Source: an uncultured Gammaproteobacteria bacterium
Lineage (GTDB): Bacteria; Patescibacteriota; Patescibacteriia; PEXW01
Assembly (NCBI GenBank): GCA_964486505.1
Contig: CAZAMC010000002.1
Span: 65,656 to 129,655 of the forward strand
DNA: 64,000 bases
Reading direction: 5' to 3'
Shown: piece after piece, positions 1-64,000 of the stretch
How positions within the stretch are numbered: position 1 is the stretch's first letter
How the letters are laid out: each line of letters opens with the position of its first letter
Made by a program: the position numbers and the translations under genes
Notes under the pieces: model-generated
What the model was told of the DNA's origin: nothing
Databases searched by the model: none
The model's input: only the letters and a program-made list of their open reading frames with translations

Positions 1-1
1 C

Positions 2-928
2 TTGGGCATGCTCGTGTGCGTCACCGGCGTGTCCGGCAGTGGCAAGTCCACGCTCATCACCGACATCCTCTCCCGCGCCCTCGCGCAGGAGTTCTACAAT
101 GCCAAAGACCTGCCCGGGAAGCACGACCGCATTGATGGCATGGAGTACTTGGATAAAGTTATTACCATTGACCAGTCGCCCATTGGCCGCACCCCGCGGT
201 CCAACCCGGCCACCTACACGGGCGTGTTCACGCCTATCCGCGACTTGTTCACGCAAATGCCCGAAGCCAAGCAGCGCGGGTTTGGTCCGGGTCGGTTCAG
301 TTTCAACGTGCCCGGCGGCCGATGCGAGGCCTGCGAAGGTGACGGCCTGGTACGCATCGAAATGCACTTCCTGCCCGACGTATACGTGGAGTGTGAGGAG
401 TGCCATGGCCGACGCTACAATCCGCAGGTGCTGGAGGTGCTGTATAAGGGCAAGAACATTGCCGACGTGCTGGATATGACTGTGGAAGAGGCGCTGGAGT
501 TTTTCCGGAACATTCCCGCAATCAAAGCCAAGTTGCAGACCCTCATGGACGTGGGCCTGGGGTACATTCACCTGGGGCAGAGTGCGACCACGCTCTCGGG
601 CGGTGAAGCGCAGCGCGTGAAGCTCGCTACTGAACTTTCCCGGCGGGCCACCGGCCGCACGCTTTACATCCTGGACGAGCCCACCACCGGCCTGCACGTA
701 GATGACGTGAAGCGTTTGCTCGGCGTGCTCTCGCAATTGGTGGACAAGGGCAACAGCGTGCTCGTCATCGAGCACAACCTGGACGTCATTAAGAGCGCAG
801 ACTGGATTGTGGACCTGGGCCCGGGCGGGGGCGACAAAGGCGGAAGGTTGGTGGCCGAAGGCCGGCCTAAGGACGTGGCGAAGGTGAAGGGGAGTTATAC
901 CGGGCAGTACCTGAAGAAGGTCTTGTAA
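2..928 (+). CDS. uvrA: excinuclease ABC subunit A, C-terminal part (5' end lies outside window)
   Basis: Walker [11 protein letters not shown], CxxC...CxxC zinc module, ABC signature LSGGEAQR, Walker [13 protein letters not shown]; reading frame enters at window edge, stop at 926-928. Confidence 0.9.
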
Positions 929-937
929 AAAATAAGA

Positions 938-968
938 ACACCTCGACAATCCGGTCGAGGTGTTTTTG
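938..968. terminator. bidirectional rho-independent terminator between uvrA (+) and the convergent - strand genes
   Basis: perfect inverted repeat acacctcgac/gtcgaggtgt (loop aatccg) followed by TTTTT on + strand and A-run on the other side. Confidence 0.8.
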
Positions 969-970
969 GT

Positions 971-1519
971 TTAGCGCACGAGGTGCACCGGCAAGGGGAG
1001 CGGCACTTCCAGTCGGCGGGGTACGTCTGCTTCACGTTGAGCAATCGTTTGCTTCAAGACCTTTCGATCGGTAATGCCCACCACGCCCCAGTGCGCAGCT
1101 AGATCGGCAAATGTTATCTTCAGCCGGATCGGTAGCGCGTCCCAGTTCTCCGCCCGTTTTGGCAGGAGCCAGGCACGACCACAGGTCGGGCAGCTGAAAA
1201 TCGCATTGGGGTGCAGCGCGATGTACGGAAAATCAATGAGCAGGTTGCCGCAGCAGTGGTAGGCCGGGGAAAAGCGCTGCACGGTGCATTCCCCCGTAAA
1301 GCCCAGGCGCAGATTGCGTCCTTGTTTGTCGCTCCAGGTGATAACTTGACCCGGGGCAACCGTCACCGAGTCGCCAATGCGCGCAATGGTAAAGTGCCGT
1401 TCACCGTCACCAGGGCCCAGGGTGAGCCGGACAGCCGACGCGGCGTATTCAACCAGCAGTCGTTCTCCACCGTAGCCAATCGTGCTGGGCGTTTGGCATC
1501 TAAGGTACAGGTGTCCCAT
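971..1519 (-). CDS. hypothetical Cys-containing protein tightly coupled downstream of csrA (ORF-track start 1594; the Met at 1519 has the GGAGGT RBS)
   Basis: ORF 971..1594; internal ATG at 1519 preceded by ttGGAGGTaaaa; motifs CPTCGR and HCCG; no family recognised. Confidence 0.5.
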   Translation of the reverse strand: MGHLYLRCQTPSTIGYGGERLLVEYAASAVRLTLGPGDGERHFTIARIGDSVTVAPGQVITWSDKQGRNLRLGFTGECTVQRFSPAYHCCGNLLIDFPYIALHPNAIFSCPTCGRAWLLPKRAENWDALPIRLKITFADLAAHWGVVGITDRKVLKQTIAQREADVPRRLEVPLPLPVHLVR

Positions 1520-1611
1520 TTTTACCTCCAATGTTTGGACAGCGCCTACTCTACGAGTTTGGCTCAGCGTAGTCAAATAAGACAGCCTCCGCATTACGCA
1601 GAGGCTGGCAT

Positions 1612-1821
1612 TCAGAAGATCCCGAAGATCTTTTTTCTAGGTTGGGGGGCTTGGGCTTTCTGTTTCTGGATCTGGTCGTGGACCTCTTCGCGGTGGACTG
1701 CCACTTTTTGATCGGCATCTATGCCGAGGCGGACTTGTCGCCCGCTGATCCCGATAACTCTCACCACGGTGTCGTCACCAATGGTGATTGCTTCCCCCAA
1801 CTTGCGAGTAAGAATGAGCAC
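1612..1821 (-). CDS. csrA: carbon storage regulator CsrA (RNA-binding translational regulator)
   Basis: 69 aa [47 protein letters not shown] matches CsrA family signature (MLxLxRKxGExIxIGD...GIDAP..V.V.REE). Confidence 0.85.
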
Positions 1822-2011
1822 GGCCTTGACCTCCTATACATGGTCATTGTGTGCCGGGTTGTGCCCGTTGGGGCGTTTTTATTGTTGGCGGAGTATACCA
1901 ATTAGCTTTTTGCTGTCAACCCCATGCCACTTTTACAAAGGGAAAGGGGCGTGGGGTCAAGCCCCGTGCGCTGCATTTGCCGTGCGGAGGTGTGGACGCT
2001 AGCATGCAGGT

Positions 2012-2938
2012 ATGACCCCCACTGAACAGGCAATTCTTCGGACCGTGGCGTACTTCGACATCTTCAACTACCCGTTAACGGCCTGGGAGGTTTGGAAGTG
2101 GCTGCTCGGTGGTACCCCAACCGTGCAGGTGGCGTACCCTGAGGTGGTTGAGGCATTGCAATCCAGCACTGTGCTCCAGGAGAAACTGGACCACCACCAG
2201 GGTTTCTACTTCCTGCGGGGGCGGGCCGAAAATGTCCAGCTCCGCCAGGAACGGTACCGCCTCGCACTCACCAAGTTGGAGCGTGCCCAGCGCTTTGCGC
2301 AGACGCTTGCTCGGCTTCCGTACGTTCGCGCGGTTTTCGCGTGCAACTCCTTGGGGCTGGCGAATGCGCGCAGCGAGAGTGACATTGATTTCTTCATCCT
2401 CGTAAAACGCGGGCACGTGTGGGCCGTTCGTTTGCTCGCGGCCGGGTGGGCCAAACTGCGGAAGCTCCGGCCTCGACCGGCCAACCGACAAGATACCTTC
2501 TGCCTGTCTTTTTTCTTGGCCGATGATGCCCTGAATCTGCACACACTGCGCTTGCCTGCCGACCCATACCTCACCATGTGGCTCGCAACGCTCGTGCCCC
2601 TCTACGATCCGGCAAACCTGCGCGCCCAAGTGTGGAGCGAGAATGCGTGGGTGCAGGCCGCACTCCCGCATGCGCAGCCTCGGGACCTTTCGGCCATGCG
2701 CAGCGCCTCCGCGTGGCGGGCAACGTGGGCCGCGCCGCTCGTAGGGCTAGCCTGGTTTGAGCGCTTGGCAGAAAAAATTCAGCAGCGCGTGTTGGCGCCA
2801 AACCTGCGGACCCTCGCGAACCAAGATTCCCGCGTGGTTATGAACGACACTATGCTTAAGTTCCACGATAACGATCGGCGGGCAGAATACGCGCGAATGT
2901 TTCAGGAGCGGCTCGCTACTCTGGGCATACCGGCATGA
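2012..2938 (+). CDS. Pol-beta superfamily nucleotidyltransferase-domain protein
   Basis: NTase motif NSLGLANARSESDIDFFIL (hG[GS]...DxD); overlaps stop/start with downstream membrane gene (2935). Confidence 0.6.
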   Translation: MTPTEQAILRTVAYFDIFNYPLTAWEVWKWLLGGTPTVQVAYPEVVEALQSSTVLQEKLDHHQGFYFLRGRAENVQLRQERYRLALTKLERAQRFAQTLARLPYVRAVFACNSLGLANARSESDIDFFILVKRGHVWAVRLLAAGWAKLRKLRPRPANRQDTFCLSFFLADDALNLHTLRLPADPYLTMWLATLVPLYDPANLRAQVWSENAWVQAALPHAQPRDLSAMRSASAWRATWAAPLVGLAWFERLAEKIQQRVLAPNLRTLANQDSRVVMNDTMLKFHDNDRRAEYARMFQERLATLGIPA

Positions 2939-4299
2939 CCCGTACCGACCGCCTCCTCACTTTGGGCCTGGGTTTATACGTGGCCTTGTTGCCGTGGCAA
3001 ACGCGGGTCATGCTCGACCAGCCGCGCTTGGGTGTTGAGCTCACCGAGTACGGCTCCCTCAGCGTGTACGCCACGGATATTCTCCTCGTGCTCATCCTGC
3101 TGGGAGCGTGGCTGTTCACGCGGCCCCGCCGCATGTCTGCGCCCGTTGGCTACGGCCTCGTCGCGTTGCTCGTGGTGTGCCTAGGTTCGGCACTCTACGC
3201 CAATCGGAGCGAAGTCGCCTTAGCCGGAGTGCGTATCTTATTGAGCGGCGCAGCGCTCTGGTGGCTGCTGCAGCAAGAGTGGGCGAGTCGCCGTTTTATC
3301 TTGGGGTGTTTTCTGGGGGGCGCGGTGCTGCAAGCCCTCTTTGCGATTGGTCAATTTGTGGCGCAGACCAGTCCGGCGGCAAGTCTGCTGGGGTTGGCAG
3401 CGCACGATCCCGGCACCCTGGGCACGTCCGTGGTTGCCGTGGCAGGGCAGCGATGGCTGCGCGCGTATGGCAGTTTGCCCCACCCGAATATTCTGGGCGG
3501 CTATTTGGCCGTAGCGCTGCTCGTCACTTTTGGTTTCTACCTCCGGGCCTACGACGCCGTTCGTCAAGGTTTTGCCACGTGGACGCGGGAGAACATTCAC
3601 CGCCACATCGAGGGCAAGCGCTGGTACTGGCGCCAGGCCCAGCAGATCGCCGGCCTGCTCGCTATCCAAGCGATTCTTGTTGTTGGCCTACTCCTTACCT
3701 TCTCCCGCTCGGCCTGGATTGGTTTCTTGGCGGCCTGGGTGGTTATGCTGGCGGTGCTGCTGGTCCAGCGGTGGCCCCAGGCGTGGCAGCTGTGGGTGAA
3801 GTGGACGTTCTTCTTGGGTGTCATTACGGTGTTCGTTGTTCTTGCGGTGCCCCAGGCATTTGTTGCGCGATCCACTGCCGAAGGGCAGCTGGAGCAGCAG
3901 TCCATTAGTGCTCGTCAGCAGCAGTTCGACGATGCGTACGACCTCCTCAAGCTGGAACCGCTCCGGGGTGTGGGGTACGGCAACATGGTGGTTGCGATTC
4001 GCGACCGGCTGGGCGTTGCGCGGGCGAGCGTCCACGATTACCAGCCCGTCCACAACATCTACCTCCTCAGTGTAGTGGAGCTGGGCGTCATCGGTGGGTT
4101 GCTCTTCTTAGCGACGTGCGTGCTTGCGCTCCGCTCAGCCCTCGTAAAAGTGTTTACCCGGGGCCGGTGGTCAGATGTCGTTGCCCTGGCGAGCCTCGCG
4201 TGCCTGCTGGTCATCGGTCTCTTCGACCACTACCTGTGGACGTTGGGCTTTGGCGTGAGCTTTTTTTGGGTCGTGGTGGGGTGGGGGAGCCGGGAGTAG
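2935..4299 (+). CDS. O-antigen ligase (Wzy_C)-like polytopic membrane protein
   Basis: ~10 predicted TM helices, central FSRSAWIGFLAAWVVML loop motif typical of O-antigen ligase/WaaL family. Confidence 0.7.
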   Translation: MTRTDRLLTLGLGLYVALLPWQTRVMLDQPRLGVELTEYGSLSVYATDILLVLILLGAWLFTRPRRMSAPVGYGLVALLVVCLGSALYANRSEVALAGVRILLSGAALWWLLQQEWASRRFILGCFLGGAVLQALFAIGQFVAQTSPAASLLGLAAHDPGTLGTSVVAVAGQRWLRAYGSLPHPNILGGYLAVALLVTFGFYLRAYDAVRQGFATWTRENIHRHIEGKRWYWRQAQQIAGLLAIQAILVVGLLLTFSRSAWIGFLAAWVVMLAVLLVQRWPQAWQLWVKWTFFLGVITVFVVLAVPQAFVARSTAEGQLEQQSISARQQQFDDAYDLLKLEPLRGVGYGNMVVAIRDRLGVARASVHDYQPVHNIYLLSVVELGVIGGLLFLATCVLALRSALVKVFTRGRWSDVVALASLACLLVIGLFDHYLWTLGFGVSFFWVVVGWGSRE

Positions 4300-4300
4300 G

Positions 4301-4588
4301 TCAGGGCAGCATCTTCATGTGCTGAACACGGCGGTGAATCTTTTGGATTTTCCACCAGCGGTGGAATGCCACGCCGGCCCAGAATACTTCTACGGCCCCA
4401 AAAAGCCAGGCGCCCGAGAGAAAGCCGTACACCGAGCTCGCAACACACGCACACGCAAAGGCAAAGACGAACCGTGGGTGGCGCCGTTCAAAGGCGTAGA
4501 ACACCAACATGGCCGTTATGGCTACTAAGCCGAAGAGGGTAGTGGGATTCATTGGGGAAAGTATCCTGGATGCCCAGGAGATTAGCAA
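4301..4588 (-). CDS. small hypothetical membrane protein
   Basis: 95-aa ORF with 3 hydrophobic segments; no homology recognised. Confidence 0.35.
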   Translation of the reverse strand: MLISWASRILSPMNPTTLFGLVAITAMLVFYAFERRHPRFVFAFACACVASSVYGFLSGAWLFGAVEVFWAGVAFHRWWKIQKIHRRVQHMKMLP

Positions 4589-4601
4589 ACCCCTGCGTAT
4601 G

Positions 4602-4631
4602 CTTGACAGCCCTGGTTTTCTTGCATAAAAT
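4602..4631 (+). promoter_or_regulatory. sigma70-type promoter of groESL (TTGACA-N18-TAAAAT)
   Basis: TTGACA at 4602-4607, TAAAAT at 4626-4631, immediately upstream of CIRCE. Confidence 0.65.
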
Positions 4632-4647
4632 CTCTCTCACAAGGCAT

Positions 4648-4674
4648 TTAGCACTCACTAGTCGTAAGTGCTAA
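4648..4674 (+). promoter_or_regulatory. CIRCE operator (HrcA binding site) TTAGCACTC-N9-AAGTGCTAA
   Basis: 9-bp inverted repeat with 9-nt spacer matching CIRCE consensus TTAGCACTC-N9-GAGTGCTAA (one mismatch), between promoter and groES. Confidence 0.85.
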
Positions 4675-4715
4675 ATGCATACTCCTCACCAATCTTACGT
4701 AATCCAGCGAAGCTT

Positions 4716-6667
<1,952 letters not shown>

Positions 6668-6687
6668 AAGGTAATGTAGTAGAACGC

Positions 6688-6717
6688 AGAGGGGCTGAAG
6701 GGTCCCTCTTCGTTTTG
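6688..6717 (+). terminator. rho-independent terminator of groESL
   Basis: agaggg-N10-ccctct hairpin followed by TCGTTTT. Confidence 0.75.
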
Positions 6718-6840
6718 CGAGCGAAGTGAAGCAAACTTGCTGCACTGGCTACGCAAGATTGCTTCGCCCGCCGAATGGCGGGACTCGCAATGACAAACAC
6801 CCGCTCTGGAGAAGAGCGGGCGGGAGAGAAGTATAAGAGA

Positions 6841-6870
6841 ACAAACCCCCGTTCAATTAGGACGGGGGTT
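6841..6870 (-). terminator. terminator of the - strand membrane-protein gene
   Basis: cccccgt/acggggg hairpin followed by TTTGTTCT on - strand. Confidence 0.6.
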
Positions 6871-6896
6871 GTAGCAAAAGACGATTTTGCGCATCT

Positions 6897-7751
6897 CTAG
6901 GCCATGGGCGAGGCACTGCCGGGAGTAGCCAGAATCCAGGCGAGTAAGTAGATCCAGACAAATACAGTCATGACTCCTTGTGGGTATAGGTCCCGGTTTT
7001 TATTGTGATAGGGGACGAACAACCCAGTGGCGAATATTCCGAAGGTGACAAATATTAGCAGAATCGTCCAGCCCGGAAACGAACCAAAGAGGGAGTTTGC
7101 GAAGACCGCAGTGCCGAGAGTCGGAACTAGGAGATATACGCCCGTAGTTCCACCCCAGTCCGCATCTTCATTTGCCTCACGCTTACCTTTGATTCTTTCG
7201 TGTGCCGCTCCTGCTTCTTGACTATCCTTCACTTCTTCACGTAGGAGGTAGAACATGCAGGCAATGAGCATAAAGAACCACGTCCAGCCTGATAGCGCAG
7301 TCCCGCTCGCTAACCACCCTACCAGCACCGGGGTGGTACAAATGATTGCAACTTCGAGATTCCGGGGTTCGTCGGTACGACTCATTGTGTAGTCTGCCAC
7401 GAGCCCGCCGGCGATGAATATGGCTATGGTGGCACCTAGGGAGAGGTAGTTGATCGTGATGACGATCGAAGTCAGGAATGCCAAGCCGGCAATTGGCCCT
7501 AGCACCCATGGTCGGCGCTTGGGGAGGTAATCATTGACGTGCCGCGAGAACGGTTTGTCATGTTTTTGGAACGCGCAGTGGAATGCGCTACTGGCGAAAA
7601 CCAAGAGGGCCATGGCACTGGCGCCGGCAATCACCATCGGGGTGAGGCTAAAGTCCCGGGCAGCAATCGTGGCGAAGGCCACGACCGCGAAGGCCGCAGT
7701 CAGACACTGGAATGGTCTAACGATGACAAGGAACTGTTTGAAGATGCTCAT
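6897..7751 (-). CDS. hypothetical polytopic membrane protein (8-9 TM)
   Basis: 284-aa hydrophobic ORF, acidic/basic loop KDSQEAGAAHERIKGKREANEDADW; no family assigned. Confidence 0.55.
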   Translation of the reverse strand: MSIFKQFLVIVRPFQCLTAAFAVVAFATIAARDFSLTPMVIAGASAMALLVFASSAFHCAFQKHDKPFSRHVNDYLPKRRPWVLGPIAGLAFLTSIVITINYLSLGATIAIFIAGGLVADYTMSRTDEPRNLEVAIICTTPVLVGWLASGTALSGWTWFFMLIACMFYLLREEVKDSQEAGAAHERIKGKREANEDADWGGTTGVYLLVPTLGTAVFANSLFGSFPGWTILLIFVTFGIFATGLFVPYHNKNRDLYPQGVMTVFVWIYLLAWILATPGSASPMA

Positions 7752-7873
7752 TCGACTCCTCCTGGGCTATGTTTTGTTTCTAGTATTGCGAACCTTACCA
7801 CTCATTTCCACGACGTCAAGGTGAGTATCGAAAGAATGCCCTTACCCTGGAGAAGCTTGGCATTCCAATATTG

Positions 7874-7915
7874 AGACATACCAGGCATGGGTGGCGGGAT
7901 GGGGATGGATTACTA
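7874..7915 (+). pseudogene. orphan relic of a groEL 3' end (encodes [13 protein letters not shown]-stop)
   Basis: nucleotide and peptide similarity to groEL 6625-6667 (ggcatgggtgg...atggggatgg..gattaYtaR); preceded immediately by in-frame TGA so no intact gene. Confidence 0.45.
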
Positions 7916-8080
7916 GAGTTGTCGTGAGGGGGAACCAATCGTGGTTCCCCCTTCCCGTACCCCCTCCACTTTTGGAGTTGCGGCGTCACCCCTCGGATAC
8001 GCCAAGCTTGATCCTCGGGGTTCCTTGCAACACATTGAGAACGTTCAAGCGCAGGTCTCCGTGCCTGCGCTTGCTCCGTT

Positions 8081-8118
8081 ACAGAGTAGAAACACCCGCT
8101 CTCCAAACAGGGCGGGTG
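8081..8118 (-). terminator. terminator-like hairpin after the 8126-8674 gene
   Basis: acacccgc/gcgggtgt stem followed by TTTCT on - strand. Confidence 0.5.
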
Positions 8119-8125
8119 TGAAAGA

Positions 8126-8674
8126 TCAGATGAGCTCGATGCGAGATTCGCCGAGCAGGGTGTTGGCGTTGACAATGGCCTGCCAGAGCGAGATTTCGAG
8201 GGGGAGGTGATGGTCGCAGACCCGAACCGAGAGTATCCGCGATATGATATTGGGCGGTCGGAAGTCCGCGGGGTCTTTCCGTAAGAGCCGGACATTCTCA
8301 CTGCCGCACATGGGGCAGCGGTCCAGGTAGACGAAGTCGTCCTTCCCACAGTAGCTAATCACCGGGCGATGAACGTCCCGCGTTGGCCGTTTGCAGGCGG
8401 CAGCAACGCTGTGCGCAATTTCCGCCGAGAAATTTTTCGCCCGAATTTGCACTGCCCGAATCCAGTCGGCTTCCGCCGTGGCAAACGTCAGCTGTGCCTT
8501 CGCCACCCAGGTGGGAGTCTGCCCCGCCAAGAGCACGGGGTTGCCCAGGGTTATGAACATCTGGTGCTGGGCATGTCCGTTCGCATGGGCAGTGAGCGCT
8601 TCGGGCATATTGCCATTCTGCAAGTGCTCGCGCGCGATGCCCGTCATGGCCACCGCTTTGAACTTTGGTTCCAA
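8126..8674 (-). CDS. hypothetical protein with CPMCG...C.HH metal-binding-like motif
   Basis: 182-aa ORF; no family recognised. Confidence 0.5.
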   Translation of the reverse strand: MEPKFKAVAMTGIAREHLQNGNMPEALTAHANGHAQHQMFITLGNPVLLAGQTPTWVAKAQLTFATAEADWIRAVQIRAKNFSAEIAHSVAAACKRPTRDVHRPVISYCGKDDFVYLDRCPMCGSENVRLLRKDPADFRPPNIISRILSVRVCDHHLPLEISLWQAIVNANTLLGESRIELI

Positions 8675-8770
8675 GCATCCTCCTTGGTGCTATGTTGGGT
8701 TTGGTTTCAAGTTCGCAGTCTACCACCGGCCGTTGCGCCGTCAAGGTGGGGCGGCTATACTGGGAGCACT

Positions 8771-9073
8771 ATGGATCCCATCACCGAGAAAACCCAGAAT
8801 ACGGGCTTCAATAATCAGCGCAACCTCCTGGCCGCGCTCGGCTACGTGTGGTTTGTGTGCGTCGTGGTTTTGCTGCTCAAGCGGGGCGACCCGTTCATCA
8901 CGCAGCACGCGCGCAATGGCACGGCGCTCTTCATCCTGTCTGTCTTCTGGTTCATCCCACCAATCGGCGTGGTTGTCCTGCTCTTCGAGCTCTACGGATT
9001 CTACCAGGCGTTCATTGGCCGGCCGTACAAGTTGCCGCTCATCGGCGACTGGCTGGAGACCATTAAGCTGTAA
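8771..9073 (+). CDS. DUF4870/TM2-like small membrane protein (ORF-track 8369 start trimmed to Met with GGGAG RBS)
   Basis: 100 aa, two TM helices, motif LGYVWFVC...FIPPIGVVVL typical of the family; upstream part of long ORF has no coding signal and overlaps 8126-8674 gene on opposite strand. Confidence 0.6.
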   Translation: MDPITEKTQNTGFNNQRNLLAALGYVWFVCVVVLLLKRGDPFITQHARNGTALFILSVFWFIPPIGVVVLLFELYGFYQAFIGRPYKLPLIGDWLETIKL

Positions 9074-9232
9074 CGTTATTGTCATTGCGGGCCCGAAGGC
9101 CGAAGCAGTTTTTTGGCTATCCGGTCGGGCAAGATTGTCACGTCGCTGCACTCCTCGCAATGACCCCGTTTGACGTCCGCTCGGCCATTCCCTAGGATGC
9201 GGGCAACACCAAGAGCGTACATGGAGGTTTCT

Positions 9233-9436
9233 ATGGGGTATCGTCTGCATCAGACTCGAGAGTGTCCTTTGTGCCGGCACAACGTTCCGCGCTCTAGCTT
9301 CGAGGACCACTACAGTGGTCATTTCAAGAAGCGGAAGCCCACGGCCGCCCAGCCCGCTGTACCGGCTGGCGAAGTAACCGCCCGCCTGGCCGATCCAAAC
9401 GTCAGCGCCGACCTGCGCACCGTCGAGCTGCTCTGA
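9233..9436 (+). CDS. small hypothetical protein with CPLCRH zinc-knuckle (start moved to Met with GGAGG RBS)
   Basis: GGAGGtttctATG at 9221-9235; 67 aa. Confidence 0.4.
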   Translation: MGYRLHQTRECPLCRHNVPRSSFEDHYSGHFKKRKPTAAQPAVPAGEVTARLADPNVSADLRTVELL

Positions 9437-9451
9437 ACTCGACGCACTGTT

Positions 9452-9484
9452 GAAGCCCGGGATCCACTCGGGCTTCTTCTTTTG
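9452..9484 (+). terminator. rho-independent terminator
   Basis: gaagcccg-N9-cgggcttc hairpin then TTCTTCTTTTGG. Confidence 0.75.
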
Positions 9485-9485
9485 G

Positions 9486-9514
9486 TGGACAAAGACGCAT
9501 TTTTATGCTAAAAT
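9486..9514 (+). promoter_or_regulatory. sigma70-type promoter of ppsA (TGGACA-N17-TAAAAT)
   Basis: -35 at 9486-9491, -10 at 9509-9514. Confidence 0.55.
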
Positions 9515-9550
9515 AGTTACAGCTTGTCATCACATCTAAACAGACATCCT

Positions 9551-11989
9551 ATGCCGAAGCGCATGCCGACCGCCGCTCAGAAGAAGAAGCGATTCATTTT
9601 ATGGTTCGATGAAATTGGCATTGAAGACGTGCCACTCGTCGGCGGGAAGAACGCTTCGCTTGGAGAAATGTACCGGGAGCTCACCAGCAAGGGCGTGAAA
9701 ATCCCTAACGGTTTTGCAATTACGGCGTACGCGTACCAGTACCTGCTGACCAAGGCCAAGATTAAGGACGACATCAAGCGCATCCTGAAGGACTTGGACG
9801 TGAGCAACCTGAAGAACCTGTACGACCACGGCCGCCGGGTGCGAGAAGTGATTAGCCATGCCGAGTTCCCACCCGAGTTGCGCGAGGAAATTGTTACGGC
9901 CTACCGCCGCCTCTCCAAAGAGAATGGCGTGAAGAACGTTGACACCGCGGTGCGCTCCAGCGCGACCGCCGAAGACCTCGCCGACGCGTCATTCGCCGGC
10001 CAGCAGGAGACGTTCCTCAACGTGCACGGTGAAGACCAGCTCATTCAGTCTTGTAAGGCGTGCTTCGCATCGCTGTTCACCAACCGGGCAATCAGCTACC
10101 GGCACGAGAAGAAGTTCGACGACTTCAAGGTGTCGCTCTCCATTGGCGTGCAGAAGATGGTGCGTTCGGACCTCGCCGCTTCGGGTGTTATGTTCTCCAT
10201 CGACACGGAGTCGGGCTTCAAGGATGCGGTCATGATTAACGCATCGTACGGCTTGGGTGAAAACGTCGTGCAAGGGGCGGTGACACCGGACGAGTACTAC
10301 GTGCACAAGCCGACGCTGCGCCAGGGTTTTAAGCCCATTGTCGGCAAGCACGTGGGCAGTAAGGAAATTAAGATGATCTACGCCCCCGGCGGCGTACGAC
10401 CAGTGAAGAACGTCCCCGTGCCCCAGCCCGAGCGCCGGAAGTTTGCCATAACCGAGCCCGAAATCCTGCGTCTCGCGAAGTGGGCCATCATCATTGAGGA
10501 CCACTACTCCAAGAAGGCCGGCCATTTCAAGCCCATGGACATGGAGTGGGCCAAGGACGGGGAAACCGGCCAGCTCTTCATTGTGCAAGCCCGGCCCGAA
10601 ACTGTTACTAGCCGTCGCAATCCTAATGTTTTGGAGACCTACGTTATTGCGAAGCGCGGGAAGGTGCTCACTGAAGGCGGGAGCATTGGCGCCAAGATCG
10701 CCGCGGGCATGGTGCACGTTATCGAGGATGTGAAAGACATTAGCAAGTTTAAAGCCGGTGAGGTCCTGGTGACCGAGATGACCGATCCCGACTGGGAGCC
10801 CATTATGAAGAAGGCCGCCGCCATTGTGACGAACTCGGGCGGCCGCACCTGCCACGCTGCAATTATCTCCCGTGAACTCGGCGTACCGTGCGTGGTTGGC
10901 ACGGGCGACGGCACGGAGAAGCTGAAGAAGGCCAGCATGGTTACCGTCTCCTGCGCAGAGGGGGAGAAGGGCTACGTGTACGCCGGCAAGATCCCTTTCA
11001 GCATCAAGCGGACCGACTTGAAAACACTCAAGCGGCCGAAGACGAAAGTCATGATGAACGTCGGGAACCCGGAATCGGCATTTGCCGATAGCTTCATCCC
11101 CAACGACGGCGTAGGCCTGGCCCGTGAAGAGTTCATTATCAACGACTACATCAAGGTGCACCCCATGGCCTTGTTGAACTTCAACAAGGTAAAGGACACG
11201 CGGGTCCGCCAGCACATTGAAGACCTCACCTTTGGGTACAGCACGAAGCCGCAGTACTTCATCGACAAGCTTGCTGAAGGGATTGCGCGTATCGCCGCGG
11301 CCTTCTACCCCAAGGACGTCATCATCCGGCTCTCGGACTTCAAGACCAACGAGTACGCCAACCTGGTGGGCGGCAAAGATTTTGAACCCGTTGAAGACAA
11401 TCCCATGATCGGTTGGCGTGGCGCGTCCCGCTACTACGACCCCAAGTACGAGCCGGCCTTTAAGCTGGAGTGCCTAGCGCTCCGCAAAGTCCGCGACGTG
11501 ATGGGCTTGAAGAACCTCAAGGTCATGGTGCCGTTCTGCCGCACCGTGGAAGAGGGGAAGCTGGTCATTGCCACAATGAAGAAGTACGGTCTGGTCCAGC
11601 ACAAAGATGGCCTGGAGGTGTACGTGATGTGCGAAATCCCCAACAACGTCATCCTGGTGAAAGAGTTCAGCAAGATTTTCGATGGCTTCAGCATTGGCAG
11701 CAATGACCTGACGCAGCTTACCCTCGGTGTGGACCGCGATTCGGCCTTGGTGGCGCACGTGTACAACGAGCGCAACGCCGGGGTGAAAGAGCTCATCCGC
11801 ACGGTCATCCGCGGGGCCAAGCTCTACAAGCGCAAGATTGGCATCTGCGGCCAAGCGCCATCAGACTTCCCCGACTTCGCCCAGTTCCTGGCTACTGAGG
11901 GGATTGATAGCATCAGCTTGAATCCCGATACGGTCATTAAGACGACTATCGCCATTGGGCAGGCTGAGAAGAAAGCGAAGAAGAAGTAA
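9551..11989 (+). CDS. ppsA: phosphoenolpyruvate synthase / pyruvate,water dikinase (start ambiguous: TTG 9524, ATG 9551 or 9563)
   Basis: N-terminal LWFDEIGIEDVPLVGGKNASLGEM, phosphohistidine domain GGRTCHAAIISRELGVPCVVG, C-terminal PEP-utilising domain. Confidence 0.9.
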   Translation: MPKRMPTAAQKKKRFILWFDEIGIEDVPLVGGKNASLGEMYRELTSKGVKIPNGFAITAYAYQYLLTKAKIKDDIKRILKDLDVSNLKNLYDHGRRVREVISHAEFPPELREEIVTAYRRLSKENGVKNVDTAVRSSATAEDLADASFAGQQETFLNVHGEDQLIQSCKACFASLFTNRAISYRHEKKFDDFKVSLSIGVQKMVRSDLAASGVMFSIDTESGFKDAVMINASYGLGENVVQGAVTPDEYYVHKPTLRQGFKPIVGKHVGSKEIKMIYAPGGVRPVKNVPVPQPERRKFAITEPEILRLAKWAIIIEDHYSKKAGHFKPMDMEWAKDGETGQLFIVQARPETVTSRRNPNVLETYVIAKRGKVLTEGGSIGAKIAAGMVHVIEDVKDISKFKAGEVLVTEMTDPDWEPIMKKAAAIVTNSGGRTCHAAIISRELGVPCVVGTGDGTEKLKKASMVTVSCAEGEKGYVYAGKIPFSIKRTDLKTLKRPKTKVMMNVGNPESAFADSFIPNDGVGLAREEFIINDYIKVHPMALLNFNKVKDTRVRQHIEDLTFGYSTKPQYFIDKLAEGIARIAAAFYPKDVIIRLSDFKTNEYANLVGGKDFEPVEDNPMIGWRGASRYYDPKYEPAFKLECLALRKVRDVMGLKNLKVMVPFCRTVEEGKLVIATMKKYGLVQHKDGLEVYVMCEIPNNVILVKEFSKIFDGFSIGSNDLTQLTLGVDRDSALVAHVYNERNAGVKELIRTVIRGAKLYKRKIGICGQAPSDFPDFAQFLATEGIDSISLNPDTVIKTTIAIGQAEKKAKKK

Positions 11990-12006
11990 GCGTAGTGAAT
12001 AGAAGA

Positions 12007-12035
12007 ACCGCGGCACTAGACGTGTCGCGGTTTTG
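12007..12035. terminator. bidirectional terminator after ppsA
   Basis: accgcgg-N12-tcgcggt hairpin followed by TTTT. Confidence 0.6.
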
Positions 12036-12056
12036 TAATGCAAGCAACTTTCTGAA

Positions 12057-12218
12057 CTAGCTTTGTTGCTTCGGTGGCGCCGGGTAGTGCCAAAAGACCA
12101 GAATTAGCACCAGTAGGCCCCATAAGTAGGAGCCATCTTTCGTGACTATGACCGCAACAATGTCTGCGGCGATAATCAGGAGACAAATGAAAAAGAGCGT
12201 AATGTAGTAGTACTTCAT
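12057..12218 (-). CDS. 53-aa small membrane protein MKYYYITLFFICLLIIAADIVAVIVTKDGSYLWGLLVLILVFWHYPAPPKQQS (preferred over the overlapping 79-aa track ORF 12016..12255)
   Basis: GGAGGGcacATG RBS on - strand, two hydrophobic helices. Confidence 0.45.
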   Translation of the reverse strand: MKYYYITLFFICLLIIAADIVAVIVTKDGSYLWGLLVLILVFWHYPAPPKQQS

Positions 12219-12357
12219 GTGCCCTCCATGTTTTTCTTTGCCGCGACCTTAGCATGGGGATGCGGGGTTGTAAACACGCGCGGTCCGGGAGTAGTGTGAG
12301 TTTTCATCTTGCATAGTTCAGTAGAAGTACTACCCTGAAAGCAAACAAAGGAGGAGC

Positions 12358-12498
12358 ATTGGCAATCCATATTGAACCGCTCGTTGCGATAGTATTCCTT
12401 ATTTTCTGCATTTTAGTAGCGACGGCTATCGCTCAACTGCTCACCCTGCTTATTCCAAGAAGGAAGCATCGCAATAGCGTGTCTTGCCGCTCCACCTA
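12358..12498 (+). CDS. possible 46-aa single-TM peptide (TTG start after aaAGGAGGAgca)
   Basis: strong SD, hydrophobic core IVFLIFCILVATAIAQLLTLLI followed by basic tail; speculative. Confidence 0.3.
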
Positions 12499-12563
12499 GG
12501 GGCGGTTTTCTTGACGTGCCAGCAAACCCCTACTAGTCTAGTAGGAGAATCACTTTAACCACC

Positions 12564-13157
12564 ATGCGTATGAATAAGCGACGTGTGCTTGCCCTCGGGC
12601 TCGTTGGTGCGGCGTTTTTTGCTGTGGTCTCTGCACAGACCACGTCTGCTGCGGGCTCGCCATTTGATGCTCTGTGGAGTGCGTTGAACGCGCTGGAGGA
12701 ACGCGTTGATAACCTTAACCTCATTCCTGGGCCTCCAGGGCCAGAGGGTCCGCAAGGTCCACAAGGCGAAGTTGGCCCCCAAGGCCCGGCCGGTGCCGAT
12801 GGCGCGACTGGCCCCCAAGGTCCGCAAGGTGAGCAAGGCCCAATGGGACCGCAAGGGCTAACCGGTGCCACTGGTCCGCAAGGCCCGGCCGGTGCCGATG
12901 GTACTGCTGGGAACATTGAGCTTCGCACTCGACGGGGGACTGACGTCACGAGCGCTGGCCCGATTATCGATGCGGTTGCCTTCTGCGAACTTGATGAGAC
13001 ATTAGTGGGCGGTAGTTACGAGCTTTCCCAAGCGGATGCCCACACCTTTGCTGCGCACATTGTGATGATCGGGCAACCTGCGTGGCTCGTCCACGTAAAA
13101 ACCGTGGGCATTCCTACAACGGTTACCGCCATTGCGCACTGCATGAAGATTGTCTAG
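12564..13157 (+). CDS. secreted collagen-like triple-helix repeat protein
   Basis: signal peptide [26 protein letters not shown], then ~20 uninterrupted GXY triplets ([25 protein letters not shown]...), ~80-aa C-terminal globular domain. Confidence 0.75.
12729..12914 (+). repeat. collagen GXY triplet repeat region inside 12564-13157
   Basis: in-frame ggX ccX/caa gg triplet periodicity over ~186 nt. Confidence 0.8.
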
Positions 13158-13231
13158 CACGCGCGGTGCTCGCCTTGGGGAACAGCCCACTGGGAGTTGT
13201 CTGAGCGTGGATTACCAAAACATTTTAGTAC

Positions 13232-13267
13232 AGCTGCTCGGCAACGAGCAGCTTTTATTTTTTTCAA
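13232..13267 (+). terminator. rho-independent terminator after collagen-like gene
   Basis: agctgctcg-gcaa-cgagcagct hairpin followed by TTTTATTTTTTT. Confidence 0.85.
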
Positions 13268-13306
13268 TTCTCCCGTATGGTTACCTGGCGTATGGAGGAC
13301 AAAACT

Positions 13307-14530
13307 ATGGCAAAGCGAAAAAAGCAACCGTATTCTATTTGGTGGCACGCGGCGGTACTTGCCATGGTGGTTATCATTGGTGCAGTTTTCGTTTTCCAAT
13401 GGCAGCGGCGCCCCGCGGCAAGTTCTACTGTCGGGCAGGGAATGCAACCCGTTCGCCAGCCTGACGTACTCGTGCTCGCCCAGAGTCCGTTGCGTGAAAG
13501 CATTATTGCTGCAGGCGACTACCTCATCCGGCAGCAGCTGCCCAACGGTGACCTCACCTACCAAGTAGATGTTGTAACCGGGAACCGGAATGTTTTACCG
13601 GTTTCAGTTCGGCAACTGGCTGCGACGAGCGGCCTGTACACAGTCTGCCAAGTGAGTAGAGACCAGAAATACTGCGATGCTGCAGACCGAGCTCTTGCCT
13701 ACTACTGGAAGGATATTGTACCCGTGCCAGCACCGTACCAAGGGGTATGCTACTTCTCCACCGGTGGTTGCCTCACGGGCGCCTCGGGCATTGCCATTGA
13801 CGCGGTGTACAAGCGCTGGCTCGCTACCGGCAACGTGATGCTCGGTGATGAGAATCTCCTGGAGACTGCCCGAGCAATTGGCCGCTTCATTACGAGTTTC
13901 AAGCTGGAGGACGGTACGTACGGCGAACTGCTCTACCCGGTTGCGGGTGGCATTGTGGATCCGTTCTACACGTCCTGGTACAACCCTTCTGAATCGGTGT
14001 ACGCATTGGCAGAACTCTACGATATGACCGGAGAGAACGTTTGGCTGGAGAACGTACAGGTGCTCAACGCATTCCTCGAGAGCAAGCCCGCCACCGCCGA
14101 CCAGTGGCATAGCCACGCGCTGAATATTCTCACGAAGCTTGGCAAGGCGAACAAGGACGACATTGCTTACGGGAAGAAGATTAGCGGAGCAATCCTTGCG
14201 AAAGAATCGGCAACTCTGGTGCCAACAGCTTCAGCCTTTGACCTAGGCACGAAGGTGGAGGCCCTGGCCGCCCTCGCGCAAGTCATGGCACGTTCTGGCG
14301 AGGGTCACACACAGCTGGCCGATGCGGCGCAGCGGTACATTCAGTTCTTGCAGGTTCGTCAGATGCCTGACGTTCAGTGCGGGTGGAAGATAACCGACGT
14401 CGAAAAGGCGCGCTACGCCGGGGGGTTTATTACGAACTGCGACGAGAGCGTCATTCGTGCAGACACGGGGCTGCACTGGATTTACGGCGTTACTGCTTTC
14501 CTGGAATACCAAGCGCTGGCTGCCTCGTAA
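13307..14530 (+). CDS. membrane-anchored hypothetical protein of unassigned fold (start moved from 13277 to Met with GGAGGA RBS)
   Basis: N-terminal TM helix WWHAAVLAMVVIIGAVFVF, then ~380-aa soluble domain with no recognisable catalytic motifs. Confidence 0.5.
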   Translation: MAKRKKQPYSIWWHAAVLAMVVIIGAVFVFQWQRRPAASSTVGQGMQPVRQPDVLVLAQSPLRESIIAAGDYLIRQQLPNGDLTYQVDVVTGNRNVLPVSVRQLAATSGLYTVCQVSRDQKYCDAADRALAYYWKDIVPVPAPYQGVCYFSTGGCLTGASGIAIDAVYKRWLATGNVMLGDENLLETARAIGRFITSFKLEDGTYGELLYPVAGGIVDPFYTSWYNPSESVYALAELYDMTGENVWLENVQVLNAFLESKPATADQWHSHALNILTKLGKANKDDIAYGKKISGAILAKESATLVPTASAFDLGTKVEALAALAQVMARSGEGHTQLADAAQRYIQFLQVRQMPDVQCGWKITDVEKARYAGGFITNCDESVIRADTGLHWIYGVTAFLEYQALAAS

Positions 14531-14544
14531 AGAAGCCCGACCTG

Positions 14545-14575
14545 CGCAACGAGCTGGCGGAGAGGGAGAGATTCA
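14545..14575. repeat. direct repeat copy 1: duplicate of tRNA-Ser 3' terminal 19 nt plus 8 nt of 3' flank
   Basis: aacgagctggcggagagggagagattc identical to 14724-14750. Confidence 0.85.
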
Positions 14576-14720
14576 CCCCCATAGGTCATGGAGGCATGTT
14601 CCTGGTTGGGGTCCCCACAACTGTGGCGCGCAGCGCAGTGAGCACGCAGTTGTGGGGCAAAGCGAGGCTTCGCACAGAGGGCGGAGCTTTTCGCGGTCAC
14701 GCGAAAACGGAGCTCGACGG

Positions 14721-14751
14721 GCGAAACGAGCTGGCGGAGAGGGAGAGATTC
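14721..14751. repeat. direct repeat copy 2 (overlaps genuine 3' end of tRNA-Ser)
   Basis: 27/27 nt identity with 14548-14574. Confidence 0.85.
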
Positions 14752-14819
14752 GAACTCTCGATACCTTTCGGTATACTCGCTTTCCAAGCGAGCGCACTAG
14801 GCCACTATGCGACCTCTCC
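14732..14819 (-). tRNA. tRNA-Ser (anticodon GGA), class II with long variable arm, encoded CCA
   Basis: GGAGAGG acceptor, D-arm AGTGGCCTAGT, anticodon loop TTGGAAA, variable stem-loop TACCGAAAGGTA, T-loop TTCGAAT, CCTCTCC-G-CCA. Confidence 0.9.
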
Positions 14820-14827
14820 GTGAATAA

Positions 14828-15085
14828 TTATCGCTTCTTTATCGTGCCATCTAGTAAGGCACGAAATTGCACTCCACCTTTGTACTTTTTTACTCTTTGC
14901 TCCATTCCGTGTGCCTCACTTCTGGTCTGGTATTGTTCCATAAATACAACCTTCCAGGGCATTCCGATCTTCGTCGAGCGTACAGCGCCACGATTATGTT
15001 GAGCCAACCGGCTGGCTACATCCTCGGTGTGACCAATATAATACCGACCGTTTCGAATACTCTGCAAAATATACACCGTAAACAT
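14828..15085 (-). CDS. GIY-YIG nuclease family protein (YhbQ/UPF0213-like, 85 aa); track ORF extends to 15130 but Met at 15085 gives canonical N-terminus MFTVYILQS
   Basis: VYILQSIRNGRYYIGHTEDVASRLAQHNRG = GIY-(x10)-YIG motif with R and QH residues. Confidence 0.8.
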   Translation of the reverse strand: MFTVYILQSIRNGRYYIGHTEDVASRLAQHNRGAVRSTKIGMPWKVVFMEQYQTRSEAHGMEQRVKKYKGGVQFRALLDGTIKKR

Positions 15086-15129
15086 AGTTGAGCTTTCTGC
15101 CGCGGAGCGGCATCCCGCTCCGCGGGACA

Positions 15130-15218
15130 AGCGAGCGCACTAGGCCACCCACCGCGATACGGGGCCCCGCTTCGCGGGATATGCTTGCCCCGCCGAATGG
15201 CGGGGCGACCTCTCCACG
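15130..15218 (-). pseudogene. tRNA-Ser 5'-half fragment (nt 1-11 and D-arm through anticodon-stem 5' strand) interrupted by a 55-nt GC-hairpin insertion
   Basis: GGAGAGGTCGC ... GTGGCCTAGTGCGCTCGCTTG identical to the intact gene at 14785-14819; no 3' half present. Confidence 0.55.
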
Positions 15219-15342
15219 AAGAGCGAATGTAGCATACCGGTCACTTCTTTCAAGGGCAACTGCCACTCCGCCGTCATTGACATTCCGAAGAGGCACGAGT
15301 ACGTTCTTTGTAGTTCCTTAACTTCGAGATTGGAGGTATTCA

Positions 15343-15543
15343 GTGTCTCGAACACAGCTCCCCGTTAGTAAGGACGGCGTTTCGATTGATCTTGGCGCGA
15401 CCGCCGAGGCAGCACGAAAAAATGTCGATCGCGACAAGGCGGGAACGCCCGTCCATGCATGCGGACTGGTTAGTCATAGGGACTGCCCCTGCTGGGTCTG
15501 CACGTCCAAGTCATGCGCCGCATGTAATGCCAGCCTTATCTAG
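15343..15543 (+). CDS. 66-aa Cys-rich small protein (GTG start after GGAGG RBS)
   Basis: RBS ttGGAGGtattcaGTG; C-terminal HACGLVSHRDCPCWVCTSKSCAACNASLI (7 Cys in 25 aa). Confidence 0.35.
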   Translation: MSRTQLPVSKDGVSIDLGATAEAARKNVDRDKAGTPVHACGLVSHRDCPCWVCTSKSCAACNASLI

Positions 15544-15618
15544 CTGGCGGGTCAGCCATTATTTTAAAGGCGTGCGCAACCCGCACGCCTTTTGCACACC
15601 GTACGCTATACTACACCT

Positions 15619-15960
15619 ATGCGCTCTGTCCTCCACGGAAAAATCCACAACGCCACCGTCACCGAAGCTGACCTCAGCTACATCGGGAGCATTACCATAG
15701 ACGGGGACTTGGTGGAGAAGGCGGGGCTGTGGCCAGGGGAGAAAGTGCTCGTGGTGAGCAATACCAGCGGGGCGAGGCTGGAAACATACGTCATTGTCGG
15801 CGCGCCTGGGTCCGGAACCATTTGCATGAACGGTGCTTCGGCGCACCTCATCAAGAAGGGCGAGCAGGTCATTATCATGGGTTTTGAACTCTCAGATGCA
15901 CCCATCACCGCGAAGAATGTGCTGGTGGATGAGCAGAATGCGTTTGTGAAATTTTTATGA
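15619..15960 (+). CDS. panD: aspartate 1-decarboxylase (start moved from 15592 to canonical Met)
   Basis: MRSVLHGKIHNATVTEADLSYIGSITID...GSGTICMNGASAH matches PanD including the Gly-Ser self-cleavage site. Confidence 0.9.
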   Translation: MRSVLHGKIHNATVTEADLSYIGSITIDGDLVEKAGLWPGEKVLVVSNTSGARLETYVIVGAPGSGTICMNGASAHLIKKGEQVIIMGFELSDAPITAKNVLVDEQNAFVKFL

Positions 15961-16526
15961 AAATTCGTGGCTGCGTTTGGCCCGGCACCGATCCCATCAT
16001 GCTCCGCTACCACGACCGGGAGTGGGGCGTGCCGCTGAGGAATGACCGTAAGCTCTTTGAGTTCATGGTGCTGGACGCATTCCAGGCCGGCTTGAGCTGG
16101 CGGACGATTCTGCACAAACGCAAGAACTTCGAAAAGGCATTCGACAACTTTGATCCAGCGAAAATCGCGAAGTATACACCCGCGAAGATTCGTAGGCTCC
16201 TTAGTGACGCCGGCATCATTCGCAACCGCCTGAAGATCAACGGAACGGTGAAGAATGCCAAAGCCTACGTTGCGCTCAAGAAGAAGCACGGGAGTTTTGC
16301 AAAATACCTGTGGCACTTTGTTGGGGACAAGCCAAAAGTGAATCACTGGAAGACCGAAAAGCAAATTCCGGCCCGAAGCAGAGAGTCCGACGCCATGAGC
16401 AGTGCGTTGAAGCAAGAAGGTTTTACATTTGTTGGTTCAACCATCTGCTATGCTTTCATGCAGGCGGCCGGGATGGTGAATGACCACCTGGTAACGTGCC
16501 CGCGGTGGCGGGAGGTTCGCAAATAG
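15957..16526 (+). CDS. tag: DNA-3-methyladenine glycosylase I
   Basis: MLRYHDREWGVP...LVLDAFQAGLSWRTIL...FTFVGSTICYAFMQAAGMVNDHLVTCPRW conserved Tag motifs incl. Zn-binding Cys/His. Confidence 0.9.
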   Translation: MKIRGCVWPGTDPIMLRYHDREWGVPLRNDRKLFEFMVLDAFQAGLSWRTILHKRKNFEKAFDNFDPAKIAKYTPAKIRRLLSDAGIIRNRLKINGTVKNAKAYVALKKKHGSFAKYLWHFVGDKPKVNHWKTEKQIPARSRESDAMSSALKQEGFTFVGSTICYAFMQAAGMVNDHLVTCPRWREVRK

Positions 16527-16528
16527 TA

Positions 16529-16550
16529 AAACGACCCACGGGGGTCGTTT
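16529..16550. terminator. bidirectional terminator (convergent tag and 16563-16802 gene)
   Basis: perfect 9-bp stem aaacgaccc/gggtcgttt, loop acgg. Confidence 0.75.
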
Positions 16551-16562
16551 CCACTGAATGTT

Positions 16563-16802
16563 CTATGGTGCTTTCGCAAGCCGGTGGCTGCCTTCGAGTG
16601 CGCCTTCGGTCTTCACGAGTTCTGCCATCTTCCGCTCCGCCAGCATTCGCGCTTCTGCTTCGCTCAGCGCATCCTGAATGGTGAAGAACGAGTGTGGCCC
16701 CGTAACCTCCTTGCGGTAGGAGAACCTGTAGTCTCCCTGGCGTGTCGCGTAGATGCTTGGCTGTGGTCCTACCAAGGACCACAGAAATGCGATTACGCTC
16801 AT
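16563..16802 (-). CDS. small hypothetical protein (79 aa; trimmed to Met with aaAGGAAGG RBS)
   Basis: ORF-track 16563..16874; internal Met 16802 preceded by SD. Confidence 0.4.
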   Translation of the reverse strand: MSVIAFLWSLVGPQPSIYATRQGDYRFSYRKEVTGPHSFFTIQDALSEAEARMLAERKMAELVKTEGALEGSHRLAKAP

Positions 16803-16875
16803 ATCCTTCCTTTCATTTCGTACGTTGTGTTTTTTGCAATTCCTCATGCTAGCAGCGAAACTGTGAAAAGTCAAG

Positions 16876-17358
16876 ATGTCCTGGATGGCTGGTAGGAACT
16901 TCCAGCAGTTTAGTGGTAGAATAGTTTCAGCTCGCTTTCACCATCCCCGTATGCCTGAAGCAACCATCAACTATCTGGCCGTGCTCGTGGCGGCAGTGAT
17001 TAACATGTTCGTCGGGTACATCTGGTACCACCAGAAAGTTTTCGGGACGGCGTGGATGCAGCTGGTCGGTATGACCGAGGAGAAAGCGAAGCAGGGTGCG
17101 GGGCTGGCTATGGGCGGGATGTTCGTGGTGGCGCTCATCTCTAATTACACCCTGGCGCACTTCGTAGACTACACGCAGGCCGCGTCGTTCGTGGACGGCG
17201 CCGTGACTGGTTTCTGGCTCTGGCTTGGTTTCTCGGGCGCCGTACTCTTCACTATGGTTGCCTTTGAGCGGCGGCCGGGAAAGTGGTTCGCCATCAGCGC
17301 TGGCTACCAGCTACTCGTCTTGCTCGTAAATGGCGGGCTGCTGGCGACCTGGGCATAA
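16876..17358 (+). CDS. DUF1761-family membrane protein (alternative start 16951)
   Basis: 4 TM helices, motif YIWYHQKVFGTAW...GMFVVALISNY typical of DUF1761. Confidence 0.55.
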   Translation: MSWMAGRNFQQFSGRIVSARFHHPRMPEATINYLAVLVAAVINMFVGYIWYHQKVFGTAWMQLVGMTEEKAKQGAGLAMGGMFVVALISNYTLAHFVDYTQAASFVDGAVTGFWLWLGFSGAVLFTMVAFERRPGKWFAISAGYQLLVLLVNGGLLATWA

Positions 17359-17469
17359 GCGCTGGTTCACCTGAGTAAACGCCCTCCTTCTGGAGGGTGT
17401 TTTCCTGTACACTTGGTGCATGCATGAGCAACAGTTCATCTTTCAGTTCGTTAACGCAGTTGCACTGGA

Positions 17470-19248
17470 GTGCGGAGGGCAGCGCGCATGAAGCGAGGTA
17501 ATGTGACAGCACGCATTGTTTCCCTTGTGCTTCTCTCTGTACTCGTACCGCAGGTTGCGGGCGCCTCGGTGTTGGGTGTCAACGTGCACGCGGTGCAACG
17601 CTACGCCCCGGGGGAGTGGGCAACGCTCGAGACGCGGTTAGCAGAAACCGACGTGCGCTGGGCGCGGGAGGAGTTTTATTGGAATCGCATTGAGCCAGTT
17701 GCGGGCACCTATGCCTGGTCGGGCTACGACGAAGCCGTGGCCATGTACGCTAGACAGAGCATTGATGTCCTTGGGCTGTTGGCGTACAGCGCCACCTGGG
17801 CGAGCGCGCACCCAAACCCCGTCACGAATGATGATCGCGTTTTCTCCGTGCCCGACCTCACTGCCTGGGGGAACTTTGTTCGCGCCGTTGTCCAGCGGTA
17901 CAAGGGGAGCGTGCACGCGTGGGAAATTTGGAATGAGCCAGACGCGGCTCACTTTCTGCGACCGCAGGCTGGCAGCGCTGCGTACCTCCCCATTTTGAAA
18001 ACGGCGTACGGCGCAATTAAAGAAGTGGACCCGAGCGCCACTGTGGTAACCGGCGGAACGGCGGGTATTAATTACGCCTTTGTAAAGAACCTGTACACCC
18101 TTGGGGGCAAAGGTTTCTTTGATGTGATTGGCGTGCACGCGTACCGCACGCTCGGCGCGGACTTCCGCTCATCGCCCGAGACCTCCCGCTTTGGTTTGCA
18201 TAGCGTAGACGTAGATCTCGCTGCACTCAATGCCGTTATTGCAAAGTACGATGCGGGCCGACCGGTTTGGGTAACCGAGTTTGGGTGGCCCACGCACGCG
18301 GCCGGGGTCACTGAAGCGCAGCAAGCCGCATACTTGCAACGCGCAACGCTCCTCGCCATGACGCAGGGCGTGCAGCGGTTGTTCTGGTACGACTTCCGTA
18401 ACGATGGCACCGATGCAGGAAACCAAGAGCAGAACTTTGGCTTCTACTCGCGGGCGTGGGTAGCGAAGCCAATTGTGTCGGCGTACCGCGAAGTGCAGGA
18501 CATGGTCGGCGAAGGTACCTTTGCCCGCTGGGAACCGCTATTCACCACCCGCATCGCCGACATGCGCACAGGGACGTACCGTGCGGAGCAGTGGCAGCAG
18601 GGGGCGCTCAAGTCCACGGCCCCGGCACGGCGACTGAGCACGCAGCCCTCACCCGCGGGTGGCCAGCGTGTTGTTCTGCCTTTTGACTTCCGCAATGCGC
18701 GCGGCTCTACCTTCGCGCAGCTCACCGGCAGTTTTCCCCGCACCTACGCAAAGCAGCTCGGGTTCTGGTACTTTGGTGATGGCAATCTCAACGACCTGCG
18801 CGTGCGCCTCGTGGACAACCAGGGGGAGACCTTCCAGCTCACCGTGGGCCCGGTGGGTTCGGGTTGGCAACGCGTGGCTTTGGATTTGCGCACGCCAAGC
18901 CAGAGTATGACCTCGTGGGGAGCGCGGAAGAACAGCCGCATTGACTACCCGGTTCGGCTTCAATCTATCCTGGTGGATGCCAGCAGCAATGCGCTTTCGA
19001 AACGCGGGTCAATTTCCGTGGGACCGGTGTTCACGCTTGCACAACCTACGGCGCAGTTTGTGCGTTTTCGAACGGCCACGAACACCGTGTGGGCGGCGTG
19101 GGCAGAGGTGGCGAATACGGGCGTTACCGTCCGGGCCCCTGTTGACCGGACGTTCGAGTTGGTGCAAGCTGGGACTGCCCAGGCCGCGAGCCCCGACGCT
19201 GGCCGCCTGACGCTCACCCTCGACAAACGACCACTATTCCTACGCTAA
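17470..19248 (+). CDS. secreted glycoside hydrolase, clan GH-A (GH5/GH39-like) catalytic domain with C-terminal beta-rich domains
   Basis: signal peptide; EEFYWNRIEP, WEIWNEPD (acid/base Glu in NEP), VTEFGWPT (nucleophile Glu). Confidence 0.7.
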   Translation: MRRAARMKRGNVTARIVSLVLLSVLVPQVAGASVLGVNVHAVQRYAPGEWATLETRLAETDVRWAREEFYWNRIEPVAGTYAWSGYDEAVAMYARQSIDVLGLLAYSATWASAHPNPVTNDDRVFSVPDLTAWGNFVRAVVQRYKGSVHAWEIWNEPDAAHFLRPQAGSAAYLPILKTAYGAIKEVDPSATVVTGGTAGINYAFVKNLYTLGGKGFFDVIGVHAYRTLGADFRSSPETSRFGLHSVDVDLAALNAVIAKYDAGRPVWVTEFGWPTHAAGVTEAQQAAYLQRATLLAMTQGVQRLFWYDFRNDGTDAGNQEQNFGFYSRAWVAKPIVSAYREVQDMVGEGTFARWEPLFTTRIADMRTGTYRAEQWQQGALKSTAPARRLSTQPSPAGGQRVVLPFDFRNARGSTFAQLTGSFPRTYAKQLGFWYFGDGNLNDLRVRLVDNQGETFQLTVGPVGSGWQRVALDLRTPSQSMTSWGARKNSRIDYPVRLQSILVDASSNALSKRGSISVGPVFTLAQPTAQFVRFRTATNTVWAAWAEVANTGVTVRAPVDRTFELVQAGTAQAASPDAGRLTLTLDKRPLFLR

Positions 19249-19303
19249 ACGTAAGCTCGAGCAATTTTCTACACTTGCCCTCCCCTGAGGAGGAGATTTT
19301 CCT

Positions 19304-21073
19304 ATGACCGTAGTCGGTTCACCCATTGAAGAGATTAAAGCTCGGCTGGATATTGCCGAGGTCATTGGGGAGTACGTGCCGCTCAAGCCGAGTGGACCGG
19401 AACGATTAAAAGCTCGATGCCCCTTCCACAACGAGAAGACGCCGAGCTTCATGGTCTCGCGCGAGCGGCAGATTTACCACTGCTTCGGTTGTGGTGAGGG
19501 TGGCGACGTGCTGGCCTTTGTGCAGAAGATGGAGGGTTTAGATTTTCCTTCCACGCTCCGCCTTCTGGCAAAGAAGGCGAATGTCCCGCTCCCCAGCTAC
19601 GACCCGAAACTCACCAGTGAGCGCACGGCAATTCTGGATGCCCTCAAGCTGGCGGCTTCCTTCTACCACGAGGTGCTCCTTCGCGCGTCTGCAGCAGAAT
19701 CTGCGCGGCAGTACCTGGGTCATGAGCGCAAGCTACTGGATGAGACGATTGAACAGTTTGGGCTGGGGTACGCACCTGCCGATTGGGAGAGTTGCACGAA
19801 CGCGCTCAAGAAGAAAGGCATTACCGAAGCACGCCTGGTCGCTGCAGGGCTGGCGGTGCGGCGGGAGAAGGGGAGCGGCGTGTACGATCGGTTCCGGAAC
19901 CGGATCATGTTCCCCATCCGCGACCCCCACGGGGCAGTCATTGGTTTTGGCGGGCGGGCAATGGATGCAAACGATCCCGCCAAGTACATCAACACGCCGC
20001 AGACCCTGGTGTACAACAAGAGCACGGTTCTCTACGGCCTCGATCTGGCCAAGCACGAAATTCGCAAGCAGAAAGTAGCCGTGGTTGTGGAAGGGTACAT
20101 GGACTGCATTGCGTCGCACCAGGTCGGAGTCACGAATGTTGTTGCCTCTTCGGGCACAGCCCTCACCGAAGGGCAGGTGCTGCTGCTCAAGCGCTACGCC
20201 CCCACGACCGCGTTGGCTTTCGACATGGATCCTGCCGGTGAAACCGCGGCCAAGCGGGGGATAGCCGTGGCGTGGAAAGAAGGACTCGATGTAAAAGTCA
20301 TCAGCCTGCCGTTTGGGAAAGATCCGGACGAGTGCATCCGCCAGGAACCCGCCGCGTGGACGAGCGCCATCGGCAGCAGCCAACCCATCCTGGATTTTTA
20401 CTTCAGCCGGACTTTGGATCCGCGTGATTCCGCCAAGGTGCAGGATAAGAAAGACGCCGCAAAAATTCTGCTCCCCATCCTGGGCATGGTTGCCGATAGC
20501 ATTGAGCAGACGCACTACCTGCAGAAGCTGGCAACGTGGTTGAACGTGGACGAGCACATTCTCCGGCAGAAGCTCACCACCCCGCGGAACCGCCCGACCA
20601 CATCCAATGTACCGCCGCCCATGGTAGATCGGCGGGAGCGCCTTAGCCAGCGCCTGCTGGGCGTCCTGCAGCTGGAACCCTCGGCCTTGCCGGGCGTGGA
20701 GAACGTCATTTCGCCCGAGGCCCTGACGCAGCCCTGGCAGAACCTTTACAAATTTGTGCTGGTCCAGTATAGTAGCGACCACACCCCGAGTGCCGAAGCG
20801 TGGCGGCAATCCGCTGCGCAGGCCGATCCATCGCTCGCGGATGCCTTCGCCATCGCCTCGCTTGCGGTCAGCGACCTTACGGACGCGACCCCTGTCGAAC
20901 GCCACCGTGAAGTGCATGCCGTGGCTACGGAGCTCGCGCGGCTCTGGCTTACCCATGAGCTCCGCCAACTCACTGTAGCCCTGCAACGCGCCGAAGCATC
21001 TAAGGATGCGAAGGCCGTGCAAGAGCTTTCCAACCGCTTCACTACGCTGACCGCACAATTGCGTCAGCTCTAG
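19304..21073 (+). CDS. dnaG: DNA primase
   Basis: zinc ribbon CPFHNEKTPSFMVSRERQIYHCFGCGEGGD, TOPRIM EGYMD...D, RBS GAGGAGG. Confidence 0.95.
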   Translation: MTVVGSPIEEIKARLDIAEVIGEYVPLKPSGPERLKARCPFHNEKTPSFMVSRERQIYHCFGCGEGGDVLAFVQKMEGLDFPSTLRLLAKKANVPLPSYDPKLTSERTAILDALKLAASFYHEVLLRASAAESARQYLGHERKLLDETIEQFGLGYAPADWESCTNALKKKGITEARLVAAGLAVRREKGSGVYDRFRNRIMFPIRDPHGAVIGFGGRAMDANDPAKYINTPQTLVYNKSTVLYGLDLAKHEIRKQKVAVVVEGYMDCIASHQVGVTNVVASSGTALTEGQVLLLKRYAPTTALAFDMDPAGETAAKRGIAVAWKEGLDVKVISLPFGKDPDECIRQEPAAWTSAIGSSQPILDFYFSRTLDPRDSAKVQDKKDAAKILLPILGMVADSIEQTHYLQKLATWLNVDEHILRQKLTTPRNRPTTSNVPPPMVDRRERLSQRLLGVLQLEPSALPGVENVISPEALTQPWQNLYKFVLVQYSSDHTPSAEAWRQSAAQADPSLADAFAIASLAVSDLTDATPVERHREVHAVATELARLWLTHELRQLTVALQRAEASKDAKAVQELSNRFTTLTAQLRQL

Positions 21074-21109
21074 CGTTGCTGGGTTCGGTACACACTCTGG
21101 CCGGAGATT

Positions 21110-22351
21110 TTGCCCATGCCTCCAAAAAAGATCGCCAAGAAGTCGGCTTCGTCTGCCCGACGAAGTGAGAAGTCGAGCGCCAAGAAAGCTCGGCCCTCCA
21201 AAGCCCGCAAGGTCCTCAAGCGAGCCGCCCCCCGTTCCGCCCGGGCGTCCTTTACCTTTCCCCAGGATACGGCGGAGCTCATGCTGAAGAAAGCGAAGCA
21301 GCGCAGCTTCATTACGGAAGGCGAGCTCATGTACGCTTTCCCCGACCTCGAAGAGTACCTACCCGAAGTGGAAGACTTCCTCGCCCGACTGGAGCTCTTG
21401 GGTTTGCGCGTGGTGGAGAACACCAACATTTTGGGCAACGTGGACGAAGCGCCCCCGCCCATGACCAAGAAAGAGAAGAAAGCCAAGGAAAAGGAACTGG
21501 ACATGAGCCGCTTAGACCTCTCGGACATCTCGGGCGACTCCATTCAAATGTACCTACGGGAAATCGGTAAAGTGCCGTTGCTCCGGCCGGGGGAGGAAAT
21601 TGCCCTGGCGAAGCGCAAAGAGGCGGGCGATGTGGAAGCCGAGAAGAAGCTGGTGGAGGCAAACTTGCGTTTGGTCGTCTCGATTGCGAAGAAGTTCACT
21701 GGCCGTTCGCTCTCCTTACTGGACCTCATCCAGGAGGGCAACATTGGCTTGTTCCGCGCCGTAGAAAAGTTTGACTACCGCAAGGGCTACAAGTTCTCCA
21801 CCTACGCCACGTGGTGGATCCGCCAGGCGATTACCCGGGCCCTTGCCGACCAATCCCGCACCATCCGCATTCCCGTGCACATGGTGGAGACCATCAACAA
21901 GTTCCAGCAAATCGAGCGTCAGCTCATCCAGGATTTGGGTCGCGAACCGTTGCCCGAAGAAATTGCCGCGGAAATGGGGGAGACGGTAGAGAAGATTCAC
22001 CACATCATTAAAATTTCCCAGGAAACCGTGTCGCTAGAAACGAGCGTCGGTGAGGATGATGAAGACTCAACGTTGGGCGACTTCATTGAAGACCAGAAGA
22101 CCATCAGCCCCGACCGAGCCGCGGCCATGCAGCTGCTGAAAGATCACGTGCGGGATATTCTGGATACGCTGTCCCCGCGCGAGCAGAAGATTTTGGAAAT
22201 GCGGTTCGGCTTGCACGACGGTGTGGCCCACACCCTGGAAGAAGTGGGCCAGGAGTTTGGCGTCACCCGCGAGCGCATTCGGCAAATTGAAGCCAAAGCC
22301 TTGGAGCGCATCAAGGAGCATGAGGTGATGAAGAAGCTGAAGGATTACTAA
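21110..22351 (+). CDS. rpoD: RNA polymerase primary sigma factor (sigma-70) with Lys/Ala-rich N-terminal extension
   Basis: regions 1.2-4.2 including [13 protein letters not shown] and the region-4.2 [30 protein letters not shown]; follows dnaG as in the classical macromolecular-synthesis operon. Confidence 0.95.
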
Positions 22352-22415
22352 TCCTCTTGCGCAGCTGAACGTATTCCTTTACATTGAAACACCGTAAAAA
22401 CGCGATGCTGGCTTT

Positions 22416-22490
22416 TCCGGGGTAGCTCAGTGGTAGAGCAGGCGGCTGTTAACCGCTTGGTCGCAGGTTCGAATCCTGTCCCCGGAGCCA
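22416..22490 (+). tRNA. tRNA-Asn (anticodon GUU), canonical, encoded CCA
   Basis: TCCGGGG acceptor, D-arm GCTCAGTGGTAGAGC, anticodon loop CTGTTAA, T-loop TTCGAAT. Confidence 0.9.
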
Positions 22491-22670
22491 ACACCGCGTT
22501 TTTACATACCGGGTAGCGAATCACCGCGGATGGCGGGACCCCGCTTCGCGGTGGGTGGGCCCGAAGGGCGGGTGCGACCCATCGGAAGCACCCGGGAAAG
22601 AGCAGGCGGCCACTCCGGAGAAATATCGAAAATCATCGTATGCCAGGGAAACGTGCTGTACACTACACGC

Positions 22671-22979
22671 ATGGCTAGCACAACACTTTCACAGGGGACA
22701 GCCCATACAATCCCAGCCGATGTCCGGAAGGCGCTGCTGCCTGATGCACGGGCCCGTGCAGCCTGGGAGGATCTCACACCGCTCGCGCGTAACGAGTGGA
22801 TTTGTTGGGTAACGTTTGTAAAAAAGGCCGAAACCAGAACCGAGCATGTGCGGCGAATGGTGCGTGAACTCAAGCAAGGGAAGCGTCGCCCGTGCTGCTG
22901 GTTAGGTTGCACGCACCGTACAGATAAGGTAGTAAGCCCCTCAGTTCAGGCGATACTTGCCCGGCGAACAAAAAAATAG
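22671..22979 (+). CDS. YdeI/OmpD-associated family small protein (trimmed from track ORF 22530)
   Basis: KALLPDARARAAWEDLTPLARNEWICWVTFVKKAETRTEHVRRMVRELKQGKRRPCCW matches YdeI-like family. Confidence 0.55.
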   Translation: MASTTLSQGTAHTIPADVRKALLPDARARAAWEDLTPLARNEWICWVTFVKKAETRTEHVRRMVRELKQGKRRPCCWLGCTHRTDKVVSPSVQAILARRTKK

Positions 22980-23079
22980 GGGCAAGTACAGTAACCGGAT
23001 GATCAGCAGGCTCGCGAAGGAGGCAGAACGGTAGAGAGAGTGCTCACTCGCGCGGCCCCTGTGCAAAGGTCGGGAGCCC

Positions 23080-24282
23080 CTAGCGAGTCTCGGTCTCTAT
23101 TCGCTGCCGAATTTCCTGGAGGGGCGTGGAGAGCAACGGGAGAACAATGAGAATCGAGGCCACCGCTATGCCGAGCGCCACCGTGTAGAGTACATTGCCG
23201 GTAAGCTGTGTTGAGAGCACGAGTGCCAGGAGGGTCGCGCCTGCTTGCACGGCCCAGACAAGCGCCGAGAAGTTTTCGGTATTGTCTTTGGTCGTTACAT
23301 CACCCACCAGAGCGAAGGTAATGGTGCGGGAGATGCCAAAGTTTAATGCCAGGATGGTAACACCTGCAACCAGCAGGATTGGGGAATGGGCAAACATGGT
23401 CACGAGCAGCCCCGCAACACTTAAGGCGAGCATGAGCCATGTCCAGCCCCGGCGCCCAGTTTGGTCTGAGCGCTTCCCCACCAGGTACGAGAACAGAATT
23501 GGTGAAATGTAGAAGAGGGCAATAAGCGGCCCCACCGCTGTCACGCCAATGATGTCAACAATCTTCAGGGGGATGATGCCCACTACTAAACCCTGGATGA
23601 AGTTGAAGGCGAGCCACAGCATGCTGTAGCGAACGGCCGTTTGGCTGCGGAGCATCCTTTTCATGCTGCCACGGGTGGCGGCCTCACCCCGAACGTCGTG
23701 CAGCTTCCAGAAGCATGCGCCGCCGAGAGCGATGACGACTGCGTAGAGGGTGAAGGCGCTTTCCGATCCCAGGCGCGGAATGAGCAACCCCATGAGCAGA
23801 ACGCCCAAGCCGGCGCCAATGGCAAAGTTCGTTCCGAAGAATCCTGCATTCTTGCCGTATTGCCCTTCACCACTGACACGGACGAGGTAACTGTTCTGGG
23901 CGGTCCAGAGTACGCCCGCGGCGGCGCCGAGTACGATGGAGAGACCGTAGATGAACGCCGGTTGTTTGCTCAGTAAACCGACACAGTAGAGAGCATACGC
24001 TCCAAAGGTGAGGAGCATGCTGCGCCGGCTCCCCATGCGGTTAATGATGAGGGGGCTGAGTGGGTTGACCAGCATGAACGCCGCGTAGATGAGGACGAGC
24101 GAGGTAAACCCCACATGGGTTGCCTGGGCATCTTGGAAAAAAATGGTGACGTACTGCTGCACGCCGTCAAAGCCAAAGAACATGAGCAAGAAGCCGAAGC
24201 TGAGCCAGCGCACGTCTTTGGAGAGTGCTTGTTCCATAACGTACTTGTAGTATACATGGTCGGGCAATAGTCTCTGGAGCAT
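23080..24282 (-). CDS. MFS transporter (12 TM)
   Basis: two 6-TM halves, GxLaDRxGrR-like motif VGKRSDQTGRRGW. Confidence 0.8.
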   Translation of the reverse strand: MLQRLLPDHVYYKYVMEQALSKDVRWLSFGFLLMFFGFDGVQQYVTIFFQDAQATHVGFTSLVLIYAAFMLVNPLSPLIINRMGSRRSMLLTFGAYALYCVGLLSKQPAFIYGLSIVLGAAAGVLWTAQNSYLVRVSGEGQYGKNAGFFGTNFAIGAGLGVLLMGLLIPRLGSESAFTLYAVVIALGGACFWKLHDVRGEAATRGSMKRMLRSQTAVRYSMLWLAFNFIQGLVVGIIPLKIVDIIGVTAVGPLIALFYISPILFSYLVGKRSDQTGRRGWTWLMLALSVAGLLVTMFAHSPILLVAGVTILALNFGISRTITFALVGDVTTKDNTENFSALVWAVQAGATLLALVLSTQLTGNVLYTVALGIAVASILIVLPLLSTPLQEIRQRIETETR

Positions 24283-24322
24283 AAACTGCTATACTGCGGG
24301 CATAGTTTTAATACTCAACCCT

Positions 24323-26146
24323 ATGCGCCTACGCCTTTCCTTGGTAGTGGTCGGTCTCGCCCTTGCCGGGTTTGCGTTGCCCAACCCCGCCAGCGCCGCC
24401 GTAGAAACCCTGGGCACCTACGATACCCCGGGCCAAGCCTACGGGGTGGCCATATCTGGTACCTATGCCTACGTTGTGGACATTGGCGTGGGCCTGCATG
24501 TTGTGGATATTTCCAATCCCGCCGCCCCAACACTGGCGGCAACCTACGCCAATACCAGCGCGAATCGGCTGGCGCTCTACGGAAACCGCGTGTACGTCAC
24601 AGGTACGAATACCCTGGAAATCATTGACATCACCACGCCGACGAACCCCGTGTTATTAGGGTCTTACACCAATTCGAATTTCTACATGGGGCAAATTGCT
24701 ACCGATGGAAGCACCGCGTACATCCTCGGCTACGTCATGGGGACAGTTAACCCAACGCAATTCCAGCTGGCAGCTGTTGACGTTCGGACACCGGCAAGCC
24801 CAACACTTCTCAATATGGTAAATACCAACGGCGGCGCCGATGTCACTGTGGCGAATGGGTTTATTTACACTGTTCACGACCACACGTTCACCATTTGGAA
24901 TAGCTCGTTGGTTACGGTAGGCAGTTTCACCGACCCGAGCACGAGCACGGTGTCGCCGTACTACCTGGGCGTTGCCGTTTCTGGCACCACTGCTGTTGTG
25001 AATGACACGACCTTTGGCTTTCACGTCTTCGACATTACCAACCCCGCTGCGCCCACCCGGTCATCGAATGTCAGTCTCGGCTTCGGCCAGACGGTGGTTC
25101 TGTCTGGAACCACGGCCTATGCTGGGGGCTTGGGCGGAATTTCCGTGATTAACGTGGCTACGCCCTCTGCGCCCACGCTGCTCGGGAAATCTGGCGGGAC
25201 GTTGAATGTTATAGATGTTACTGTCTCGGGTTCCATTGCCGCGGTAGCCGCTTTGGAGACTGGTGTGCGATTCTACAATGTCGCCCAGCCGGATAGCACC
25301 GGCCCCGTATTTAGTTTTGACAGCGGTACGGGAACTTCACACACCCTGAAGCCAGGCGCGGCATTCTCCGACAAAGCATCGGTTACAGACAACCTGGATG
25401 GCGCGATGACTACGTACACCAAAACTGGAACAGTGAATCGCAACCGGGTAGGGAAGTACACCCTCACCTACAAAGCCACCGATTCACTGGGGAATATCAC
25501 CACCACTGTCCGAACAATCTTCGTGCTGCCGACCGCCGAGCAGCTCAAGCTCACGAAGGGCGCATACACGCTTACCGTTGGGAAGAAGCGCGTCACGCTC
25601 CGTCCCTTCCCGGGGTACAGCGGCAACATCACGGCGCGCAAACTGGTTGTCCGCACAAAAGCTGATCCCTACTACATGTTCATCTCGACGAGCGCGACAA
25701 AGGCTCCCGCCATCGTGCTGTACGACGCCACTGGCAAACTGGTAAAGCGCCAGAGCTTGGCGACCGTTTCTACCGGCGGTCTTAACCTGCAATTGGCGGT
25801 GAATCCCGCAACATCCACGGTCCTTATCAGCGTGTCACCGAAGAAGAGTAGCCTCACCGCAACGCTCTACAGCATTGGGAAGAACGGGTTGGGGAGCCTT
25901 GGAAAAGTAAAGGCAACAACTGGAACGGGGACGCTCATCCAGAAATTCCTCCAGGTGTACGCCAACGAGTATGCCCTAGTAACCAAAGTGAGCGGTAATG
26001 AAGCCACCGAGCCAAAAATTTGGCGGTACTCACCATCGAAGAAAGTCTTTGCACAGGAAAAGAGCCTTCCAGTGTCCCTAGTGCTGACGTGGACCAAGAC
26101 CGATGTGAAGTTGCGAAGCGTTGTGGGTGGGCCACTGGGAACCTAA
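24323..26146 (+). CDS. secreted LVIVD-repeat beta-propeller protein with C-terminal Ig-like (DUF5011-type) domains
   Basis: signal peptide, repeated YAYVVDIGVGLHVVDISNPAAP / LEIIDITTPTNP / FHVFDITNPAAP units. Confidence 0.75.
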   Translation: MRLRLSLVVVGLALAGFALPNPASAAVETLGTYDTPGQAYGVAISGTYAYVVDIGVGLHVVDISNPAAPTLAATYANTSANRLALYGNRVYVTGTNTLEIIDITTPTNPVLLGSYTNSNFYMGQIATDGSTAYILGYVMGTVNPTQFQLAAVDVRTPASPTLLNMVNTNGGADVTVANGFIYTVHDHTFTIWNSSLVTVGSFTDPSTSTVSPYYLGVAVSGTTAVVNDTTFGFHVFDITNPAAPTRSSNVSLGFGQTVVLSGTTAYAGGLGGISVINVATPSAPTLLGKSGGTLNVIDVTVSGSIAAVAALETGVRFYNVAQPDSTGPVFSFDSGTGTSHTLKPGAAFSDKASVTDNLDGAMTTYTKTGTVNRNRVGKYTLTYKATDSLGNITTTVRTIFVLPTAEQLKLTKGAYTLTVGKKRVTLRPFPGYSGNITARKLVVRTKADPYYMFISTSATKAPAIVLYDATGKLVKRQSLATVSTGGLNLQLAVNPATSTVLISVSPKKSSLTATLYSIGKNGLGSLGKVKATTGTGTLIQKFLQVYANEYALVTKVSGNEATEPKIWRYSPSKKVFAQEKSLPVSLVLTWTKTDVKLRSVVGGPLGT

Positions 26147-26266
26147 AGTATTTGACGGCGTTGGCAGAGCAGAGTAGGCTGGCTGCATGCAGCACTGCCT
26201 CGCCAATAATAATTGCCGAAACACCTAATCGCCCTTGGCGTGCGCTGTGTGCTGCAAGAAAGTCGC

Positions 26267-26292
26267 TCCCGCCAAGCCGGCGGGTGTTTTGT
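26267..26292 (+). terminator. terminator-like hairpin directly upstream of tRNA-Asn copy 2
   Basis: cccgcc-aagcc-ggcggg followed by TGTTTTGT. Confidence 0.45.
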
Positions 26293-26294
26293 AT

Positions 26295-26370
26295 TCCGGG
26301 GTAGTTGAGTTGGCACAACGCCGCGCTGTTAACGCGGATACCGCAGGTTCGAGTCCTGCCCCCGGAGCCA
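26295..26370 (+). tRNA. second, divergent tRNA-Asn (anticodon GUU): same acceptor stem as 22416 copy but different D-arm, anticodon stem and T-loop
   Basis: TCCGGGG-TA-GTTG-AGTTGGCA-CAAC-G-CCGCG-CTGTTAA-CGCGG-ATACC-GCAGG-TTCGAGT-CCTGC-CCCCGGA-G-CCA folds as canonical cloverleaf. Confidence 0.8.
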
Positions 26371-26535
26371 AATCTTTTCCCGCTCCACATGTCTGGCCCC
26401 CATGATTTTTGCCTGCACTTTGTGTTGGGCTCCATATCGTGGTGTGGGTTTCTTCGTGCACGCTACGTCTTGACACGACCCATTTTTTTCGTTAGCGTTG
26501 GCGGAAGCGTAGAAAATAAAAGTAAAGGAACCAAT

Positions 26536-26703
26536 ATGTCTAAGGCATTGCTGTTTGGTATGCTCGCCGGATTTAGTGTGTACCTCATCTCGACTTTTGC
26601 AGGATTGAAAACGCACATTGGGGGTGATCTCATGGCGGCCGCATACGCCGCGGCTGCTATTGCGACGAGTGAGGAGCGGAAGCGGCACCACCCTTTTCGG
26701 TGA
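26536..26703 (+). CDS. 55-aa small membrane protein
   Basis: AAAGGAAccaatATG RBS; one TM helix; part of track ORF 26305..26703 whose 5' portion overlaps the tRNA. Confidence 0.4.
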   Translation: MSKALLFGMLAGFSVYLISTFAGLKTHIGGDLMAAAYAAAAIATSEERKRHHPFR

Positions 26704-26805
26704 GATGTTCTGTTAGTAGGCCCTGTGGAAATGCGGGGCCTTTTCGTTGTAGACGCCTGCCGGCCTGCTCGCTACAATAGAGCCATACCATTAACTCCTA
26801 CGCGT

Positions 26806-27450
26806 ATGCGAAAATTTTTCGGTCTTGTGGTCATTCTCGTTGGCATTGGCTTCCTGCTCCAGCAATTTGAGGTGTCGTGGGCAGATAATCTCATTGCCAC
26901 GTGGTGGCCGCTGCTCATCATTGCCATTGGTCTCATGTCGTGGCGCTCTAACCCGCGCATCTGGTTTGGGCCGGCGATCATTATCTTGGTGGGCCTGGCA
27001 TTGCTCTTGGACACCTTGGACTTCATGACCACGTCAGCCTGGAACTACTTCTGGCCAATTATCATTATCCTCGTGGGCGGCCGGATGCTCATGCGTAAAC
27101 CCTGGCCGGGCGACCAGCAGGAAACCTCTAGCACGCCCAGCGCGAACGTCATGTTCAGTGGCCTGGACCGCAAGCTCACGGGGACGTTTACGAAAGGGGA
27201 TGTGTCGGCTTGGTTTGGGGGTGTGAAACTCGACTTCTCCAGCGCGCAGGTCCAGCCGAATGCTGTGCTCAACGTGTTTGCGGCCTTCGGCGGCATTGAA
27301 CTGGTCGTGCCCCGAAACGTAAAGGTCGTCACGAAAGTCACGCCCTTATTCGGCGGCGCCGAAGACAAGTCCCATCCTGACACTGGCGCAACGACCACGC
27401 TGGTGGTAAGTGGGACAGCGCTGTTTGGCGGCGTGAGCGTGAAGAACTAA
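26806..27450 (+). CDS. LiaF-like cell-envelope stress protein (N-terminal TM helices + C-terminal DUF2154 beta domain)
   Basis: MRKFFGLVVILVGIGFLLQQ... then repeated GGxxL/V beta-strand motifs (FGGIELVVPRNVKVV...LFGGVSVKN); TACAAT -10 box 28 nt upstream. Confidence 0.6.
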   Translation: MRKFFGLVVILVGIGFLLQQFEVSWADNLIATWWPLLIIAIGLMSWRSNPRIWFGPAIIILVGLALLLDTLDFMTTSAWNYFWPIIIILVGGRMLMRKPWPGDQQETSSTPSANVMFSGLDRKLTGTFTKGDVSAWFGGVKLDFSSAQVQPNAVLNVFAAFGGIELVVPRNVKVVTKVTPLFGGAEDKSHPDTGATTTLVVSGTALFGGVSVKN

Positions 27451-27467
27451 ATCTCTCACCAATGAGG

Positions 27468-27500
27468 AATAGCCTGTCATAGTATGACAGGCTATTTTCA
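27468..27500. terminator. bidirectional terminator between convergent LiaF-like and SPFH genes
   Basis: aatagcctgtcat-agta-atgacaggctatt perfect 13-bp stem then TTTTCA. Confidence 0.85.
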
Positions 27501-27512
27501 TGTGCAGTTGTT

Positions 27513-28301
27513 TTACGATGTCGGATCGCCCGTGTACTGTTCAAGCAGGAGGTCTGAGAAATTCTTCTTCTCTTCGTCGTCACCTTTGAGGTGGACGTTG
27601 ACGTTGCGATCAGTTATCGAGACGACCAACGGGACGCCGATGAGCGCAGCGCCCAAGGCGCTGTTCAAAGACGTGACCGGGACGCCAGTATTCGTGGCCG
27701 CCTGATTCAGCGCTTTGGCTCGCGATTCAGCCGCGAGGTGGACATTAATGATGGTTGCCGTCTCTTGGGTTGGCGAGCAGTTGGTGAGACGGAACTCAAT
27801 GAATTCCACGCCCCACTGTTCGCCGCGATCCTTGATGTTTGAGAGCAGCTTCTTACCAATTGAAGCTGTGTCGAGCATCTCGGTGTGTTCTTTGCATTCC
27901 GAGATGACATCGCGGAGCACGCCCATGCCCATCCCTTCAATTGTCGGGTCCAGCTCATCCGTCTCGAAGAGCGCTTTGTAGATGTCCGTTACCCGGAAAA
28001 GCAAAATGGCGCTGACGATGAAGACCAGGCCGTTTTCCAAGACGATGCGCTGGTGTTCGAAGTTCACAACCTGTTGCCGCACGTGACGACGCTGCAGCTT
28101 ATCCACGAAGGGAATGAGCAGGACGAATCCCGGCTCGTAGATTTTCGGTGTCCCATCGCGGTGACGTACCGCTCGTCCAAAACGTAAGCGAATACCTCGC
28201 TCACCCTCCTGAACGAACTTGATGGACTTGATACCCCCTATGACGAGCGGGACTATTGCCGCCAAAAGAGGGACCATGAGTTCCGAAAAGAGTTTATCCA
28301 T
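27513..28301 (-). CDS. SPFH/band-7 (stomatin/prohibitin-like) membrane protein
   Basis: N-terminal TM, PHB domain motifs (QRIVLENGLVFIVSAILLFRVTD..., TASIGKKL...). Confidence 0.85.
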   Translation of the reverse strand: MDKLFSELMVPLLAAIVPLVIGGIKSIKFVQEGERGIRLRFGRAVRHRDGTPKIYEPGFVLLIPFVDKLQRRHVRQQVVNFEHQRIVLENGLVFIVSAILLFRVTDIYKALFETDELDPTIEGMGMGVLRDVISECKEHTEMLDTASIGKKLLSNIKDRGEQWGVEFIEFRLTNCSPTQETATIINVHLAAESRAKALNQAATNTGVPVTSLNSALGAALIGVPLVVSITDRNVNVHLKGDDEEKKNFSDLLLEQYTGDPTS

Positions 28302-28454
28302 TGCCTACCTCTGCGGTTGAAGGTGCTTTGTTATTCCTGTCTGTCTTACCGTTTTCACTCTCGTCCGTCAAGCGCTAGGGGCACTGAAGTCCGCTTCACT
28401 TGAAGGCTTCTGGGAGGGGAGTAGGATGCCGGTGTTACCCTTTCCAACTCTCGT

Positions 28455-29171
28455 ATGTCCCACACCATCGATCTCCATACCATTCAGGGTGATGTGCTGC
28501 GCGTCCTGCTCTTCCAGCCCATGGCCAGGTACACGGACCTCAACCCCAAGCACGTACCAACCGACCAATTCACCTTCCATCTGAAACGGCTGGTGGAACT
28601 GGGCTTCGTCACCAAGCAGGCCAACGGGTTGTACAGCCTCACCCCCGCTGGCAAAGAGTTTGCGAATCGTTTCGATACCGAAGCTCCCAAGTTGGAAATT
28701 GAGCGGCAGGCGAAGCTCGGCGTGTCCGTGGCGTGCATTCGGCGATCAGCCACGGGTGAACTAGAGTTCCTGGTTCAGCAGCGTCTGAAGCAGCCGTTCT
28801 TTGGGTGGTACGGCTTTGTGACCGGCAAGGTGAAGTGGGGAGAGTTCGTGCTCGCGGCTGCCGCGCGAGAGCTGGAAGAAGAAACTGGTTTGCACGCAGA
28901 CTTAACACTCGAACACATCCGACACAAGTGTGACTACGCAGCAGACGGTGCGCTGTTGGAGGATAAGGTTTTCTTTAGCATCCGGGCCGAGAATCCAGCC
29001 GGGACGCTGCGAGAAACGTTTGAAGGGGGGAAGAACCTCTGGCTGCCAAAAGTGGACATCCTGAAATTGCCAAAGTTGTTCCACGGCATGGTTGATACAC
29101 TCGAGCGTTTAGAAGGCAGTGCCCCGCCACTGAAGTTTGAAGAGGCCAAGTATACCGTGGACGAATACTAG
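28455..29171 (+). CDS. NUDIX hydrolase with N-terminal winged-helix domain
   Basis: Nudix box GKVKWGEFVLAAAARELEEETGL (GX5EX7REUXEEXGU) after ~80-aa wHTH-like N-terminus. Confidence 0.75.
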   Translation: MSHTIDLHTIQGDVLRVLLFQPMARYTDLNPKHVPTDQFTFHLKRLVELGFVTKQANGLYSLTPAGKEFANRFDTEAPKLEIERQAKLGVSVACIRRSATGELEFLVQQRLKQPFFGWYGFVTGKVKWGEFVLAAAARELEEETGLHADLTLEHIRHKCDYAADGALLEDKVFFSIRAENPAGTLRETFEGGKNLWLPKVDILKLPKLFHGMVDTLERLEGSAPPLKFEEAKYTVDEY

Positions 29172-29281
29172 AACCTATCACAAAATCCCATTCCGGCGCT
29201 GCGGACCGGCCGTCCCCGGGGCTCGAGCCAATTTTGAGAAGGGTTCTAGGTAGAACCGAAGTGCCGTGCTAGAGTGGCAAC

Positions 29282-30568
29282 GTGACCATACCTGCAAAGC
29301 CATCCGGATTTACTGGCCTGGGGATCGCCCCTCGGCTCCTTGACGCCCTCGACCGGCTCAAGTTCACCACGCCCACACCCGTGCAACGGCAAGCGATTCC
29401 CGTTGGCATTGAAGGCAAAGACCTCATTGCCATTGCTCAGACGGGCACCGGCAAGACGCTGGCATTTGGCATTCCTATGCTACAGCGTTTGGCGCAGGTA
29501 AAGGGGAAGGGATTAGTGCTCCTGCCAACGCGGGAACTGGCCCTGCAGGTGGAAGAAGCATTTCAGGCCATTGGTCGGAGCATGGGTTTGCGGACCGCGG
29601 TGCTCATTGGCGGCGCCTCCATGATCCGGCAGCACCAGTCACTCGCGCGTAACCCGCACATCATCGTCGCAACGCCGGGCCGGTTGCTCGACCATCTGGA
29701 ACAGAAAAAGCTTCGGCTGGATGACGTGCGCATCTTGGTCCTGGACGAAGCCGACCGCATGCTCGACATGGGCTTTGCGCCGCAGATAAATAAGATACTC
29801 GCTGTTGTTCCAAAAGCGCGGCAAACTTTACTGTTTTCTGCCACGATGCCGACGACCATTGTGAGCATTGCGAAACGTCACATGGCGCTGCCCATCCAGG
29901 TAGAAATTGCGCGCTCCGGTACCGCCGCCGAAAAAGTGAGCCAGGAAGTGTTCTTCGTTGGCAAAGAGCAGAAAGCCCAGCTGCTGCAAATGCTGCTGCA
30001 GCAGTACCCCGGTTCGGTGCTGGTATTCACCCGCACCAAGCACACGGCCAAGAAGCTCGCCTTGCACGTACGCGGCATGGGCCACGCCGCGGCGGACATT
30101 CATTCGAATCGGAGTTTGGCGCAACGTCGGGAAGCGCTGGATGGGTTTAAGTCTGGCAAGTACCGGGTCCTCGTCGCCACTGACATTGCCGCCCGTGGCA
30201 TTGATGTGACGGGCATTGAGCTCGTGGTAAATTTTGACCTGCCCCAAGCCGCGGAAGATTACATCCACCGTATTGGCCGAACGGCGCGGGCGGGTCGGGA
30301 AGGCCGCGCAATTTCGTTTGCGACGTTTGACCAGCGGGGCGATGTGCGCGCTATCGAACGGCTGCTCCAGAAAGCGCTACCCGTGCGCCCGCTTCCCAAA
30401 GAGTTGCCAACGCCCCGCGTTGTTTCCCGTCCGGAGCCTGTATATACCTCCGCTCGTCCGGCCCGCCCACATTCGGGAGCATTTTCTGGACGGCCGTCGG
30501 CACCTCACGCGCATGGTGGCCGACCCCCGCGTCGTCGGGGTTTTGGCAGCCGGCGCAATCGTCGGTAA
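29282..30568 (+). CDS. DEAD-box ATP-dependent RNA helicase with Arg/Gly-rich C-terminal tail
   Basis: Q motif, AQTGTGKT, PTRELA, DEAD, SAT, HRIGRTAR. Confidence 0.9.
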   Translation: MTIPAKPSGFTGLGIAPRLLDALDRLKFTTPTPVQRQAIPVGIEGKDLIAIAQTGTGKTLAFGIPMLQRLAQVKGKGLVLLPTRELALQVEEAFQAIGRSMGLRTAVLIGGASMIRQHQSLARNPHIIVATPGRLLDHLEQKKLRLDDVRILVLDEADRMLDMGFAPQINKILAVVPKARQTLLFSATMPTTIVSIAKRHMALPIQVEIARSGTAAEKVSQEVFFVGKEQKAQLLQMLLQQYPGSVLVFTRTKHTAKKLALHVRGMGHAAADIHSNRSLAQRREALDGFKSGKYRVLVATDIAARGIDVTGIELVVNFDLPQAAEDYIHRIGRTARAGREGRAISFATFDQRGDVRAIERLLQKALPVRPLPKELPTPRVVSRPEPVYTSARPARPHSGAFSGRPSAPHAHGGRPPRRRGFGSRRNRR

Positions 30569-30658
30569 GATTGCGTTTCGGTTGAACTCACCGGAATGCG
30601 TGTTGTATTTACGAAAGCGCAGAAACGTGCTACACTGTTGAAGTAAAAGAAACATCAC

Positions 30659-32197
30659 GTGAAAAATATTCCACGCGCAATTTGTAGCAGCATTGGGCTC
30701 GCCGCCGTGCTTTTTGGCGTCCTGCCGCTCTCGTACGCGCAGGCGGACATCACGCGCCGAATCACTTTTCCGATAGTCGGTTCGGCGACGTTCTCCAATG
30801 ACTGGGGCGCCGCGCGGGTGGGGCATACGCACGAAGGCAATGATGTCTTCGGCACCAAGGGTCAACCGCTCATCGCGGCGGTGGACGGCACCGTGCAGTG
30901 GGTCATGACGCCTGAGCGCGGCCAAGGCTTGGGCTTTTCGATTACCGACGAAGACGGTTACGCGTACTGGTACTTACACGTGAACAATGATACGCCGGGT
31001 ACAGACGACGGTGCGAGCCGCGGGATATTTGCCTACGCGCCGGACTTATACGGCGGGAACCCCGTGGTCGCCGGGCAGTTGCTGGGCTGGCTGGGGGACT
31101 CTGGTAATGCAGAATCCACTCGTCCGCATTTACACTTTGAAATCCACACGCCCGATGGCGAGCCCACGAATCCGTTCAATAGTCTCACGGCGGCGCGGCG
31201 ATTGAGTCGGCCCGTTGCCGCGCCGTCACTGGCGAATGAAATTTTGCCCTACGGTCAATTCACCGGCGGGGCGAATGTGGCGCTGGGTGATGTGGATCTC
31301 TCGACATCGGGTTTGGAGGTTGTGAGTGGGAGCGGCCCGGGTGGTGGCCCGCAAGTGCGCATCTTCAGCGAAACCGGCGTTCTCCTAAACCAATTCTTTG
31401 CTTTTGAAAAAACGTTTCGCGGCAGCATTGATGTGGCCACCGGCGATACCGACGCTGACGGTATCGCTGAGGTCATCGTTGCCTCCGGCCGCGGCCGCGT
31501 CACCCACGTGCGGGTGTTTACCGTAGCTGGGGAGCAGCGGGCCGACTTTGTTGCCTACAGCCCTACGTACACCGGCGGGGCACACGTTGCCGCCGCCGAC
31601 GTGACCGGCGACGGACGAGCGGATATTGTTACCGGACCGCTGCGCGGCGGTGGGCCGCACGTGCGGGTTTTCAATGGCGCGGACAATACACTCTTCGATC
31701 AGTTCTTCGCGTATGGCAGCGGCTTCCGCGGCGGCATTGATGTTGCGGCTCACGCAGCCACCACCGAGACCCCGCCGCTCATCGTCACCACGGCGCTGCA
31801 GGGCGGGGGACCGAACGTACGGTTGTACAATGCTACGGATCACAGCGTCTTTGGGTGGTTCTTCGGCCGCGACCAAACCAATCGCGCTGGACTTCGGGTG
31901 GCGCTTGCTGACGTGTACCCGTCAACCGCGGCACCCGAGGTTGTGCTCATTCCTGAAACGAAGAGTGCGCCGCGGGCCCTGGTTTTTGATGTGCACGGTG
32001 TTGCCATTGATAGCTTTCGCTTCTTGGAACCGTGGTGGCAGGGTGGCTACGACGTCGCTGCCGGAACGAGCGGCATCATCGGGGCTACTGCCACGCCGGG
32101 TGAAACGCGCCGCCGCACCACAGTTCGGTGGCTCTACGGCCCAATTGCCCCAGTCCTCAACTGGTATGACGATCTGGTAATTGAAGAAACACCTTGA
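30659..32197 (+). CDS. secreted M23 (LytM-type) peptidase fused to FG-GAP/VCBS beta-propeller repeats
   Basis: signal peptide; HTHEGNDVFG ... RPHLHFEIH (HxxxD / HxH Zn ligands); repeated GDxDADGIAEVIV / TGDGRADIVTG units. Confidence 0.8.
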   Translation: MKNIPRAICSSIGLAAVLFGVLPLSYAQADITRRITFPIVGSATFSNDWGAARVGHTHEGNDVFGTKGQPLIAAVDGTVQWVMTPERGQGLGFSITDEDGYAYWYLHVNNDTPGTDDGASRGIFAYAPDLYGGNPVVAGQLLGWLGDSGNAESTRPHLHFEIHTPDGEPTNPFNSLTAARRLSRPVAAPSLANEILPYGQFTGGANVALGDVDLSTSGLEVVSGSGPGGGPQVRIFSETGVLLNQFFAFEKTFRGSIDVATGDTDADGIAEVIVASGRGRVTHVRVFTVAGEQRADFVAYSPTYTGGAHVAAADVTGDGRADIVTGPLRGGGPHVRVFNGADNTLFDQFFAYGSGFRGGIDVAAHAATTETPPLIVTTALQGGGPNVRLYNATDHSVFGWFFGRDQTNRAGLRVALADVYPSTAAPEVVLIPETKSAPRALVFDVHGVAIDSFRFLEPWWQGGYDVAAGTSGIIGATATPGETRRRTTVRWLYGPIAPVLNWYDDLVIEETP

Positions 32198-32270
32198 CAT
32201 TTGCAGAAATTGTGCTAGGTTTCTGGCGAAACCAAATGTGATGAAAGCCATTTAACCCAAGGAGGATACA

Positions 32271-32630
32271 GTGGCGAAACAGTTTACAACGGTTAAAGAG
32301 CTCACCGGCGATGACTTAGCGGAGATACTTCGCAAAGCCAAAGCGAAGTTCAGTGAAGGCGTCGATGCTGGGCTTGATGCCTTTGGAAACGTCCTGGAAG
32401 AAGGTTCCAAGTACCGACTTTCAGTGCGGAACAAGGAAGGCGAGACCGTCCTTAAGATGACCGCTACAGTTGGCGGCATACTGGGGCTCACCGTTACTGC
32501 GCTGATAGGCGCGCTGATTACGCTCTGCCTCGGGGCAGCCGCCCTGATTGCGGGGCTCGTCACCGAGCACAAGCTGGTGATCGAAAAAGTCGTGGAAGGC
32601 GCGGCGCCTTCTGAATCGGTAAAGTCCTGA
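32271..32630 (+). CDS. hypothetical protein with C-terminal TM anchor
   Basis: GTG start after AAGGAGGA; 119 aa. Confidence 0.45.
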   Translation: MAKQFTTVKELTGDDLAEILRKAKAKFSEGVDAGLDAFGNVLEEGSKYRLSVRNKEGETVLKMTATVGGILGLTVTALIGALITLCLGAAALIAGLVTEHKLVIEKVVEGAAPSESVKS

Positions 32631-32637
32631 TCCTTGA

Positions 32638-32673
32638 GAAGCGGAACGCTCGTGCGTTCCGCTTCTTTTGTTG
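32638..32673 (+). terminator. rho-independent terminator upstream of NAD operon
   Basis: gaagcggaacgc-tcgt-gcgttccgcttc perfect 12-bp stem then TTTTGTTGT. Confidence 0.85.
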
Positions 32674-32687
32674 TGGATAACCTGGGC

Positions 32688-32716
32688 TTGACGCCGAAAA
32701 GGGGAGGGTTTACTAT
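32688..32716 (+). promoter_or_regulatory. sigma70-type promoter of nrtR / NAD operon (TTGACG-N17-TACTAT) followed by TGTAATACA palindrome
   Basis: -35 32688-32693, -10 32711-32716; 9-bp palindrome at 32721-32729 could be an operator. Confidence 0.55.
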
Positions 32717-32740
32717 GTGTTTGTAATACACTAAGTACCT

Positions 32741-33412
32741 ATGCCGAAGGCCAAGAAGTACCAATTCGCCGTTATTGCCTCGGACGTGGTCATTCTCACG
32801 GTCCGCGATGGCGCCTTGCAGGTGCTGTGCATTCAAATGCAGAAAGCGCCTTTTACCGGCAAGTGGGCCGTACCCGGGGGGTTGGTGCGCCCGAATGAAT
32901 CCGTTGATCACGGGGCGCATCGTCTCCTTGCCGAAAAGGCGGGCCTCCACGACGTGTACCTGGAGCAGCTCTACACGTTTGGCAAAGTGAACCGGGATCC
33001 GTTTGGCCGTGTGGTCTCGGTGGCCTACTTTGCCTTGGTCCCCAGCGACCATTTGCAGCTGCGAACAACCAAAGAGTACGCAGGGGTTCGGTGGTTCCCG
33101 GTTCGCAAACTGCCAGCTATGGCGTACGACCACGCGGAAATCGTGCAAACCGCCGTCCAGCGTTTGCAAGCCAAGCTTGGGTACACGAACATCGTCTTTA
33201 GCCTCTTGCCGAAGGCCTTCACCCTTTCTGAACTGCAGCACGTGTACGAAATTATCATCGGCAAGAGCTTTGATAAGCGGAATTTCCGCAAGAAAGTGCT
33301 GGGGCTGAAGCTGGTCCGGCCCACCGGCCAGAAGCGGGTAGGGGAGGCAAACCGGCCAGCGCACCTCTTCTCGTTCGTGCACCACGCCATTGCGCGCGTG
33401 GATATCCTGTAA
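32741..33412 (+). CDS. nrtR: NrtR-family transcriptional regulator of NAD metabolism (degenerate Nudix domain + C-terminal wHTH)
   Basis: N-terminal Nudix fold with degenerate box GGLVRPNESVDHGAHRLLAEKAGL; C-terminal FTLSELQHVYEIIIGKSFDKRNFRKKVLGL characteristic of NrtR DNA-binding domain. Confidence 0.75.
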   Translation: MPKAKKYQFAVIASDVVILTVRDGALQVLCIQMQKAPFTGKWAVPGGLVRPNESVDHGAHRLLAEKAGLHDVYLEQLYTFGKVNRDPFGRVVSVAYFALVPSDHLQLRTTKEYAGVRWFPVRKLPAMAYDHAEIVQTAVQRLQAKLGYTNIVFSLLPKAFTLSELQHVYEIIIGKSFDKRNFRKKVLGLKLVRPTGQKRVGEANRPAHLFSFVHHAIARVDIL

Positions 33413-33683
33413 ATTTTTTTCCTCGACAGTTAGTGTATGAATAACAATATCATTGTCACTTGTACACGAACTCCGCATAGCCTTGACAAAACAGCGGTTT
33501 CTTGCCAAGGTATCCGGTCTTTCCAACTTCCCAACATGTCCCAAAGCCTAGGGAATTGCTTACCCCTGGGGAGCGCCGTGGCGTTCTCCGCGGGTAGCCC
33601 GTTGCCAGGGCTGCGAGTCCTTTGACAACTCGCAATCAGAGAAGTTTGAGAACATACACGATACTTTGAGAAAGGACAGAAGC

Positions 33684-34514
33684 ATGATTCCTTTTGAGAT
33701 TGCAGCTGGTACTGTTGCCGGGCGAGACCACCGTCTTGCCGGGCGCAACAACCAGGATGGGTACGCGGTTGTTCCTCGGCCCCTCGTCCTCGCTGCCTTT
33801 GCTTGCGATGGTTGCGGAAGTAGTCCGCAGAGTGAAGTTGGCGCGCGCCTTGGCGCTCGACTCCTTGCTGAATGCCTCGGTAAGAGTCTGGAGAGCGTGG
33901 GCCCGGGCGTGGTTTTCGACCATGCCCTCCTCAGCCGGCACTGCGAACGAGCGCGGCAAGATCTCCTTGCTCACCTCCGCGTGTTTGGCCGAACTCTGGG
34001 CGGCAACTTCACCAGCGTCGTGGCCGAGTACTTCCTCTTCACGGCAATTGGCGTTGTGGTGACGCCGTCTTCGGCAGCGATTGTGGCTGCCGGTGATGGG
34101 CTCTACGCCATCAATGGCAGTGTGGCCCAACTCGGTCCGTACGAGAACAACGCCCCGCCCTACCTTGGGTACGGCTTGCTGGATGCGGACCAAACCGACA
34201 CGCCCACACCAACGCTCAACGTCGAAATGGTGATGCCGTCGGTCGATGTGCAATCCTTGCTCATCGGCACGGATGGTGCGCTCGACTTTTGGGCGAAGGC
34301 AAACCGGCTTGTGCCTGGCACGGACCAGCCGCTCGGGCCCCTGAGCCAGTTCTGGGAACGTTCGGAGTTCTTCCGAAATGCAGACACGCTCCGGCGCCGC
34401 TTGACGGTTGCGAGTAATGACGTGACGCACATGCAGGACGGGGAAATCGAAAGAATTCCTGGTCTGCTGCACGACGACACGACGCTCATCGTCCTCCGGC
34501 GAAAGGAGGCCTAG
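33684..34514 (+). CDS. PP2C-family Ser/Thr protein phosphatase (track ORF starts at TTG 33666; Met 33684 has AAAGGA RBS)
   Basis: motifs NQDGY, ACDGCGS, GTDGAL, HDDTTLIVL. Confidence 0.8.
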   Translation: MIPFEIAAGTVAGRDHRLAGRNNQDGYAVVPRPLVLAAFACDGCGSSPQSEVGARLGARLLAECLGKSLESVGPGVVFDHALLSRHCERARQDLLAHLRVFGRTLGGNFTSVVAEYFLFTAIGVVVTPSSAAIVAAGDGLYAINGSVAQLGPYENNAPPYLGYGLLDADQTDTPTPTLNVEMVMPSVDVQSLLIGTDGALDFWAKANRLVPGTDQPLGPLSQFWERSEFFRNADTLRRRLTVASNDVTHMQDGEIERIPGLLHDDTTLIVLRRKEA

Positions 34515-36386
34515 GTGTACATCTACATGCAAGGGCGGCGATACAACCTCAACCCCGCTGATGCTATTGGCAAAGGCGGTGAAGCGGACATCTTCCTGGT
34601 CCAAGACCTGGCGGTGAAGATCTTCAAGCCGCCGAACCACCCCGACTTCGTGGGCTTCAGTGCTGAGCAGCAGGCCGCGCAGTTTCGTTTAGACGAACAC
34701 CAGCGTAAGTTGCCGGATTTTCCTCACGGCCTGCCGAGCCGAGTCATTAGCCCGCAGGAACTCGTGCGGGATCAGGCCGGTCAGCGGATTCTCGGCTACG
34801 CCATGCAATTCCTGCCTGGCGCGGAGGTGCTGTACCGTTTTACCGACAAGCGCTACCGCGAGCAGCGCGTTCCTACGCCGCACGTCGTGCAGACCTTCTT
34901 AGATCTGCACAGCACGGTGGCAGGGTTGCACGCTCGCCAGGTGGTCATTGGGGACTTCAACGACTTGAACGTCCTCGTGTACCCGGACAAACCTGAAGCG
35001 TACTTGATTGATGCCGATAGCATGCAGTTCGGACCGTACCAGTGCCGGCTCTTTACGGCGCGGTTCGTGGACCCATTGCGGTGCGATGCGCACCACCTTA
35101 TCCTGGCCCACCCGCACGTACCGGAATCGGATTGGTACGCCTTCAACGTCATGCTCATGCAGTGTTTACTTTTCGTGGGGCCGTACGGTGGCGTGTACAT
35201 GCCCAAAGGCAATGCACCGCGTATTCCCCACGACTCCCGTCCGCTGAAGCGGATAACGGTTTTCAATCCGGACGTGATTTACCCCAAGCCCGCTGTGCCC
35301 TACAGCGTGCTCCCCGACGATCTGCTGCAGCACTTCCACCTGGTATTCGAACGCGATCAACGTGGGACATTCCCGCGGCCGCTCCTCGAACGCCTACGCT
35401 GGACAACGTGCAGCGGATGCGGCAAAGAGCATGCTCGGGCAACGTGTCCCTTCTGCCAGCACGCTGCGCCCGCAGCGATCCAGCAGGTGGTGACTATGCG
35501 CGGCACGGTGAAAGCCACGCGCGTATTTCGCACGAGCGGACGCATCCTCGCTGCTGCCTACCAAGACCAGCGGTTGCGCACGCTGTGCTACGAACGCGAT
35601 GCCTACGTCCGCGAAGCAGATCGGGTGATTGCCCGTGAACCGTACCGTCCCGACCAGCGCATTCGCCTTATGGGCGATACCACGCTCATCGGACGGGGGA
35701 GTGACGTCACGGTCTATAGCCTGAGTCAGCCACCGCGAAGCTTGAGCGTTGATACCTACCGGCACCTGCCGATGTTCGATGCCAATGCAACGCAGAAAGT
35801 CTGGGTATCGGGCGGGCAGCTCCAGCGCGACGGGAAATTCGGCGACGAATTCCCCGAAACCCTGGGCAACGTACTCCAGCGACAGACCCTACTCTGGCTG
35901 GGCCCAAGCTTCGGCTTCGGGTTCTACCGAGCGGGCGACCTGGCCGTGAGTTTCGTCTTCGATGCACAACGGCAAGGACTCAACGACAGTGTGAATGTTC
36001 CGTTGCACGGCCAGCTGGTAGATGCGACTTGCGTCTTCAGCAAAGACCGGTGCTGGTTCCTCACCGTCTCGCAGGAGCACTCGCGCATCGTGCATCGTTG
36101 CACAGTGATTCGGCCCGACGGGACCGTGGACGCGACGCTCGAAGCAGCGCCCACCGATGTGCCGTGGCTCGCTAACATTCGTGGCAAGGCCGCGGTCGGT
36201 TCGTACCTCTTCGCCGCGACTGATGCGGGGCTGGTACGTGTGGAGGCACAGCAGGGGGTCATCACGCAGACGCGTGACTTCCCCGATACAGAGCCATTCG
36301 TGGATGCAGGCAGCCGACTTGTGGTTGGCGGCGACGGCATTTACGTGATTGAGAAACAAGAGATTACGCGCTTGGAGCTCACCTGA
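34515..36386 (+). CDS. atypical protein-kinase-like (RIO/Bud32/Kdo-kinase-like) Ser/Thr kinase fused to zinc ribbon and C-terminal beta-rich domain
   Basis: IGKGGEADIFLV...VKIFK, IGDFNDLNVLV, YLIDADS; CSGCGKEH...CPFCQH; GTG start overlaps PP2C stop (AGGAGG RBS). Confidence 0.7.
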   Translation: MYIYMQGRRYNLNPADAIGKGGEADIFLVQDLAVKIFKPPNHPDFVGFSAEQQAAQFRLDEHQRKLPDFPHGLPSRVISPQELVRDQAGQRILGYAMQFLPGAEVLYRFTDKRYREQRVPTPHVVQTFLDLHSTVAGLHARQVVIGDFNDLNVLVYPDKPEAYLIDADSMQFGPYQCRLFTARFVDPLRCDAHHLILAHPHVPESDWYAFNVMLMQCLLFVGPYGGVYMPKGNAPRIPHDSRPLKRITVFNPDVIYPKPAVPYSVLPDDLLQHFHLVFERDQRGTFPRPLLERLRWTTCSGCGKEHARATCPFCQHAAPAAIQQVVTMRGTVKATRVFRTSGRILAAAYQDQRLRTLCYERDAYVREADRVIAREPYRPDQRIRLMGDTTLIGRGSDVTVYSLSQPPRSLSVDTYRHLPMFDANATQKVWVSGGQLQRDGKFGDEFPETLGNVLQRQTLLWLGPSFGFGFYRAGDLAVSFVFDAQRQGLNDSVNVPLHGQLVDATCVFSKDRCWFLTVSQEHSRIVHRCTVIRPDGTVDATLEAAPTDVPWLANIRGKAAVGSYLFAATDAGLVRVEAQQGVITQTRDFPDTEPFVDAGSRLVVGGDGIYVIEKQEITRLELT

Positions 36387-36431
36387 GCACCAGGCACGCG
36401 AGAACACAACAGAAGAACGAGGAGGTTCACC

Positions 36432-38168
36432 ATGCTCGCAACCTACACGGCAGCGCTGCACCGCGGTGCCAAAGTGTCGGTCACCGGTTTATGCGGCAGG
36501 ATTATTCGCGGGAAGAAGCCCGAAGATTTTCTGACGCTCACCGATGATCCCGACCGGAAACTCGTCCTGCTCATGGGGCCGGATGGGTTGGAGAAGCTAC
36601 TCGGCAAGAGTGGCTACCAGATGCTGGTGGAAATCGGCTACGAGACGGGCTACATTGCCCGTAAGGTCGCCGAAGGAAACCAGTTCAAGCTCATCGTTTT
36701 TCCCGAAGGTGGGCCGGCTAAGCTGGCGACCTGGGAGAACGTCATCGACGTCGTCAGCGACGTCTACCCGAACATTGCCGCTAAGCTCAACCGTTCCCGG
36801 GACAGCTTGGCCAAAGTGCCGTTCGACGAAATCGAAAGGTTGGCTCGCTTCGACTTTTCCGTTGTGGACAAAGCTGGTCCTGCTGACCCGCGGTACATGA
36901 CGGAAGAGCGGTTCCGCCAGAGCGCTGGAACGCTCGTCGACGCCCGGGCCTTCCTGTACTTCACGGTTCACCTGCGCGAGCTGTATCGCGGTGATGGGTA
37001 CACCTACACCGCCGACGGCCGCCGGGGGCTGATGGAGTACATCGTGCCCAACGTGCCCATTGCGGACTTGGGCTCGCACGAAATCATTGACCTCACCATA
37101 ACGCTGCCTTCCGCGCAGCCCAACACAAGGAGTGGTAATTTGAAAACGTATCCTATCCCGGCGCACTACGACCCCAACGCGGTCGACCAGGTGCGCAAAG
37201 TGCCGTACGAGGCAATCGCCACGGCGGCGGGAACGTACGCCCAGCAGCACGGCATCAAAGCCGCTGTCACGGACAAGTTTCGTCTGGCCCTGATGGCGAT
37301 TGACGTTCAGAATACGTTCGTCATCCCGGGTTACGAACTCGTCGTCGGCGGAGCGGTGGAGGACACGCAGCGGACCTGCGCGTTCATCTACCGTAACCTC
37401 GGCTACATTACCGAGATCGATCCGACCATGGACACCCACCGGATGTTCCAGATCTTCCACGCCGCTTTCTGGGTGGATGGCAATGGGCAGCACCCGGCGC
37501 CGTTCACCAGCATCAAGCTGACGGACGTGGAGAACGGGACCTGGAAGCCGAACCCGGCTATGGCGGCCTACCTGACCAGCGGCAGCTACCCGACGCTGCT
37601 GGAACACTGCTTGCACTACTGCAAGAAGTTGGCCGAACGCGGTCGGTACGAGCTGAGCATTTGGCCGTACCACGCCATGCTCGGGGGCATCGACCACGCC
37701 CTGGTGCCGGCGTTCCACGAAGCGTGCATCTTCCACGCTGCCGCGCGGCAGATGCAGACCGGCCTGGAGATCAAGGGTGGTAGCCCCTACACGGAGAACT
37801 ACTCCATCTTCGGTCCGGAAGTGCTCAACACGAAGGGGGGCAAGCCTCTCCCGCTGGTGCAGCGCAATGTGGCGTTCCTCGAGCGCCTCATGAACTGCGA
37901 TGCGGTGGTCATCGCCGGCCAGGCGAAGAGCCACTGCGTGGCTTGGACGATCGACGACTTGCTCGTCGATATCAGCGCGAAGGACCCGAGCCTCGCCAAG
38001 AAGGTCTACCTCCTGGAGGACTGCACCTCGCCGGTGATTATCCCCGGGGTGGTGGACTACACGCCCATGGCCAACGCCGCTTTCCAGCGCTTCCAGGATG
38101 CGGGTATGCACGTGGTTCGTTCCACCGATCCGATCTGGACGTGGCCGGGCCTGCAGGACAAGTTCTAG
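36432..38168 (+). CDS. pncA: two-domain protein: unknown N-terminal domain (~280 aa) + nicotinamidase/isochorismatase-family cysteine hydrolase (PncA-like) with large insertion
   Basis: C-terminal half: LMAIDVQNTFV, DTHRMFQIFH metal site, catalytic-Cys context AGQAKSHCVAWTIDDL; GAGGAGG RBS. Confidence 0.65.
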   Translation: MLATYTAALHRGAKVSVTGLCGRIIRGKKPEDFLTLTDDPDRKLVLLMGPDGLEKLLGKSGYQMLVEIGYETGYIARKVAEGNQFKLIVFPEGGPAKLATWENVIDVVSDVYPNIAAKLNRSRDSLAKVPFDEIERLARFDFSVVDKAGPADPRYMTEERFRQSAGTLVDARAFLYFTVHLRELYRGDGYTYTADGRRGLMEYIVPNVPIADLGSHEIIDLTITLPSAQPNTRSGNLKTYPIPAHYDPNAVDQVRKVPYEAIATAAGTYAQQHGIKAAVTDKFRLALMAIDVQNTFVIPGYELVVGGAVEDTQRTCAFIYRNLGYITEIDPTMDTHRMFQIFHAAFWVDGNGQHPAPFTSIKLTDVENGTWKPNPAMAAYLTSGSYPTLLEHCLHYCKKLAERGRYELSIWPYHAMLGGIDHALVPAFHEACIFHAAARQMQTGLEIKGGSPYTENYSIFGPEVLNTKGGKPLPLVQRNVAFLERLMNCDAVVIAGQAKSHCVAWTIDDLLVDISAKDPSLAKKVYLLEDCTSPVIIPGVVDYTPMANAAFQRFQDAGMHVVRSTDPIWTWPGLQDKF

Positions 38169-38258
38169 GAACATCCTGCGCGACGTGTTCTCCTCCGGTG
38201 GCTGGCACACGGTCAGTCGCCGGAGGGAACCAAATCTGAATTCGAGGAGAATACCAAC

Positions 38259-39047
38259 ATGTCAAAAAGTGTAAACCAGCTCTTGGACACAGCGGTGGAT
38301 CAGGGCAACCTTTCCCGCGTTTCCTCGCAGCTCTTAACCGCTGGGGACATTGGCCGGCAGATCCAGCAGGGCATGGGCTTGCCCATCGACGCTGTGGATT
38401 CGCCGGAAGTCATTGTCCTGCAGCAGCTCATTGACGATTCTGGTAGCATCCGGTTCGTCTCTGGGAATACCGAAGCGGTGCGCGATGGCAGCAACGGTGC
38501 CATTGAAGCCATGCGCAAGACCAAACAGGCGCAAGCCGGGAGTATCCTGGCAGCGCTCCGCTTCCTCAACCGCGGCGTGCTCTACGATATCCGCCCGATC
38601 GCGAATGCGGAGTTGCTGGTAACCAGCAATTACAATCCCGATGGCATCACGCCGCTCTATGACCAGACAATGGTCCTCTGCGGCACCGCAATCGCCAAGA
38701 CGCAGGAGTATCAGAATTCGGGTATTGCCGTCCGGACGATCAACCTGATCGTCACCGACGGGCACGACCAGGGTTCGTTCCACTCCATTCGGGATTGCGC
38801 CAACGTGGTGGGCGACTTGCTCAAATCCGAAATGCACATCCTGGCGGCCATCGGCATCACCGACGGCAGCACGGACTTCCAGGCGATTTTCCGGCAGATG
38901 GGCATCCCCGATCAGTGGATCCTGACGCCGAAGAATACGCCTTCGGAAATCCGCAAAGCGTTCCTGCTCGCTTCGCAGTCGGCCGTGCGCGCCAGCCAGA
39001 ACGCGGCGTCCTTCAGCCAGGTGGCAATGGGCGGCTTCACCAAGTAA
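38259..39047 (+). CDS. von Willebrand factor A (vWA) domain protein with intact MIDAS
   Basis: VIVLQQLIDDSGSI (DxSxS), conserved T and D (LIVTDGHD). Confidence 0.7.
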   Translation: MSKSVNQLLDTAVDQGNLSRVSSQLLTAGDIGRQIQQGMGLPIDAVDSPEVIVLQQLIDDSGSIRFVSGNTEAVRDGSNGAIEAMRKTKQAQAGSILAALRFLNRGVLYDIRPIANAELLVTSNYNPDGITPLYDQTMVLCGTAIAKTQEYQNSGIAVRTINLIVTDGHDQGSFHSIRDCANVVGDLLKSEMHILAAIGITDGSTDFQAIFRQMGIPDQWILTPKNTPSEIRKAFLLASQSAVRASQNAASFSQVAMGGFTK

Positions 39048-39241
39048 GCAGCTCTTTCGTCTCAATGATCTTTTACGCGGAGAGGAGTGCCCTGCACTCC
39101 TCTCCCAAACTTCTCTGATTGCGAGTGTCAGCAAAGCCGTGGAACGCCCCAACGTTCTGCAGCTTTGGCCACAACATACGTTGTGGCCATGCAACCCAAG
39201 AAAAAAAGTGAACGTTGAATAGAAGAAAGTGAGGAATACCA

Positions 39242-40624
39242 ATGCCTCGTGTCGCAATTTTCGGCCTTAGCGGTAATCCAAGCGGGTTACACCACCGCCG
39301 TGTTGTCTTGCGCCTGGCCCAAGCGTTTGACCAGGTAATCGTGGTTCCGTGCGGTCCTCGGCCAGACAAGCTGACGACCAATGACATCGCGCCAATCAAC
39401 CGGGCGGTGATGGCGGACCAGACTTTCGGCGATATTCCCAATGTCACCGTTGATCTGGACGATCTGGAACACGATCTCTTCACCCGGACGGTAGCGCTCC
39501 TGGAACGGTATGCGCACCGGGGTGAGTGCTGGCTGGCCATTGGCGGTGACCTGATAGTGGGCGGGAAGAACGGCCAATCCGTTATCCAGCGTGAATGGGA
39601 GCGTGGCCAGGAAATCTGGCAGGCGAAGATCGTGGTCATCCCGCGGGAAGGTACGCCGTTTGATACGGCAGACTTGCCGCCCAACGCGGATGTCCTGGCG
39701 CCTGTGGATGGTGGCTCGAGCACGGAGATTCGGGAACGGATCTTCACGCACCAGCCGTTCGCTGACCTCGTCATGCCCGCAGTGGCTTCGTACATCGAAC
39801 GCTACGGTTTGTACCGGGGGATGCAGCCAAACCTGTTAGCTCCCGGCACAACCATCGAGTTGCCACGAATCATCTGTGTTGCTGATCCGGAGAATGCTCT
39901 CGCCAGCGCAATTGCCCAGCGCTTTGCGGCAATGCACGTGCAGAGCTTGCCCAATTGCATTGTGGCTATTGGTGGCGACGGGTTCATGCTCCAGGTTATC
40001 CGCGAACACTGGCGGAAGCGCCTGCCCATCCTGGGTATCAACGCTGGACACCGGGGCTTCCTCCTCAATGAGTGGAACGCCGACTGGCACACCCGGACGT
40101 TCTTCCAGAACCTCACCATCCTGCAGTCACCGTTGCTGTATGTGACCGCAACGAAGCTGGATGGGACGACGGTGACGCAGCTGGCGTTCAATGATGCGTG
40201 GCTACGGTCGGCGAACGGCGGCCAGGCAGCGTGGCTGGAGGTCATGGTCGACGGTCAGACGCGACTCCCGAAACTCGTTGCTGACGGTGCGCTCATTGCA
40301 ACGGCTGGTGGTTCTACTGGGTATGCCCGTGCCCTTGGTGTGAAGCCCATGCCGGTCGGCACCGAACAGCTCATCTTGGCTGGCATGAACGTTTTCGAAC
40401 CGTTTGGCTGGGGGCCGGTGCACCTTGGTCTCCGCCAGAGCATCCAGCTCCGCGTGCTGGATACGGTGAAGCGCGGAGTCGAAGCGTTCGTCGATGGCTT
40501 TAGCCTTGGCCCCGTGACGTCGCTCAACGTCCGCGTGAGCCGAATTGCCTCGGTCGAGCTCGCCTTCTGCCCGAGCAATGACCCACAGCAGAAAATCTTA
40601 GCCCTTCAGTTCCCTGTACATTGA
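39242..40624 (+). CDS. nadM-nadK: bifunctional nicotinate/nicotinamide-mononucleotide adenylyltransferase - NAD kinase fusion
   Basis: N-term IFGLSGNPSGLHH (nucleotidyltransferase (H/T)xGH), C-term GGDGF, NAGHRGFL, DGALIATAGGSTGYARALG NAD-kinase motifs. Confidence 0.8.
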   Translation: MPRVAIFGLSGNPSGLHHRRVVLRLAQAFDQVIVVPCGPRPDKLTTNDIAPINRAVMADQTFGDIPNVTVDLDDLEHDLFTRTVALLERYAHRGECWLAIGGDLIVGGKNGQSVIQREWERGQEIWQAKIVVIPREGTPFDTADLPPNADVLAPVDGGSSTEIRERIFTHQPFADLVMPAVASYIERYGLYRGMQPNLLAPGTTIELPRIICVADPENALASAIAQRFAAMHVQSLPNCIVAIGGDGFMLQVIREHWRKRLPILGINAGHRGFLLNEWNADWHTRTFFQNLTILQSPLLYVTATKLDGTTVTQLAFNDAWLRSANGGQAAWLEVMVDGQTRLPKLVADGALIATAGGSTGYARALGVKPMPVGTEQLILAGMNVFEPFGWGPVHLGLRQSIQLRVLDTVKRGVEAFVDGFSLGPVTSLNVRVSRIASVELAFCPSNDPQQKILALQFPVH

Positions 40625-40798
40625 TTCCCTCCGTGGTGTGGAGCGTACGGCTTACCCCGGCGCTCCACCCCCAATTTTCTTCCAGAGCCTTGTTCCGAAA
40701 CCTTTCGGCGCAGTGCTCTCACCCGAAAAAACTTTTCGAGTGATGCTCATTAACAACCTGCAAGCAACAGAAATTTATAGAATAAACAGGAGATGTAT

Positions 40799-41359
40799 AT
40801 GGAACAGCAAGGCACCCCGAGAGTGGTGAAGAAGAATTTCGTCCTCCGCACCATTCAATCGCGAGGTCATGCGTGGCAGTACTTAGAAACGTCCGATTCC
40901 GCGAATGTCCTCATCTACATTACAGACAAGGACCAGGTGCTCCTGGTTCGCCAGCAGCGTGACGCCATGGTGCGAAACGATAACCCGGAAGGCTGGATTA
41001 CCGAGAGCGTCGCCGGCCGATTTGACCGGGAAGAAACTGTGCGCCAGCTCCTCGCCCGTGAAGCGAGCGAAGAGGTTGGGGGCACTATTCATCCCGACGC
41101 GATCGTGCTCCTGAACAACGGCGCTCCGCTCGCTCTTTCTGCCGGTTGCCTGGTGGAACGGGCGTGGCTTGGCTTCGTGGAGGTTACCAGCGACCAGCTG
41201 GAGAAAACTGATCGCCAGTATGGCTTGGCCGCAGAGGGTGAGCGCATCACGCGCATCTTCCTGCCGGCCCGTGAAGTGGAGAGCTACGTGTGCGAGGACG
41301 TGCGTGTCTTCGCGCTCCTCCAGTGGTTCCTCCGTATGAAAGTTGATGATCGCAGATAG
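40799..41359 (+). CDS. NUDIX hydrolase (ADP-ribose pyrophosphatase-like)
   Basis: Nudix box ...ESVAGRFDREETVRQLLAREASEEVG; start moved to Met with ACAGGAG RBS. Confidence 0.65.
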   Translation: MEQQGTPRVVKKNFVLRTIQSRGHAWQYLETSDSANVLIYITDKDQVLLVRQQRDAMVRNDNPEGWITESVAGRFDREETVRQLLAREASEEVGGTIHPDAIVLLNNGAPLALSAGCLVERAWLGFVEVTSDQLEKTDRQYGLAAEGERITRIFLPAREVESYVCEDVRVFALLQWFLRMKVDDRR

Positions 41360-41372
41360 AAAGGAGGAAGCC

Positions 41373-42635
41373 ATGAGCTTCCGCAATACCAGGCGTGGTA
41401 TAGGAGAGGCGATTATCCAATCGCTCCTCGATGTGGACTTTTACAAGTTCACAATGGGGAATTTCATATACCAGTTTTACCGAGATGTGATCGTCACATT
41501 CGGGATGAAGAATCGGACAGCCTCCATCCGACTCGCAGACGTTATCGATGTGCAGGAGCTGCGGGCTGAGCTAGATCACGTTATGACGCTTCGTTTCACG
41601 CCGAGTGAGATCTACTACTTGCGCGGCATGGACGTGTACGGGAAGAACATGTTCTCCGAAGAGTACTTGAACTTCCTGAAGAGCCTTCAGTTGCCGCCCT
41701 ATGAGCTCCACGTCGTTGACGGGCAGTTCGACCTTCGCTTCACTGGACCGTGGGCCGCGGTTTCCCTCTGGGAGACCATTGCCTTAGGGATTGTGAATGA
41801 GCTCTACTACCGCGCGCTCCTCCGCGACAAGAGTCGCTTCCAGCGCCAGGCTATCTACGCAGATGGTATCCGTCGCCTGCACGACAAGATTGTGGAGCTG
41901 AAGAAGCGCCCGCGCATCAACTTCATCGAGTTTGGGACGCGGCGACGCTTCGGCCGGGTGTGGCAGAGCGACATCACGCGCGCGCTCGCCGAAGAGCTAC
42001 CAGCTACGCAGTTCCGCGGGACGTCGAACACCTTCCTAGCATTCAAGTACGGCTTCACCCCTATGGGTACAAGCGCACACGAACTGCAAATGGTGGTTGG
42101 CGCTCTAGCGAACTCCGATGCCGAGCTCCTCGCTTCGACAGAGGTCGTGCTCGACCAGTGGTTCGATCTGTACGGACCTGGACTCTCCATCGCGCTGCCC
42201 GACACATTCGGCTCGGAATTCTTCTTCAAGGTTTTTGGAGAGGAACGGGCTCGCAAGTGGAAGGGGACGCGAGAAGATTCGGCTGACCCGTTGCTCGCTG
42301 GCATAGAGCGGATCAAGTTCTACCGTAGCTTCGGCATTGACCCGAAGACGAAGCTATGGCTACCCAGCGACGGTCTCGATCTTGGGAAAATCATCAAGAT
42401 CGACGAACGGTACGGCGACCAGCTGATCGTTTCGTACGGCTGGGGCACAACGTTGACAAATGACCTGGGTCTCCCGACCCTGTCACTCGTCATCAAGGCC
42501 ACTGCCGCAAACGGTCGAGGTACGGTGAAGCTCTCGGACAACCTTGCCAAAGCCATGGGTCCGGCTGACGAAGTCCAGCGGTATAAACGGGTCTTCGGCT
42601 ATACCGAGATTCGTGATGAAGAGTGCAAAGTGTGA
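41373..42635 (+). CDS. pncB: nicotinate phosphoribosyltransferase
   Basis: SLLDVDFYKFTMGNF (LLDTDxYKxTM family motif), overlaps NUDIX stop; AAAGGAGGA RBS. Confidence 0.85.
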   Translation: MSFRNTRRGIGEAIIQSLLDVDFYKFTMGNFIYQFYRDVIVTFGMKNRTASIRLADVIDVQELRAELDHVMTLRFTPSEIYYLRGMDVYGKNMFSEEYLNFLKSLQLPPYELHVVDGQFDLRFTGPWAAVSLWETIALGIVNELYYRALLRDKSRFQRQAIYADGIRRLHDKIVELKKRPRINFIEFGTRRRFGRVWQSDITRALAEELPATQFRGTSNTFLAFKYGFTPMGTSAHELQMVVGALANSDAELLASTEVVLDQWFDLYGPGLSIALPDTFGSEFFFKVFGEERARKWKGTREDSADPLLAGIERIKFYRSFGIDPKTKLWLPSDGLDLGKIIKIDERYGDQLIVSYGWGTTLTNDLGLPTLSLVIKATAANGRGTVKLSDNLAKAMGPADEVQRYKRVFGYTEIRDEECKV

Positions 42636-42675
42636 AAATGCTTGCAGGAACAATCGGTGGGAGGCAGCAATGCTT

Positions 42676-42745
42676 CCCACCCTTTCCCTCGAGTGTCCCA
42701 CAGTGGTGGGGGATTGGAGGGAAAGCACAAACAACAACGTTCACT
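42676..42745 (+). promoter_or_regulatory. conserved structured leader RNA copy A (riboswitch-like) upstream of GNAT gene
   Basis: P1 CTTTCCCTC/GAGGGAAAG enclosing CCCAC-AGTG-GTGGG hairpin; 45/47 nt identical to 43355-43405; P1 5' strand is anti-SD-like. Confidence 0.45.
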
Positions 42746-42758
42746 GAAAGGAGCTAGC

Positions 42759-43322
42759 ATGGACTACCGTTCAATGCTCGCCAATCCAAGAATTCGTTTG
42801 GTCCCCGCCCAAGTTGCGGATGCCGAACGTATCGTCACTGCCTTACAGCCTGCAGCAACGCAAAACCTTTCGTTCTTCGCGCACAATGATCTCACACTAG
42901 ATCGCCAGCGGAGGTACATCGAGCGTATGCGCCGTGACGAGCACTATCTGTGGGTTGTGGAGCGGACCAGCGACGGCGCCATCATTGGTACTGCCGGCCT
43001 GCACGAGATTGACCGTAACAACCACAATGCTCGTCTGGGCGTGCTCATCTTTCGCCAGGAAGATCGCGGTCAGGGGTATGGCACAGAGGCCATCCTCCAG
43101 GTACTCCAGAAAGCTTTTAGCGGGTTCGCCTTGCATAAGGTGTACCTCAAAGTCTTCACGGATAACATTCGGTCCACAAGCCACTACATGCAACTTGGTT
43201 TTACCACCATGGAAGGAATTTTCCGCCAGGAGTACTGGCTTAACGGTGGGTACAAAGACATGTTCCGTCTAGCCATGTTCCGCGATGACTGGACGGAGCG
43301 GTACTGGTACCACCCGAAGTAA
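42759..43322 (+). CDS. GNAT family N-acetyltransferase
   Basis: acetyl-CoA fold motifs RQEDRGQGYGTEA; AAAGGAG RBS at Met 42759 (track ORF 42642 start lies in leader RNA). Confidence 0.75.
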   Translation: MDYRSMLANPRIRLVPAQVADAERIVTALQPAATQNLSFFAHNDLTLDRQRRYIERMRRDEHYLWVVERTSDGAIIGTAGLHEIDRNNHNARLGVLIFRQEDRGQGYGTEAILQVLQKAFSGFALHKVYLKVFTDNIRSTSHYMQLGFTTMEGIFRQEYWLNGGYKDMFRLAMFRDDWTERYWYHPK

Positions 43323-43354
43323 TTTCTGTGGTTGGCGATGGATTTTTCCTTCGC

Positions 43355-43425
43355 CAACCCTTTCCCTCGAGTGCCCCACAGTGGTGGGGGATTGGAGGGA
43401 AAGTATGGAAGACAACGTTCATTAC
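43355..43425 (+). promoter_or_regulatory. conserved structured leader RNA copy B upstream of deoxyribosyltransferase-like gene
   Basis: same P1 and inner hairpin; single T->C change converts G-U to G-C pair in inner stem. Confidence 0.45.
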
Positions 43426-43450
43426 ATGCATCTACAAGAGGAGGTTCCGC

Positions 43451-44200
43451 ATGCAACTCGTGTATTGGCTTGAGCCATACCCCACGGTATGCACAATGTC
43501 TATGTTCCTGGCTGGCCCTACTGCTCGGCAAGGCGAAATTCCTTCCTGGCGAAAAGAGGCGGTGCGGCTGTTGGCTGAAGCGAATTGGGATGGAGCTGTG
43601 TTCATTCCTGAGCCGCGTCCCGGCACGCCCTGGCCGACGAAGCCCCAGCACGACATCATCGTCGACTGGGAAATCACCGGCTTGAACCGCGCCGACTGCA
43701 ACCTGTTCTGGGTGCCGCGGAGTGAAGATACGCTGCCTGGATTCACGACGAATATCGAATGGGGCGACTTCTTCAAGTCTGGGCGCGCAGTGCTCGGTTG
43801 CCCATCCACGGCCGTCCGCATGAACTACATGAAGTATCGCGGCTCGCAGTTCCATGTCCCGTTCGCGGATTCGCTTGAGGGGACCATCGCACATGCGATT
43901 GCCCTCATCGGTGCTGGCGGTACGCGGACTGAAGGTGAGTGCTGCATCCCTGCGCTTATCTGGACGCACCATGCATTCCAGGAGTGGTACCGTTCCGCAC
44001 ACGCCGCGGGCAACTGCATCCTCAACGCCACAGTGCTGTGGGTGAATCGCAAAGGCGGCGACTTCGCCATCGCCATAACCTTGCTGCGGCAAGAACCGGC
44101 ACCTGCGGAAAACGTCCTTCTCACGGGGGGCAGCTACGGCTACCAGATGCGTCGGTACCGCCTGGGTAGCACGGCCCGTCCTGAAGTTGAACTTTGGTAG
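43451..44200 (+). CDS. nucleoside 2-deoxyribosyltransferase-fold protein (possible nucleoside/nucleotide N-glycosidase)
   Basis: N-terminal MSMFLAGPT...IPSWR resembles NDT/DNPH1-type FLAGP motif; AGAGGAGG RBS. Confidence 0.5.
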   Translation: MQLVYWLEPYPTVCTMSMFLAGPTARQGEIPSWRKEAVRLLAEANWDGAVFIPEPRPGTPWPTKPQHDIIVDWEITGLNRADCNLFWVPRSEDTLPGFTTNIEWGDFFKSGRAVLGCPSTAVRMNYMKYRGSQFHVPFADSLEGTIAHAIALIGAGGTRTEGECCIPALIWTHHAFQEWYRSAHAAGNCILNATVLWVNRKGGDFAIAITLLRQEPAPAENVLLTGGSYGYQMRRYRLGSTARPEVELW

Positions 44201-44322
44201 TGCAGGTGGTGGAAGCGATACAAAGCTTCTACCACCCTTTATCCGAGTTGCTACACCTTTTGGCAATTCAGGTAAAAGCAAATATTCATTGACAATTACA
44301 TACATCAGAAAGGAGGCGCACC

Positions 44323-46326
44323 ATGCGCTTCGAACAGGATTTTCCAGATATCCGACGTCATGGTTTTGCCCGCGTGGCAGCGGTGGTTCCCGAGGTTAGT
44401 CTCACGCATCCCATGCAAAATGCGAAGAATCACCTGACGTACCTTGAGGATGCATACAACCAAGGGGCAATGTACGCTGTGTGCCCTGAGTTGGGCCTGA
44501 CCGGCTACAGCAGCGGCGATCTGTTTTTCTCCGAGACCCTGACGGACGCGGTGCTGGATGCTCTGGACTGGCTCGTCCAGAAAACCGATGGTTGGGATAT
44601 GCTCATCTCCGTGGGCGTGCCGCTGGTGGTTGACGCGCAGCTCTACAATTGCGCCGTCACGTTCTGTAATGGGGAAATTCTTGGAGTGACGCCGAAGGCC
44701 TACCCACCGGAGTACCGAGAGTTTTACGAAGCGCGGCACTTTGCCCGCGCTAGTAACGCTCGTAGCACGACCATCGCTCTCCTCAACCAGAGCGACGTGC
44801 CTTTTGGTACGGACATCATTATCCGTTCGCGAACCAACCCGAACTTCGCCGTCTTCACCGAGATTTGCGAAGACCTGTGGGTGCCCATCCCGCCGAGCAC
44901 GCACGCCGCGCTCGCGGGCGCCACCATCCTCGGCAACCTCTCCGCTTCTAATATCACTATTGGGAAAGGGGAGTATCGTCGGCAGCTGGTGCTGGATTCG
45001 TCTGGCCGCAACCTGGCCGTGCAGATCTACTGCGCGGCAGGATTTGGTGAGTCCACCGCCGACCTCGCCTGGGATGGGGAAGCCCTCATTGCCCAAGGCG
45101 GAAAGCTCCTGGCGACGAATACGCGTTTCGCTCTCCACGGTTCTTGCATTGTGACCGACGTGGACCTCCATGCGCTCATGCACGATCGGCGGCAGAGTTC
45201 CTTCCGGCAGAATGCGTCGGACGATGGGAAGCCATTCCGCATCGTCTACTGTGATGCTGACTTAGGCGCCGGTGCCGATAATGCATTGCTGGAATTCCGC
45301 TACCCCCTGGAGCAGCACCCGTTTGTGCCTGAAGATCCGGGAACGCGTGATGAGCGCTGCCAGGAAACGTTCAACATCCAGACGTCGGCCCTGGCCATGC
45401 GTATCTCGTCGCTGCCGCCCAACTACCGGAAACTAGTCCTCGGACTCTCCGGGGGCCAGGATTCCACGCACGCGTTGCTCGTGGCGGTCTACACAATGGA
45501 CCTCCTCAAGCTGCCGCGGACCAATGTGATTGCCGTTACTATGCCTGGTTTCGGCACCACCCCACGGACCAAGGGGAATGCCCAGGCACTCGCCGAAGCT
45601 CTCGGCGTGACCTTCAAGGACATCTCCATTGTGCCTCTGGCTACTGCACTTCTGGAAAGCGTTGGGCACGACCTGACTGACCACAATGTAACCTACGAGA
45701 ACAGCCAAGCCTGGTCACGGAAGATGGTTGAGCTTGCCCTCGCTGGCAAGCTCGGCGCCATCGACCAGGGTACGGGCGACCTCTCGGAGCTCGCGCTCGG
45801 CTGGTGCACGATGTTCGGTGACCACGCCTCGCACTACAACCCAAACGCGGGCGTGCCGAAGACGCTTATCAGCCACCTCATTCGGTGGTCTGCAGAATAC
45901 GTTTTCGCGGAGGAAGCAGAAGTGAAGAAAGTCCTGCTGGACATACTGGATACACCCATATCCCCCGAGCTGCAGCCAGCCGGTGCTGACGGGCAGATTG
46001 TCCAGAAGACGGAGTCAATCGTCGGTCCGTATGCGCTCCACGACTTCTTCCTGTTCTACTTCGTTCGCCACGGGCGCTCGCCCTTCACTATTGCCCGGCT
46101 TGCGGCGCAGGCCTTCGACGGGCAGTACACGCTGGTCGAGATCAAGAAGTGGCTGAAGGTGTTCATCCAGAAGTTCTTCGGGAACCAGTTCAAACGGAAC
46201 TGTGTGCCGGATGGACCGAAGGTGGGGCTCACCTCACTCTCGCCGCGCGGGGACTGGCGCATGCCACCTGAGGCCGACGCCGGTCCGTGGCTGGCGGAGC
46301 TCGACGAAGTTCCTGATCGTTTGTGA
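44323..46326 (+). CDS. nadE: glutamine-dependent NAD+ synthetase (N-terminal CN-hydrolase + C-terminal NAD synthase)
   Basis: nitrilase-fold N-domain with ...CEDLW catalytic Cys, C-domain P-loop LSGGQDSTHALLVAV; AAAGGAGG RBS. Confidence 0.9.
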   Translation: MRFEQDFPDIRRHGFARVAAVVPEVSLTHPMQNAKNHLTYLEDAYNQGAMYAVCPELGLTGYSSGDLFFSETLTDAVLDALDWLVQKTDGWDMLISVGVPLVVDAQLYNCAVTFCNGEILGVTPKAYPPEYREFYEARHFARASNARSTTIALLNQSDVPFGTDIIIRSRTNPNFAVFTEICEDLWVPIPPSTHAALAGATILGNLSASNITIGKGEYRRQLVLDSSGRNLAVQIYCAAGFGESTADLAWDGEALIAQGGKLLATNTRFALHGSCIVTDVDLHALMHDRRQSSFRQNASDDGKPFRIVYCDADLGAGADNALLEFRYPLEQHPFVPEDPGTRDERCQETFNIQTSALAMRISSLPPNYRKLVLGLSGGQDSTHALLVAVYTMDLLKLPRTNVIAVTMPGFGTTPRTKGNAQALAEALGVTFKDISIVPLATALLESVGHDLTDHNVTYENSQAWSRKMVELALAGKLGAIDQGTGDLSELALGWCTMFGDHASHYNPNAGVPKTLISHLIRWSAEYVFAEEAEVKKVLLDILDTPISPELQPAGADGQIVQKTESIVGPYALHDFFLFYFVRHGRSPFTIARLAAQAFDGQYTLVEIKKWLKVFIQKFFGNQFKRNCVPDGPKVGLTSLSPRGDWRMPPEADAGPWLAELDEVPDRL

Positions 46327-46343
46327 GTTCGCTCATTCATAGA

Positions 46344-46373
46344 AACCCCGATGCACTCGCGTCGGGGTTTTCT
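46344..46373 (+). terminator. rho-independent terminator ending the NAD operon
   Basis: aaccccga-N10-tcggggtt then TTTTCTCTT. Confidence 0.8.
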
Positions 46374-46443
46374 CTTGACCACAGCGCGTGCATGTGGTAC
46401 GTTTTCTTGCTTTGCAAGACCAACACCTAACCAAGGAGTGGCA

Positions 46444-47001
46444 TTGAAAACCTGTGCGGACTGTAATGGAAAAGGATACCATCGCGGTGGTTTCCTGTGG
46501 CTGTCGACCAAGACGTGCTCGACCTGCAAGGGCTCGGGCGAAGCGCCCCAACTGAGACCGGTTCAACGCACGCCTGAAGACGAGGCCTTCATTGGCCAGA
46601 CGTACCGCTGCGACGCCTTTCGAACGTCACGGGCGTCCACTGCTCGGCCTGCCGGGGTCGTACCTTCGCCCCAGTCAGGTGCCGATAACAACGACCCGCT
46701 GACCACTGGGCTCCTTACCGAAGCCGTGGGTGGCGATGGTCTTACGGCTGGCGTCGTTTCTTCCTTGACCGGCAGTGACACGCTCGGCGTCATCGCTGGC
46801 TTGGCGGCAGAGGGTAGCTGCACCAATGACGACCCCGATCGTTTTGGGGGTGGCCATTCCGGCGGCGCCGGTGCCAGTGGTGACTTCCACGACCCCAGTC
46901 CCAACGTCGATCACGGTAGTCATGGCGTCGACCACGGTGGCCATGACGTTGATGTTTCTGACGACGGACCCGACCTCGATTTTGACCTCGATTTCGACTA
47001 A
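46444..47001 (+). CDS. DnaJ-type CxxCxGxG zinc-finger protein with acidic Gly/Asp-rich tail (TTG start after AAGGAG)
   Basis: CADCNGKGY...CSTCKGSG; C-terminal HGVDHGGHDVDVSDDGPDLDFDLDFD. Confidence 0.5.
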   Translation: MKTCADCNGKGYHRGGFLWLSTKTCSTCKGSGEAPQLRPVQRTPEDEAFIGQTYRCDAFRTSRASTARPAGVVPSPQSGADNNDPLTTGLLTEAVGGDGLTAGVVSSLTGSDTLGVIAGLAAEGSCTNDDPDRFGGGHSGGAGASGDFHDPSPNVDHGSHGVDHGGHDVDVSDDGPDLDFDLDFD

Positions 47002-47089
47002 CAGCGAATGTTGAGCGGTACAAGTGTGCCCTTTATGAAAACCGGATGATCCACATCCGGTTTTTTCGTACGCGTGCTACGATTATGCC

Positions 47090-49582
47090 ATGTCGGAAGC
47101 TCCACAGAGGTCTACAGGCCTGTCCACGGCCGAGGCGGCGGCCCGCTTGGTTCAGTACGGGCCGAATAGCATTGCGACGAAGCGCAAGCTCCGGCCCATT
47201 GTGGCATTTGTAAAGAAGTTCAACAGCCCCCTCCTCATCATCCTCATGGGCGCGTCGGTGGTATCATTCTTCACCGGCAACCCGACGAGTGGCGCCATTC
47301 TCATTGGTATGGTGCTGCTTTCGGTCATCCTCGATTTCACGAACACCTATCGTTCTGAGCGCGCCGTGGAATCGCTCGTCGCCCGGGTGGTGACTACGGC
47401 GACGGCCATTCGGGACGGTCACGAGCAAGAAGTGCCGCTCACCAGTATCGTCCCCGGGGACGTGGTCGTTCTTTCAGCCGGCGATGTAGTACCAGCCGAT
47501 GGCCGAGTGCTGGAGGGCAATGATTTCTTTATCAACCAATCAGTGCTCACCGGCGAATCAATCCCAGTTGAGAAAGCGCCTGGTCGGGGGCGCCCGAACG
47601 CCGCTCTCGACGTGAGCGCGCCAGATGTAGTGCTCATGGGCACGAGTGTTGTGACCGGGTACGCAACGATCACGGTTGTGCAAACGGGTCGGCGAACCGA
47701 GTTTGGGAAAATTGCTGAACGCTTAACCGAGGCCGATCAGGAGACTGACTTTGAGCGCAACATGCGGAAGTTCAGCGGCTTCGTCATGTGGCTGACCTTC
47801 ATCATGGTGGTAGTGGTTTTTGCAATTAACGCCGCGGTTGGCCGGGGTTTATTTGACTCCTTTGTTTTTGCCATTGCTATCGCCGTGGGCCTCACGCCCG
47901 AACTCCTGCCTGTCATCATGTCCGTTTCGCTTAGTCGTGGTGCAGTGCGTATGGCCGCCGCGGGCGTCATCGTCAAGCATCTGCCGGCCATCCAGAATTT
48001 TGGCCGTATGGATGTGCTCTGCACCGACAAGACTGGTACGCTCACCGAGAACCGCATTGTGGTTGTGCGGTACATCGATGTTACTGGTGCTCGGGTGGAA
48101 GACGTGCTCCGCTTTGCCTACTGCACGAGCGCGTTCCACACCGGGGTTCCCAACCCGCTCGACGAAGCCGTCCGAGATTACCGGCAGTGGGACATAAGCG
48201 ACCTCAAGAAGATTGATGAGATCCCCTTTGATTTTGCTCGTCGGCGCGAGTCGGTCGTCGTGGACCAAGGGCAACGGCGCTTGCTCATCACGAAAGGTGC
48301 GCCCGAAGCGGTCTTTGATATTTGCACACAGGTAGAACGTGATCGCCGGGCTGAACCATTCGACGCCGCCGCCCGCACGCAGGCCCACGAGACGTTTACC
48401 CGGATGTCCCAGGAAGGGTACAAGGTCCTGGCGGTTGCGTACCGGGAGGTAGCGGTGCGCCAGGGAACCTACGAGCGCAATGAAGAGCAGGGGATGGTTT
48501 TCCTTGGCTACGTGGCGTTCATGGATCCGGCGAAAGACACGGCCAAAGAGGCGCTCGCGGAATTGGAGCACCTGGGTATTGGCGTGAAAATTCTCACCGG
48601 CGATAACGAGCTACTTACGGCAAAGGTGTGCCGGGACCTGGATTTGCCCATCACCGGAATTATGACCGGCGAGCAGATGCGAAACCTGAGCACCCTTGAG
48701 CTGCGCAAAGCCGTCGTGGACACGACCATCTTCGCTCGCATTACCCCGGAGCAGAAGGAGCGGATTATCCGCACCTTGCAGGAGGTTGGAAAGGTCGTCG
48801 GTTACCTGGGCGATGGCATTAACGATGCGCCGGCTTTGAAAGCTGCTGATGTGGGGGTGTCGGTGAACAACGCCGTGGACGTCGCCAAGGAAACCGCAGA
48901 CTTCATCCTGCTCAAGAAAAGTTTACGCGTGCTCAAAGACGGAGTCATTGAAGGTCGCCGGACGTTCCGCAATACCATGAAGTACGTGTTCATGGGCTTG
49001 AGCTCCAACTTTGGCAACATGGCTTCTATGGTTGCGGCATCGGCGTTCCTGCCCTTCCTGCCCATGCTGCCGCCGCAAGTTCTCCTAAATAACTTCCTCT
49101 ACGACTCTTCGCAACTTTCGTTGGCCTCCGATCGGGTTGATGATGCCGACATTGTCCGCCCCACGGCCTGGAACCTTCACGCCATACGCCAGTACATGCT
49201 CACCTTCGGGCCCATTAGTTCACTCTTCGACTTCATCACGTTTGGTTTCCTCTTTTGGATGTTTCGGAATGCGGAGCACCAGTTTCAAACCGGTTGGTTC
49301 ATGGAATCCATTGCCACCCAGGTTTTCGTCATTTACATCATTCGGACACGCAAGATTCCTTTCTTGCAGAGCCGGCCCAGCCGGCTGTTGCTGGTGAACA
49401 CGCTCTTGGTGGTGGCGGTCGCATGGCTGCTGCCACACTTGCCATTCACCCGCGTCCTCAATTTCCAACCCTTGCCACTCGGGATCATCGGCGGGCTCCT
49501 GGGCATCGTAGTTGCATACCTCCTGGTCGTGGAGGTGGTAAAGCACTGGTTTTACAAACGTGAAGCTCGCCTAAGCACCTAG
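47090..49582 (+). CDS. mgtA: magnesium-translocating P-type ATPase
   Basis: DKTGTLT phosphorylation site, TGES, GDGINDAPAL, 10 TM; overall MgtA/MgtB-like. Confidence 0.9.
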   Translation: MSEAPQRSTGLSTAEAAARLVQYGPNSIATKRKLRPIVAFVKKFNSPLLIILMGASVVSFFTGNPTSGAILIGMVLLSVILDFTNTYRSERAVESLVARVVTTATAIRDGHEQEVPLTSIVPGDVVVLSAGDVVPADGRVLEGNDFFINQSVLTGESIPVEKAPGRGRPNAALDVSAPDVVLMGTSVVTGYATITVVQTGRRTEFGKIAERLTEADQETDFERNMRKFSGFVMWLTFIMVVVVFAINAAVGRGLFDSFVFAIAIAVGLTPELLPVIMSVSLSRGAVRMAAAGVIVKHLPAIQNFGRMDVLCTDKTGTLTENRIVVVRYIDVTGARVEDVLRFAYCTSAFHTGVPNPLDEAVRDYRQWDISDLKKIDEIPFDFARRRESVVVDQGQRRLLITKGAPEAVFDICTQVERDRRAEPFDAAARTQAHETFTRMSQEGYKVLAVAYREVAVRQGTYERNEEQGMVFLGYVAFMDPAKDTAKEALAELEHLGIGVKILTGDNELLTAKVCRDLDLPITGIMTGEQMRNLSTLELRKAVVDTTIFARITPEQKERIIRTLQEVGKVVGYLGDGINDAPALKAADVGVSVNNAVDVAKETADFILLKKSLRVLKDGVIEGRRTFRNTMKYVFMGLSSNFGNMASMVAASAFLPFLPMLPPQVLLNNFLYDSSQLSLASDRVDDADIVRPTAWNLHAIRQYMLTFGPISSLFDFITFGFLFWMFRNAEHQFQTGWFMESIATQVFVIYIIRTRKIPFLQSRPSRLLLVNTLLVVAVAWLLPHLPFTRVLNFQPLPLGIIGGLLGIVVAYLLVVEVVKHWFYKREARLST

Positions 49583-49585
49583 CCT

Positions 49586-50005
49586 ATGCAGTGGATTATT
49601 TTTGCGCTTCTCTCGGCCGCCTTCGCCGCGCTCGTTGCCATCTTTGGGAAAATTGGCATTAAGGGTATTGACTCCACCTTGGCCACCAGCGTCCGCGCCG
49701 TGGTTATGGCAGTGTTCCTCGTGGTGGTCGCCCTCGTGCTGGGGAAAGCGAAACTCCTGCACACTATTGAGAATCGAACGCTGCTCTTCATCGTTTTCTC
49801 AGGGGTTGCCGGAGCGCTCTCCTGGCTCTTCTACTTTTTTGCGCTTAAAACCGGTCCGGCCACTGGCGTGGCGGCCTTGGACCGGATGAGCGTAGTATTC
49901 GTGCTCATCCTCGCGGCGCTGTTCCTGGGCGAGCACCTCACCTGGAAGACTGGTCTTGGCGGCGTGCTCATTACCGCCGGGGCGGTGCTCATGACCCTGA
50001 AGTAG
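49586..50005 (+). CDS. EamA/DMT-superfamily small permease (single 4-TM EamA repeat)
   Basis: 139 aa, 4 TM, FAALVAIFGKIGIKG motif. Confidence 0.65.
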   Translation: MQWIIFALLSAAFAALVAIFGKIGIKGIDSTLATSVRAVVMAVFLVVVALVLGKAKLLHTIENRTLLFIVFSGVAGALSWLFYFFALKTGPATGVAALDRMSVVFVLILAALFLGEHLTWKTGLGGVLITAGAVLMTLK

Positions 50006-50053
50006 CAAAAAACTCCCCATCGCAACAGGGAGCTTTTTGGGTAATCAGTGGCC

Positions 50054-51154
50054 TTACACCCGTTTCTCTTCGAACCGGAAAGTGAAGATGGCAAGGAAAA
50101 CGAGGACCACAGCCCAGCCCGTCACCCAGGCGAGGTCACCTTTGATCACATTAAAGCCCGCGCCGTTGCCGACGATCTCCCGTAAGGCATGGGCAAAAGG
50201 CTGCAAGGGGAGGTAGGTGACAACACTTTGCAGCCAGCCGGGCATGCTGCTGGTGGGGAAGAAGATGCCCGAGAGGAAGAGCATGGGGAAGATGATGATG
50301 TTGGCAATCGCGGGCACGGCGTCCACGGTTTTGGATAAACCGGAAATGGTAAAGCCCAACCCGAGGAACATGATGCCGCCTAGGAGCACCGTGAGCAGGA
50401 TGAGCAGGGGGTTACCGTAGATGTGGGACTTGAAGATGAGGGCGCCCACTAAGAGCAGAACGCCGGATTGCACCACAGCCACGATGAGGCGGGTGATAAC
50501 CTGCGAGACAACGAAGTCCTGTGGCTTCATAGGTGTAGCCAGCAAGCGCTTTAAGATGCCCTTTTCTTTGTAGTCCGTGAACAGGAAGGCCACCGAGAAC
50601 ACGGCCATTTGCATGATGGACATGGCGACGATCCCGGGCAAGAGGAAGTCGATGTACCGCACTTTCTTGGCGTTGATGTCCTGTACCTGCAAGTTGAAGA
50701 GCGTCGGCGCTTGCGCAACTTGCAGCGTGGTCTTGTCGAAGAGTTGCGTCAGGATGGTAATAGCGGTTTGCGCCTGCTGTTCGTAGGCAACGTTTTTGAG
50801 AATGGAAACATCCTTCGCGCTCGGTGCAGTTTTCGCGGCGGGATCTGGAAACAGGTCGTTCGGCACGAGCAGCACAACCGCGCGGTCACCTTTCTGCAGG
50901 GCGGCCCGTTCATCGGCTTCGGTGCCGGTATGCACGTGGAATGCTTCTATGTTGTTGATGGATTCTACGAACGCAGCGGTGGCGGCGGCCGGCTTGTCGG
51001 TCACAATACCCAAGTCAATCTGCTGCGGCTTGTCGAAGCCAATGAGGCCGAAGATGCCAATGAAGATGAAGGGCATGAACAGGGTGAAGAAGAGTGCCTG
51101 CTTGTTGCGCACGAACATCTTCAGCGATGCGGCAGTGAGGGTTCGAATCGTCAT
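50054..51154 (-). CDS. ABC-2 type transporter permease
   Basis: N-terminal TM + large periplasmic loop + 5 C-terminal TM helices. Confidence 0.8.
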   Translation of the reverse strand: MTIRTLTAASLKMFVRNKQALFFTLFMPFIFIGIFGLIGFDKPQQIDLGIVTDKPAAATAAFVESINNIEAFHVHTGTEADERAALQKGDRAVVLLVPNDLFPDPAAKTAPSAKDVSILKNVAYEQQAQTAITILTQLFDKTTLQVAQAPTLFNLQVQDINAKKVRYIDFLLPGIVAMSIMQMAVFSVAFLFTDYKEKGILKRLLATPMKPQDFVVSQVITRLIVAVVQSGVLLLVGALIFKSHIYGNPLLILLTVLLGGIMFLGLGFTISGLSKTVDAVPAIANIIIFPMLFLSGIFFPTSSMPGWLQSVVTYLPLQPFAHALREIVGNGAGFNVIKGDLAWVTGWAVVLVFLAIFTFRFEEKRV

Positions 51155-51178
51155 AGGGGTAGGGGAGTGATCGTGAGG

Positions 51179-52096
51179 TTATTCGCGGAGCTTTCGGCCG
51201 GTGAGCTTGAGGAACACGTCTTCCAGTGTGGCTTGGTGCACCTGCACATCGTGAAGGGCAATGCCCTGTTGCTGCGCAAAGGTGAACAGGGCAGGCAAGG
51301 TGACTTCGGGTTGCTTGGTCTTCAGAGTAAAGGCGTGGTCGTGCACCTCGGTGGCGGTAACCCCCGGGATGCTCTGCAAGTTGCTCATCTCAACTTTTTT
51401 GTCCACGTGACACTCGATAGTTGTGCCAACATCGGCAAGTTTTAAGAGGCCCGTGGGCGTATCCAGCGCGATAATTTTTGCATTGTCCATGATGGCAATG
51501 CGGTCGCAGAGTACCTCCGCTTCCTCCATGTAGTGCGTGGTGAGAATAATGGTTACGCCGCGACCCTTGATTTGGTTAATGAGGTCCCAGAGGTTGCGTC
51601 GAGCTTGGGGGTCTAAGCCCGTGGTCGGTTCGTCGAGGAACAGTACTTTTGGCTTGTTCACGAGCGCAACGGCAATTGACAAGCGTTGTTTCTGCCCGCC
51701 GGAGAGCTCCTTAACCCTGCTCTTTGCTTTTTCTTCAAGCTGCACTTCACGCAGGAGTTCCATGGCATCTACCTTCTGCTTGTAGAGAGCGCCGAAGGTC
51801 TCGATGAGCTCCTTGAGGTTAAGACCGTCGAAGAATGTCGAAGACTGGAGCTGCACACCAATGACTGCCTTCACGTCTCGGGTGTGGGTGGTGACATCCT
51901 TGCCGTCCAGCACCACGCTGCCGCTCGTAATACCCTTGAGACCCTCCATCATTTCCAGGGTGGTCGTTTTTCCAGCGCCATTGGGGCCAAGAATACCAAA
52001 CGTTTCGCCTTGGTGAACGGCGAATTGAATGCTATCCACAGCGGTAAAGTCGCCGTAGACTTTTTTGAGATTTGAAACCGTGATGATGTCGGCCAT
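51179..52096 (-). CDS. ABC transporter ATP-binding protein
   Basis: GPNGAGKTT Walker A, LSGGQKQRLSIA signature, [12 protein letters not shown] Walker B. Confidence 0.9.
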   Translation of the reverse strand: MADIITVSNLKKVYGDFTAVDSIQFAVHQGETFGILGPNGAGKTTTLEMMEGLKGITSGSVVLDGKDVTTHTRDVKAVIGVQLQSSTFFDGLNLKELIETFGALYKQKVDAMELLREVQLEEKAKSRVKELSGGQKQRLSIAVALVNKPKVLFLDEPTTGLDPQARRNLWDLINQIKGRGVTIILTTHYMEEAEVLCDRIAIMDNAKIIALDTPTGLLKLADVGTTIECHVDKKVEMSNLQSIPGVTATEVHDHAFTLKTKQPEVTLPALFTFAQQQGIALHDVQVHQATLEDVFLKLTGRKLRE

Positions 52097-52103
52097 AGGG
52101 GTG

Positions 52104-52553
52104 TTAGGCTGAGAGACCTTGGATGAGAATGTCGAGAGTTTTAAGTAGGGAGTGACGCTGCACCGTCGTTATGCGCTGAAAGGCTTTAGTAAACTGGCTT
52201 TCGAGAATGTGGGCGGCGTGCTCGGCAATACGTTTTCCCTGAGGCGTGAGCGTGAGCTGGTTAGTGCGGCGACTGGTGGGATCCTGAACGAGGTGCACCA
52301 GCTTGTTTCGCTGGAGCGTTGCCAGCATCCGGCTCACGGCGGGTTCGGTGAGCCCATGGTACTGGGCAATGGTTCGCTGGTTGAGCTTGGCCCCGTGCAG
52401 CAGGGCAATGAGAATCCGAAACTGGGCGAAGGTGAGGTCACCCGCCACGCGCAGTCGCTGCTCAGCAGCGCGGCCCATGAGGCACGCGAGTTTGTGCACG
52501 CGCACGCCAATGTCTTTGGCAAAGGTTGTAGGCATGTACGCTAGAGGGTACAC
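52104..52553 (-). CDS. MarR-family transcriptional regulator (first gene of ABC exporter operon)
   Basis: wHTH LNQRTIAQYHGLTEPAVSRMLATLQRNKLV. Confidence 0.8.
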   Translation of the reverse strand: MYPLAYMPTTFAKDIGVRVHKLACLMGRAAEQRLRVAGDLTFAQFRILIALLHGAKLNQRTIAQYHGLTEPAVSRMLATLQRNKLVHLVQDPTSRRTNQLTLTPQGKRIAEHAAHILESQFTKAFQRITTVQRHSLLKTLDILIQGLSA

Positions 52554-52611
52554 CTCAACAGTTTACATGTCAAGTATTTGGCGCTCCCCGTGATTATGAT
52601 ACGCTGGACCT

Positions 52612-53442
52612 ATGAAAAAAATCCTCACCGTGTTGGGTATTATCAGCGCTGTGCTCTTGCCGCTCTCAACCGTGTCGGCCGCGAGTATCGTGCACAAAAA
52701 TTCCTCGTGGCGGACATTCAGTGTGGCCACCAGTCGCGGGACCTTTACGGGCCAGGTGATTACCATCAACCTGACCAACCCGAAGCTCCACGTCTACACC
52801 CAAACTGGTAACCTGACGGACTGTAAAACCAATTGCACGGTTGCACCGCTGAAGAAATACGTCGATCGGGTTCGGGGTTTTGCTGGCATTAATGGGACGT
52901 ACTTCTGTCCTGCGGAGTATCCCTCCTGCTCTGGTCAAACTGGTTCGTACTACTGGATGGTCTATAACACGTTGCGCCACGTCTTCATTAACCAAAAGCA
53001 GAATCGTTTCAATCTTGGGCCGCTCGTGGCTTTCGACACGGAAAACCACTGGCACTTCTGGCGAGAGGCTAGGGACTGGCCGGGGTTAGCCGCTTTTGAG
53101 GACCAGTACGACACGAAATTGACCGCCCTCATTTCCAACGGGCCCGCCCTTATGGTGGGCGGGAAGCTGGTGGTGACTGCAAGTGAGCTGGATAATAAGC
53201 AGCGAACTGTGAAGAGTGCCCGCAGCGCCCTTGCCTTTAAGGGCGTGAACGCATACCTCATCGTGGTGAACGGCGCAACGGTATTGGATTCTGGGGCGGT
53301 AATGAAAGCATTTGGCATGTCCTACGCTATGAACCTCGATGGCGGCGGTTCCTCGGCCCTCGTATTCGATAACCAGTACCGGGTGGGTCCGGGTAGGAAC
53401 ATCCCCAATGCCCTGATTTTCTCGGAGTACCTGGTACAGTAG
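52612..53442 (+). CDS. secreted phosphodiester glycosidase family protein (DUF2233/NAGPA-like)
   Basis: signal peptide; ...GINGTYF..., NLDGGGSSAL motif. Confidence 0.7.
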   Translation: MKKILTVLGIISAVLLPLSTVSAASIVHKNSSWRTFSVATSRGTFTGQVITINLTNPKLHVYTQTGNLTDCKTNCTVAPLKKYVDRVRGFAGINGTYFCPAEYPSCSGQTGSYYWMVYNTLRHVFINQKQNRFNLGPLVAFDTENHWHFWREARDWPGLAAFEDQYDTKLTALISNGPALMVGGKLVVTASELDNKQRTVKSARSALAFKGVNAYLIVVNGATVLDSGAVMKAFGMSYAMNLDGGGSSALVFDNQYRVGPGRNIPNALIFSEYLVQ

Positions 53443-53476
53443 GGGCTTTTTCCATCGGCCGTCCTCGTGGTATCCT

Positions 53477-54529
53477 GTGGCTATGCAAACTTGGCGAACC
53501 CTTGGCGTTATCAGCGCTAGCTGCGTCCTCGCAGTGGCTCTTACGGCGTGTGGGAAGCCGCCCGCCAATACCAACGTGGTAGACGAGAACGCGAATGCCA
53601 ATGAGAACGTGAATGCGGAAGTCCCCGATGTGAACGCGAATGCCAATGAGAACGTGAATGCAGATGCCAACGCGAATGGGAACACGAACGGGTCGGTGGA
53701 CGCGAACGTCAATGGCAGCCAAGACTTAGATGACGACGGGCTCACGAACGATCAGGAGCGGCTGTACAAGACCGATCCTCTGAACGCCGATACCGACGCC
53801 GACGGGTACAAGGACGGGGTGGAAGTAGCAACTGGGTATGATCCCACCAAGCTGCCCGAGGAAGACCCAAAGGTCATAAGCCAGTTGAAGCCGGTGAATA
53901 CCCCCGGTTTGCCAGCACCGCCAGTACGGGCCACGGCGCTCAAGGCAGCGCAGAGTTTTCCATTTCGAGCCACGAAGACCGATGGGCAGGTGACCATTCG
54001 CCTCGACTCGAAGGTTGCAATGTCCATTGTGAATTTCGCCCTCGACTTTGCGGGCGGCGTAGATAACCGAGGACCCGCACTGAACCTGGATAACCGCTAC
54101 GCGCTGCTTGGCGGGACCTTTGATAAAGGCAAAGTCTGGGCCGCAGGCCGCGACTTCGTAAAAGGGCCGCACTACATGTCCACGAGCAACACCGTTGGGA
54201 CCCTCACGCTCTTCCCGGCACCGACCCCGCCCTTCTCTATTGATGGTCGCGGTGAAGGCGGGATTGAAGATGCAGCGGCGGTATCCATGAATACGTTTGT
54301 GGCGGATTTCCCGAAGAGCGGCACCTACAAGTTTGAATTCGGGGTCGCCCGAGGCAAGGCCAAGATTGCCATAGAGAATACCAACCTGGTGTTCAAGGAT
54401 AAGGTGTACGCTGAAGTGGAGAGCATTAAACCCGTTACGGTCACGGCTGACGTTGCCGAAGGTTTACACACCATTACCATTCAGGGGCAAGAATTCCCGT
54501 CCTGGTCCCTCCGCGTTTCTAAAATGTAG
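53477..54529 (+). CDS. lipoprotein with N/A-rich low-complexity linker and TSP3-like Ca-binding motifs
   Basis: lipobox LTAC; NANANENVNAEVPDVNANANENVNADANANGNTNG; DDDGLTNDQERLYKTDPLNADTDADGYKDGVE. Confidence 0.65.
   Translation: MAMQTWRTLGVISASCVLAVALTACGKPPANTNVVDENANANENVNAEVPDVNANANENVNADANANGNTNGSVDANVNGSQDLDDDGLTNDQERLYKTDPLNADTDADGYKDGVEVATGYDPTKLPEEDPKVISQLKPVNTPGLPAPPVRATALKAAQSFPFRATKTDGQVTIRLDSKVAMSIVNFALDFAGGVDNRGPALNLDNRYALLGGTFDKGKVWAAGRDFVKGPHYMSTSNTVGTLTLFPAPTPPFSIDGRGEGGIEDAAAVSMNTFVADFPKSGTYKFEFGVARGKAKIAIENTNLVFKDKVYAEVESIKPVTVTADVAEGLHTITIQGQEFPSWSLRVSKM
53587..53661 (+). repeat. tandem 30-nt direct repeat (period 45 nt) inside lipoprotein gene
   Basis: gaacgcgaatgccaatgagaacgtgaatgc at 53587-53616 and 53632-53661. 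Confidence 0.85.
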
Positions 54530-54635
54530 CGAAAACCCGGGGCCGCCTACCGACCGGAGGTGTCTTCGGTTGTTAGACCTTGCTCATTTTTTAGCAGGGC
54601 GGTAGAGTAAACGTACGCTAATGTACTAGGAGTTT

Positions 54636-55028
54636 ATGGCCTTCTTCTCCACCCGTTCGGACTACGCGCTCATCATGCTCCGCGCCCTGCTACGGGCAAA
54701 GGGGTATACCTCGCTGCGGATTGTAGCGAAACAGAATCGTTTGCCGTACCGGTACGTGAGTCGGCTTGCGGGGGACCTGAAGAAAGCCGGTTTCCTCAAA
54801 AGTCGAGAGGGCGTTCTTGGCGGCTACGCCTTGGCAAAGAAGCCCAAGGATATTCGGCTCCTGGACGTCATTGAGCTCCTGGACGGTCCTATGGCGCCTA
54901 CGCGCTGCATCGCATCGCCAGGCACCTGCCCACGGGAAGCTAACTGCCCGCTCAAGCCGCACTGGACCACAATGCACCGGGCTATTCATAGCCAGATTGC
55001 CCGCTATACGCTAGCGAGTATTGCCTAA
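54636..55028 (+). CDS. Rrf2-family Fe-S-cluster-sensing transcriptional regulator (IscR/SufR-like)
   Basis: N-terminal HTH SDYALIMLRAL, three-Cys cluster CIASPGTCPREANC. Confidence 0.8.
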   Translation: MAFFSTRSDYALIMLRALLRAKGYTSLRIVAKQNRLPYRYVSRLAGDLKKAGFLKSREGVLGGYALAKKPKDIRLLDVIELLDGPMAPTRCIASPGTCPREANCPLKPHWTTMHRAIHSQIARYTLASIA

Positions 55029-55034
55029 GCCCGC

Positions 55035-55766
55035 ATGGCGTTTTCTGTTGAACACCTCGCGGTCCGCGTCGAGGGGAAGCACATTCTCCACGACGTTTCG
55101 CTGTGCGTCCAGCCCGGTGAAGTGCACGCCCTCATGGGCCCCAATGGTTCGGGAAAGTCGACCCTCGCCAATGCCCTCATGGGGCACCCGCAGTACGCCA
55201 TCACCGGCGGGAATATTGTAGTTGACGGGCAGGATGTAACGGCGTCTCGGCCAGACGAGCGGGCAATCGCGGGCGTGTTCCTCTCATTCCAGTACCCGGT
55301 AGAAATTCCGGGGGTGTCGGTGCAGAATTTTCTCCGCACTGCTTGGCGCAGCACGCACGCGGGGCAACTGGACCATAAAGCGTTCACAGCTCGGCTTCAG
55401 CAGGCGGCAGCGGATTTGCAGGTGGACGCCGCGTTCGTAAAGCGAGCGATTAACGAAGGCTTCTCGGGCGGGGAGAAGAAGCGCATGGAAATGCTTCAGC
55501 TCGCTGTGCTCCAGCCCAAGTACGCCATCCTCGATGAAACCGATTCGGGCTTGGATGTGGATGCTTTGAAGATTGTTGCGCAAGGCGTGCAGGCGGCCCG
55601 GCACGCGGGTGTGGGTATCCTCCTCATCACCCACTACTCGCGGATACTCGAGTTCGTCGTGCCGGATTACGTGCACGTGCTCGTGGGTGGAACCATTGTC
55701 CAATCGGGGACCAAAGACCTGGCGTACGCCATTGAGCGCACCGGGTACAAGGAGGTTGTACGGTGA
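55035..55766 (+). CDS. sufC: Fe-S cluster assembly ATPase SufC
   Basis: [27 protein letters not shown]. Confidence 0.95.
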
Positions 55767-57148
55767 AAGAGGCTGTTGCACAGGATGTAACCCAGGCCGA
55801 TCCGATTGCGTACCAGTACATCGCGAAGCCGGGACTATCGAAGTCCACGGTGGAGCACATCTCCCACTTTAAGAACGAGCCGGATTGGATGCGGGCCGCG
55901 CGGCTTCGGGCGCTGGAGATTTTTCACAAGAAGCATCTACCGCAGTGGGGTGGCGAGCTAGGCGATATTGACTTCCAAGCTATCCACTACTTCCTGAGCC
56001 CTACCGGGAAGCTCGCCCGCACCTGGGACGATGTGCCAGTGGATATTCGCAACACGTACAACAAGATTGGTATCCCGGAGGCGGAGCAGAAGTACCTCGG
56101 CGGAGTCATGGCTCAGTACGAATCCGAGGCCGTGTACCATTCGTTACGGGAGAACCTCGCCAAGCAGGGGGTGCTCTTCCTAGACATGGATGCGGGCCTG
56201 CGTGAACATCCGGATATTGTCCGGCAGTATTTTGGCACGGTTATTCCGGCGGGCGACAACAAGTTCGCCGCGCTCAATACCGCTGTGTGGAGTGGCGGGA
56301 GCTTCGTGTACGTGCCGGCCGGGGTGAAGGTCACTATTCCATTGCAAGCCTACTTCCGTATCAATGCGCCGCGCGCCGGGCAGTTTGAGCGTACGCTCAT
56401 CGTGGCCGAGGAGGGGAGCGAAGTGCACTACGTAGAAGGCTGCACCGCCCCGGTGTACGCCGCTGATAGCCTCCATGCCGCGGTGGTGGAAATCATTGTG
56501 AAGAAGGGCGCCCGCGTGCGGTACACCACGGTGCAGAACTGGTCGAAGAATGTGTACAACCTGGTAACAAAACGCGCGTACGTGTACGAGGACGCCACCA
56601 TGGAGTGGGTGGATGGAAACCTGGGGTCAAAGCTCACTATGAAGTACCCGAGTGTGTACTTGTTGGGGCGGGGGGCGCGGGGCGACGTGCTTTCCATTGC
56701 CTTTGCGGGTGATGGCCAGCACCAGGATGCCGGTGGCAAGGCCGTTCACGGCGCGCCCGACACACGGTCGACCATCATCTCCAAGTCTATTAGCAAAGAA
56801 CGCGGGCGCACGTCATACCGGGGCCTGGTGCAAATTCCGCGCGGCGCTACGGGCTGCAAGTCCTCGGTGGTGTGTGATGCGCTCTTGCTGGACGACTCCT
56901 CACGTTCCGACACCTACCCAACCATGGATATTCGGGAAGCCGACGTGAGCATTGCGCACGAAGCCAGCGTGGGCAAAATTGGTGAGGAGCAGCTCTTCTA
57001 CCTCATGTCGCGCGGCATCCCAGACCAAGAGGCGCGCAGCCTCATTGTGCAAGGTTTCATTGAGCCCATTGCCAAAGAGCTGCCCCTGGAATACGCCGTG
57101 GAGCTCAACCGGCTCATTCGATTGGAAATGGAAGGGAGCGTAGGATGA
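55763..57148 (+). CDS. sufB: Fe-S cluster assembly scaffold SufB
   Basis: overlaps sufC stop; conserved C-terminal ...CDALLLDD...[27 protein letters not shown]. Confidence 0.95.
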
Positions 57149-57921
57149 GCGCCCGCGCCTTTCCACTGTTGAAGAATGATCCCCTCCGGGCGTTCCCTTC
57201 CACGTTGCCGGAGCACGAGCAACACGTGCGCGTGGACGCTGGTCAGACTGCGGAGCAAACGTTCTCGCCCAAAGCCGGCAAGACGACGCTGACGGTTGCG
57301 GTGGGTGACGGCGCAACGCTGACGTTGCTCTTGGCTGCCACGTACAGCCCCGACGTCTTCCGCTTGCTGGACATTGATGCCGTGGTCGGCCGGGATGCCG
57401 CTGTCCATGTTATTGACCGGGCCATGGGTGGGGCCCGGGTTGAAACGCGAGCGTTCATTTCCCTGCGGGCGCCGGGCGCGACCGGGAAGTTTACTGGCAT
57501 GTACCACGGCAAAGGCGCGGAGCACCACGCGTGCCACGTTGTGGTTCACCATACGGTGCCGCACACGCACGGCGATGTGCTCGTCCGGGGGGTGTATGAA
57601 GGCGAGAGCCGAAGTGTGTTCACCGGGCTTATCCAGATTGCGCCCGGCGCTCAGCAAACCAAGAGTTACTACCGGGACGACATTCTGCTCCTCGACGCCG
57701 CGTTGGCTGAATCCCTCCCCACTTTGGAAATTGCCGCGAATGACGTGAAAGCTTCGCACGGTTCCACGACTAGCCGCCTCAACGATGCCCAGCTCTTCTA
57801 CTTGCAGAGTCGGGGTATCCCGCCGGATCAAGCGCGCAACCTGATTGTCGCCGGTTTCCTCACCCCGGCGCTGAAGCGTGTTCCCGAAGCGCTCTGCCAG
57901 CCATTTTTACCGACTGATTGA
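57145..57921 (+). CDS. sufD: Fe-S cluster assembly protein SufD (short form, 258 aa)
   Basis: homology to SufB C-terminal half; ...[28 protein letters not shown]; overlaps sufB stop. Confidence 0.8.
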
Positions 57922-57996
57922 CAGCTTCGTTGGCGGGCGTAGGCTTCCCTCAAAGACCCGAAACCCGGAACATTCCCAACCCGAAAGGAGGATGTC

Positions 57997-58554
57997 ATGT
58001 CTCTCCAGTGTTTTCATTTTCCTGGGAACATTACCATGTTCCTCCCCCCGGACTGGTTCACGCGTCCCGAGTCGCCGGTAGATGTTAACGAGTGCAAGTC
58101 CGAGCAATTCGACATTGCGGCGTACCCACACCGGCCCGATATCGTCGATGAACGGCTGACGGCCTTCCTCGATGGTGTCCCTCTTGATGATGACCGGAAG
58201 GCGTTCTTAGGCATCGCCGTCTCGGAGGTTGCCATGAACGCCATGACGCACGACGGCCTGGATCCCACGCGGATGATCCGCGTGCACTTCCTCTACGTTG
58301 CTCCCCGTTTCGTGCTCGTGGGTATCATGGATACGTTGGGCCCCATTCCGGAGGCCGCGTTCACCACCGACCCTACGAATGCCGAAGCCATGGAGAAGCT
58401 GCCTGATCATGGCCGAGGATTCTTCATCATCAAGCAGATTGTGAACATCCTGGGGCAGTGTCCAGACAGCGACTGCGTGACGAAGGAAATCTGGGTCGGC
58501 GTAGACCTGCAGACGGAGGTGCACCATGAGAAAGTTTCAGCGACGTCCTCGTGA
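57997..58554 (+). CDS. GHKL/HATPase_c-type ATP-binding protein (RsbW/SpoIIAB-like serine-kinase anti-sigma fold)
   Basis: N-box SEVAMNAMTHDG, G1 MDTLG, G2 HGRGFFIIKQI. Confidence 0.55.
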   Translation: MSLQCFHFPGNITMFLPPDWFTRPESPVDVNECKSEQFDIAAYPHRPDIVDERLTAFLDGVPLDDDRKAFLGIAVSEVAMNAMTHDGLDPTRMIRVHFLYVAPRFVLVGIMDTLGPIPEAAFTTDPTNAEAMEKLPDHGRGFFIIKQIVNILGQCPDSDCVTKEIWVGVDLQTEVHHEKVSATSS

Positions 58555-59239
58555 ATTCTCCTGGCCCGTCCTGCCCGTTCTCGACGCTTTCGTCCTCTTC
58601 GACTTGATCGAGACGTACAACGGCCGGTGCGACGGTGCGCAACCGCAATCGAACCTCGAGGAAGCCGAAGTCCGGGGCTACGCTGATGCGTGTGTTCGGA
58701 ATGCCGAACGGGAGGTGCTGCACCGGCTTACCGCTTTTGCTCATGATTTTGGGCAGAACGTGAGCTTCTGGCACCCTCGGCTCCTCATCCGCATCGCCAA
58801 GCGCTGCCGTCGGGAATCGTTTCCCGCTGGTCTGGAGGTGCTCCAGAACTTGCACACGATCGCTAGTCAGGTGGGCGTACCTGTGGCACGCACGGGCGCC
58901 CACGGTTTGGCCTTGGAACGGTGGCGCGTTCTGGGTGACCGAGCGTCCTCGCTGATTACCACTGTGCACGATGACTTTCCCGATGATCCTTCGGAATGGG
59001 AGGACCAGAAGTGGAAGTCGTATTTCCGGCGGTTCCCCCAAGAGCTCTTTAGCCTCTCCATTCTGGCGGCGGTCATTGACCTCGCCGACGCCGAGCCGCA
59101 GTCGTTCAACGAACGGGAGCAGTGGGTGTACAAACGTTTCTTACCCGACCGTACGTGGCGGCCGGAGCACGTTGCCTGGGATGAGTACGATGTGTTTCCA
59201 GGTGATGATGAGGATGACACACGTGAACCTTGGCAGTAG
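58526..59239 (+). CDS. hypothetical protein translationally coupled to the GHKL ATPase (acidic C-terminus)
   Basis: start overlaps upstream stop by 29 nt; no family recognised. Confidence 0.45.
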   Translation: MRKFQRRPREFSWPVLPVLDAFVLFDLIETYNGRCDGAQPQSNLEEAEVRGYADACVRNAEREVLHRLTAFAHDFGQNVSFWHPRLLIRIAKRCRRESFPAGLEVLQNLHTIASQVGVPVARTGAHGLALERWRVLGDRASSLITTVHDDFPDDPSEWEDQKWKSYFRRFPQELFSLSILAAVIDLADAEPQSFNEREQWVYKRFLPDRTWRPEHVAWDEYDVFPGDDEDDTREPWQ

Positions 59240-59318
59240 AGTCTTTCGGTAAAAGCGACTGTTTCCGCAGTCGCTTTTCTATTTGCCCTCGCCCCCCCGG
59301 CAGTGTAGTCTGGACTTA

Positions 59319-60551
59319 ATGTTCGACCCCGAAGCAATTCGAAAAGCCTTCCCCATTCTCGCTCGTCGCATACACGAGCAGCCGTTGGTGTACTTGGATA
59401 ACGGGGCCACCAGCCAAAAGCCCGAGCCGGTGCTGCAAGCGATGGACGATGCGCAACGCCACCACAATGCCAATGTTCACCGGGGGATTTACACGCTCAG
59501 CGAGGAAGCAACGGCGCTGTACGAGGGCGCTCGGGAAAAAATTGGCAGGTTCATTCACGCGCCAAGCTCGCAGGAGCTTATTTTCACGCGGAACGCCACC
59601 GAGGCAATCAACCTCGTCGCCCTCAGCTGGGCCCGACAGAACCTGCAGGCTGGTGATGAAATTCTCACCACGGTCATGGAGCACCACTCGAACATCGTCC
59701 CCTGGCACATGCTGGCCAAGGAGCGGGGGATTGTCCTCAAGTTCTTACCCGCGAAACCCACCGAAGGGACACTCGATGTTGATCAACTCGACGTGCTCCT
59801 TACCCCCAAGACCAAACTCGTGTGCGTGGGGCACATGTCAAACCTCCTCGGCACGGTGAACCCGGTATCGGCAATTGCACAGAAGGCGCACGCCGTTGGG
59901 GCAAAAGTTCTGGTGGATGGATGCCAAGCTGTACCTCACCTACCCGTGGATGTCCAGAATGTTGGCGCCGACTTCTACGCTTTCTCGGGGCACAAGATGC
60001 TGGGGCCAACCGGGATTGGCGTCCTCTGGGCCCGACAGGAGATTCTGGAACAGACCGAGCCAGTGTTCGGTGGCGGCGACATGATTCGAGAAGTGACGCA
60101 GGCCGGGGCCAGCTGGAATGATGTGCCGTGGAAGTTTGAAGCCGGAACACCCAATATTGTTGGCGCCATCGGTTTGGGCGCGGCTGTGGATTACCTAGCC
60201 ACCATTGGTATGGAGGACGTATGGCGGCACGAGCAGGCGATTGCTCACTACGTCCTACCGAAATTGACTGCTATTCCAGGTGTGCAGCTCTTCGGCATAC
60301 CGAGGCCCTCACCCGACCGGGGAGCGATATTCTCTTTCTGGGTAGATGGCATGCACCCGCACGACATCGCCAGCATTTTCGACGAGCAGGGGATTGCCGT
60401 CCGCGCTGGCCACATGTGCGCCCAGCCCATGCTGGAGGTGCTGGGCAAGCCTGCGGCCGTCCGGGCCAGTTTCTACCTGTACAACACCCAGGCCGAAGCC
60501 GACGTGTTCCTCAATGCGATTGAAGACGCGAAGAAGGTGTTTGGAGTATAG
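59319..60551 (+). CDS. sufS: cysteine desulfurase SufS (start moved from TTG 59283 to Met giving canonical N-terminus MFDPEAIRKAFPIL)
   Basis: PLP-lysine region FSGHKMLGPTGIGVLW, active-site Cys loop RAGHMCAQP. Confidence 0.9.
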   Translation: MFDPEAIRKAFPILARRIHEQPLVYLDNGATSQKPEPVLQAMDDAQRHHNANVHRGIYTLSEEATALYEGAREKIGRFIHAPSSQELIFTRNATEAINLVALSWARQNLQAGDEILTTVMEHHSNIVPWHMLAKERGIVLKFLPAKPTEGTLDVDQLDVLLTPKTKLVCVGHMSNLLGTVNPVSAIAQKAHAVGAKVLVDGCQAVPHLPVDVQNVGADFYAFSGHKMLGPTGIGVLWARQEILEQTEPVFGGGDMIREVTQAGASWNDVPWKFEAGTPNIVGAIGLGAAVDYLATIGMEDVWRHEQAIAHYVLPKLTAIPGVQLFGIPRPSPDRGAIFSFWVDGMHPHDIASIFDEQGIAVRAGHMCAQPMLEVLGKPAAVRASFYLYNTQAEADVFLNAIEDAKKVFGV

Positions 60552-60553
60552 CT

Positions 60554-60913
60554 ATGTACGAATCAACCCTCCTCGACCACTACCACCACCCGCGGAATAC
60601 CGGCAAGCTCCAGCCCGCCGACCGGCGGCGCCGTGAGCCGAATCCTCTGTGCGGCGACGTCATTGAAGTTTTCCTGAAGCTGGATGCATCAGGGACCATT
60701 CAGGAAGTTCGGTGGGAGGGTTCGGGGTGCGCCGTGAGTCAGGCCAGCATGTCCGCGCTTTCCGAGCAGCTGGTGGGCAAGTCGCGGGGAGAGATTGCCG
60801 CGTTTGGCGTGCGCGATATTGAACAATTCCTCGACACTACTATTAATCCCGCTCGGCTGAAGTGCGCGACCCTGGGCCTCGTTGCAACCCAGAACGCGCT
60901 TGCAAACGAGTGA
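60554..60913 (+). CDS. sufU: SUF-system Fe-S scaffold SufU/NifU-like
   Basis: NPLCGD, GSGCAVSQAS, ...C motifs. Confidence 0.85.
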   Translation: MYESTLLDHYHHPRNTGKLQPADRRRREPNPLCGDVIEVFLKLDASGTIQEVRWEGSGCAVSQASMSALSEQLVGKSRGEIAAFGVRDIEQFLDTTINPARLKCATLGLVATQNALANE

Positions 60914-60975
60914 CTTTCCACCGGCCTCGGGTTTTGGTATCCTAGGTCTACCTCGTGCCCCTAAGCCGCACTCGT

Positions 60976-61194
60976 ATGCCATTCAAAAGTATCGTCGTTG
61001 ACCGAGAGAAGTGCATCTCCGCCGCCAGCTGCGTAGCGGTGGCGCCGGAAGTTTTTGAGCTTGACGCGGAGGGGAAGGCTATTGTGAAGAGCATGACGGG
61101 CGATCCGGACGACGTGATCATTGACGCCGCCAAGGCCTGCCCCACTTTGGCGATTACCATCATTGGTGAAGACGGCAAGCAAATAGTGCCCTGA
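60976..61194 (+). CDS. fdx: small ferredoxin (single cluster)
   Basis: CISAASC...CP cluster motif; track ORF starts at GTG 60955. Confidence 0.65.
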   Translation: MPFKSIVVDREKCISAASCVAVAPEVFELDAEGKAIVKSMTGDPDDVIIDAAKACPTLAITIIGEDGKQIVP

Positions 61195-61226
61195 AGCACA
61201 CCTCACCGTTTAACCCAATTCGTATT

Positions 61227-61814
61227 ATGGCGCACACCGTGCAGCCACTTCCGTTTAGCAACGAGCTGGACGGCATTTCTCGTAAAACCGTAGAAATCCA
61301 CCACGACAAACTCTACGCTGGCTACGTTGCCAAGCGCAATGAAGTGGAAGAAGCCATCTCCCAAGCCGATGCCACGAAGGCGAACCAGATTTACTCCGCC
61401 TACCGGGGCCTTAAGGAAGGTGAAACGTTTGCCGCGAATGGCATGATTCTCCACCAGGTGCACTTTGCGAACCTCGGCGGCAATGGTGATCCCGCCGGTA
61501 CAAAGATTCATGACGCAATTGTGCAGCAGTGGGGGAGCTGGGAGGCGTTCGTTGCCGCCCTCACCGCTACTGGCATGGCCGCCCGCGGCTGGGCCATCCT
61601 GGCGTACGACCCCTCGGACCGGAAACTCCACCTTTACGCGGCGGACGCGCAGAACCAAGGTGGGGTGTGGGGGTGCACGCCCCTGCTCTGCCTGGATGTG
61701 TACGAGCACGCCTACTTCATTGACGTGGGCTCCGACCGCCCAACGTACATAAAGAACTTCCTGAAGAACGTGAATTGGCAGGATGTGGACCAGCGCTACA
61801 CGTCGGTAGCGTAA
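61227..61814 (+). CDS. sodA: Fe/Mn superoxide dismutase
   Basis: HHDKLYAGYV, ...DVYEHAYFIDV (DxWEHAYY-type) metal ligands. Confidence 0.9.
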   Translation: MAHTVQPLPFSNELDGISRKTVEIHHDKLYAGYVAKRNEVEEAISQADATKANQIYSAYRGLKEGETFAANGMILHQVHFANLGGNGDPAGTKIHDAIVQQWGSWEAFVAALTATGMAARGWAILAYDPSDRKLHLYAADAQNQGGVWGCTPLLCLDVYEHAYFIDVGSDRPTYIKNFLKNVNWQDVDQRYTSVA

Positions 61815-61836
61815 TTCCCACTTACCCATCACGCGT

Positions 61837-62328
61837 ATGAAAAAGTTTGCCTACCTCGTTACGCTCGCCGCTCTCCCGGTGCTGCTGGTGGGGTGCACGA
61901 ACGGCAGCAATGCAAACACGAATACCGCCGTCATTGACCTCGTGAACGAGAGCGCGAACGTGAATGCCGCGGCGCCTGCTAATACGAATACTTCAACGCC
62001 TGCCAACACAAATACTGCTGCGAATACGAATGTGGCGGCTGCCAAGAATGTGAATGTCGCGGCTACTGCCGTGACTCTCACCGCGAGCGGCTACTCACCG
62101 GCTACCGTAACGGTGAAAGTTGGGCAGACCGTAACCTGGACGAACTCCTCGGGTAGCAGCGCCACGGTAACATCCGACCCCCACCCCACGCACACCGATC
62201 TCCCGGGGTTTGATTCGCCCACCCTTGCCGAGGGTGGAACCTACCAGTACACGTTTACGCAGAAAGGGAGTTGGGGGTACCACAATCATCTCGATCCCAC
62301 CACCAAGGGCACGGTCGTCGTTCAGTAG
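61837..62328 (+). CDS. cupredoxin-fold lipoprotein with N/T/A-rich linker (metal ligands not canonical)
   Basis: lipobox LVGC; ...SPATVTVKVGQTVTWTNSSGSSATVTSDPHPTH...GYHNHLDPTTKGTVVVQ. Confidence 0.55.
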   Translation: MKKFAYLVTLAALPVLLVGCTNGSNANTNTAVIDLVNESANVNAAAPANTNTSTPANTNTAANTNVAAAKNVNVAATAVTLTASGYSPATVTVKVGQTVTWTNSSGSSATVTSDPHPTHTDLPGFDSPTLAEGGTYQYTFTQKGSWGYHNHLDPTTKGTVVVQ

Positions 62329-62369
62329 AGCGACGCCGTTGCTGGCATAACCGAAAGGAGGTGCTCGCT

Positions 62370-62447
62370 ATGGCATGCGACAACTGCGGCCACGAACACG
62401 ATCCCGGAACCAAGTGCACCATGGAGGGGTGCACCTGCGAAGGTTAG
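62370..62447 (+). CDS. 25-aa Cys/His-rich peptide MACDNCGHEHDPGTKCTMEGCTCEG (metallothionein-like?)
   Basis: AAAGGAGGtgctcgctATG RBS, 6 Cys + 2 His in 25 aa, followed by hairpin terminator; too short for ORF track. Confidence 0.4.
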   Translation: MACDNCGHEHDPGTKCTMEGCTCEG

Positions 62448-62464
62448 AGATTGAACACGAATGC

Positions 62465-62491
62465 ACGTCCCGCCGTACGGCGGGACGTTTG
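62465..62491 (+). terminator. hairpin terminator (weak U-tract) after the Cys peptide
   Basis: acgtcccgcc-gtac-ggcgggacgt perfect 10-bp stem then TTTG; TATACT -10-like box follows. Confidence 0.55.
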
Positions 62492-62504
62492 CTATACTGC
62501 CCGT

Positions 62505-64000
62505 ATGGCATTCGTCCTCCGCGCAAAGCGGTTTGACTTGAGTACCGGTGGTCTGCCCTACGTCGTTGTTCTCCGCAACGAAGACGGCAAGAATTTTGGC
62601 ATTCACGCCGGTGACCGACTCCTGCTGCAAGTGGACGGGAAGAAGGTCGTCGTTCAAGCCGACCTCACCCACCGACGGGTTGCCCCCGGGGAAATCGGCC
62701 TCTTCCGTGAGGTATGGCGAGAAAACCGCATTGCCAACCGACAAGCAGTATCGCTTTCGCCGCTGGGCCGGCCAGAGTCCATTGAAGCCTTGAAGAAGAA
62801 GTTGCTGGGGAAACGGCTTTCCGAAGCCGAGTTCTTTGCCATTGTTCGGGATATTGTTAGCAACAAGTTCGGCACCACGGAGCTTACGTACTTTGCCGCT
62901 TCCAGTTTTGTGCACGAGTACTCCAACGACGAACTCTACTACCTTACCAAAGCCATCGCGACAACCGGTGAGCAGTTGCGGTTCGGACGCAAGGTGATTG
63001 CTGACAAGCACTCCGTGGGTGGGTTGGCGGGTAACCGAACGACCATGGTCGTGGTTCCGATTATTGCCAGCCTTGGCATTTACATTCCCAAGACGTCATC
63101 CCGTGCAATCACCAGCCCGGCTGGAACCGCCGACACCATGGAGGTGTTGGCACCGGTTTCCCATTCTATCGATCGGATTAAGCGCATTGTTCAGCAATGT
63201 CACGCCTGCCTGGTGTGGGGCGGGGGATTGGCGCTGGCGCCTGCCGATGATCGCATCATTAAAGTATCGCGGCCGCTCTCGTTGGAACCCTACTCAAAAA
63301 TGTTGGTTTCCATCATGGCGAAGAAGGTGGCGATGGGCGTTACCCACCTTGTCATCGACATGCCCTACGGTGAGTACACGAAGATTCCTGACCTGGCAAC
63401 GGCGAAGCGTCTGGCTGCCAAGTTCCGCTACCTGGGGCGTCGGTTTGGCATTACCGTGAAGGTCGCCATGATTGAAGCACGTGAGCCCATTGGTCGAGGC
63501 GTTGGTCCCGCCTTGGAAGCGCGCGACGTCCTGCGCGTCTTGCAACAGAAAGAATACCGCCCTCGCGATTTGGAAGAGAAGTCCATTCGGTTGGCGGGTA
63601 TGCTGGTGGAGCTTGTGGGGGTGGCCCGGAAGGGGACGGGGAGCAGTGTTGTGCGGGATCAGCTGGTGAGCGGGAAAGCATGGCGCGCCATGCAGCAGAT
63701 CATTCGGGCACAAGGCGGCAATCCCAACCTAGACTCCGAAGATGTCACACTGGGCGCCAAGCGGCTGCGCGTGGTAGCGAAGCGGAGCGGGATCATTACT
63801 ACCGTTAACAACCGTGCTATTGATGAGCTCGCCCGGAGCCTCGGTGCGCCTGATGACAAAGTTGGCGGACTACACTTGAAGAAGCGCTTGGGGGATAGCG
63901 TCCTCGCGGGTGAGGCGCTCTACACGTGCTACGCCAGTAGCCCCAGCCGGTTGGCGCTGGCTGAAGCCGCGCTTCGGCACGTGCATGTGTTCACCGTGGC
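62505..64000 (+). CDS. AMP phosphorylase / thymidine phosphorylase family (archaeal-type), 3' end outside window
   Basis: my own translation from ATG 62505 is open to the window edge: MAFVLRAKRFDLSTGGLPYVVVLRNEDGK..., glycosyltransferase-family-3 motifs HSVGGLAGNRTTMVVVPI, TSSRAITSPAGTADTMEVL, and N-terminal ~80-aa extension typical of AMP phosphorylase; absent from ORF track because no stop in window. Confidence 0.75.
   Translation, partial: MAFVLRAKRFDLSTGGLPYVVVLRNEDGKNFGIHAGDRLLLQVDGKKVVVQADLTHRRVAPGEIGLFREVWRENRIANRQAVSLSPLGRPESIEALKKKLLGKRLSEAEFFAIVRDIVSNKFGTTELTYFAASSFVHEYSNDELYYLTKAIATTGEQLRFGRKVIADKHSVGGLAGNRTTMVVVPIIASLGIYIPKTSSRAITSPAGTADTMEVLAPVSHSIDRIKRIVQQCHACLVWGGGLALAPADDRIIKVSRPLSLEPYSKMLVSIMAKKVAMGVTHLVIDMPYGEYTKIPDLATAKRLAAKFRYLGRRFGITVKVAMIEAREPIGRGVGPALEARDVLRVLQQKEYRPRDLEEKSIRLAGMLVELVGVARKGTGSSVVRDQLVSGKAWRAMQQIIRAQGGNPNLDSEDVTLGAKRLRVVAKRSGIITTVNNRAIDELARSLGAPDDKVGGLHLKKRLGDSVLAGEALYTCYASSPSRLALAEAALRHVHVFTV

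Follow-up and report, generated by a model that had tools for sequence, protein, structure and literature searches.

The locus analysed here lies in a window of 64,000 nucleotides, by which we mean the whole stretch of DNA under study, and it is read on the minus strand. In that direction a promoter-like site is followed by a 5' fragment of a tRNA-Ser gene bearing GC-rich hairpin modules, by an open reading frame (ORF) for a GIY-YIG protein and by an intact tRNA-Ser(GGA) gene, 3' of which lie a structured spacer and then the tRNA 3' end once more, from the T-loop onwards, with its flank. The individual features are as follows.

15226..15253, minus strand: promoter-like site (TTGAAA, 16 nt, TG-TACATT), directly 5' of the pseudo-tRNA; putative function
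15205..15215, minus strand: pseudo-tRNA-Ser nt 1-11 (ggagaggtcgc), from repeat comparison with the intact tRNA
15183..15204, minus strand: hairpin module 1 (cccgccattcggcgggg + caagc), 22 nt, between tRNA nt 11 and 12
15149..15179, minus strand: hairpin module 2 (tcccgcgaagcggggccccgtatcgcggtgg), 31 nt, in the D-loop between tRNA nt 14 and 15
15128..15148, minus strand: pseudo-tRNA-Ser nt 15-35, 21/21 identical to 14785-14805
15098..15127, minus strand: hairpin module 3 (TCCCGC-gga-GCGGGA T GCCGC-tcc-GCGGC A), 30 nt, within the anticodon
15086..15097, minus strand: gaaagc (tRNA nt 36-41) and a 6-nt leader before the ATG, from sequence inspection and relatives
14828..15085, minus strand: GIY-YIG gene, 85 aa, stand-alone Slx1/YhbQ (UPF0213) type (Pfam PF01541, E=6e-15)
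14732..14819, minus strand: intact tRNA-Ser(GGA) (ARAGORN; Rfam tRNA, 56.3 bits)
14575..14731, minus strand: 26-nt 3' flank of the intact tRNA and structured spacer with 8-bp and 11-bp hairpins
14555-14574, minus strand: tRNA-Ser 3' fragment, nt 69-88, starting in the T-loop at GAATC
14529-14554, minus strand: 26-nt flank of the 3' fragment (fragment and flank together 14529..14574)

The neighbours of the locus are PanD, Tag and a convergent 417-aa ORF, which has no Pfam match and whose stop the 3' fragment and its flank abut. All the elements listed in a preliminary description of this DNA are present in the sequence, barring coordinate slips of 1-3 nt. The 5' pseudo-tRNA, placed there at 15218-15130, starts at 15215, since 15218 takes in 3 nt of flank, and what had been described as a 55-nt double-hairpin insertion in the D-arm measures 56 nt and consists of two modules parted by the retained tRNA nt 12-14 ('ata'). 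The region of module 1 holds an 8-bp stem at 15187-15206; its 16-mer has a second copy in the window at 6767-6782, and the form CCCCGCC-N4-GGCGGGG-CAAGC also occurs in the related loci L012, L036 and L064. Module 2 recurs, near-identical and at the same tRNA position, in L002/L018, L010, L019, L021, L055, L166 and L169. The last base of the pseudo-tRNA segment nt 15-35 is the first anticodon nucleotide, module 3 sits between anticodon nucleotides 1 and 2, and the gaaagc beyond it corresponds to the remaining anticodon loop and the start of the anticodon-stem 3' strand. Module 3 can be folded either as two hairpins or as one hairpin of 11 bp; the perfect 11-bp stem noted earlier does exist, with a 4-nt loop, but it spans 15100-15125 and belongs to the 30-nt module, for which covariation supports the two-hairpin form. 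The promoter-like site is the sole such site on the minus strand within 14400-15600, and a tgctacRtt element is also present 5' of the pseudo-half in L006.

The intact tRNA, confirmed at its earlier coordinates, begins 8 nt past the stop of the ORF. The spacer behind it had been called highly structured, and together with the second 3'-end copy (14548-14731) it does fold at z=-2.8 against shuffled sequences. The exact direct repeat of 27 nt is likewise real, with its second copy at 14725-14751 (previously off by one) matching 14548-14574, and it extends to 46 nt at 87% (14529-14574 against 14706-14751), comprising tRNA nt 69-88 and 26 nt of 3' flank. Compared with the intact tRNA, the fragments in the window are identical at 32/32 nt (5') and 20/20 nt (3'). 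Chance cannot have produced two such exact repeats, 21 and 27 nt long, in about 1 kb, and was rejected as their source: by our own estimate, made without a dedicated tool, only about 1e-7 would be expected for a 21-mer.

The earlier assignment of the ORF to the YhbQ-type GIY-YIG nucleases is borne out. PF01541 scores 55.7 bits against a Pfam gathering cut-off of 22.6, the closest solved structures are 1zg2 (1.3e-9), 1ywl (1.1e-8) and SLX1 chains (6e-6), and among relatives the predicted catalytic residues Y5, Y16, G18, H30 and E62 never vary, and R26 hardly does. The 85 aa comprise the GIY-YIG domain alone, with no further Pfam domain, and a search of NCBIfam with the protein gave no match. 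Profile searches match 18,720 clusters (50% identity) at E<=1e-3 and 4,263 at E<=1e-10, and the tRNA-linked subclade carries a KKYKGG motif of its own; exact-sequence look-ups for the GIY sequences of 85 aa and 100 aa, PanD and P0160 (the 100%-identical 417-aa neighbour) returned no match. Between the window and L006, dN of the ORF is 0.26 and dS is saturated, and at the sequence level the ORF is under purifying selection. Despite the saturated synonymous sites, module 3 differs at just 2/30 nt between these two loci, and pseudo-half nt 15-35 with the module is near-identical. The 5' fragment is not decaying: it and the module are shared, almost unchanged, with a relative whose synonymous sites are saturated.

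The preliminary description had proposed a search for other associations of tRNA fragments with GIY-YIG genes, and many were found among relatives. In the first four close homologues checked, a tRNA-Ser lies within 10 nt 3' of the ORF (4/4), and a same-strand tRNA abuts the ORF in 69/81 loci encoding relatives, downstream in 55 and upstream in 14. An upstream partial copy of the locus's own downstream tRNA is present at 37/55 loci, its uninterrupted part stopping at anticodon nt 1 or 2 in 15 cases and after nt 14 in 7; where the tRNA is upstream, 13/14 loci have a partial copy past the ORF. The break points of the partial copies cluster in tRNA loops, mostly inside the anticodon or in the D-loop. 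Further 3' pseudo-parts downstream of an intact tRNA occur in L009, L013, L014, L051, L065, L066 and L074, a T-loop junction like that of the window is found in L013, L014, L074 and L169, and tandem arrays are seen in L023, L062, L081 and L083. The size of the unit in relatives is about 0.5 kb throughout, and its ORF runs up to or into the 5' end of the tRNA. The layout recurs beside many tRNA genes and across many phyla of bacteria; modules or fragments differ among the window, L006, L166 and L169. This recurrence, in dozens of genomes and at many tRNA identities, lends strong support to the suggestion of a GIY-YIG mini-element with tRNA-Ser as its site.

The most telling relative is L009, where the two pseudo-halves, once rejoined, give a perfect cloverleaf tRNA-Ser(GGA) with the acceptor GGAGGAG/CTCCTCC, unlike the central tRNA with GGAGAGA/TCTCTCC. 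Since the flanking halves differ from the central tRNA, a resident gene has been split by an incoming cassette. In L066, L166 and L169, too, the flanking fragments are unlike the central tRNA. In these clearer relatives the central tRNA is a replacement borne by the cassette; the earlier idea that the tRNA 5' portion was replaced needs refining, as relatives indicate that the cassette brings the whole tRNA and not the 5' portion alone.

The 'hairpin insertion' of the preliminary description is present as well and consists of three module copies; the modules are conserved and form part of the element family. Up to 200 nt from the ORF, GC hairpins reach a density of 4.46/kb, compared with 0.71/kb in the flanks, the modules stand in either order (A-B or B-A) among relatives, and a hairpin region like that before the ATG is repeated beyond the tRNA in only 10/54 loci, of which 3 are tandem arrays or shared terminators.

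Building on the established anatomy of the locus, its recurrence, the split resident gene in relatives and the constraint on ORF and modules, we think it probable that the locus is a small selfish cassette of the homing type, which breaks a tRNA gene and supplies a replacement, by a mechanism that we infer as follows. The cassette, of an apparently undescribed layout, would run for about 555 bp (15127..14575) and consist of a GC double-hairpin module, a putative nuclease gene, tRNA-Ser(GGA) with a short 3' flank, and the spacer. It would be flanked by the remains of a tRNA-Ser(GGA) gene, the 5' remnant interrupted inside the anticodon and bearing two further hairpin modules, the 3' remnant beginning in the T-loop, while the complete central tRNA would keep the cell supplied. 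The tRNA promoter 5' of the fragment would drive a single transcript of 5' fragment, module, nuclease mRNA and tRNA, from which the tRNA, so close behind the stop codon, would be freed by normal tRNA processing; with one shared transcript, the nuclease gene could not be silenced without silencing the tRNA. To spread, the nuclease would break the DNA of tRNA genes in the anticodon, D or T loop, and the break would be repaired in a homing-like manner by copying the occupied allele, the tRNA halves serving as arms of homology. The nested fragments and tandem arrays could result if this happened several times or if repair were unequal. As for the hairpins, they may define where the cassette ends and spoil the remaining fragments, leaving recombination unable to restore the old gene.

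Some observations count against this reading. The protein has no DNA-binding domain, and no characterised GIY-YIG homing enzyme is known to lack one. Self-cleavage also needs explaining, because the intact tRNA in the occupied allele has the loop sequences of the presumed target. Moreover, the arrangement beside the Tag gene is common to the window and L001 (Tag 80% identical at the amino acid level), which fits long vertical inheritance. The rarity of a second hairpin region beyond the tRNA (the 10/54 loci mentioned above) speaks against the reading too.

Also to be counted against it, an empty-site allele was not recovered by a Tag-based metagenome scan or by comparison with L170: the scan gave 80 loci, the best 66% identical and none with GIY-YIG or tRNA-Ser, and L170, which encodes a 53% homologue of the 417-aa neighbour, has neither tRNA nor cassette downstream and is uninformative on an empty site because synteny is not conserved. 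Viral contigs held no relatives of the GIY-YIG protein and phage and plasmid collections gave marginal matches only, which leaves the cassette without a known vector, likewise a point against it. An HMM search of six-frame translations detected no remains of a GIY-YIG gene, whether in the spacer, around either tRNA-Asn or in the DNA upstream of the locus.

As a bolder and distinctly more tentative proposal, this may be an unrecognised and very widespread minimal mobile element, in which a Slx1-like, putatively structure-specific nuclease of about 85 aa cuts palindromes and then installs its cassette. The nuclease would exploit the natural palindromes of tRNA genes together with its own GC double-hairpin modules, cutting hairpins or cruciforms that extrude within the anticodon, D or T loops. 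The cassette would destroy the resident tRNA gene, its own copy being transcribed only through the nuclease gene, which would make the element addictive and tRNA-hijacking. Resolution of a cruciform at its base would explain why a whole palindrome (stem flank, module, stem flank) stands on both sides of the cassette, as is seen in L009, L065, L066 and L166.

The best-surviving alternative to the selfish cassette, though in our judgement a rather unlikely one, is that nothing at the locus is mobile. The GIY-YIG protein would be a host factor co-transcribed with tRNA genes, with a part, for instance, in tRNA metabolism or in repairing DNA where tRNA genes are heavily transcribed; the fragments would stem from in-situ tandem duplication and decay, and the hairpins would be leader, processing or terminator structures. 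In the window a local duplication would look just the same, with identical fragments and a 26-nt flank duplicated at 87%, and the argument for a foreign cassette accordingly rests on the relatives. The synteny with L001 suggests vertical descent; purifying selection on the ORF and the conservation of the leader hairpin beyond neutral expectation also suit it, and a similar hairpin at 62465-62488 is a plain terminator-like site. In the module stems U.G pairs are more numerous than A.C pairs, compatible with an RNA role; a separate count in hairpin stems, meant to tell structure at the RNA level from structure at the DNA level, gave 7 G.T against 4 A.C, too few to favour either. On the other hand, a resident operon does not account for flanking halves that come from a different tRNA allele than the central gene (L009, L066, L166, L169), for break points clustered in loops, or for module-bearing tRNA copies that have lost their anticodon, and interchangeable A-B and B-A order would be odd for an RNA leader. 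Nor does it account for one protein clade at 12 tRNA identities (Ser, Tyr, Thr, Glu, Pro and Met, and also Gly, His, Ala, Asp, Gln and Lys), which even close relatives do not always share: nearest-neighbour proteins agree in tRNA identity in 39/60 cases, against 13.7+-3.5 by permutation, leaving 21 switches, a sign of mobility, such as Tyr vs Ser at 73% protein identity.

Less probable still is that the modules have nothing to do with the nuclease and are REP- or MITE-like repeats in their own right, or generic terminators, which gather in any non-essential DNA, in this case the dead tRNA fragments. Related hairpins do lie elsewhere in the window (6767-6782, 22522-22558, 26268-26284, 62465-62488), and there are tRNA-Asn copies with no GIY-YIG gene nearby. 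Against this, the strict motif TCCCGC-N3-7-GCGGGA was counted 47 times across 85 GIY loci, as against 3 times across 80 control loci. Module insertions are precise and hit identical points of the tRNA even in genomes that are unrelated and differ widely in GC content, and in L009, L065, L066 and L166 there are modules at both ends of the cassette.

The preliminary description had also considered a decayed island, with the repeats as attachment sites, and the scar of an integrase-mediated island or prophage at tRNA-Ser that has lost everything but its GIY-YIG gene would indeed leave a direct repeat of the tRNA 3' end like the one found here; the T-loop is reportedly a classical crossover sublocation. 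We consider this highly improbable and have rejected it: as noted earlier no integrase is present, whether at the locus itself or in 5 kb of flanking DNA in L001, L002 and L004, the same 0.5-kb unit recurs in 69/81 loci with the ORF always adjoining a tRNA, and both tRNA ends are duplicated, the duplicated 5' half (nt 1-35) and the loop-inserted hairpins not being integrase products. A tRNA intron, of group I or archaeal type, with a homing-endonuclease ORF would suit the insertion in the anticodon loop, a classical tRNA-intron site, but is scarcely credible and effectively refuted by the complete tRNA 3' of the ORF, by the lack of room for a ribozyme core in some 40 nt plus the ORF, and by Rfam, which matched nothing except tRNA in the window region (E<=1) and in 20 related loci. 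Weak sub-threshold Rfam matches to Plastid-psbl-rps4 and sX4 simply overlap the tRNA.

Among known systems, the closest analogue of the proposed cassette is SegB of phages T4/T6, which likewise places a GIY-YIG gene among tRNA genes. SegB is much larger than 85 aa and has a DNA-binding domain. The protein of the window is instead an 85-aa catalytic domain of the Slx1/YhbQ clade, chromosomally encoded, and Pfam finds no Seg-type C-terminal DNA-binding domain in it. SegB is carried by phages and is specific for a site, its recognition sequence being 27 bp long, and its loci have no split resident tRNA, target-gene replacement or hairpin modules. Recognising the TpsiC motif of tRNA genes, SegB homes together with the tRNA genes beside it and gives rise to tandem tRNA/segB amplification via homology between the ORF 3' end and the tRNA 5' end (PMC2330249, PMC13096335). 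The loci studied here likewise show ORF ends that adjoin or overlap a tRNA 5' end, a T-loop junction and tandem arrays. In sequence family and size the protein resembles UPF0213 (E. coli YhbQ, B. subtilis YazA; PDB 1zg2, 1ywl), whose members likewise have a minimal GIY-YIG domain without accessory domains (PMC1564403); the UPF0213 literature that we searched reports no tRNA-gene linkage, pseudo-tRNA or hairpin modules, and a general literature search found no report linking GIY-YIG genes, tRNAs, pseudo-tRNAs and hairpins.

Tyrosine-integrase islands and prophages also insert in tRNA anticodon loops or T-loops, keep the tRNA functional with element sequence and leave a displaced duplicate of its 3' end, but they measure many kb against about 0.55 kb here and carry an integrase, while the present cassette brings a whole tRNA and leaves both 5' and 3' fragments. 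In REP/RAYT systems (REPtrons) and elements of the IS200/IS605 type, GC-rich palindromes cluster round a small nuclease gene and occur as solo copies as well; the enzyme of REPtrons is a Y1 transposase rather than a GIY-YIG protein, the modules here lie in tRNA-gene loops, and nothing points to ssDNA transposition, so that the likeness to REPs is confined to the palindromic modules. In group I introns with GIY-YIG ORFs, and in 'collaborative homing', where an insert lacking an ORF is paired with a free-standing endonuclease nearby, the target is likewise interrupted at a conserved functional site and the nuclease gene lies beside or within the interruption; here there is no ribozyme according to Rfam, and rescue would come from a duplicate gene, not from splicing.

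If the selfish-cassette reading is true, it would give concrete biology to the large functionless UPF0213/YhbQ-like family and describe a new route of selfish genes into an essential gene, by replacement rather than by splicing out. It would also account for oddities met in Patescibacteria, Bacteroidota, Planctomycetota, Poribacteria and other taxa, namely tandem tRNA arrays, pseudo-tRNA fragments and tRNA-like sequences interrupted by hairpins. A minimal nuclease that finds the loops of tRNA genes would also be relevant to structure-specific cleavage, to tRNA-gene evolution and to the origin of split tRNA genes. Our analysis further flags a systematic annotation artefact, in that ORF ends of relatives are extended into neighbouring DNA: their annotated N- and C-terminal extensions are translated tRNA or hairpin sequence.

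Our analysis of the minus-strand tRNA-Ser(GGA) locus of the window found every element named in the preliminary description, although its coordinates were off by 1-3 nt in three places. What had been taken for a 55-nt insertion is in fact two separate hairpin modules, 53 nt in total, around three retained tRNA bases, and the perfect 11-bp hairpin reported there can be formed by the 30-nt module at 15127-15098.

Features of the tRNA-Ser(GGA) locus (window positions)
15253-15226 (-): sigma-70-like promoter (TTGAAA, 16 nt, TG-TACATT)
15215-15205 (-): tRNA-Ser nt 1-11, start of the 5' fragment, repeating the intact gene
15204-15183 (-): hairpin module 1, 22 nt, between tRNA nt 11 and retained 'ata'
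between 15204-15183 and 15179-15149 (-): retained 'ata', tRNA-Ser nt 12-14
15179-15149 (-): double-hairpin module 2, 31 nt, in the D-loop between tRNA nt 14 and 15
15148-15128 (-): tRNA-Ser nt 15-35, identical to the intact gene at 21/21 positions
15127-15098 (-): module 3, 30 nt
between module 3 and the ORF (-): 'gaaagc', six tRNA nt continuing the 5' fragment, then a 6-nt leader
15085-14828 (-): GIY-YIG ORF, 85 aa
14819-14732 (-): intact tRNA-Ser(GGA), 8 nt past the ORF stop
between the intact tRNA and the second 3'-end copy (-): 157 nt, a 26-nt 3' flank plus structured spacer
14574-14529 (-): tRNA nt 69-88 again, with 26 nt of flank

This arrangement, a cassette of hairpin module, GIY-YIG ORF, complete tRNA and spacer set between fragments of a tRNA gene, recurs in other genomes. 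In all of the first homologues checked a tRNA-Ser lies within 10 nt after the ORF, and one of these loci, L001, adjoins a Tag gene whose product is 80% identical to that of the window's neighbouring Tag gene and, ahead of its ORF, shares the window's 5' half and hairpin module. When one genome per species was scanned, 493 relatives were confirmed; the best 80 of the 493, together with the window, make up 81 loci. A same-strand tRNA abuts the ORF in 69 of the 81, downstream in 55 (type A, like the window) and upstream in 14 (type B). A partial copy of the same tRNA lies within 160 nt upstream of the ATG in 37 of the 55 type-A loci, its uninterrupted part stopping at anticodon nt 1 or 2 in 15 loci and after nt 14, in the D-loop, in 7; in several type-A loci, moreover, the intact tRNA is followed by a 3' pseudo-part. 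In type B the partial copy follows the ORF (13/14). The tRNAs are Ser (four anticodons), Tyr, Thr, Glu, Pro, Met, Gly, His, Ala, Asp, Gln and Lys, with one call each for Phe and Leu, and the hosts are mainly Patescibacteria, but also Bacteroidota, Planctomycetota, Poribacteria, Dehalococcoidia and others. At many loci the ORF overlaps the tRNA, its stop codon lying inside it (e.g. TAG in ...gtcgcaTAGtgg). The nearest relative of the cassette and Tag is in a MAG labelled Patescibacteria. The neighbouring 417-aa protein has homologues at 38-42% identity, which carry the label Anaerolineales.

The window ORF encodes a GIY-YIG domain alone (Pfam E=6e-15), with the catalytic Tyr, Tyr, Arg, His and Glu kept across it and its relatives. 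Among solved structures it is closest to 1zg2 and 1ywl, both UPF0213 proteins, and to eukaryotic SLX1, and it belongs to the stand-alone 'Slx1-like' bacterial clade delineated by Dunin-Horkawicz et al. 2006 (PMC1564403). A profile search matches 18,720 clusters (50% identity) at E<=1e-3 and 4,263 at E<=1e-10. Against the closest homologue, L006 (66% amino-acid identity), dN is 0.26 and dS is saturated, which indicates that the gene is maintained by selection. Between the same two loci, pseudo-half nt 15-35 plus the 30-nt module show three differences only, two of them in the module; since synonymous sites are saturated, the 5' fragment and its module must be under constraint, or else homogenised by gene conversion, rather than decaying as a scar.

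What, then, are the tRNA fragments? The clearest case is L009, where a module in anticodon context (ggcttg-module-gaaagc) ends both the 5' half upstream and the 3' half downstream; put back together, the two halves form a perfect cloverleaf tRNA-Ser(GGA). The acceptor stem of this rejoined tRNA is GGAGGAG/CTCCTCC, that of the central tRNA GGAGAGA/TCTCTCC; the halves are thus those of a resident gene split inside its anticodon by module, ORF, complete tRNA, spacer and module. Similarly, L066 is flanked by the D-arm and T-arm of an L060-type tRNA that are not like the central gene, and the downstream 3' half of L166 has a variable arm unlike that of its central tRNA. L169 has the window's layout (upstream D-loop module, 3' fragment from GAATC in the T-loop), with a 3' fragment differing from its central tRNA. 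The window layout matches that of L009, L066, L166 and L169. However, the window's fragments are identical to the intact tRNA, with a further 26 nt of flank present twice, so that from the window by itself local duplication and a conspecific donor cannot be told apart. The rival reading of a host operon plus local duplication fits the window on its own, but neither the relatives with mismatched halves nor the spread across many tRNA identities.

The hairpins were also considered as REP-like or terminator repeats unrelated to the cassette. Similar hairpins do occur elsewhere in the window: at 62465-62488 (+), past the stop of a small Cys-rich ORF, lies the perfect 10-bp palindrome ACGTCCCGCC-GTAC-GGCGGGACGT, with TTTGCTAT after it. 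It is terminator-like and fits the strict module motif TCCCGC-N3-7-GCGGGA, which shows that this motif also exists outside the cassette. The reading is nevertheless weakened by the counts of this motif, 47 in 85 GIY loci against 3 in 80 control loci fetched with the Tag gene. In the GIY loci it stands nearly always right before the ATG, or right after the ORF or tRNA. Perfect GC hairpins, their stems mostly CCGCC and CCCGC, reach 4.46 per kb within 200 nt of the ORF against 0.71 per kb in the flanks, a six-fold difference. Moreover, the modules occupy loops of the redundant tRNA copy, either as exact insertions or as exact replacements.

Positions of modules in tRNA copies
Anticodon insertion: window, cttg-30 nt-gaaagc
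Anticodon insertion: L060, L063 and L024, cttgg-35 nt-aaagcg
Anticodon insertion: tRNA-Tyr, between G and TA; tRNA-Thr, between TG and T
D-loop, between nt 14 and 15: window, L002/L018, L010, L019, L021, L055, L166, L169
In place of the D-arm: L023, L035, L082
T-loop: L014, L075

The D-loop module of L002, from an AT-rich genome, is almost identical to the window's and identically placed. RNAalifold folds 19 modules into two adjacent hairpins, with compensatory changes in 4 of 11 pairs; module order is A-B in the window and B-A in L060-type loci. Rfam has no family for the modules or pseudo-tRNA parts of the window region and related loci. The hairpin modules thus probably belong to the GIY-YIG system.

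The cassettes also bear signs of movement. The proteins do cluster by the tRNA beside them: 39 of 60 share tRNA identity with their nearest neighbour, where permutation gives 13.7+-3.5. Even so, there are 21 switches, including a Tyr-linked and a Ser-linked protein that are 73% identical. Tandem arrays occur as well, with tRNA-Pro/ORF repeats in the Bacteroidota loci L023 and L062 and runs of eleven tRNA-like units of 107 nt in the poribacterial locus L081. No integrase or transposase lies near the window locus or in the flanks of L001, L002 and L004, and an integrase-island scar is rejected. A tRNA intron is likewise rejected, and so is chance, which repeats like those of the window locus exclude. 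Viral contigs yielded no relatives, and phage and plasmid collections gave marginal matches only.

Beyond the anatomy, recurrence, split resident genes and constraint that we demonstrate here, a mechanism can be proposed. The sole promoter-like site at the locus, on the minus strand upstream of the 5' fragment, and the stop-to-tRNA gap of 8 nt suggest a single transcript of fragment, module, ORF and tRNA. The nuclease would cut tRNA-gene DNA in a loop region, and the break would be repaired by copying an occupied allele with the tRNA halves as homology arms, i.e. homing. The modules would mark the cassette limits and disable leftover fragments, preventing regeneration of the old gene by recombination. 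Homing of this kind has been shown for SegB, whose recognition target is the TpsiC motif in tRNA genes and which takes adjacent tRNA genes along (PMC2330249); SegB also produces tandem tRNA/segB amplifications (PMC13096335). Against homing stand an 85-aa catalytic domain without obvious means of sequence recognition, the expectation that the restored tRNA would itself be a target, and the finding of no empty site (a tRNA gene without cassette) among Tag-gene loci and the locus of the 417-aa neighbour's homologue. In a more radical, speculative variant, the Slx1-like enzyme would have extruded hairpins or cruciforms as its substrate. This would explain the palindromic modules, both module orders and the stem-module-stem unit duplicated at both ends of L009, L065, L066 and L166.

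We regard the element as a probable free-standing homing-type nuclease cassette targeting tRNA genes, unusual in its minimal Slx1-like enzyme, in replacing its target gene and in hairpin modules specific to loops. In the searchable full-text literature, no description was found of small bacterial GIY-YIG genes linked to tRNA genes, pseudo-tRNAs or such hairpins.

Several further observations were made along the way. L023, L062 and L035 (Bacteroidota) carry tandem repeats of GIY-YIG ORF plus tRNA-Pro, the repeated tRNA-Pro copies having CCCCGCC-N4-GGCGGGG in place of the D-arm; these copies are still called tRNA by ARAGORN and Rfam (45.6 vs 64.9 bits). Poribacterial arrays (L081 224-1476, L083 1402-2638), directly upstream or downstream of a GIY-YIG ORF, consist of 107-nt units in tandem, as many as eleven; every unit is a tRNA-Pro-like cloverleaf in which the hairpin TTCCGAT-NNN-ATCGGAA takes the place of the anticodon arm. 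In P0006, P0007, P0009 and many of P0010-P0159, gene callers add 20-55-aa N-terminal extensions or C-terminal tails, a systematic annotation artefact: ...VPRSGMPLRG... is a translated hairpin module and AERSNALDCKSSG... a translated tRNA-Ser. At L064, about 0.6 kb downstream of a GIY-YIG/tRNA-Glu cassette, a c-di-AMP riboswitch (2416-2539; Rfam 39.9 bits, gathering score 38) is probably unrelated to it.

Within the window, 22491-22640 (+), right after tRNA-Asn(GTT) at 22416-22490, has the appearance of another pseudo-tRNA riddled with hairpins, although no GIY-YIG gene lies near it: tRNA-Asn pieces (ccgggtagc, gtgg, agagcaggcggc, ccggag) alternate in order with GC hairpins, of which ccccgcttcgcggtgggtgg is nearly the same as the D-loop module found in the tRNA-Ser fragment and in L002. 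A second tRNA-Asn(GTT) gene (26295-26370), 3.9 kb away and different from the first in sequence, has the hairpin CCCGCCAAGCCGGCGGG 10 nt upstream, at 26268-26284 (+). The hairpin CCCGCCGAATGGCGGG at 6767-6782 (+) equals module 1 of the pseudo-tRNA-Ser (15189-15204), loop included, with a likewise GCTT-type left flank; its setting is intergenic, with other hairpins and without a recognisable tRNA fragment. Finally, 12564-13157 (+) encodes a protein of 197 aa whose N-terminus is signal-like and whose GPQ/GEx triplet repeats are of collagen type (Pfam Collagen, 7e-10).

Follow-up and report, generated by a model that had tools for sequence, protein, structure and literature searches.

The spacers that separate the distal genes of a long NAD-salvage operon in Patescibacteria carry a previously uncatalogued module, absent from Rfam, which consists of two abutting RNA hairpins (A and B) and which is read here, tentatively and with a probability of about 0.4, as a constitutive intercistronic RNA punctuation module that does not sense a metabolite. 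The module folds on the sense strand, is conserved among related genomes, is inherited in parts along with the neighboring genes and is confined to this operon within the window (the whole 64-kb stretch of DNA that was analyzed). The operon runs from a nadD-nadK fusion through the Nudix, NAPRTase, GNAT and Ndt-like genes to nadE (Table 1). GroEL, PPDK, DnaG and SufB are encoded in the window, which identifies it as cellular DNA; the core pattern of the element gave 0 exact matches in viral contigs and a blastn comparison of the locus with phage records returned no match.

A repeat search of the window revealed an 81-nt direct repeat (42676-42756 and 43354-43434, 83% identity), within which the 45-nt core CCTTTCCCTCGAGTGYCCCACAGTGGTGGGGGATTGGAGGGAAAG, a pattern tolerating one T/C position, has two exact matches (42681-42725 and 43359-43403) and 0 matches in 100 shuffles. 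The two near-identical copies reported by the sequence-only reading of this DNA were thus confirmed, and the hairpin described for them was reproduced in both by RNAfold as a 9-bp P1 (CUUUCCCUC/GAGGGAAAG) followed by AGU/AUU and by a 6-bp YCCCAC/GUGGGG stem closed by a tetraloop, with fold energies of -30.4 and -34.3 kcal/mol (z -3.7 and -5.6). The core copies differ at the T/C position alone, where a U.G pair of the inner stem becomes C-G, so that the structure is preserved as had been proposed. The strands formerly taken for an internal loop are present, but are partly paired, forming a short AGU:AUU helix bounded by G.G mismatches in copies 1 and 2. A shared box (ACAACGTTCA, starting at 42734 and 43412) does follow each copy, at a spacing of 9 nt and not of 10-15 nt as originally given, while the Shine-Dalgarno (SD) sequences, the start codons and the NAD gene content agree with the earlier description according to the sequence and to Pfam.

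The extent of the element had to be revised. The hairpin first described (B in the present nomenclature) is real, but belongs to a larger unit in which it is abutted, without any linker, by an upstream hairpin (A) that varies in sequence between copies and keeps its structure; moreover, a third, diverged A+B unit precedes nadE (44205-44278). A covariance model built on B and its flanks (R1) detected exactly three sites in the 64-kb window, all of them on the + strand, with E values of 1e-14 to 1e-16. Three parts can be distinguished in the module: the GC-rich hairpin A, located directly after the stop codon and evolutionarily part of the upstream gene; hairpin B (40-44 nt, 15-19 bp), in which the pyrimidine-rich tail of A (C/CUUUYC) forms the 5' arm and the 3' arm is purine-rich, as exemplified by CUUUCCCUC and GAGGGAAAG in copy 1; and an A-rich single-stranded spacer containing a GUUC-type box, placed 5-15 nt past hairpin B, and the SD of the downstream gene.

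Table 1. Coordinates in the window of the A+B units, of the signals that follow them and of the surrounding genes.
Feature	Position	Strand	Description	Basis
nrtR (NrtR repressor)	32741-33412		upstream of the element	
NadD-NadK fusion	39242-40624			Pfam
Nudix	40793-41359			Pfam
NAPRTase	41343-42635			Pfam
Hairpin A, copy 1	42656-42681	+	GGUGGGAGGCA-GCAA-UGCUUCCCACC; 20 nt past the NAPRTase stop codon	RNAfold
Hairpin B, copy 1 (element of the sequence-only reading)	42682-42725	+	18 bp; 69.1 bits, E ~1e-15	R1
ACAACGTTCA box, copy 1	42734-42743	+	GUUC-type box	
SD and start codon of the GNAT gene	42746-42761	+	GAAAGGAG; ATG at 42759	
GNAT	42759-43322			Pfam
Hairpin A, copy 2	43330-43359	+	GGUUGGCGA...UCGCCAACC; 7 nt past the GNAT stop codon	RNAfold
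Hairpin B, copy 2	43360-43403	+	67.3 bits	R1
ACAACGTTCA box, copy 2	43412-43421	+		
SD and start codon of the Nuc_deoxyri_tr2-like gene	43437-43453	+	AGAGGAGG; ATG at 43451	
Nuc_deoxyri_tr2-like (Ndt-like)	43451-44200			Pfam
Hairpin A, copy 3	44205-44236	+	GGUGGUGGAAGC...GCUUCUACCACC; 4 nt past the Ndt stop codon	
Hairpin B, copy 3 (diverged)	44237-44278	+	CUUUAUCC GAGUUGCUA...UGGCAAUUC AGGUAAAAG; 63.2 bits, E ~4e-14	R1
ATTCATTGACA box before nadE	44284-44294	+	conserved in L002 and L005	
SD and start codon of nadE	44308-44325	+	GAAAGGAGG; ATG at 44323	
nadE (glutamine-dependent NAD synthetase)	44323-46326			Pfam
Canonical intrinsic terminator ending the operon	46341-46372	+	AACCCCGA...UCGGGGUUUUCU; contrast for hairpin A	

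Within the window, the R1 model and structural scans of the 64 kb place the module in the three distal spacers of the NAD operon only; the structural scanner, which looks for two adjacent hairpins, yields excess matches in GC-rich coding sequence and was usable on intergenic regions only. The remaining long co-directional spacers of the window contain U-tailed terminators of the ordinary kind or nothing comparable in structure. In the proximal spacers of the NAD operon an A-type hairpin comes first and the continuation is different. For the neighboring type II leader (39048-39241), the prediction is a three-stem core around which the pyrimidine tail, as found in the A+B units, pairs with the SD region, and this leader is a more riboswitch-like lead than the A+B module.

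The bacterium that carries the window belongs to the Patescibacteria (CPR). Relatives were found via the Ndt-like protein and the NadD-NadK fusion and correspond to metagenome-assembled genomes (MAGs) of Patescibacteria, including Parcubacteria, Komeilibacteria and Uhrbacteria. At least 10 related genomes have the A+B architecture at equivalent NAD-operon junctions, frequently with a sequence that is unrelated. Near-identical B hairpins occupy the same kinds of junction in the close relatives L002, L003, L005 and L008, and the B hairpin of L002 (GAUAAAAG) shows compensatory differences from copy 3 of the window. Four A+B units with heavily changed sequence (for example, CUUAUCUGAGUUACUA...UGGUGAUUCAGAUAAG) are present in L006, an AT-rich relative whose NadD-NadK protein is 72% identical, and these four copies differ extensively from one another, with only short flanking strings in common. 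At greater distance (42-48% identity) L010, L012, L013, L014, L018 and L019 have two abutting hairpins of unrelated sequence downstream of NAPRTase, for which R1 is too sequence-specific (L010 scores at E=2.6). The reservation attached to the original proposal, that the element might have no further copies or covariation in relatives, was answered by these additional copies and by their compensatory changes.

The genes are arranged differently from one genome to another. With e standing for an A+B element, the arrangement is NAPRT-e-GNAT-e-Ndt-e-NadE in the window, NAPRT-e-Ndt-e-GNAT-e-NadE in L003 and L005, NAPRT-e-HisPhos-e-Ndt-e-GNAT-e-NadE in L006, NAPRT-e-NadE in L008 and GNAT-(22 nt)-Ndt-e-NadE in L002. 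The element is dispensable at single junctions: in L008, where the NadD-NadK protein shares 90% identity, both GNAT and Ndt are missing and just one element lies between NAPRTase and nadE, and L002, whose Ndt-like protein is 83% identical, has no element in its 22-nt GNAT-Ndt spacer. In pairwise comparisons across these rearranged genomes, the stretch that runs from the stop codon through hairpin A goes with the upstream gene (76-89% identity) and the one that runs from B to the start codon goes with the gene downstream (79-91%). The counterpart of hairpin A copy 1 follows NAPRTase in L003, L005 and L008 (stop-to-A segment 85-89% identical), a hairpin related to copy 2 follows GNAT in L003 (76%) and the segment leading to copy 3 resembles that after Ndt in L002 (81%), while most B copies of the w1 type are 89-100% identical across junctions. 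On the basis of these segment-wise identities, hairpin A acts as a 3'-UTR element, the spacer with its box and SD as a 5'-UTR element and hairpin B as the crossover region, and the gene order has been reshuffled between genomes with break points in hairpin B.

The evidence that the module acts as RNA comes from 23 curated instances belonging to at least 10 genomes, all of which fold as two hairpins (shuffle z -3 to -13.5). Stability favors the + strand over the - strand in 16 of the 23 (mean difference 5.1 kcal/mol, Wilcoxon p=0.0026), a statistic that is qualified by the incomplete independence of the instances, and 60 G.U pairs are formed on the + strand vs 29 on the - strand. Because the sense strand folds better and contains about twice as many G.U pairs, A+B is a sense-strand RNA. 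In a covariance-model alignment of 16 close-family copies from 5 genomes, double changes affect 10 of 17 pairs and 82% of the cells are paired, which was reached by 0 of 500 shuffles; these covariation statistics derive from a structure-fitted alignment, in which partners slid by -1 column give a similar score (0.275 vs 0.245). In distant Patescibacteria the fold is kept in copies of unrelated sequence.

The geometry of the module varies little. Hairpin A starts 4-25 nt past the stop codon and measures 18-47 nt, with a stem of 7-19 bp. Hairpin B spans 36-50 nt (mostly 39-44) and contains 13-19 base pairs (15-19 in all but one of the 23 instances), and the linker between A and B is 0 nt in 15/23 and at most 2 nt in 21/23. 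The arms of B are strongly asymmetric, the first 7 nt being 87% pyrimidine and the last 7 nt 85% purine, and this asymmetry exceeds what pairing requires. Across distant genomes the CCUU...AAGG base of B and its overall shape are kept and the other nucleotides are not invariant. The conserved structure, the length and the compensatory changes in distant genomes argue that B itself is under selection. These sequence comparisons support the view that successive genes of the NAD operon carry, in their leaders, a conserved RNA element that is structured on the sense strand.

As a punctuation module, A+B may contribute to termination or processing, to stabilization and to insulation of the cistrons that it separates. 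Hairpin A would define or protect the 3' end of the mRNA segment that precedes it, by blocking exonucleases or as a weak or leaky terminator, an activity that it may possess. The anti-SD-like pyrimidine tail of A, which is complementary to SDs of the GGAAAGG type, would be sequestered in hairpin B and could then not fold onto the next SD; this insulating role is best taken as a rationalization. In addition, B could serve as a stable 5' structure and/or as a double-strand processing site for the downstream segment, and the A-rich spacer would leave the SD open. The joint outcome would be to set the relative expression of the genes of the operon, no metabolite being sensed. RNase III substrates usually have a largely regular duplex of roughly two helical turns (around 20 bp or more). 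With 13-19 bp interrupted by 1x1 mismatches, B, in its usual range of 15-19 bp, is at or below this length, a weak point of the model; coaxial stacking on A, which B abuts with no linker, could extend it.

The first explanation proposed for the element was a riboswitch in which B, or A+B, binds NAD+, NMN or nicotinamide and the anti-SD-like 5' arm toggles between the 3' arm of B and the true SD. Its location in the leaders of NAD genes, the conservation of structure with compensatory changes, the ability of the 5' arm of B to form 5-6 bp with the SD and the retention of the G.G / AGU:AUU / G.G internal region in w1-type copies are consistent with this idea. However, the Rfam comparison that had been suggested, including the NAD+-I and NAD+-II models, gave no family match, even at E<=10, among 4227 models: at gathering thresholds, cmscan found 3 tRNAs only in the whole window, at E<=10 the region 42500-43600 gave just noise matches to miRNA, snaR and IRES models, and eight related loci gave tRNAs only. 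Strings of the ACANCCCC type, which belong to the NAD+ riboswitch consensus, are absent from the locus. Ordinary pairs take the place of the internal region in copy 3, L006, L010 and L012-L019, the tetraloops vary even among near-identical copies (AGUG, GCAG, GCUG, GCAA, GCCG, GAUG) and no unpaired or junction nucleotide is conserved in the diverged homologues, either in the L006 copies, with their extensive mutual differences, or in the other genomes; since loop, bulge and most stem nucleotides change freely across relatives, there is no conserved ligand pocket. The element is also dispensable at some junctions, as seen before Ndt in L002. The ON/OFF switch by alternative pairing, which had been considered obvious, is energetically unfavorable, the duplex between the pyrimidine tract and the SD amounting to -5.2 to -7.8 kcal/mol vs -14 to -32 kcal/mol for hairpin B; blocking the 3' arm of B costs 8-19 kcal/mol and still leaves the SD unpaired in the minimum-energy fold, and in the ensemble B dominates and the SD is largely unpaired (P unpaired 0.55-0.67). 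With no Rfam match, no conserved loop or bulge nucleotides, junctions that lack the element and an uphill switch, the riboswitch interpretation is not supported and is the least probable of the readings considered here. A literature search on riboswitches or NAD RNA elements of Patescibacteria/CPR retrieved nothing relevant. Several local features were tried and rejected: the ATG after copy 2 opens a short ORF that would encode a leader peptide and has no equivalent in copy 1 or in relatives; a pseudoknot between the loop of B and the box (AGUG/CACU) fits copy 1 and shows no covariation in L003 (by inspection); and a long-range helix enclosing A+B (GGAAC...GUUC, copy 1) is not kept in copies 2 and 3.

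The remaining alternatives differ in what they require of hairpin B. If B had no function of its own, the module would amount to leaky intrinsic terminators in which A and its C/U tail attenuate transcription between genes, and the U/C-rich tract that directly follows the GC-rich stem of A, linker-free in nearly all instances, fits this idea, as does the finding that the stoichiometry of ABC transporter operons is tuned by terminators internal to them (PMC9045158). Nonetheless, of the 8 nt that follow the stem of A only 3-5 are U (by inspection) where a simple intrinsic-terminator criterion requires at least 5, terminator scans of the window and of L006 call no hairpin A, A-type hairpins elsewhere in the operon (38191-38227 and 39068-39094) have no U tail at all, and the conservation of the structure, length and compensatory changes of B in distant genomes is left unexplained; this account is quite unlikely. 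Slightly less credence is given to a DNA-level element, whether an internal NrtR operator or a recombination site or cassette junction whose RNA hairpin is incidental. The nrtR gene lies just upstream, a second leader of the operon contains the CAACGTTCA box in the opposite orientation (TGAACGTTG at 39209), and the break points at which gene order and content vary among relatives fall in B. The sites bound by NrtR are palindromes of 21 bp that have a GT-N7-AC core and are located at promoters (PMC2330246), whereas B is an imperfect palindrome of 40-44 nt, variable in sequence and internal to the operon; no TGT-N7-ACA sequence of the NrtR type was found in the A+B units and better candidates exist at the nrtR promoter region (32713-32734 and 33432-33475). 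The operator alternative raised by the sequence-only reading is therefore disfavored, the strand asymmetry in G.U pairs and energy favors RNA over any DNA element, and rearrangements at repeats are an expected result of homologous recombination, with no need of a dedicated function. Internal sigma70 promoters in the spacers are as numerous as in shuffles; one promoter candidate in L006 (8979-9008, 10/12, with its -10 overlapping the box) was not reproduced in other copies. Integron attC sites have R''(RYYYAAC)/R'(GTTRRRY) core sites ending an imperfect palindrome; B, considered and rejected as such a site, ends in CUUUYYY / RRRAAAG and has no R''/R' cores.

Better supported, although still unlikely, is an operon-specific target for a trans factor, whether a regulator that binds RNA or a dedicated double-strand RNase, which would recognize B and the A-B junction and couple processing, attenuation or translation to the NAD status. 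A purely structural role leaves the confinement to the operon within the window, the nearly constant length of B and the GUUC box unaccounted for, and these three properties keep the trans-factor model alive. The mostly constant length, the zero linker and the asymmetric CCUU...AAGG base conserved in distant genomes, together with a recurrent YRAGY:RUUY segment in which, on inspection, the close family and L006 have a G.U pair, also agree with it, and the same operon carries conserved genes of unknown function (623, 578 and 262 aa). Against it, Pfam, NCBIfam and PDB sequence searches of these proteins gave no RNA-binding domain or other RNA-binding clue, the distant instances have no invariant nucleotides except at the base of B, and the G.U segment is absent from L010, L012 and L019. 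In a more elaborate version, to which a somewhat lower likelihood is assigned, A+B would be a dedicated operon-specific regulatory and recombination junction, with a trans factor reading B to tie cistron processing or translation to NAD status and with the near-identical B copies acting as cassette junctions for adding, dropping and reordering NAD-salvage genes; the related proposal that the type II leader represents a new riboswitch class is graded alike.

Patescibacteria have tiny genomes in which spacers are usually short. The NAD-salvage operon has structured spacers of 110-190 nt at nearly every junction, in genomes ranging from 55% GC to AT-rich, and the persistence of these spacers points to an unexplored post-transcriptional control of a pathway on which these episymbionts depend. 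The A+B module also illustrates cleanly, in a natural case, how parts of the 3'-UTR and of the 5'-UTR move with their genes and use a shared hairpin as the crossover point. Furthermore, it carries a warning, namely that a leader hairpin that recurs in the operon of a vitamin or cofactor should not be equated with a riboswitch until the conservation of unpaired nucleotides has been checked.

Our best guess is that the punctuation module described here should be filed under intercistronic stem-loop punctuation, and its likeness to known systems varies. With the NAD+ riboswitches of class I (nadA) and class II (pnuC) it shares the condition of a cis structured RNA placed before NAD genes and an SD-proximal pyrimidine strand; unlike them, it has no covariance-model match or conserved pocket nucleotides, and it is intercistronic, present at every distal junction and dispensable at some. 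The RNase III signals of the early genes of phage T7 are likewise irregular, internally mismatched hairpins that recur along a single transcript from one cistron to the next, and their cleavage leaves a protective 3' hairpin; B is shorter (15-19 bp), is preceded by a separate hairpin A and is a putative cleavage site. PeSL cassettes of T4-type phages and REP/BIME elements are repeated intergenic stem-loop units at gene-shuffling break points, a coincidence also seen for A+B, which in contrast has no evident promoter, is inherited in synteny rather than dispersed and was not found outside the operon within the window. Like the internal leaky terminators of ABC transporter operons, A+B places between the genes of a single operon a GC-rich hairpin and, right after it, a tract rich in U and C, but its U tract is weak (3-5 of 8) and always paired into a second conserved hairpin. 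[quoted passage not shown] Stem-loops that travel with their gene have also been described (bioRxiv 10.1101/2021.06.12.447814). As in the cip-cel operon, the A+B units are intergenic in a long operon, their structure is conserved beyond sequence and hairpin A is a stable stem-loop that lies at the 3' end of the preceding cistron and is inherited together with it.

The genes downstream of the NAPRTase gene in the NAD-salvage operon are subject to rearrangement, and their order and presence (GNAT, Ndt-like and HisPhos) vary among close relatives (window 42636-44322 compared with L002, L003, L005, L006 and L008). The break points lie within hairpin B, the shared 40-44 nt hairpin that abuts the GC-rich hairpin A to form the A+B module. 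Fusion to a C-terminal extension makes the Ndt-like protein of L003 and L005 longer (386 aa versus 249 aa). A+B modules also accompany a Patescibacteria-type NadD-NadK fusion (48% identity) in L012 (contig CAYTUI010000001.1), which is labelled "uncultured Gammaproteobacteria"; this bin may be mislabelled or chimeric.

A short GUUC-type box is located 5-15 nt past hairpin B and 20-42 nt 5' of the start codon, and across distant genomes it is better conserved than the hairpins. Related strings are found in the opposite orientation (TGAACGTTG at 39209). The box may serve as a site for an RNase or for a protein, or as a half-site at the DNA level.

Features in the window and their counterparts in related genomes (L, locus; window coordinates unless a locus is named)
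Feature	Window	Related loci	Position or content
GUUC-type box, (R)GUUC(A/U)UU..ACA	42734-42743, 43412-43421, 44284-44294	many	
Type II leader	39048-39241	L003 6273-6466; L008 1716-1904; L006 4271-4443, 5338-5508	5' of the nadD-nadK fusion gene (window)
Nudix gene leader	40625-40792	L003 7850-8029; L006 6892-7063; L008 3288-3457	
Hairpin without U tail, ~-33 kcal/mol (very stable)	38191-38227	L008 858-894	between 578-aa and 262-aa genes
NrtR-family regulator gene	32741-33412		upstream of the operon; Nudix + NrtR winged helix
TGT-N7-ACA-type inverted repeats	32713-32734, 33432-33475		adjoining promoter-like TTGAC boxes
Four genes 5' of the NAD genes	33666-39047		PP2C phosphatase, 623-aa, 578-aa and 262-aa proteins
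tRNA (minus strand)	14735-14819		
Copies of tRNA fragments	15128-15148, 14529-14574		exact, 21 nt; 87%, 46 nt
In-frame tandem repeat arrays	12737-12910, 53582-53736		

The inverted repeats listed with the regulator gene are candidate NrtR operators. The four genes that precede the NAD genes are syntenic with them across Patescibacteria (L003, L006, L010, L011 and L013). Among their products, the 623-aa, 578-aa and 262-aa proteins gave no solid family match, and the first has weak similarity to the kinase-like region of lanthionine synthetases. The very stable hairpin found among these genes is conserved in L008.

Elsewhere in the window, fragments of a tRNA are repeated close by (14482-15150), in a pattern that resembles the att-site duplication produced by an integrated element. 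Of the two tandem arrays, one is a collagen-like Gly-X-Y coding repeat whose unit length is 9 or 36 nt, the other an 18-nt repeat (GA/AAYGNGAAYG...).

Two further leaders begin with an A-type hairpin. In that of the Nudix gene, kept across GC-rich and AT-rich relatives, it is accompanied by two conserved hairpins, CCGAAA..UUUCGG and CACCCGAA..UUCGAGUG, after which comes GCUCAUUAACAAC. In the type II leader it is followed by a pyrimidine tract, predicted by RNAalifold to pair with the SD-proximal purine tract AAUAGAAGAAAGUGAGG, which is the same in the window and in one type II copy of the AT-rich L006. This pairing would enclose two inner hairpins, one of them with the conserved sequence GGCCACAAC-N4-5-GUUGYGGCC, and compensatory changes were found in 9 of the 36 predicted pairs. 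The type II leader had no match in Rfam; it is more riboswitch-like than the A+B element, whose hairpin B was first noticed, in the sequence-only reading, as a riboswitch-like leader.
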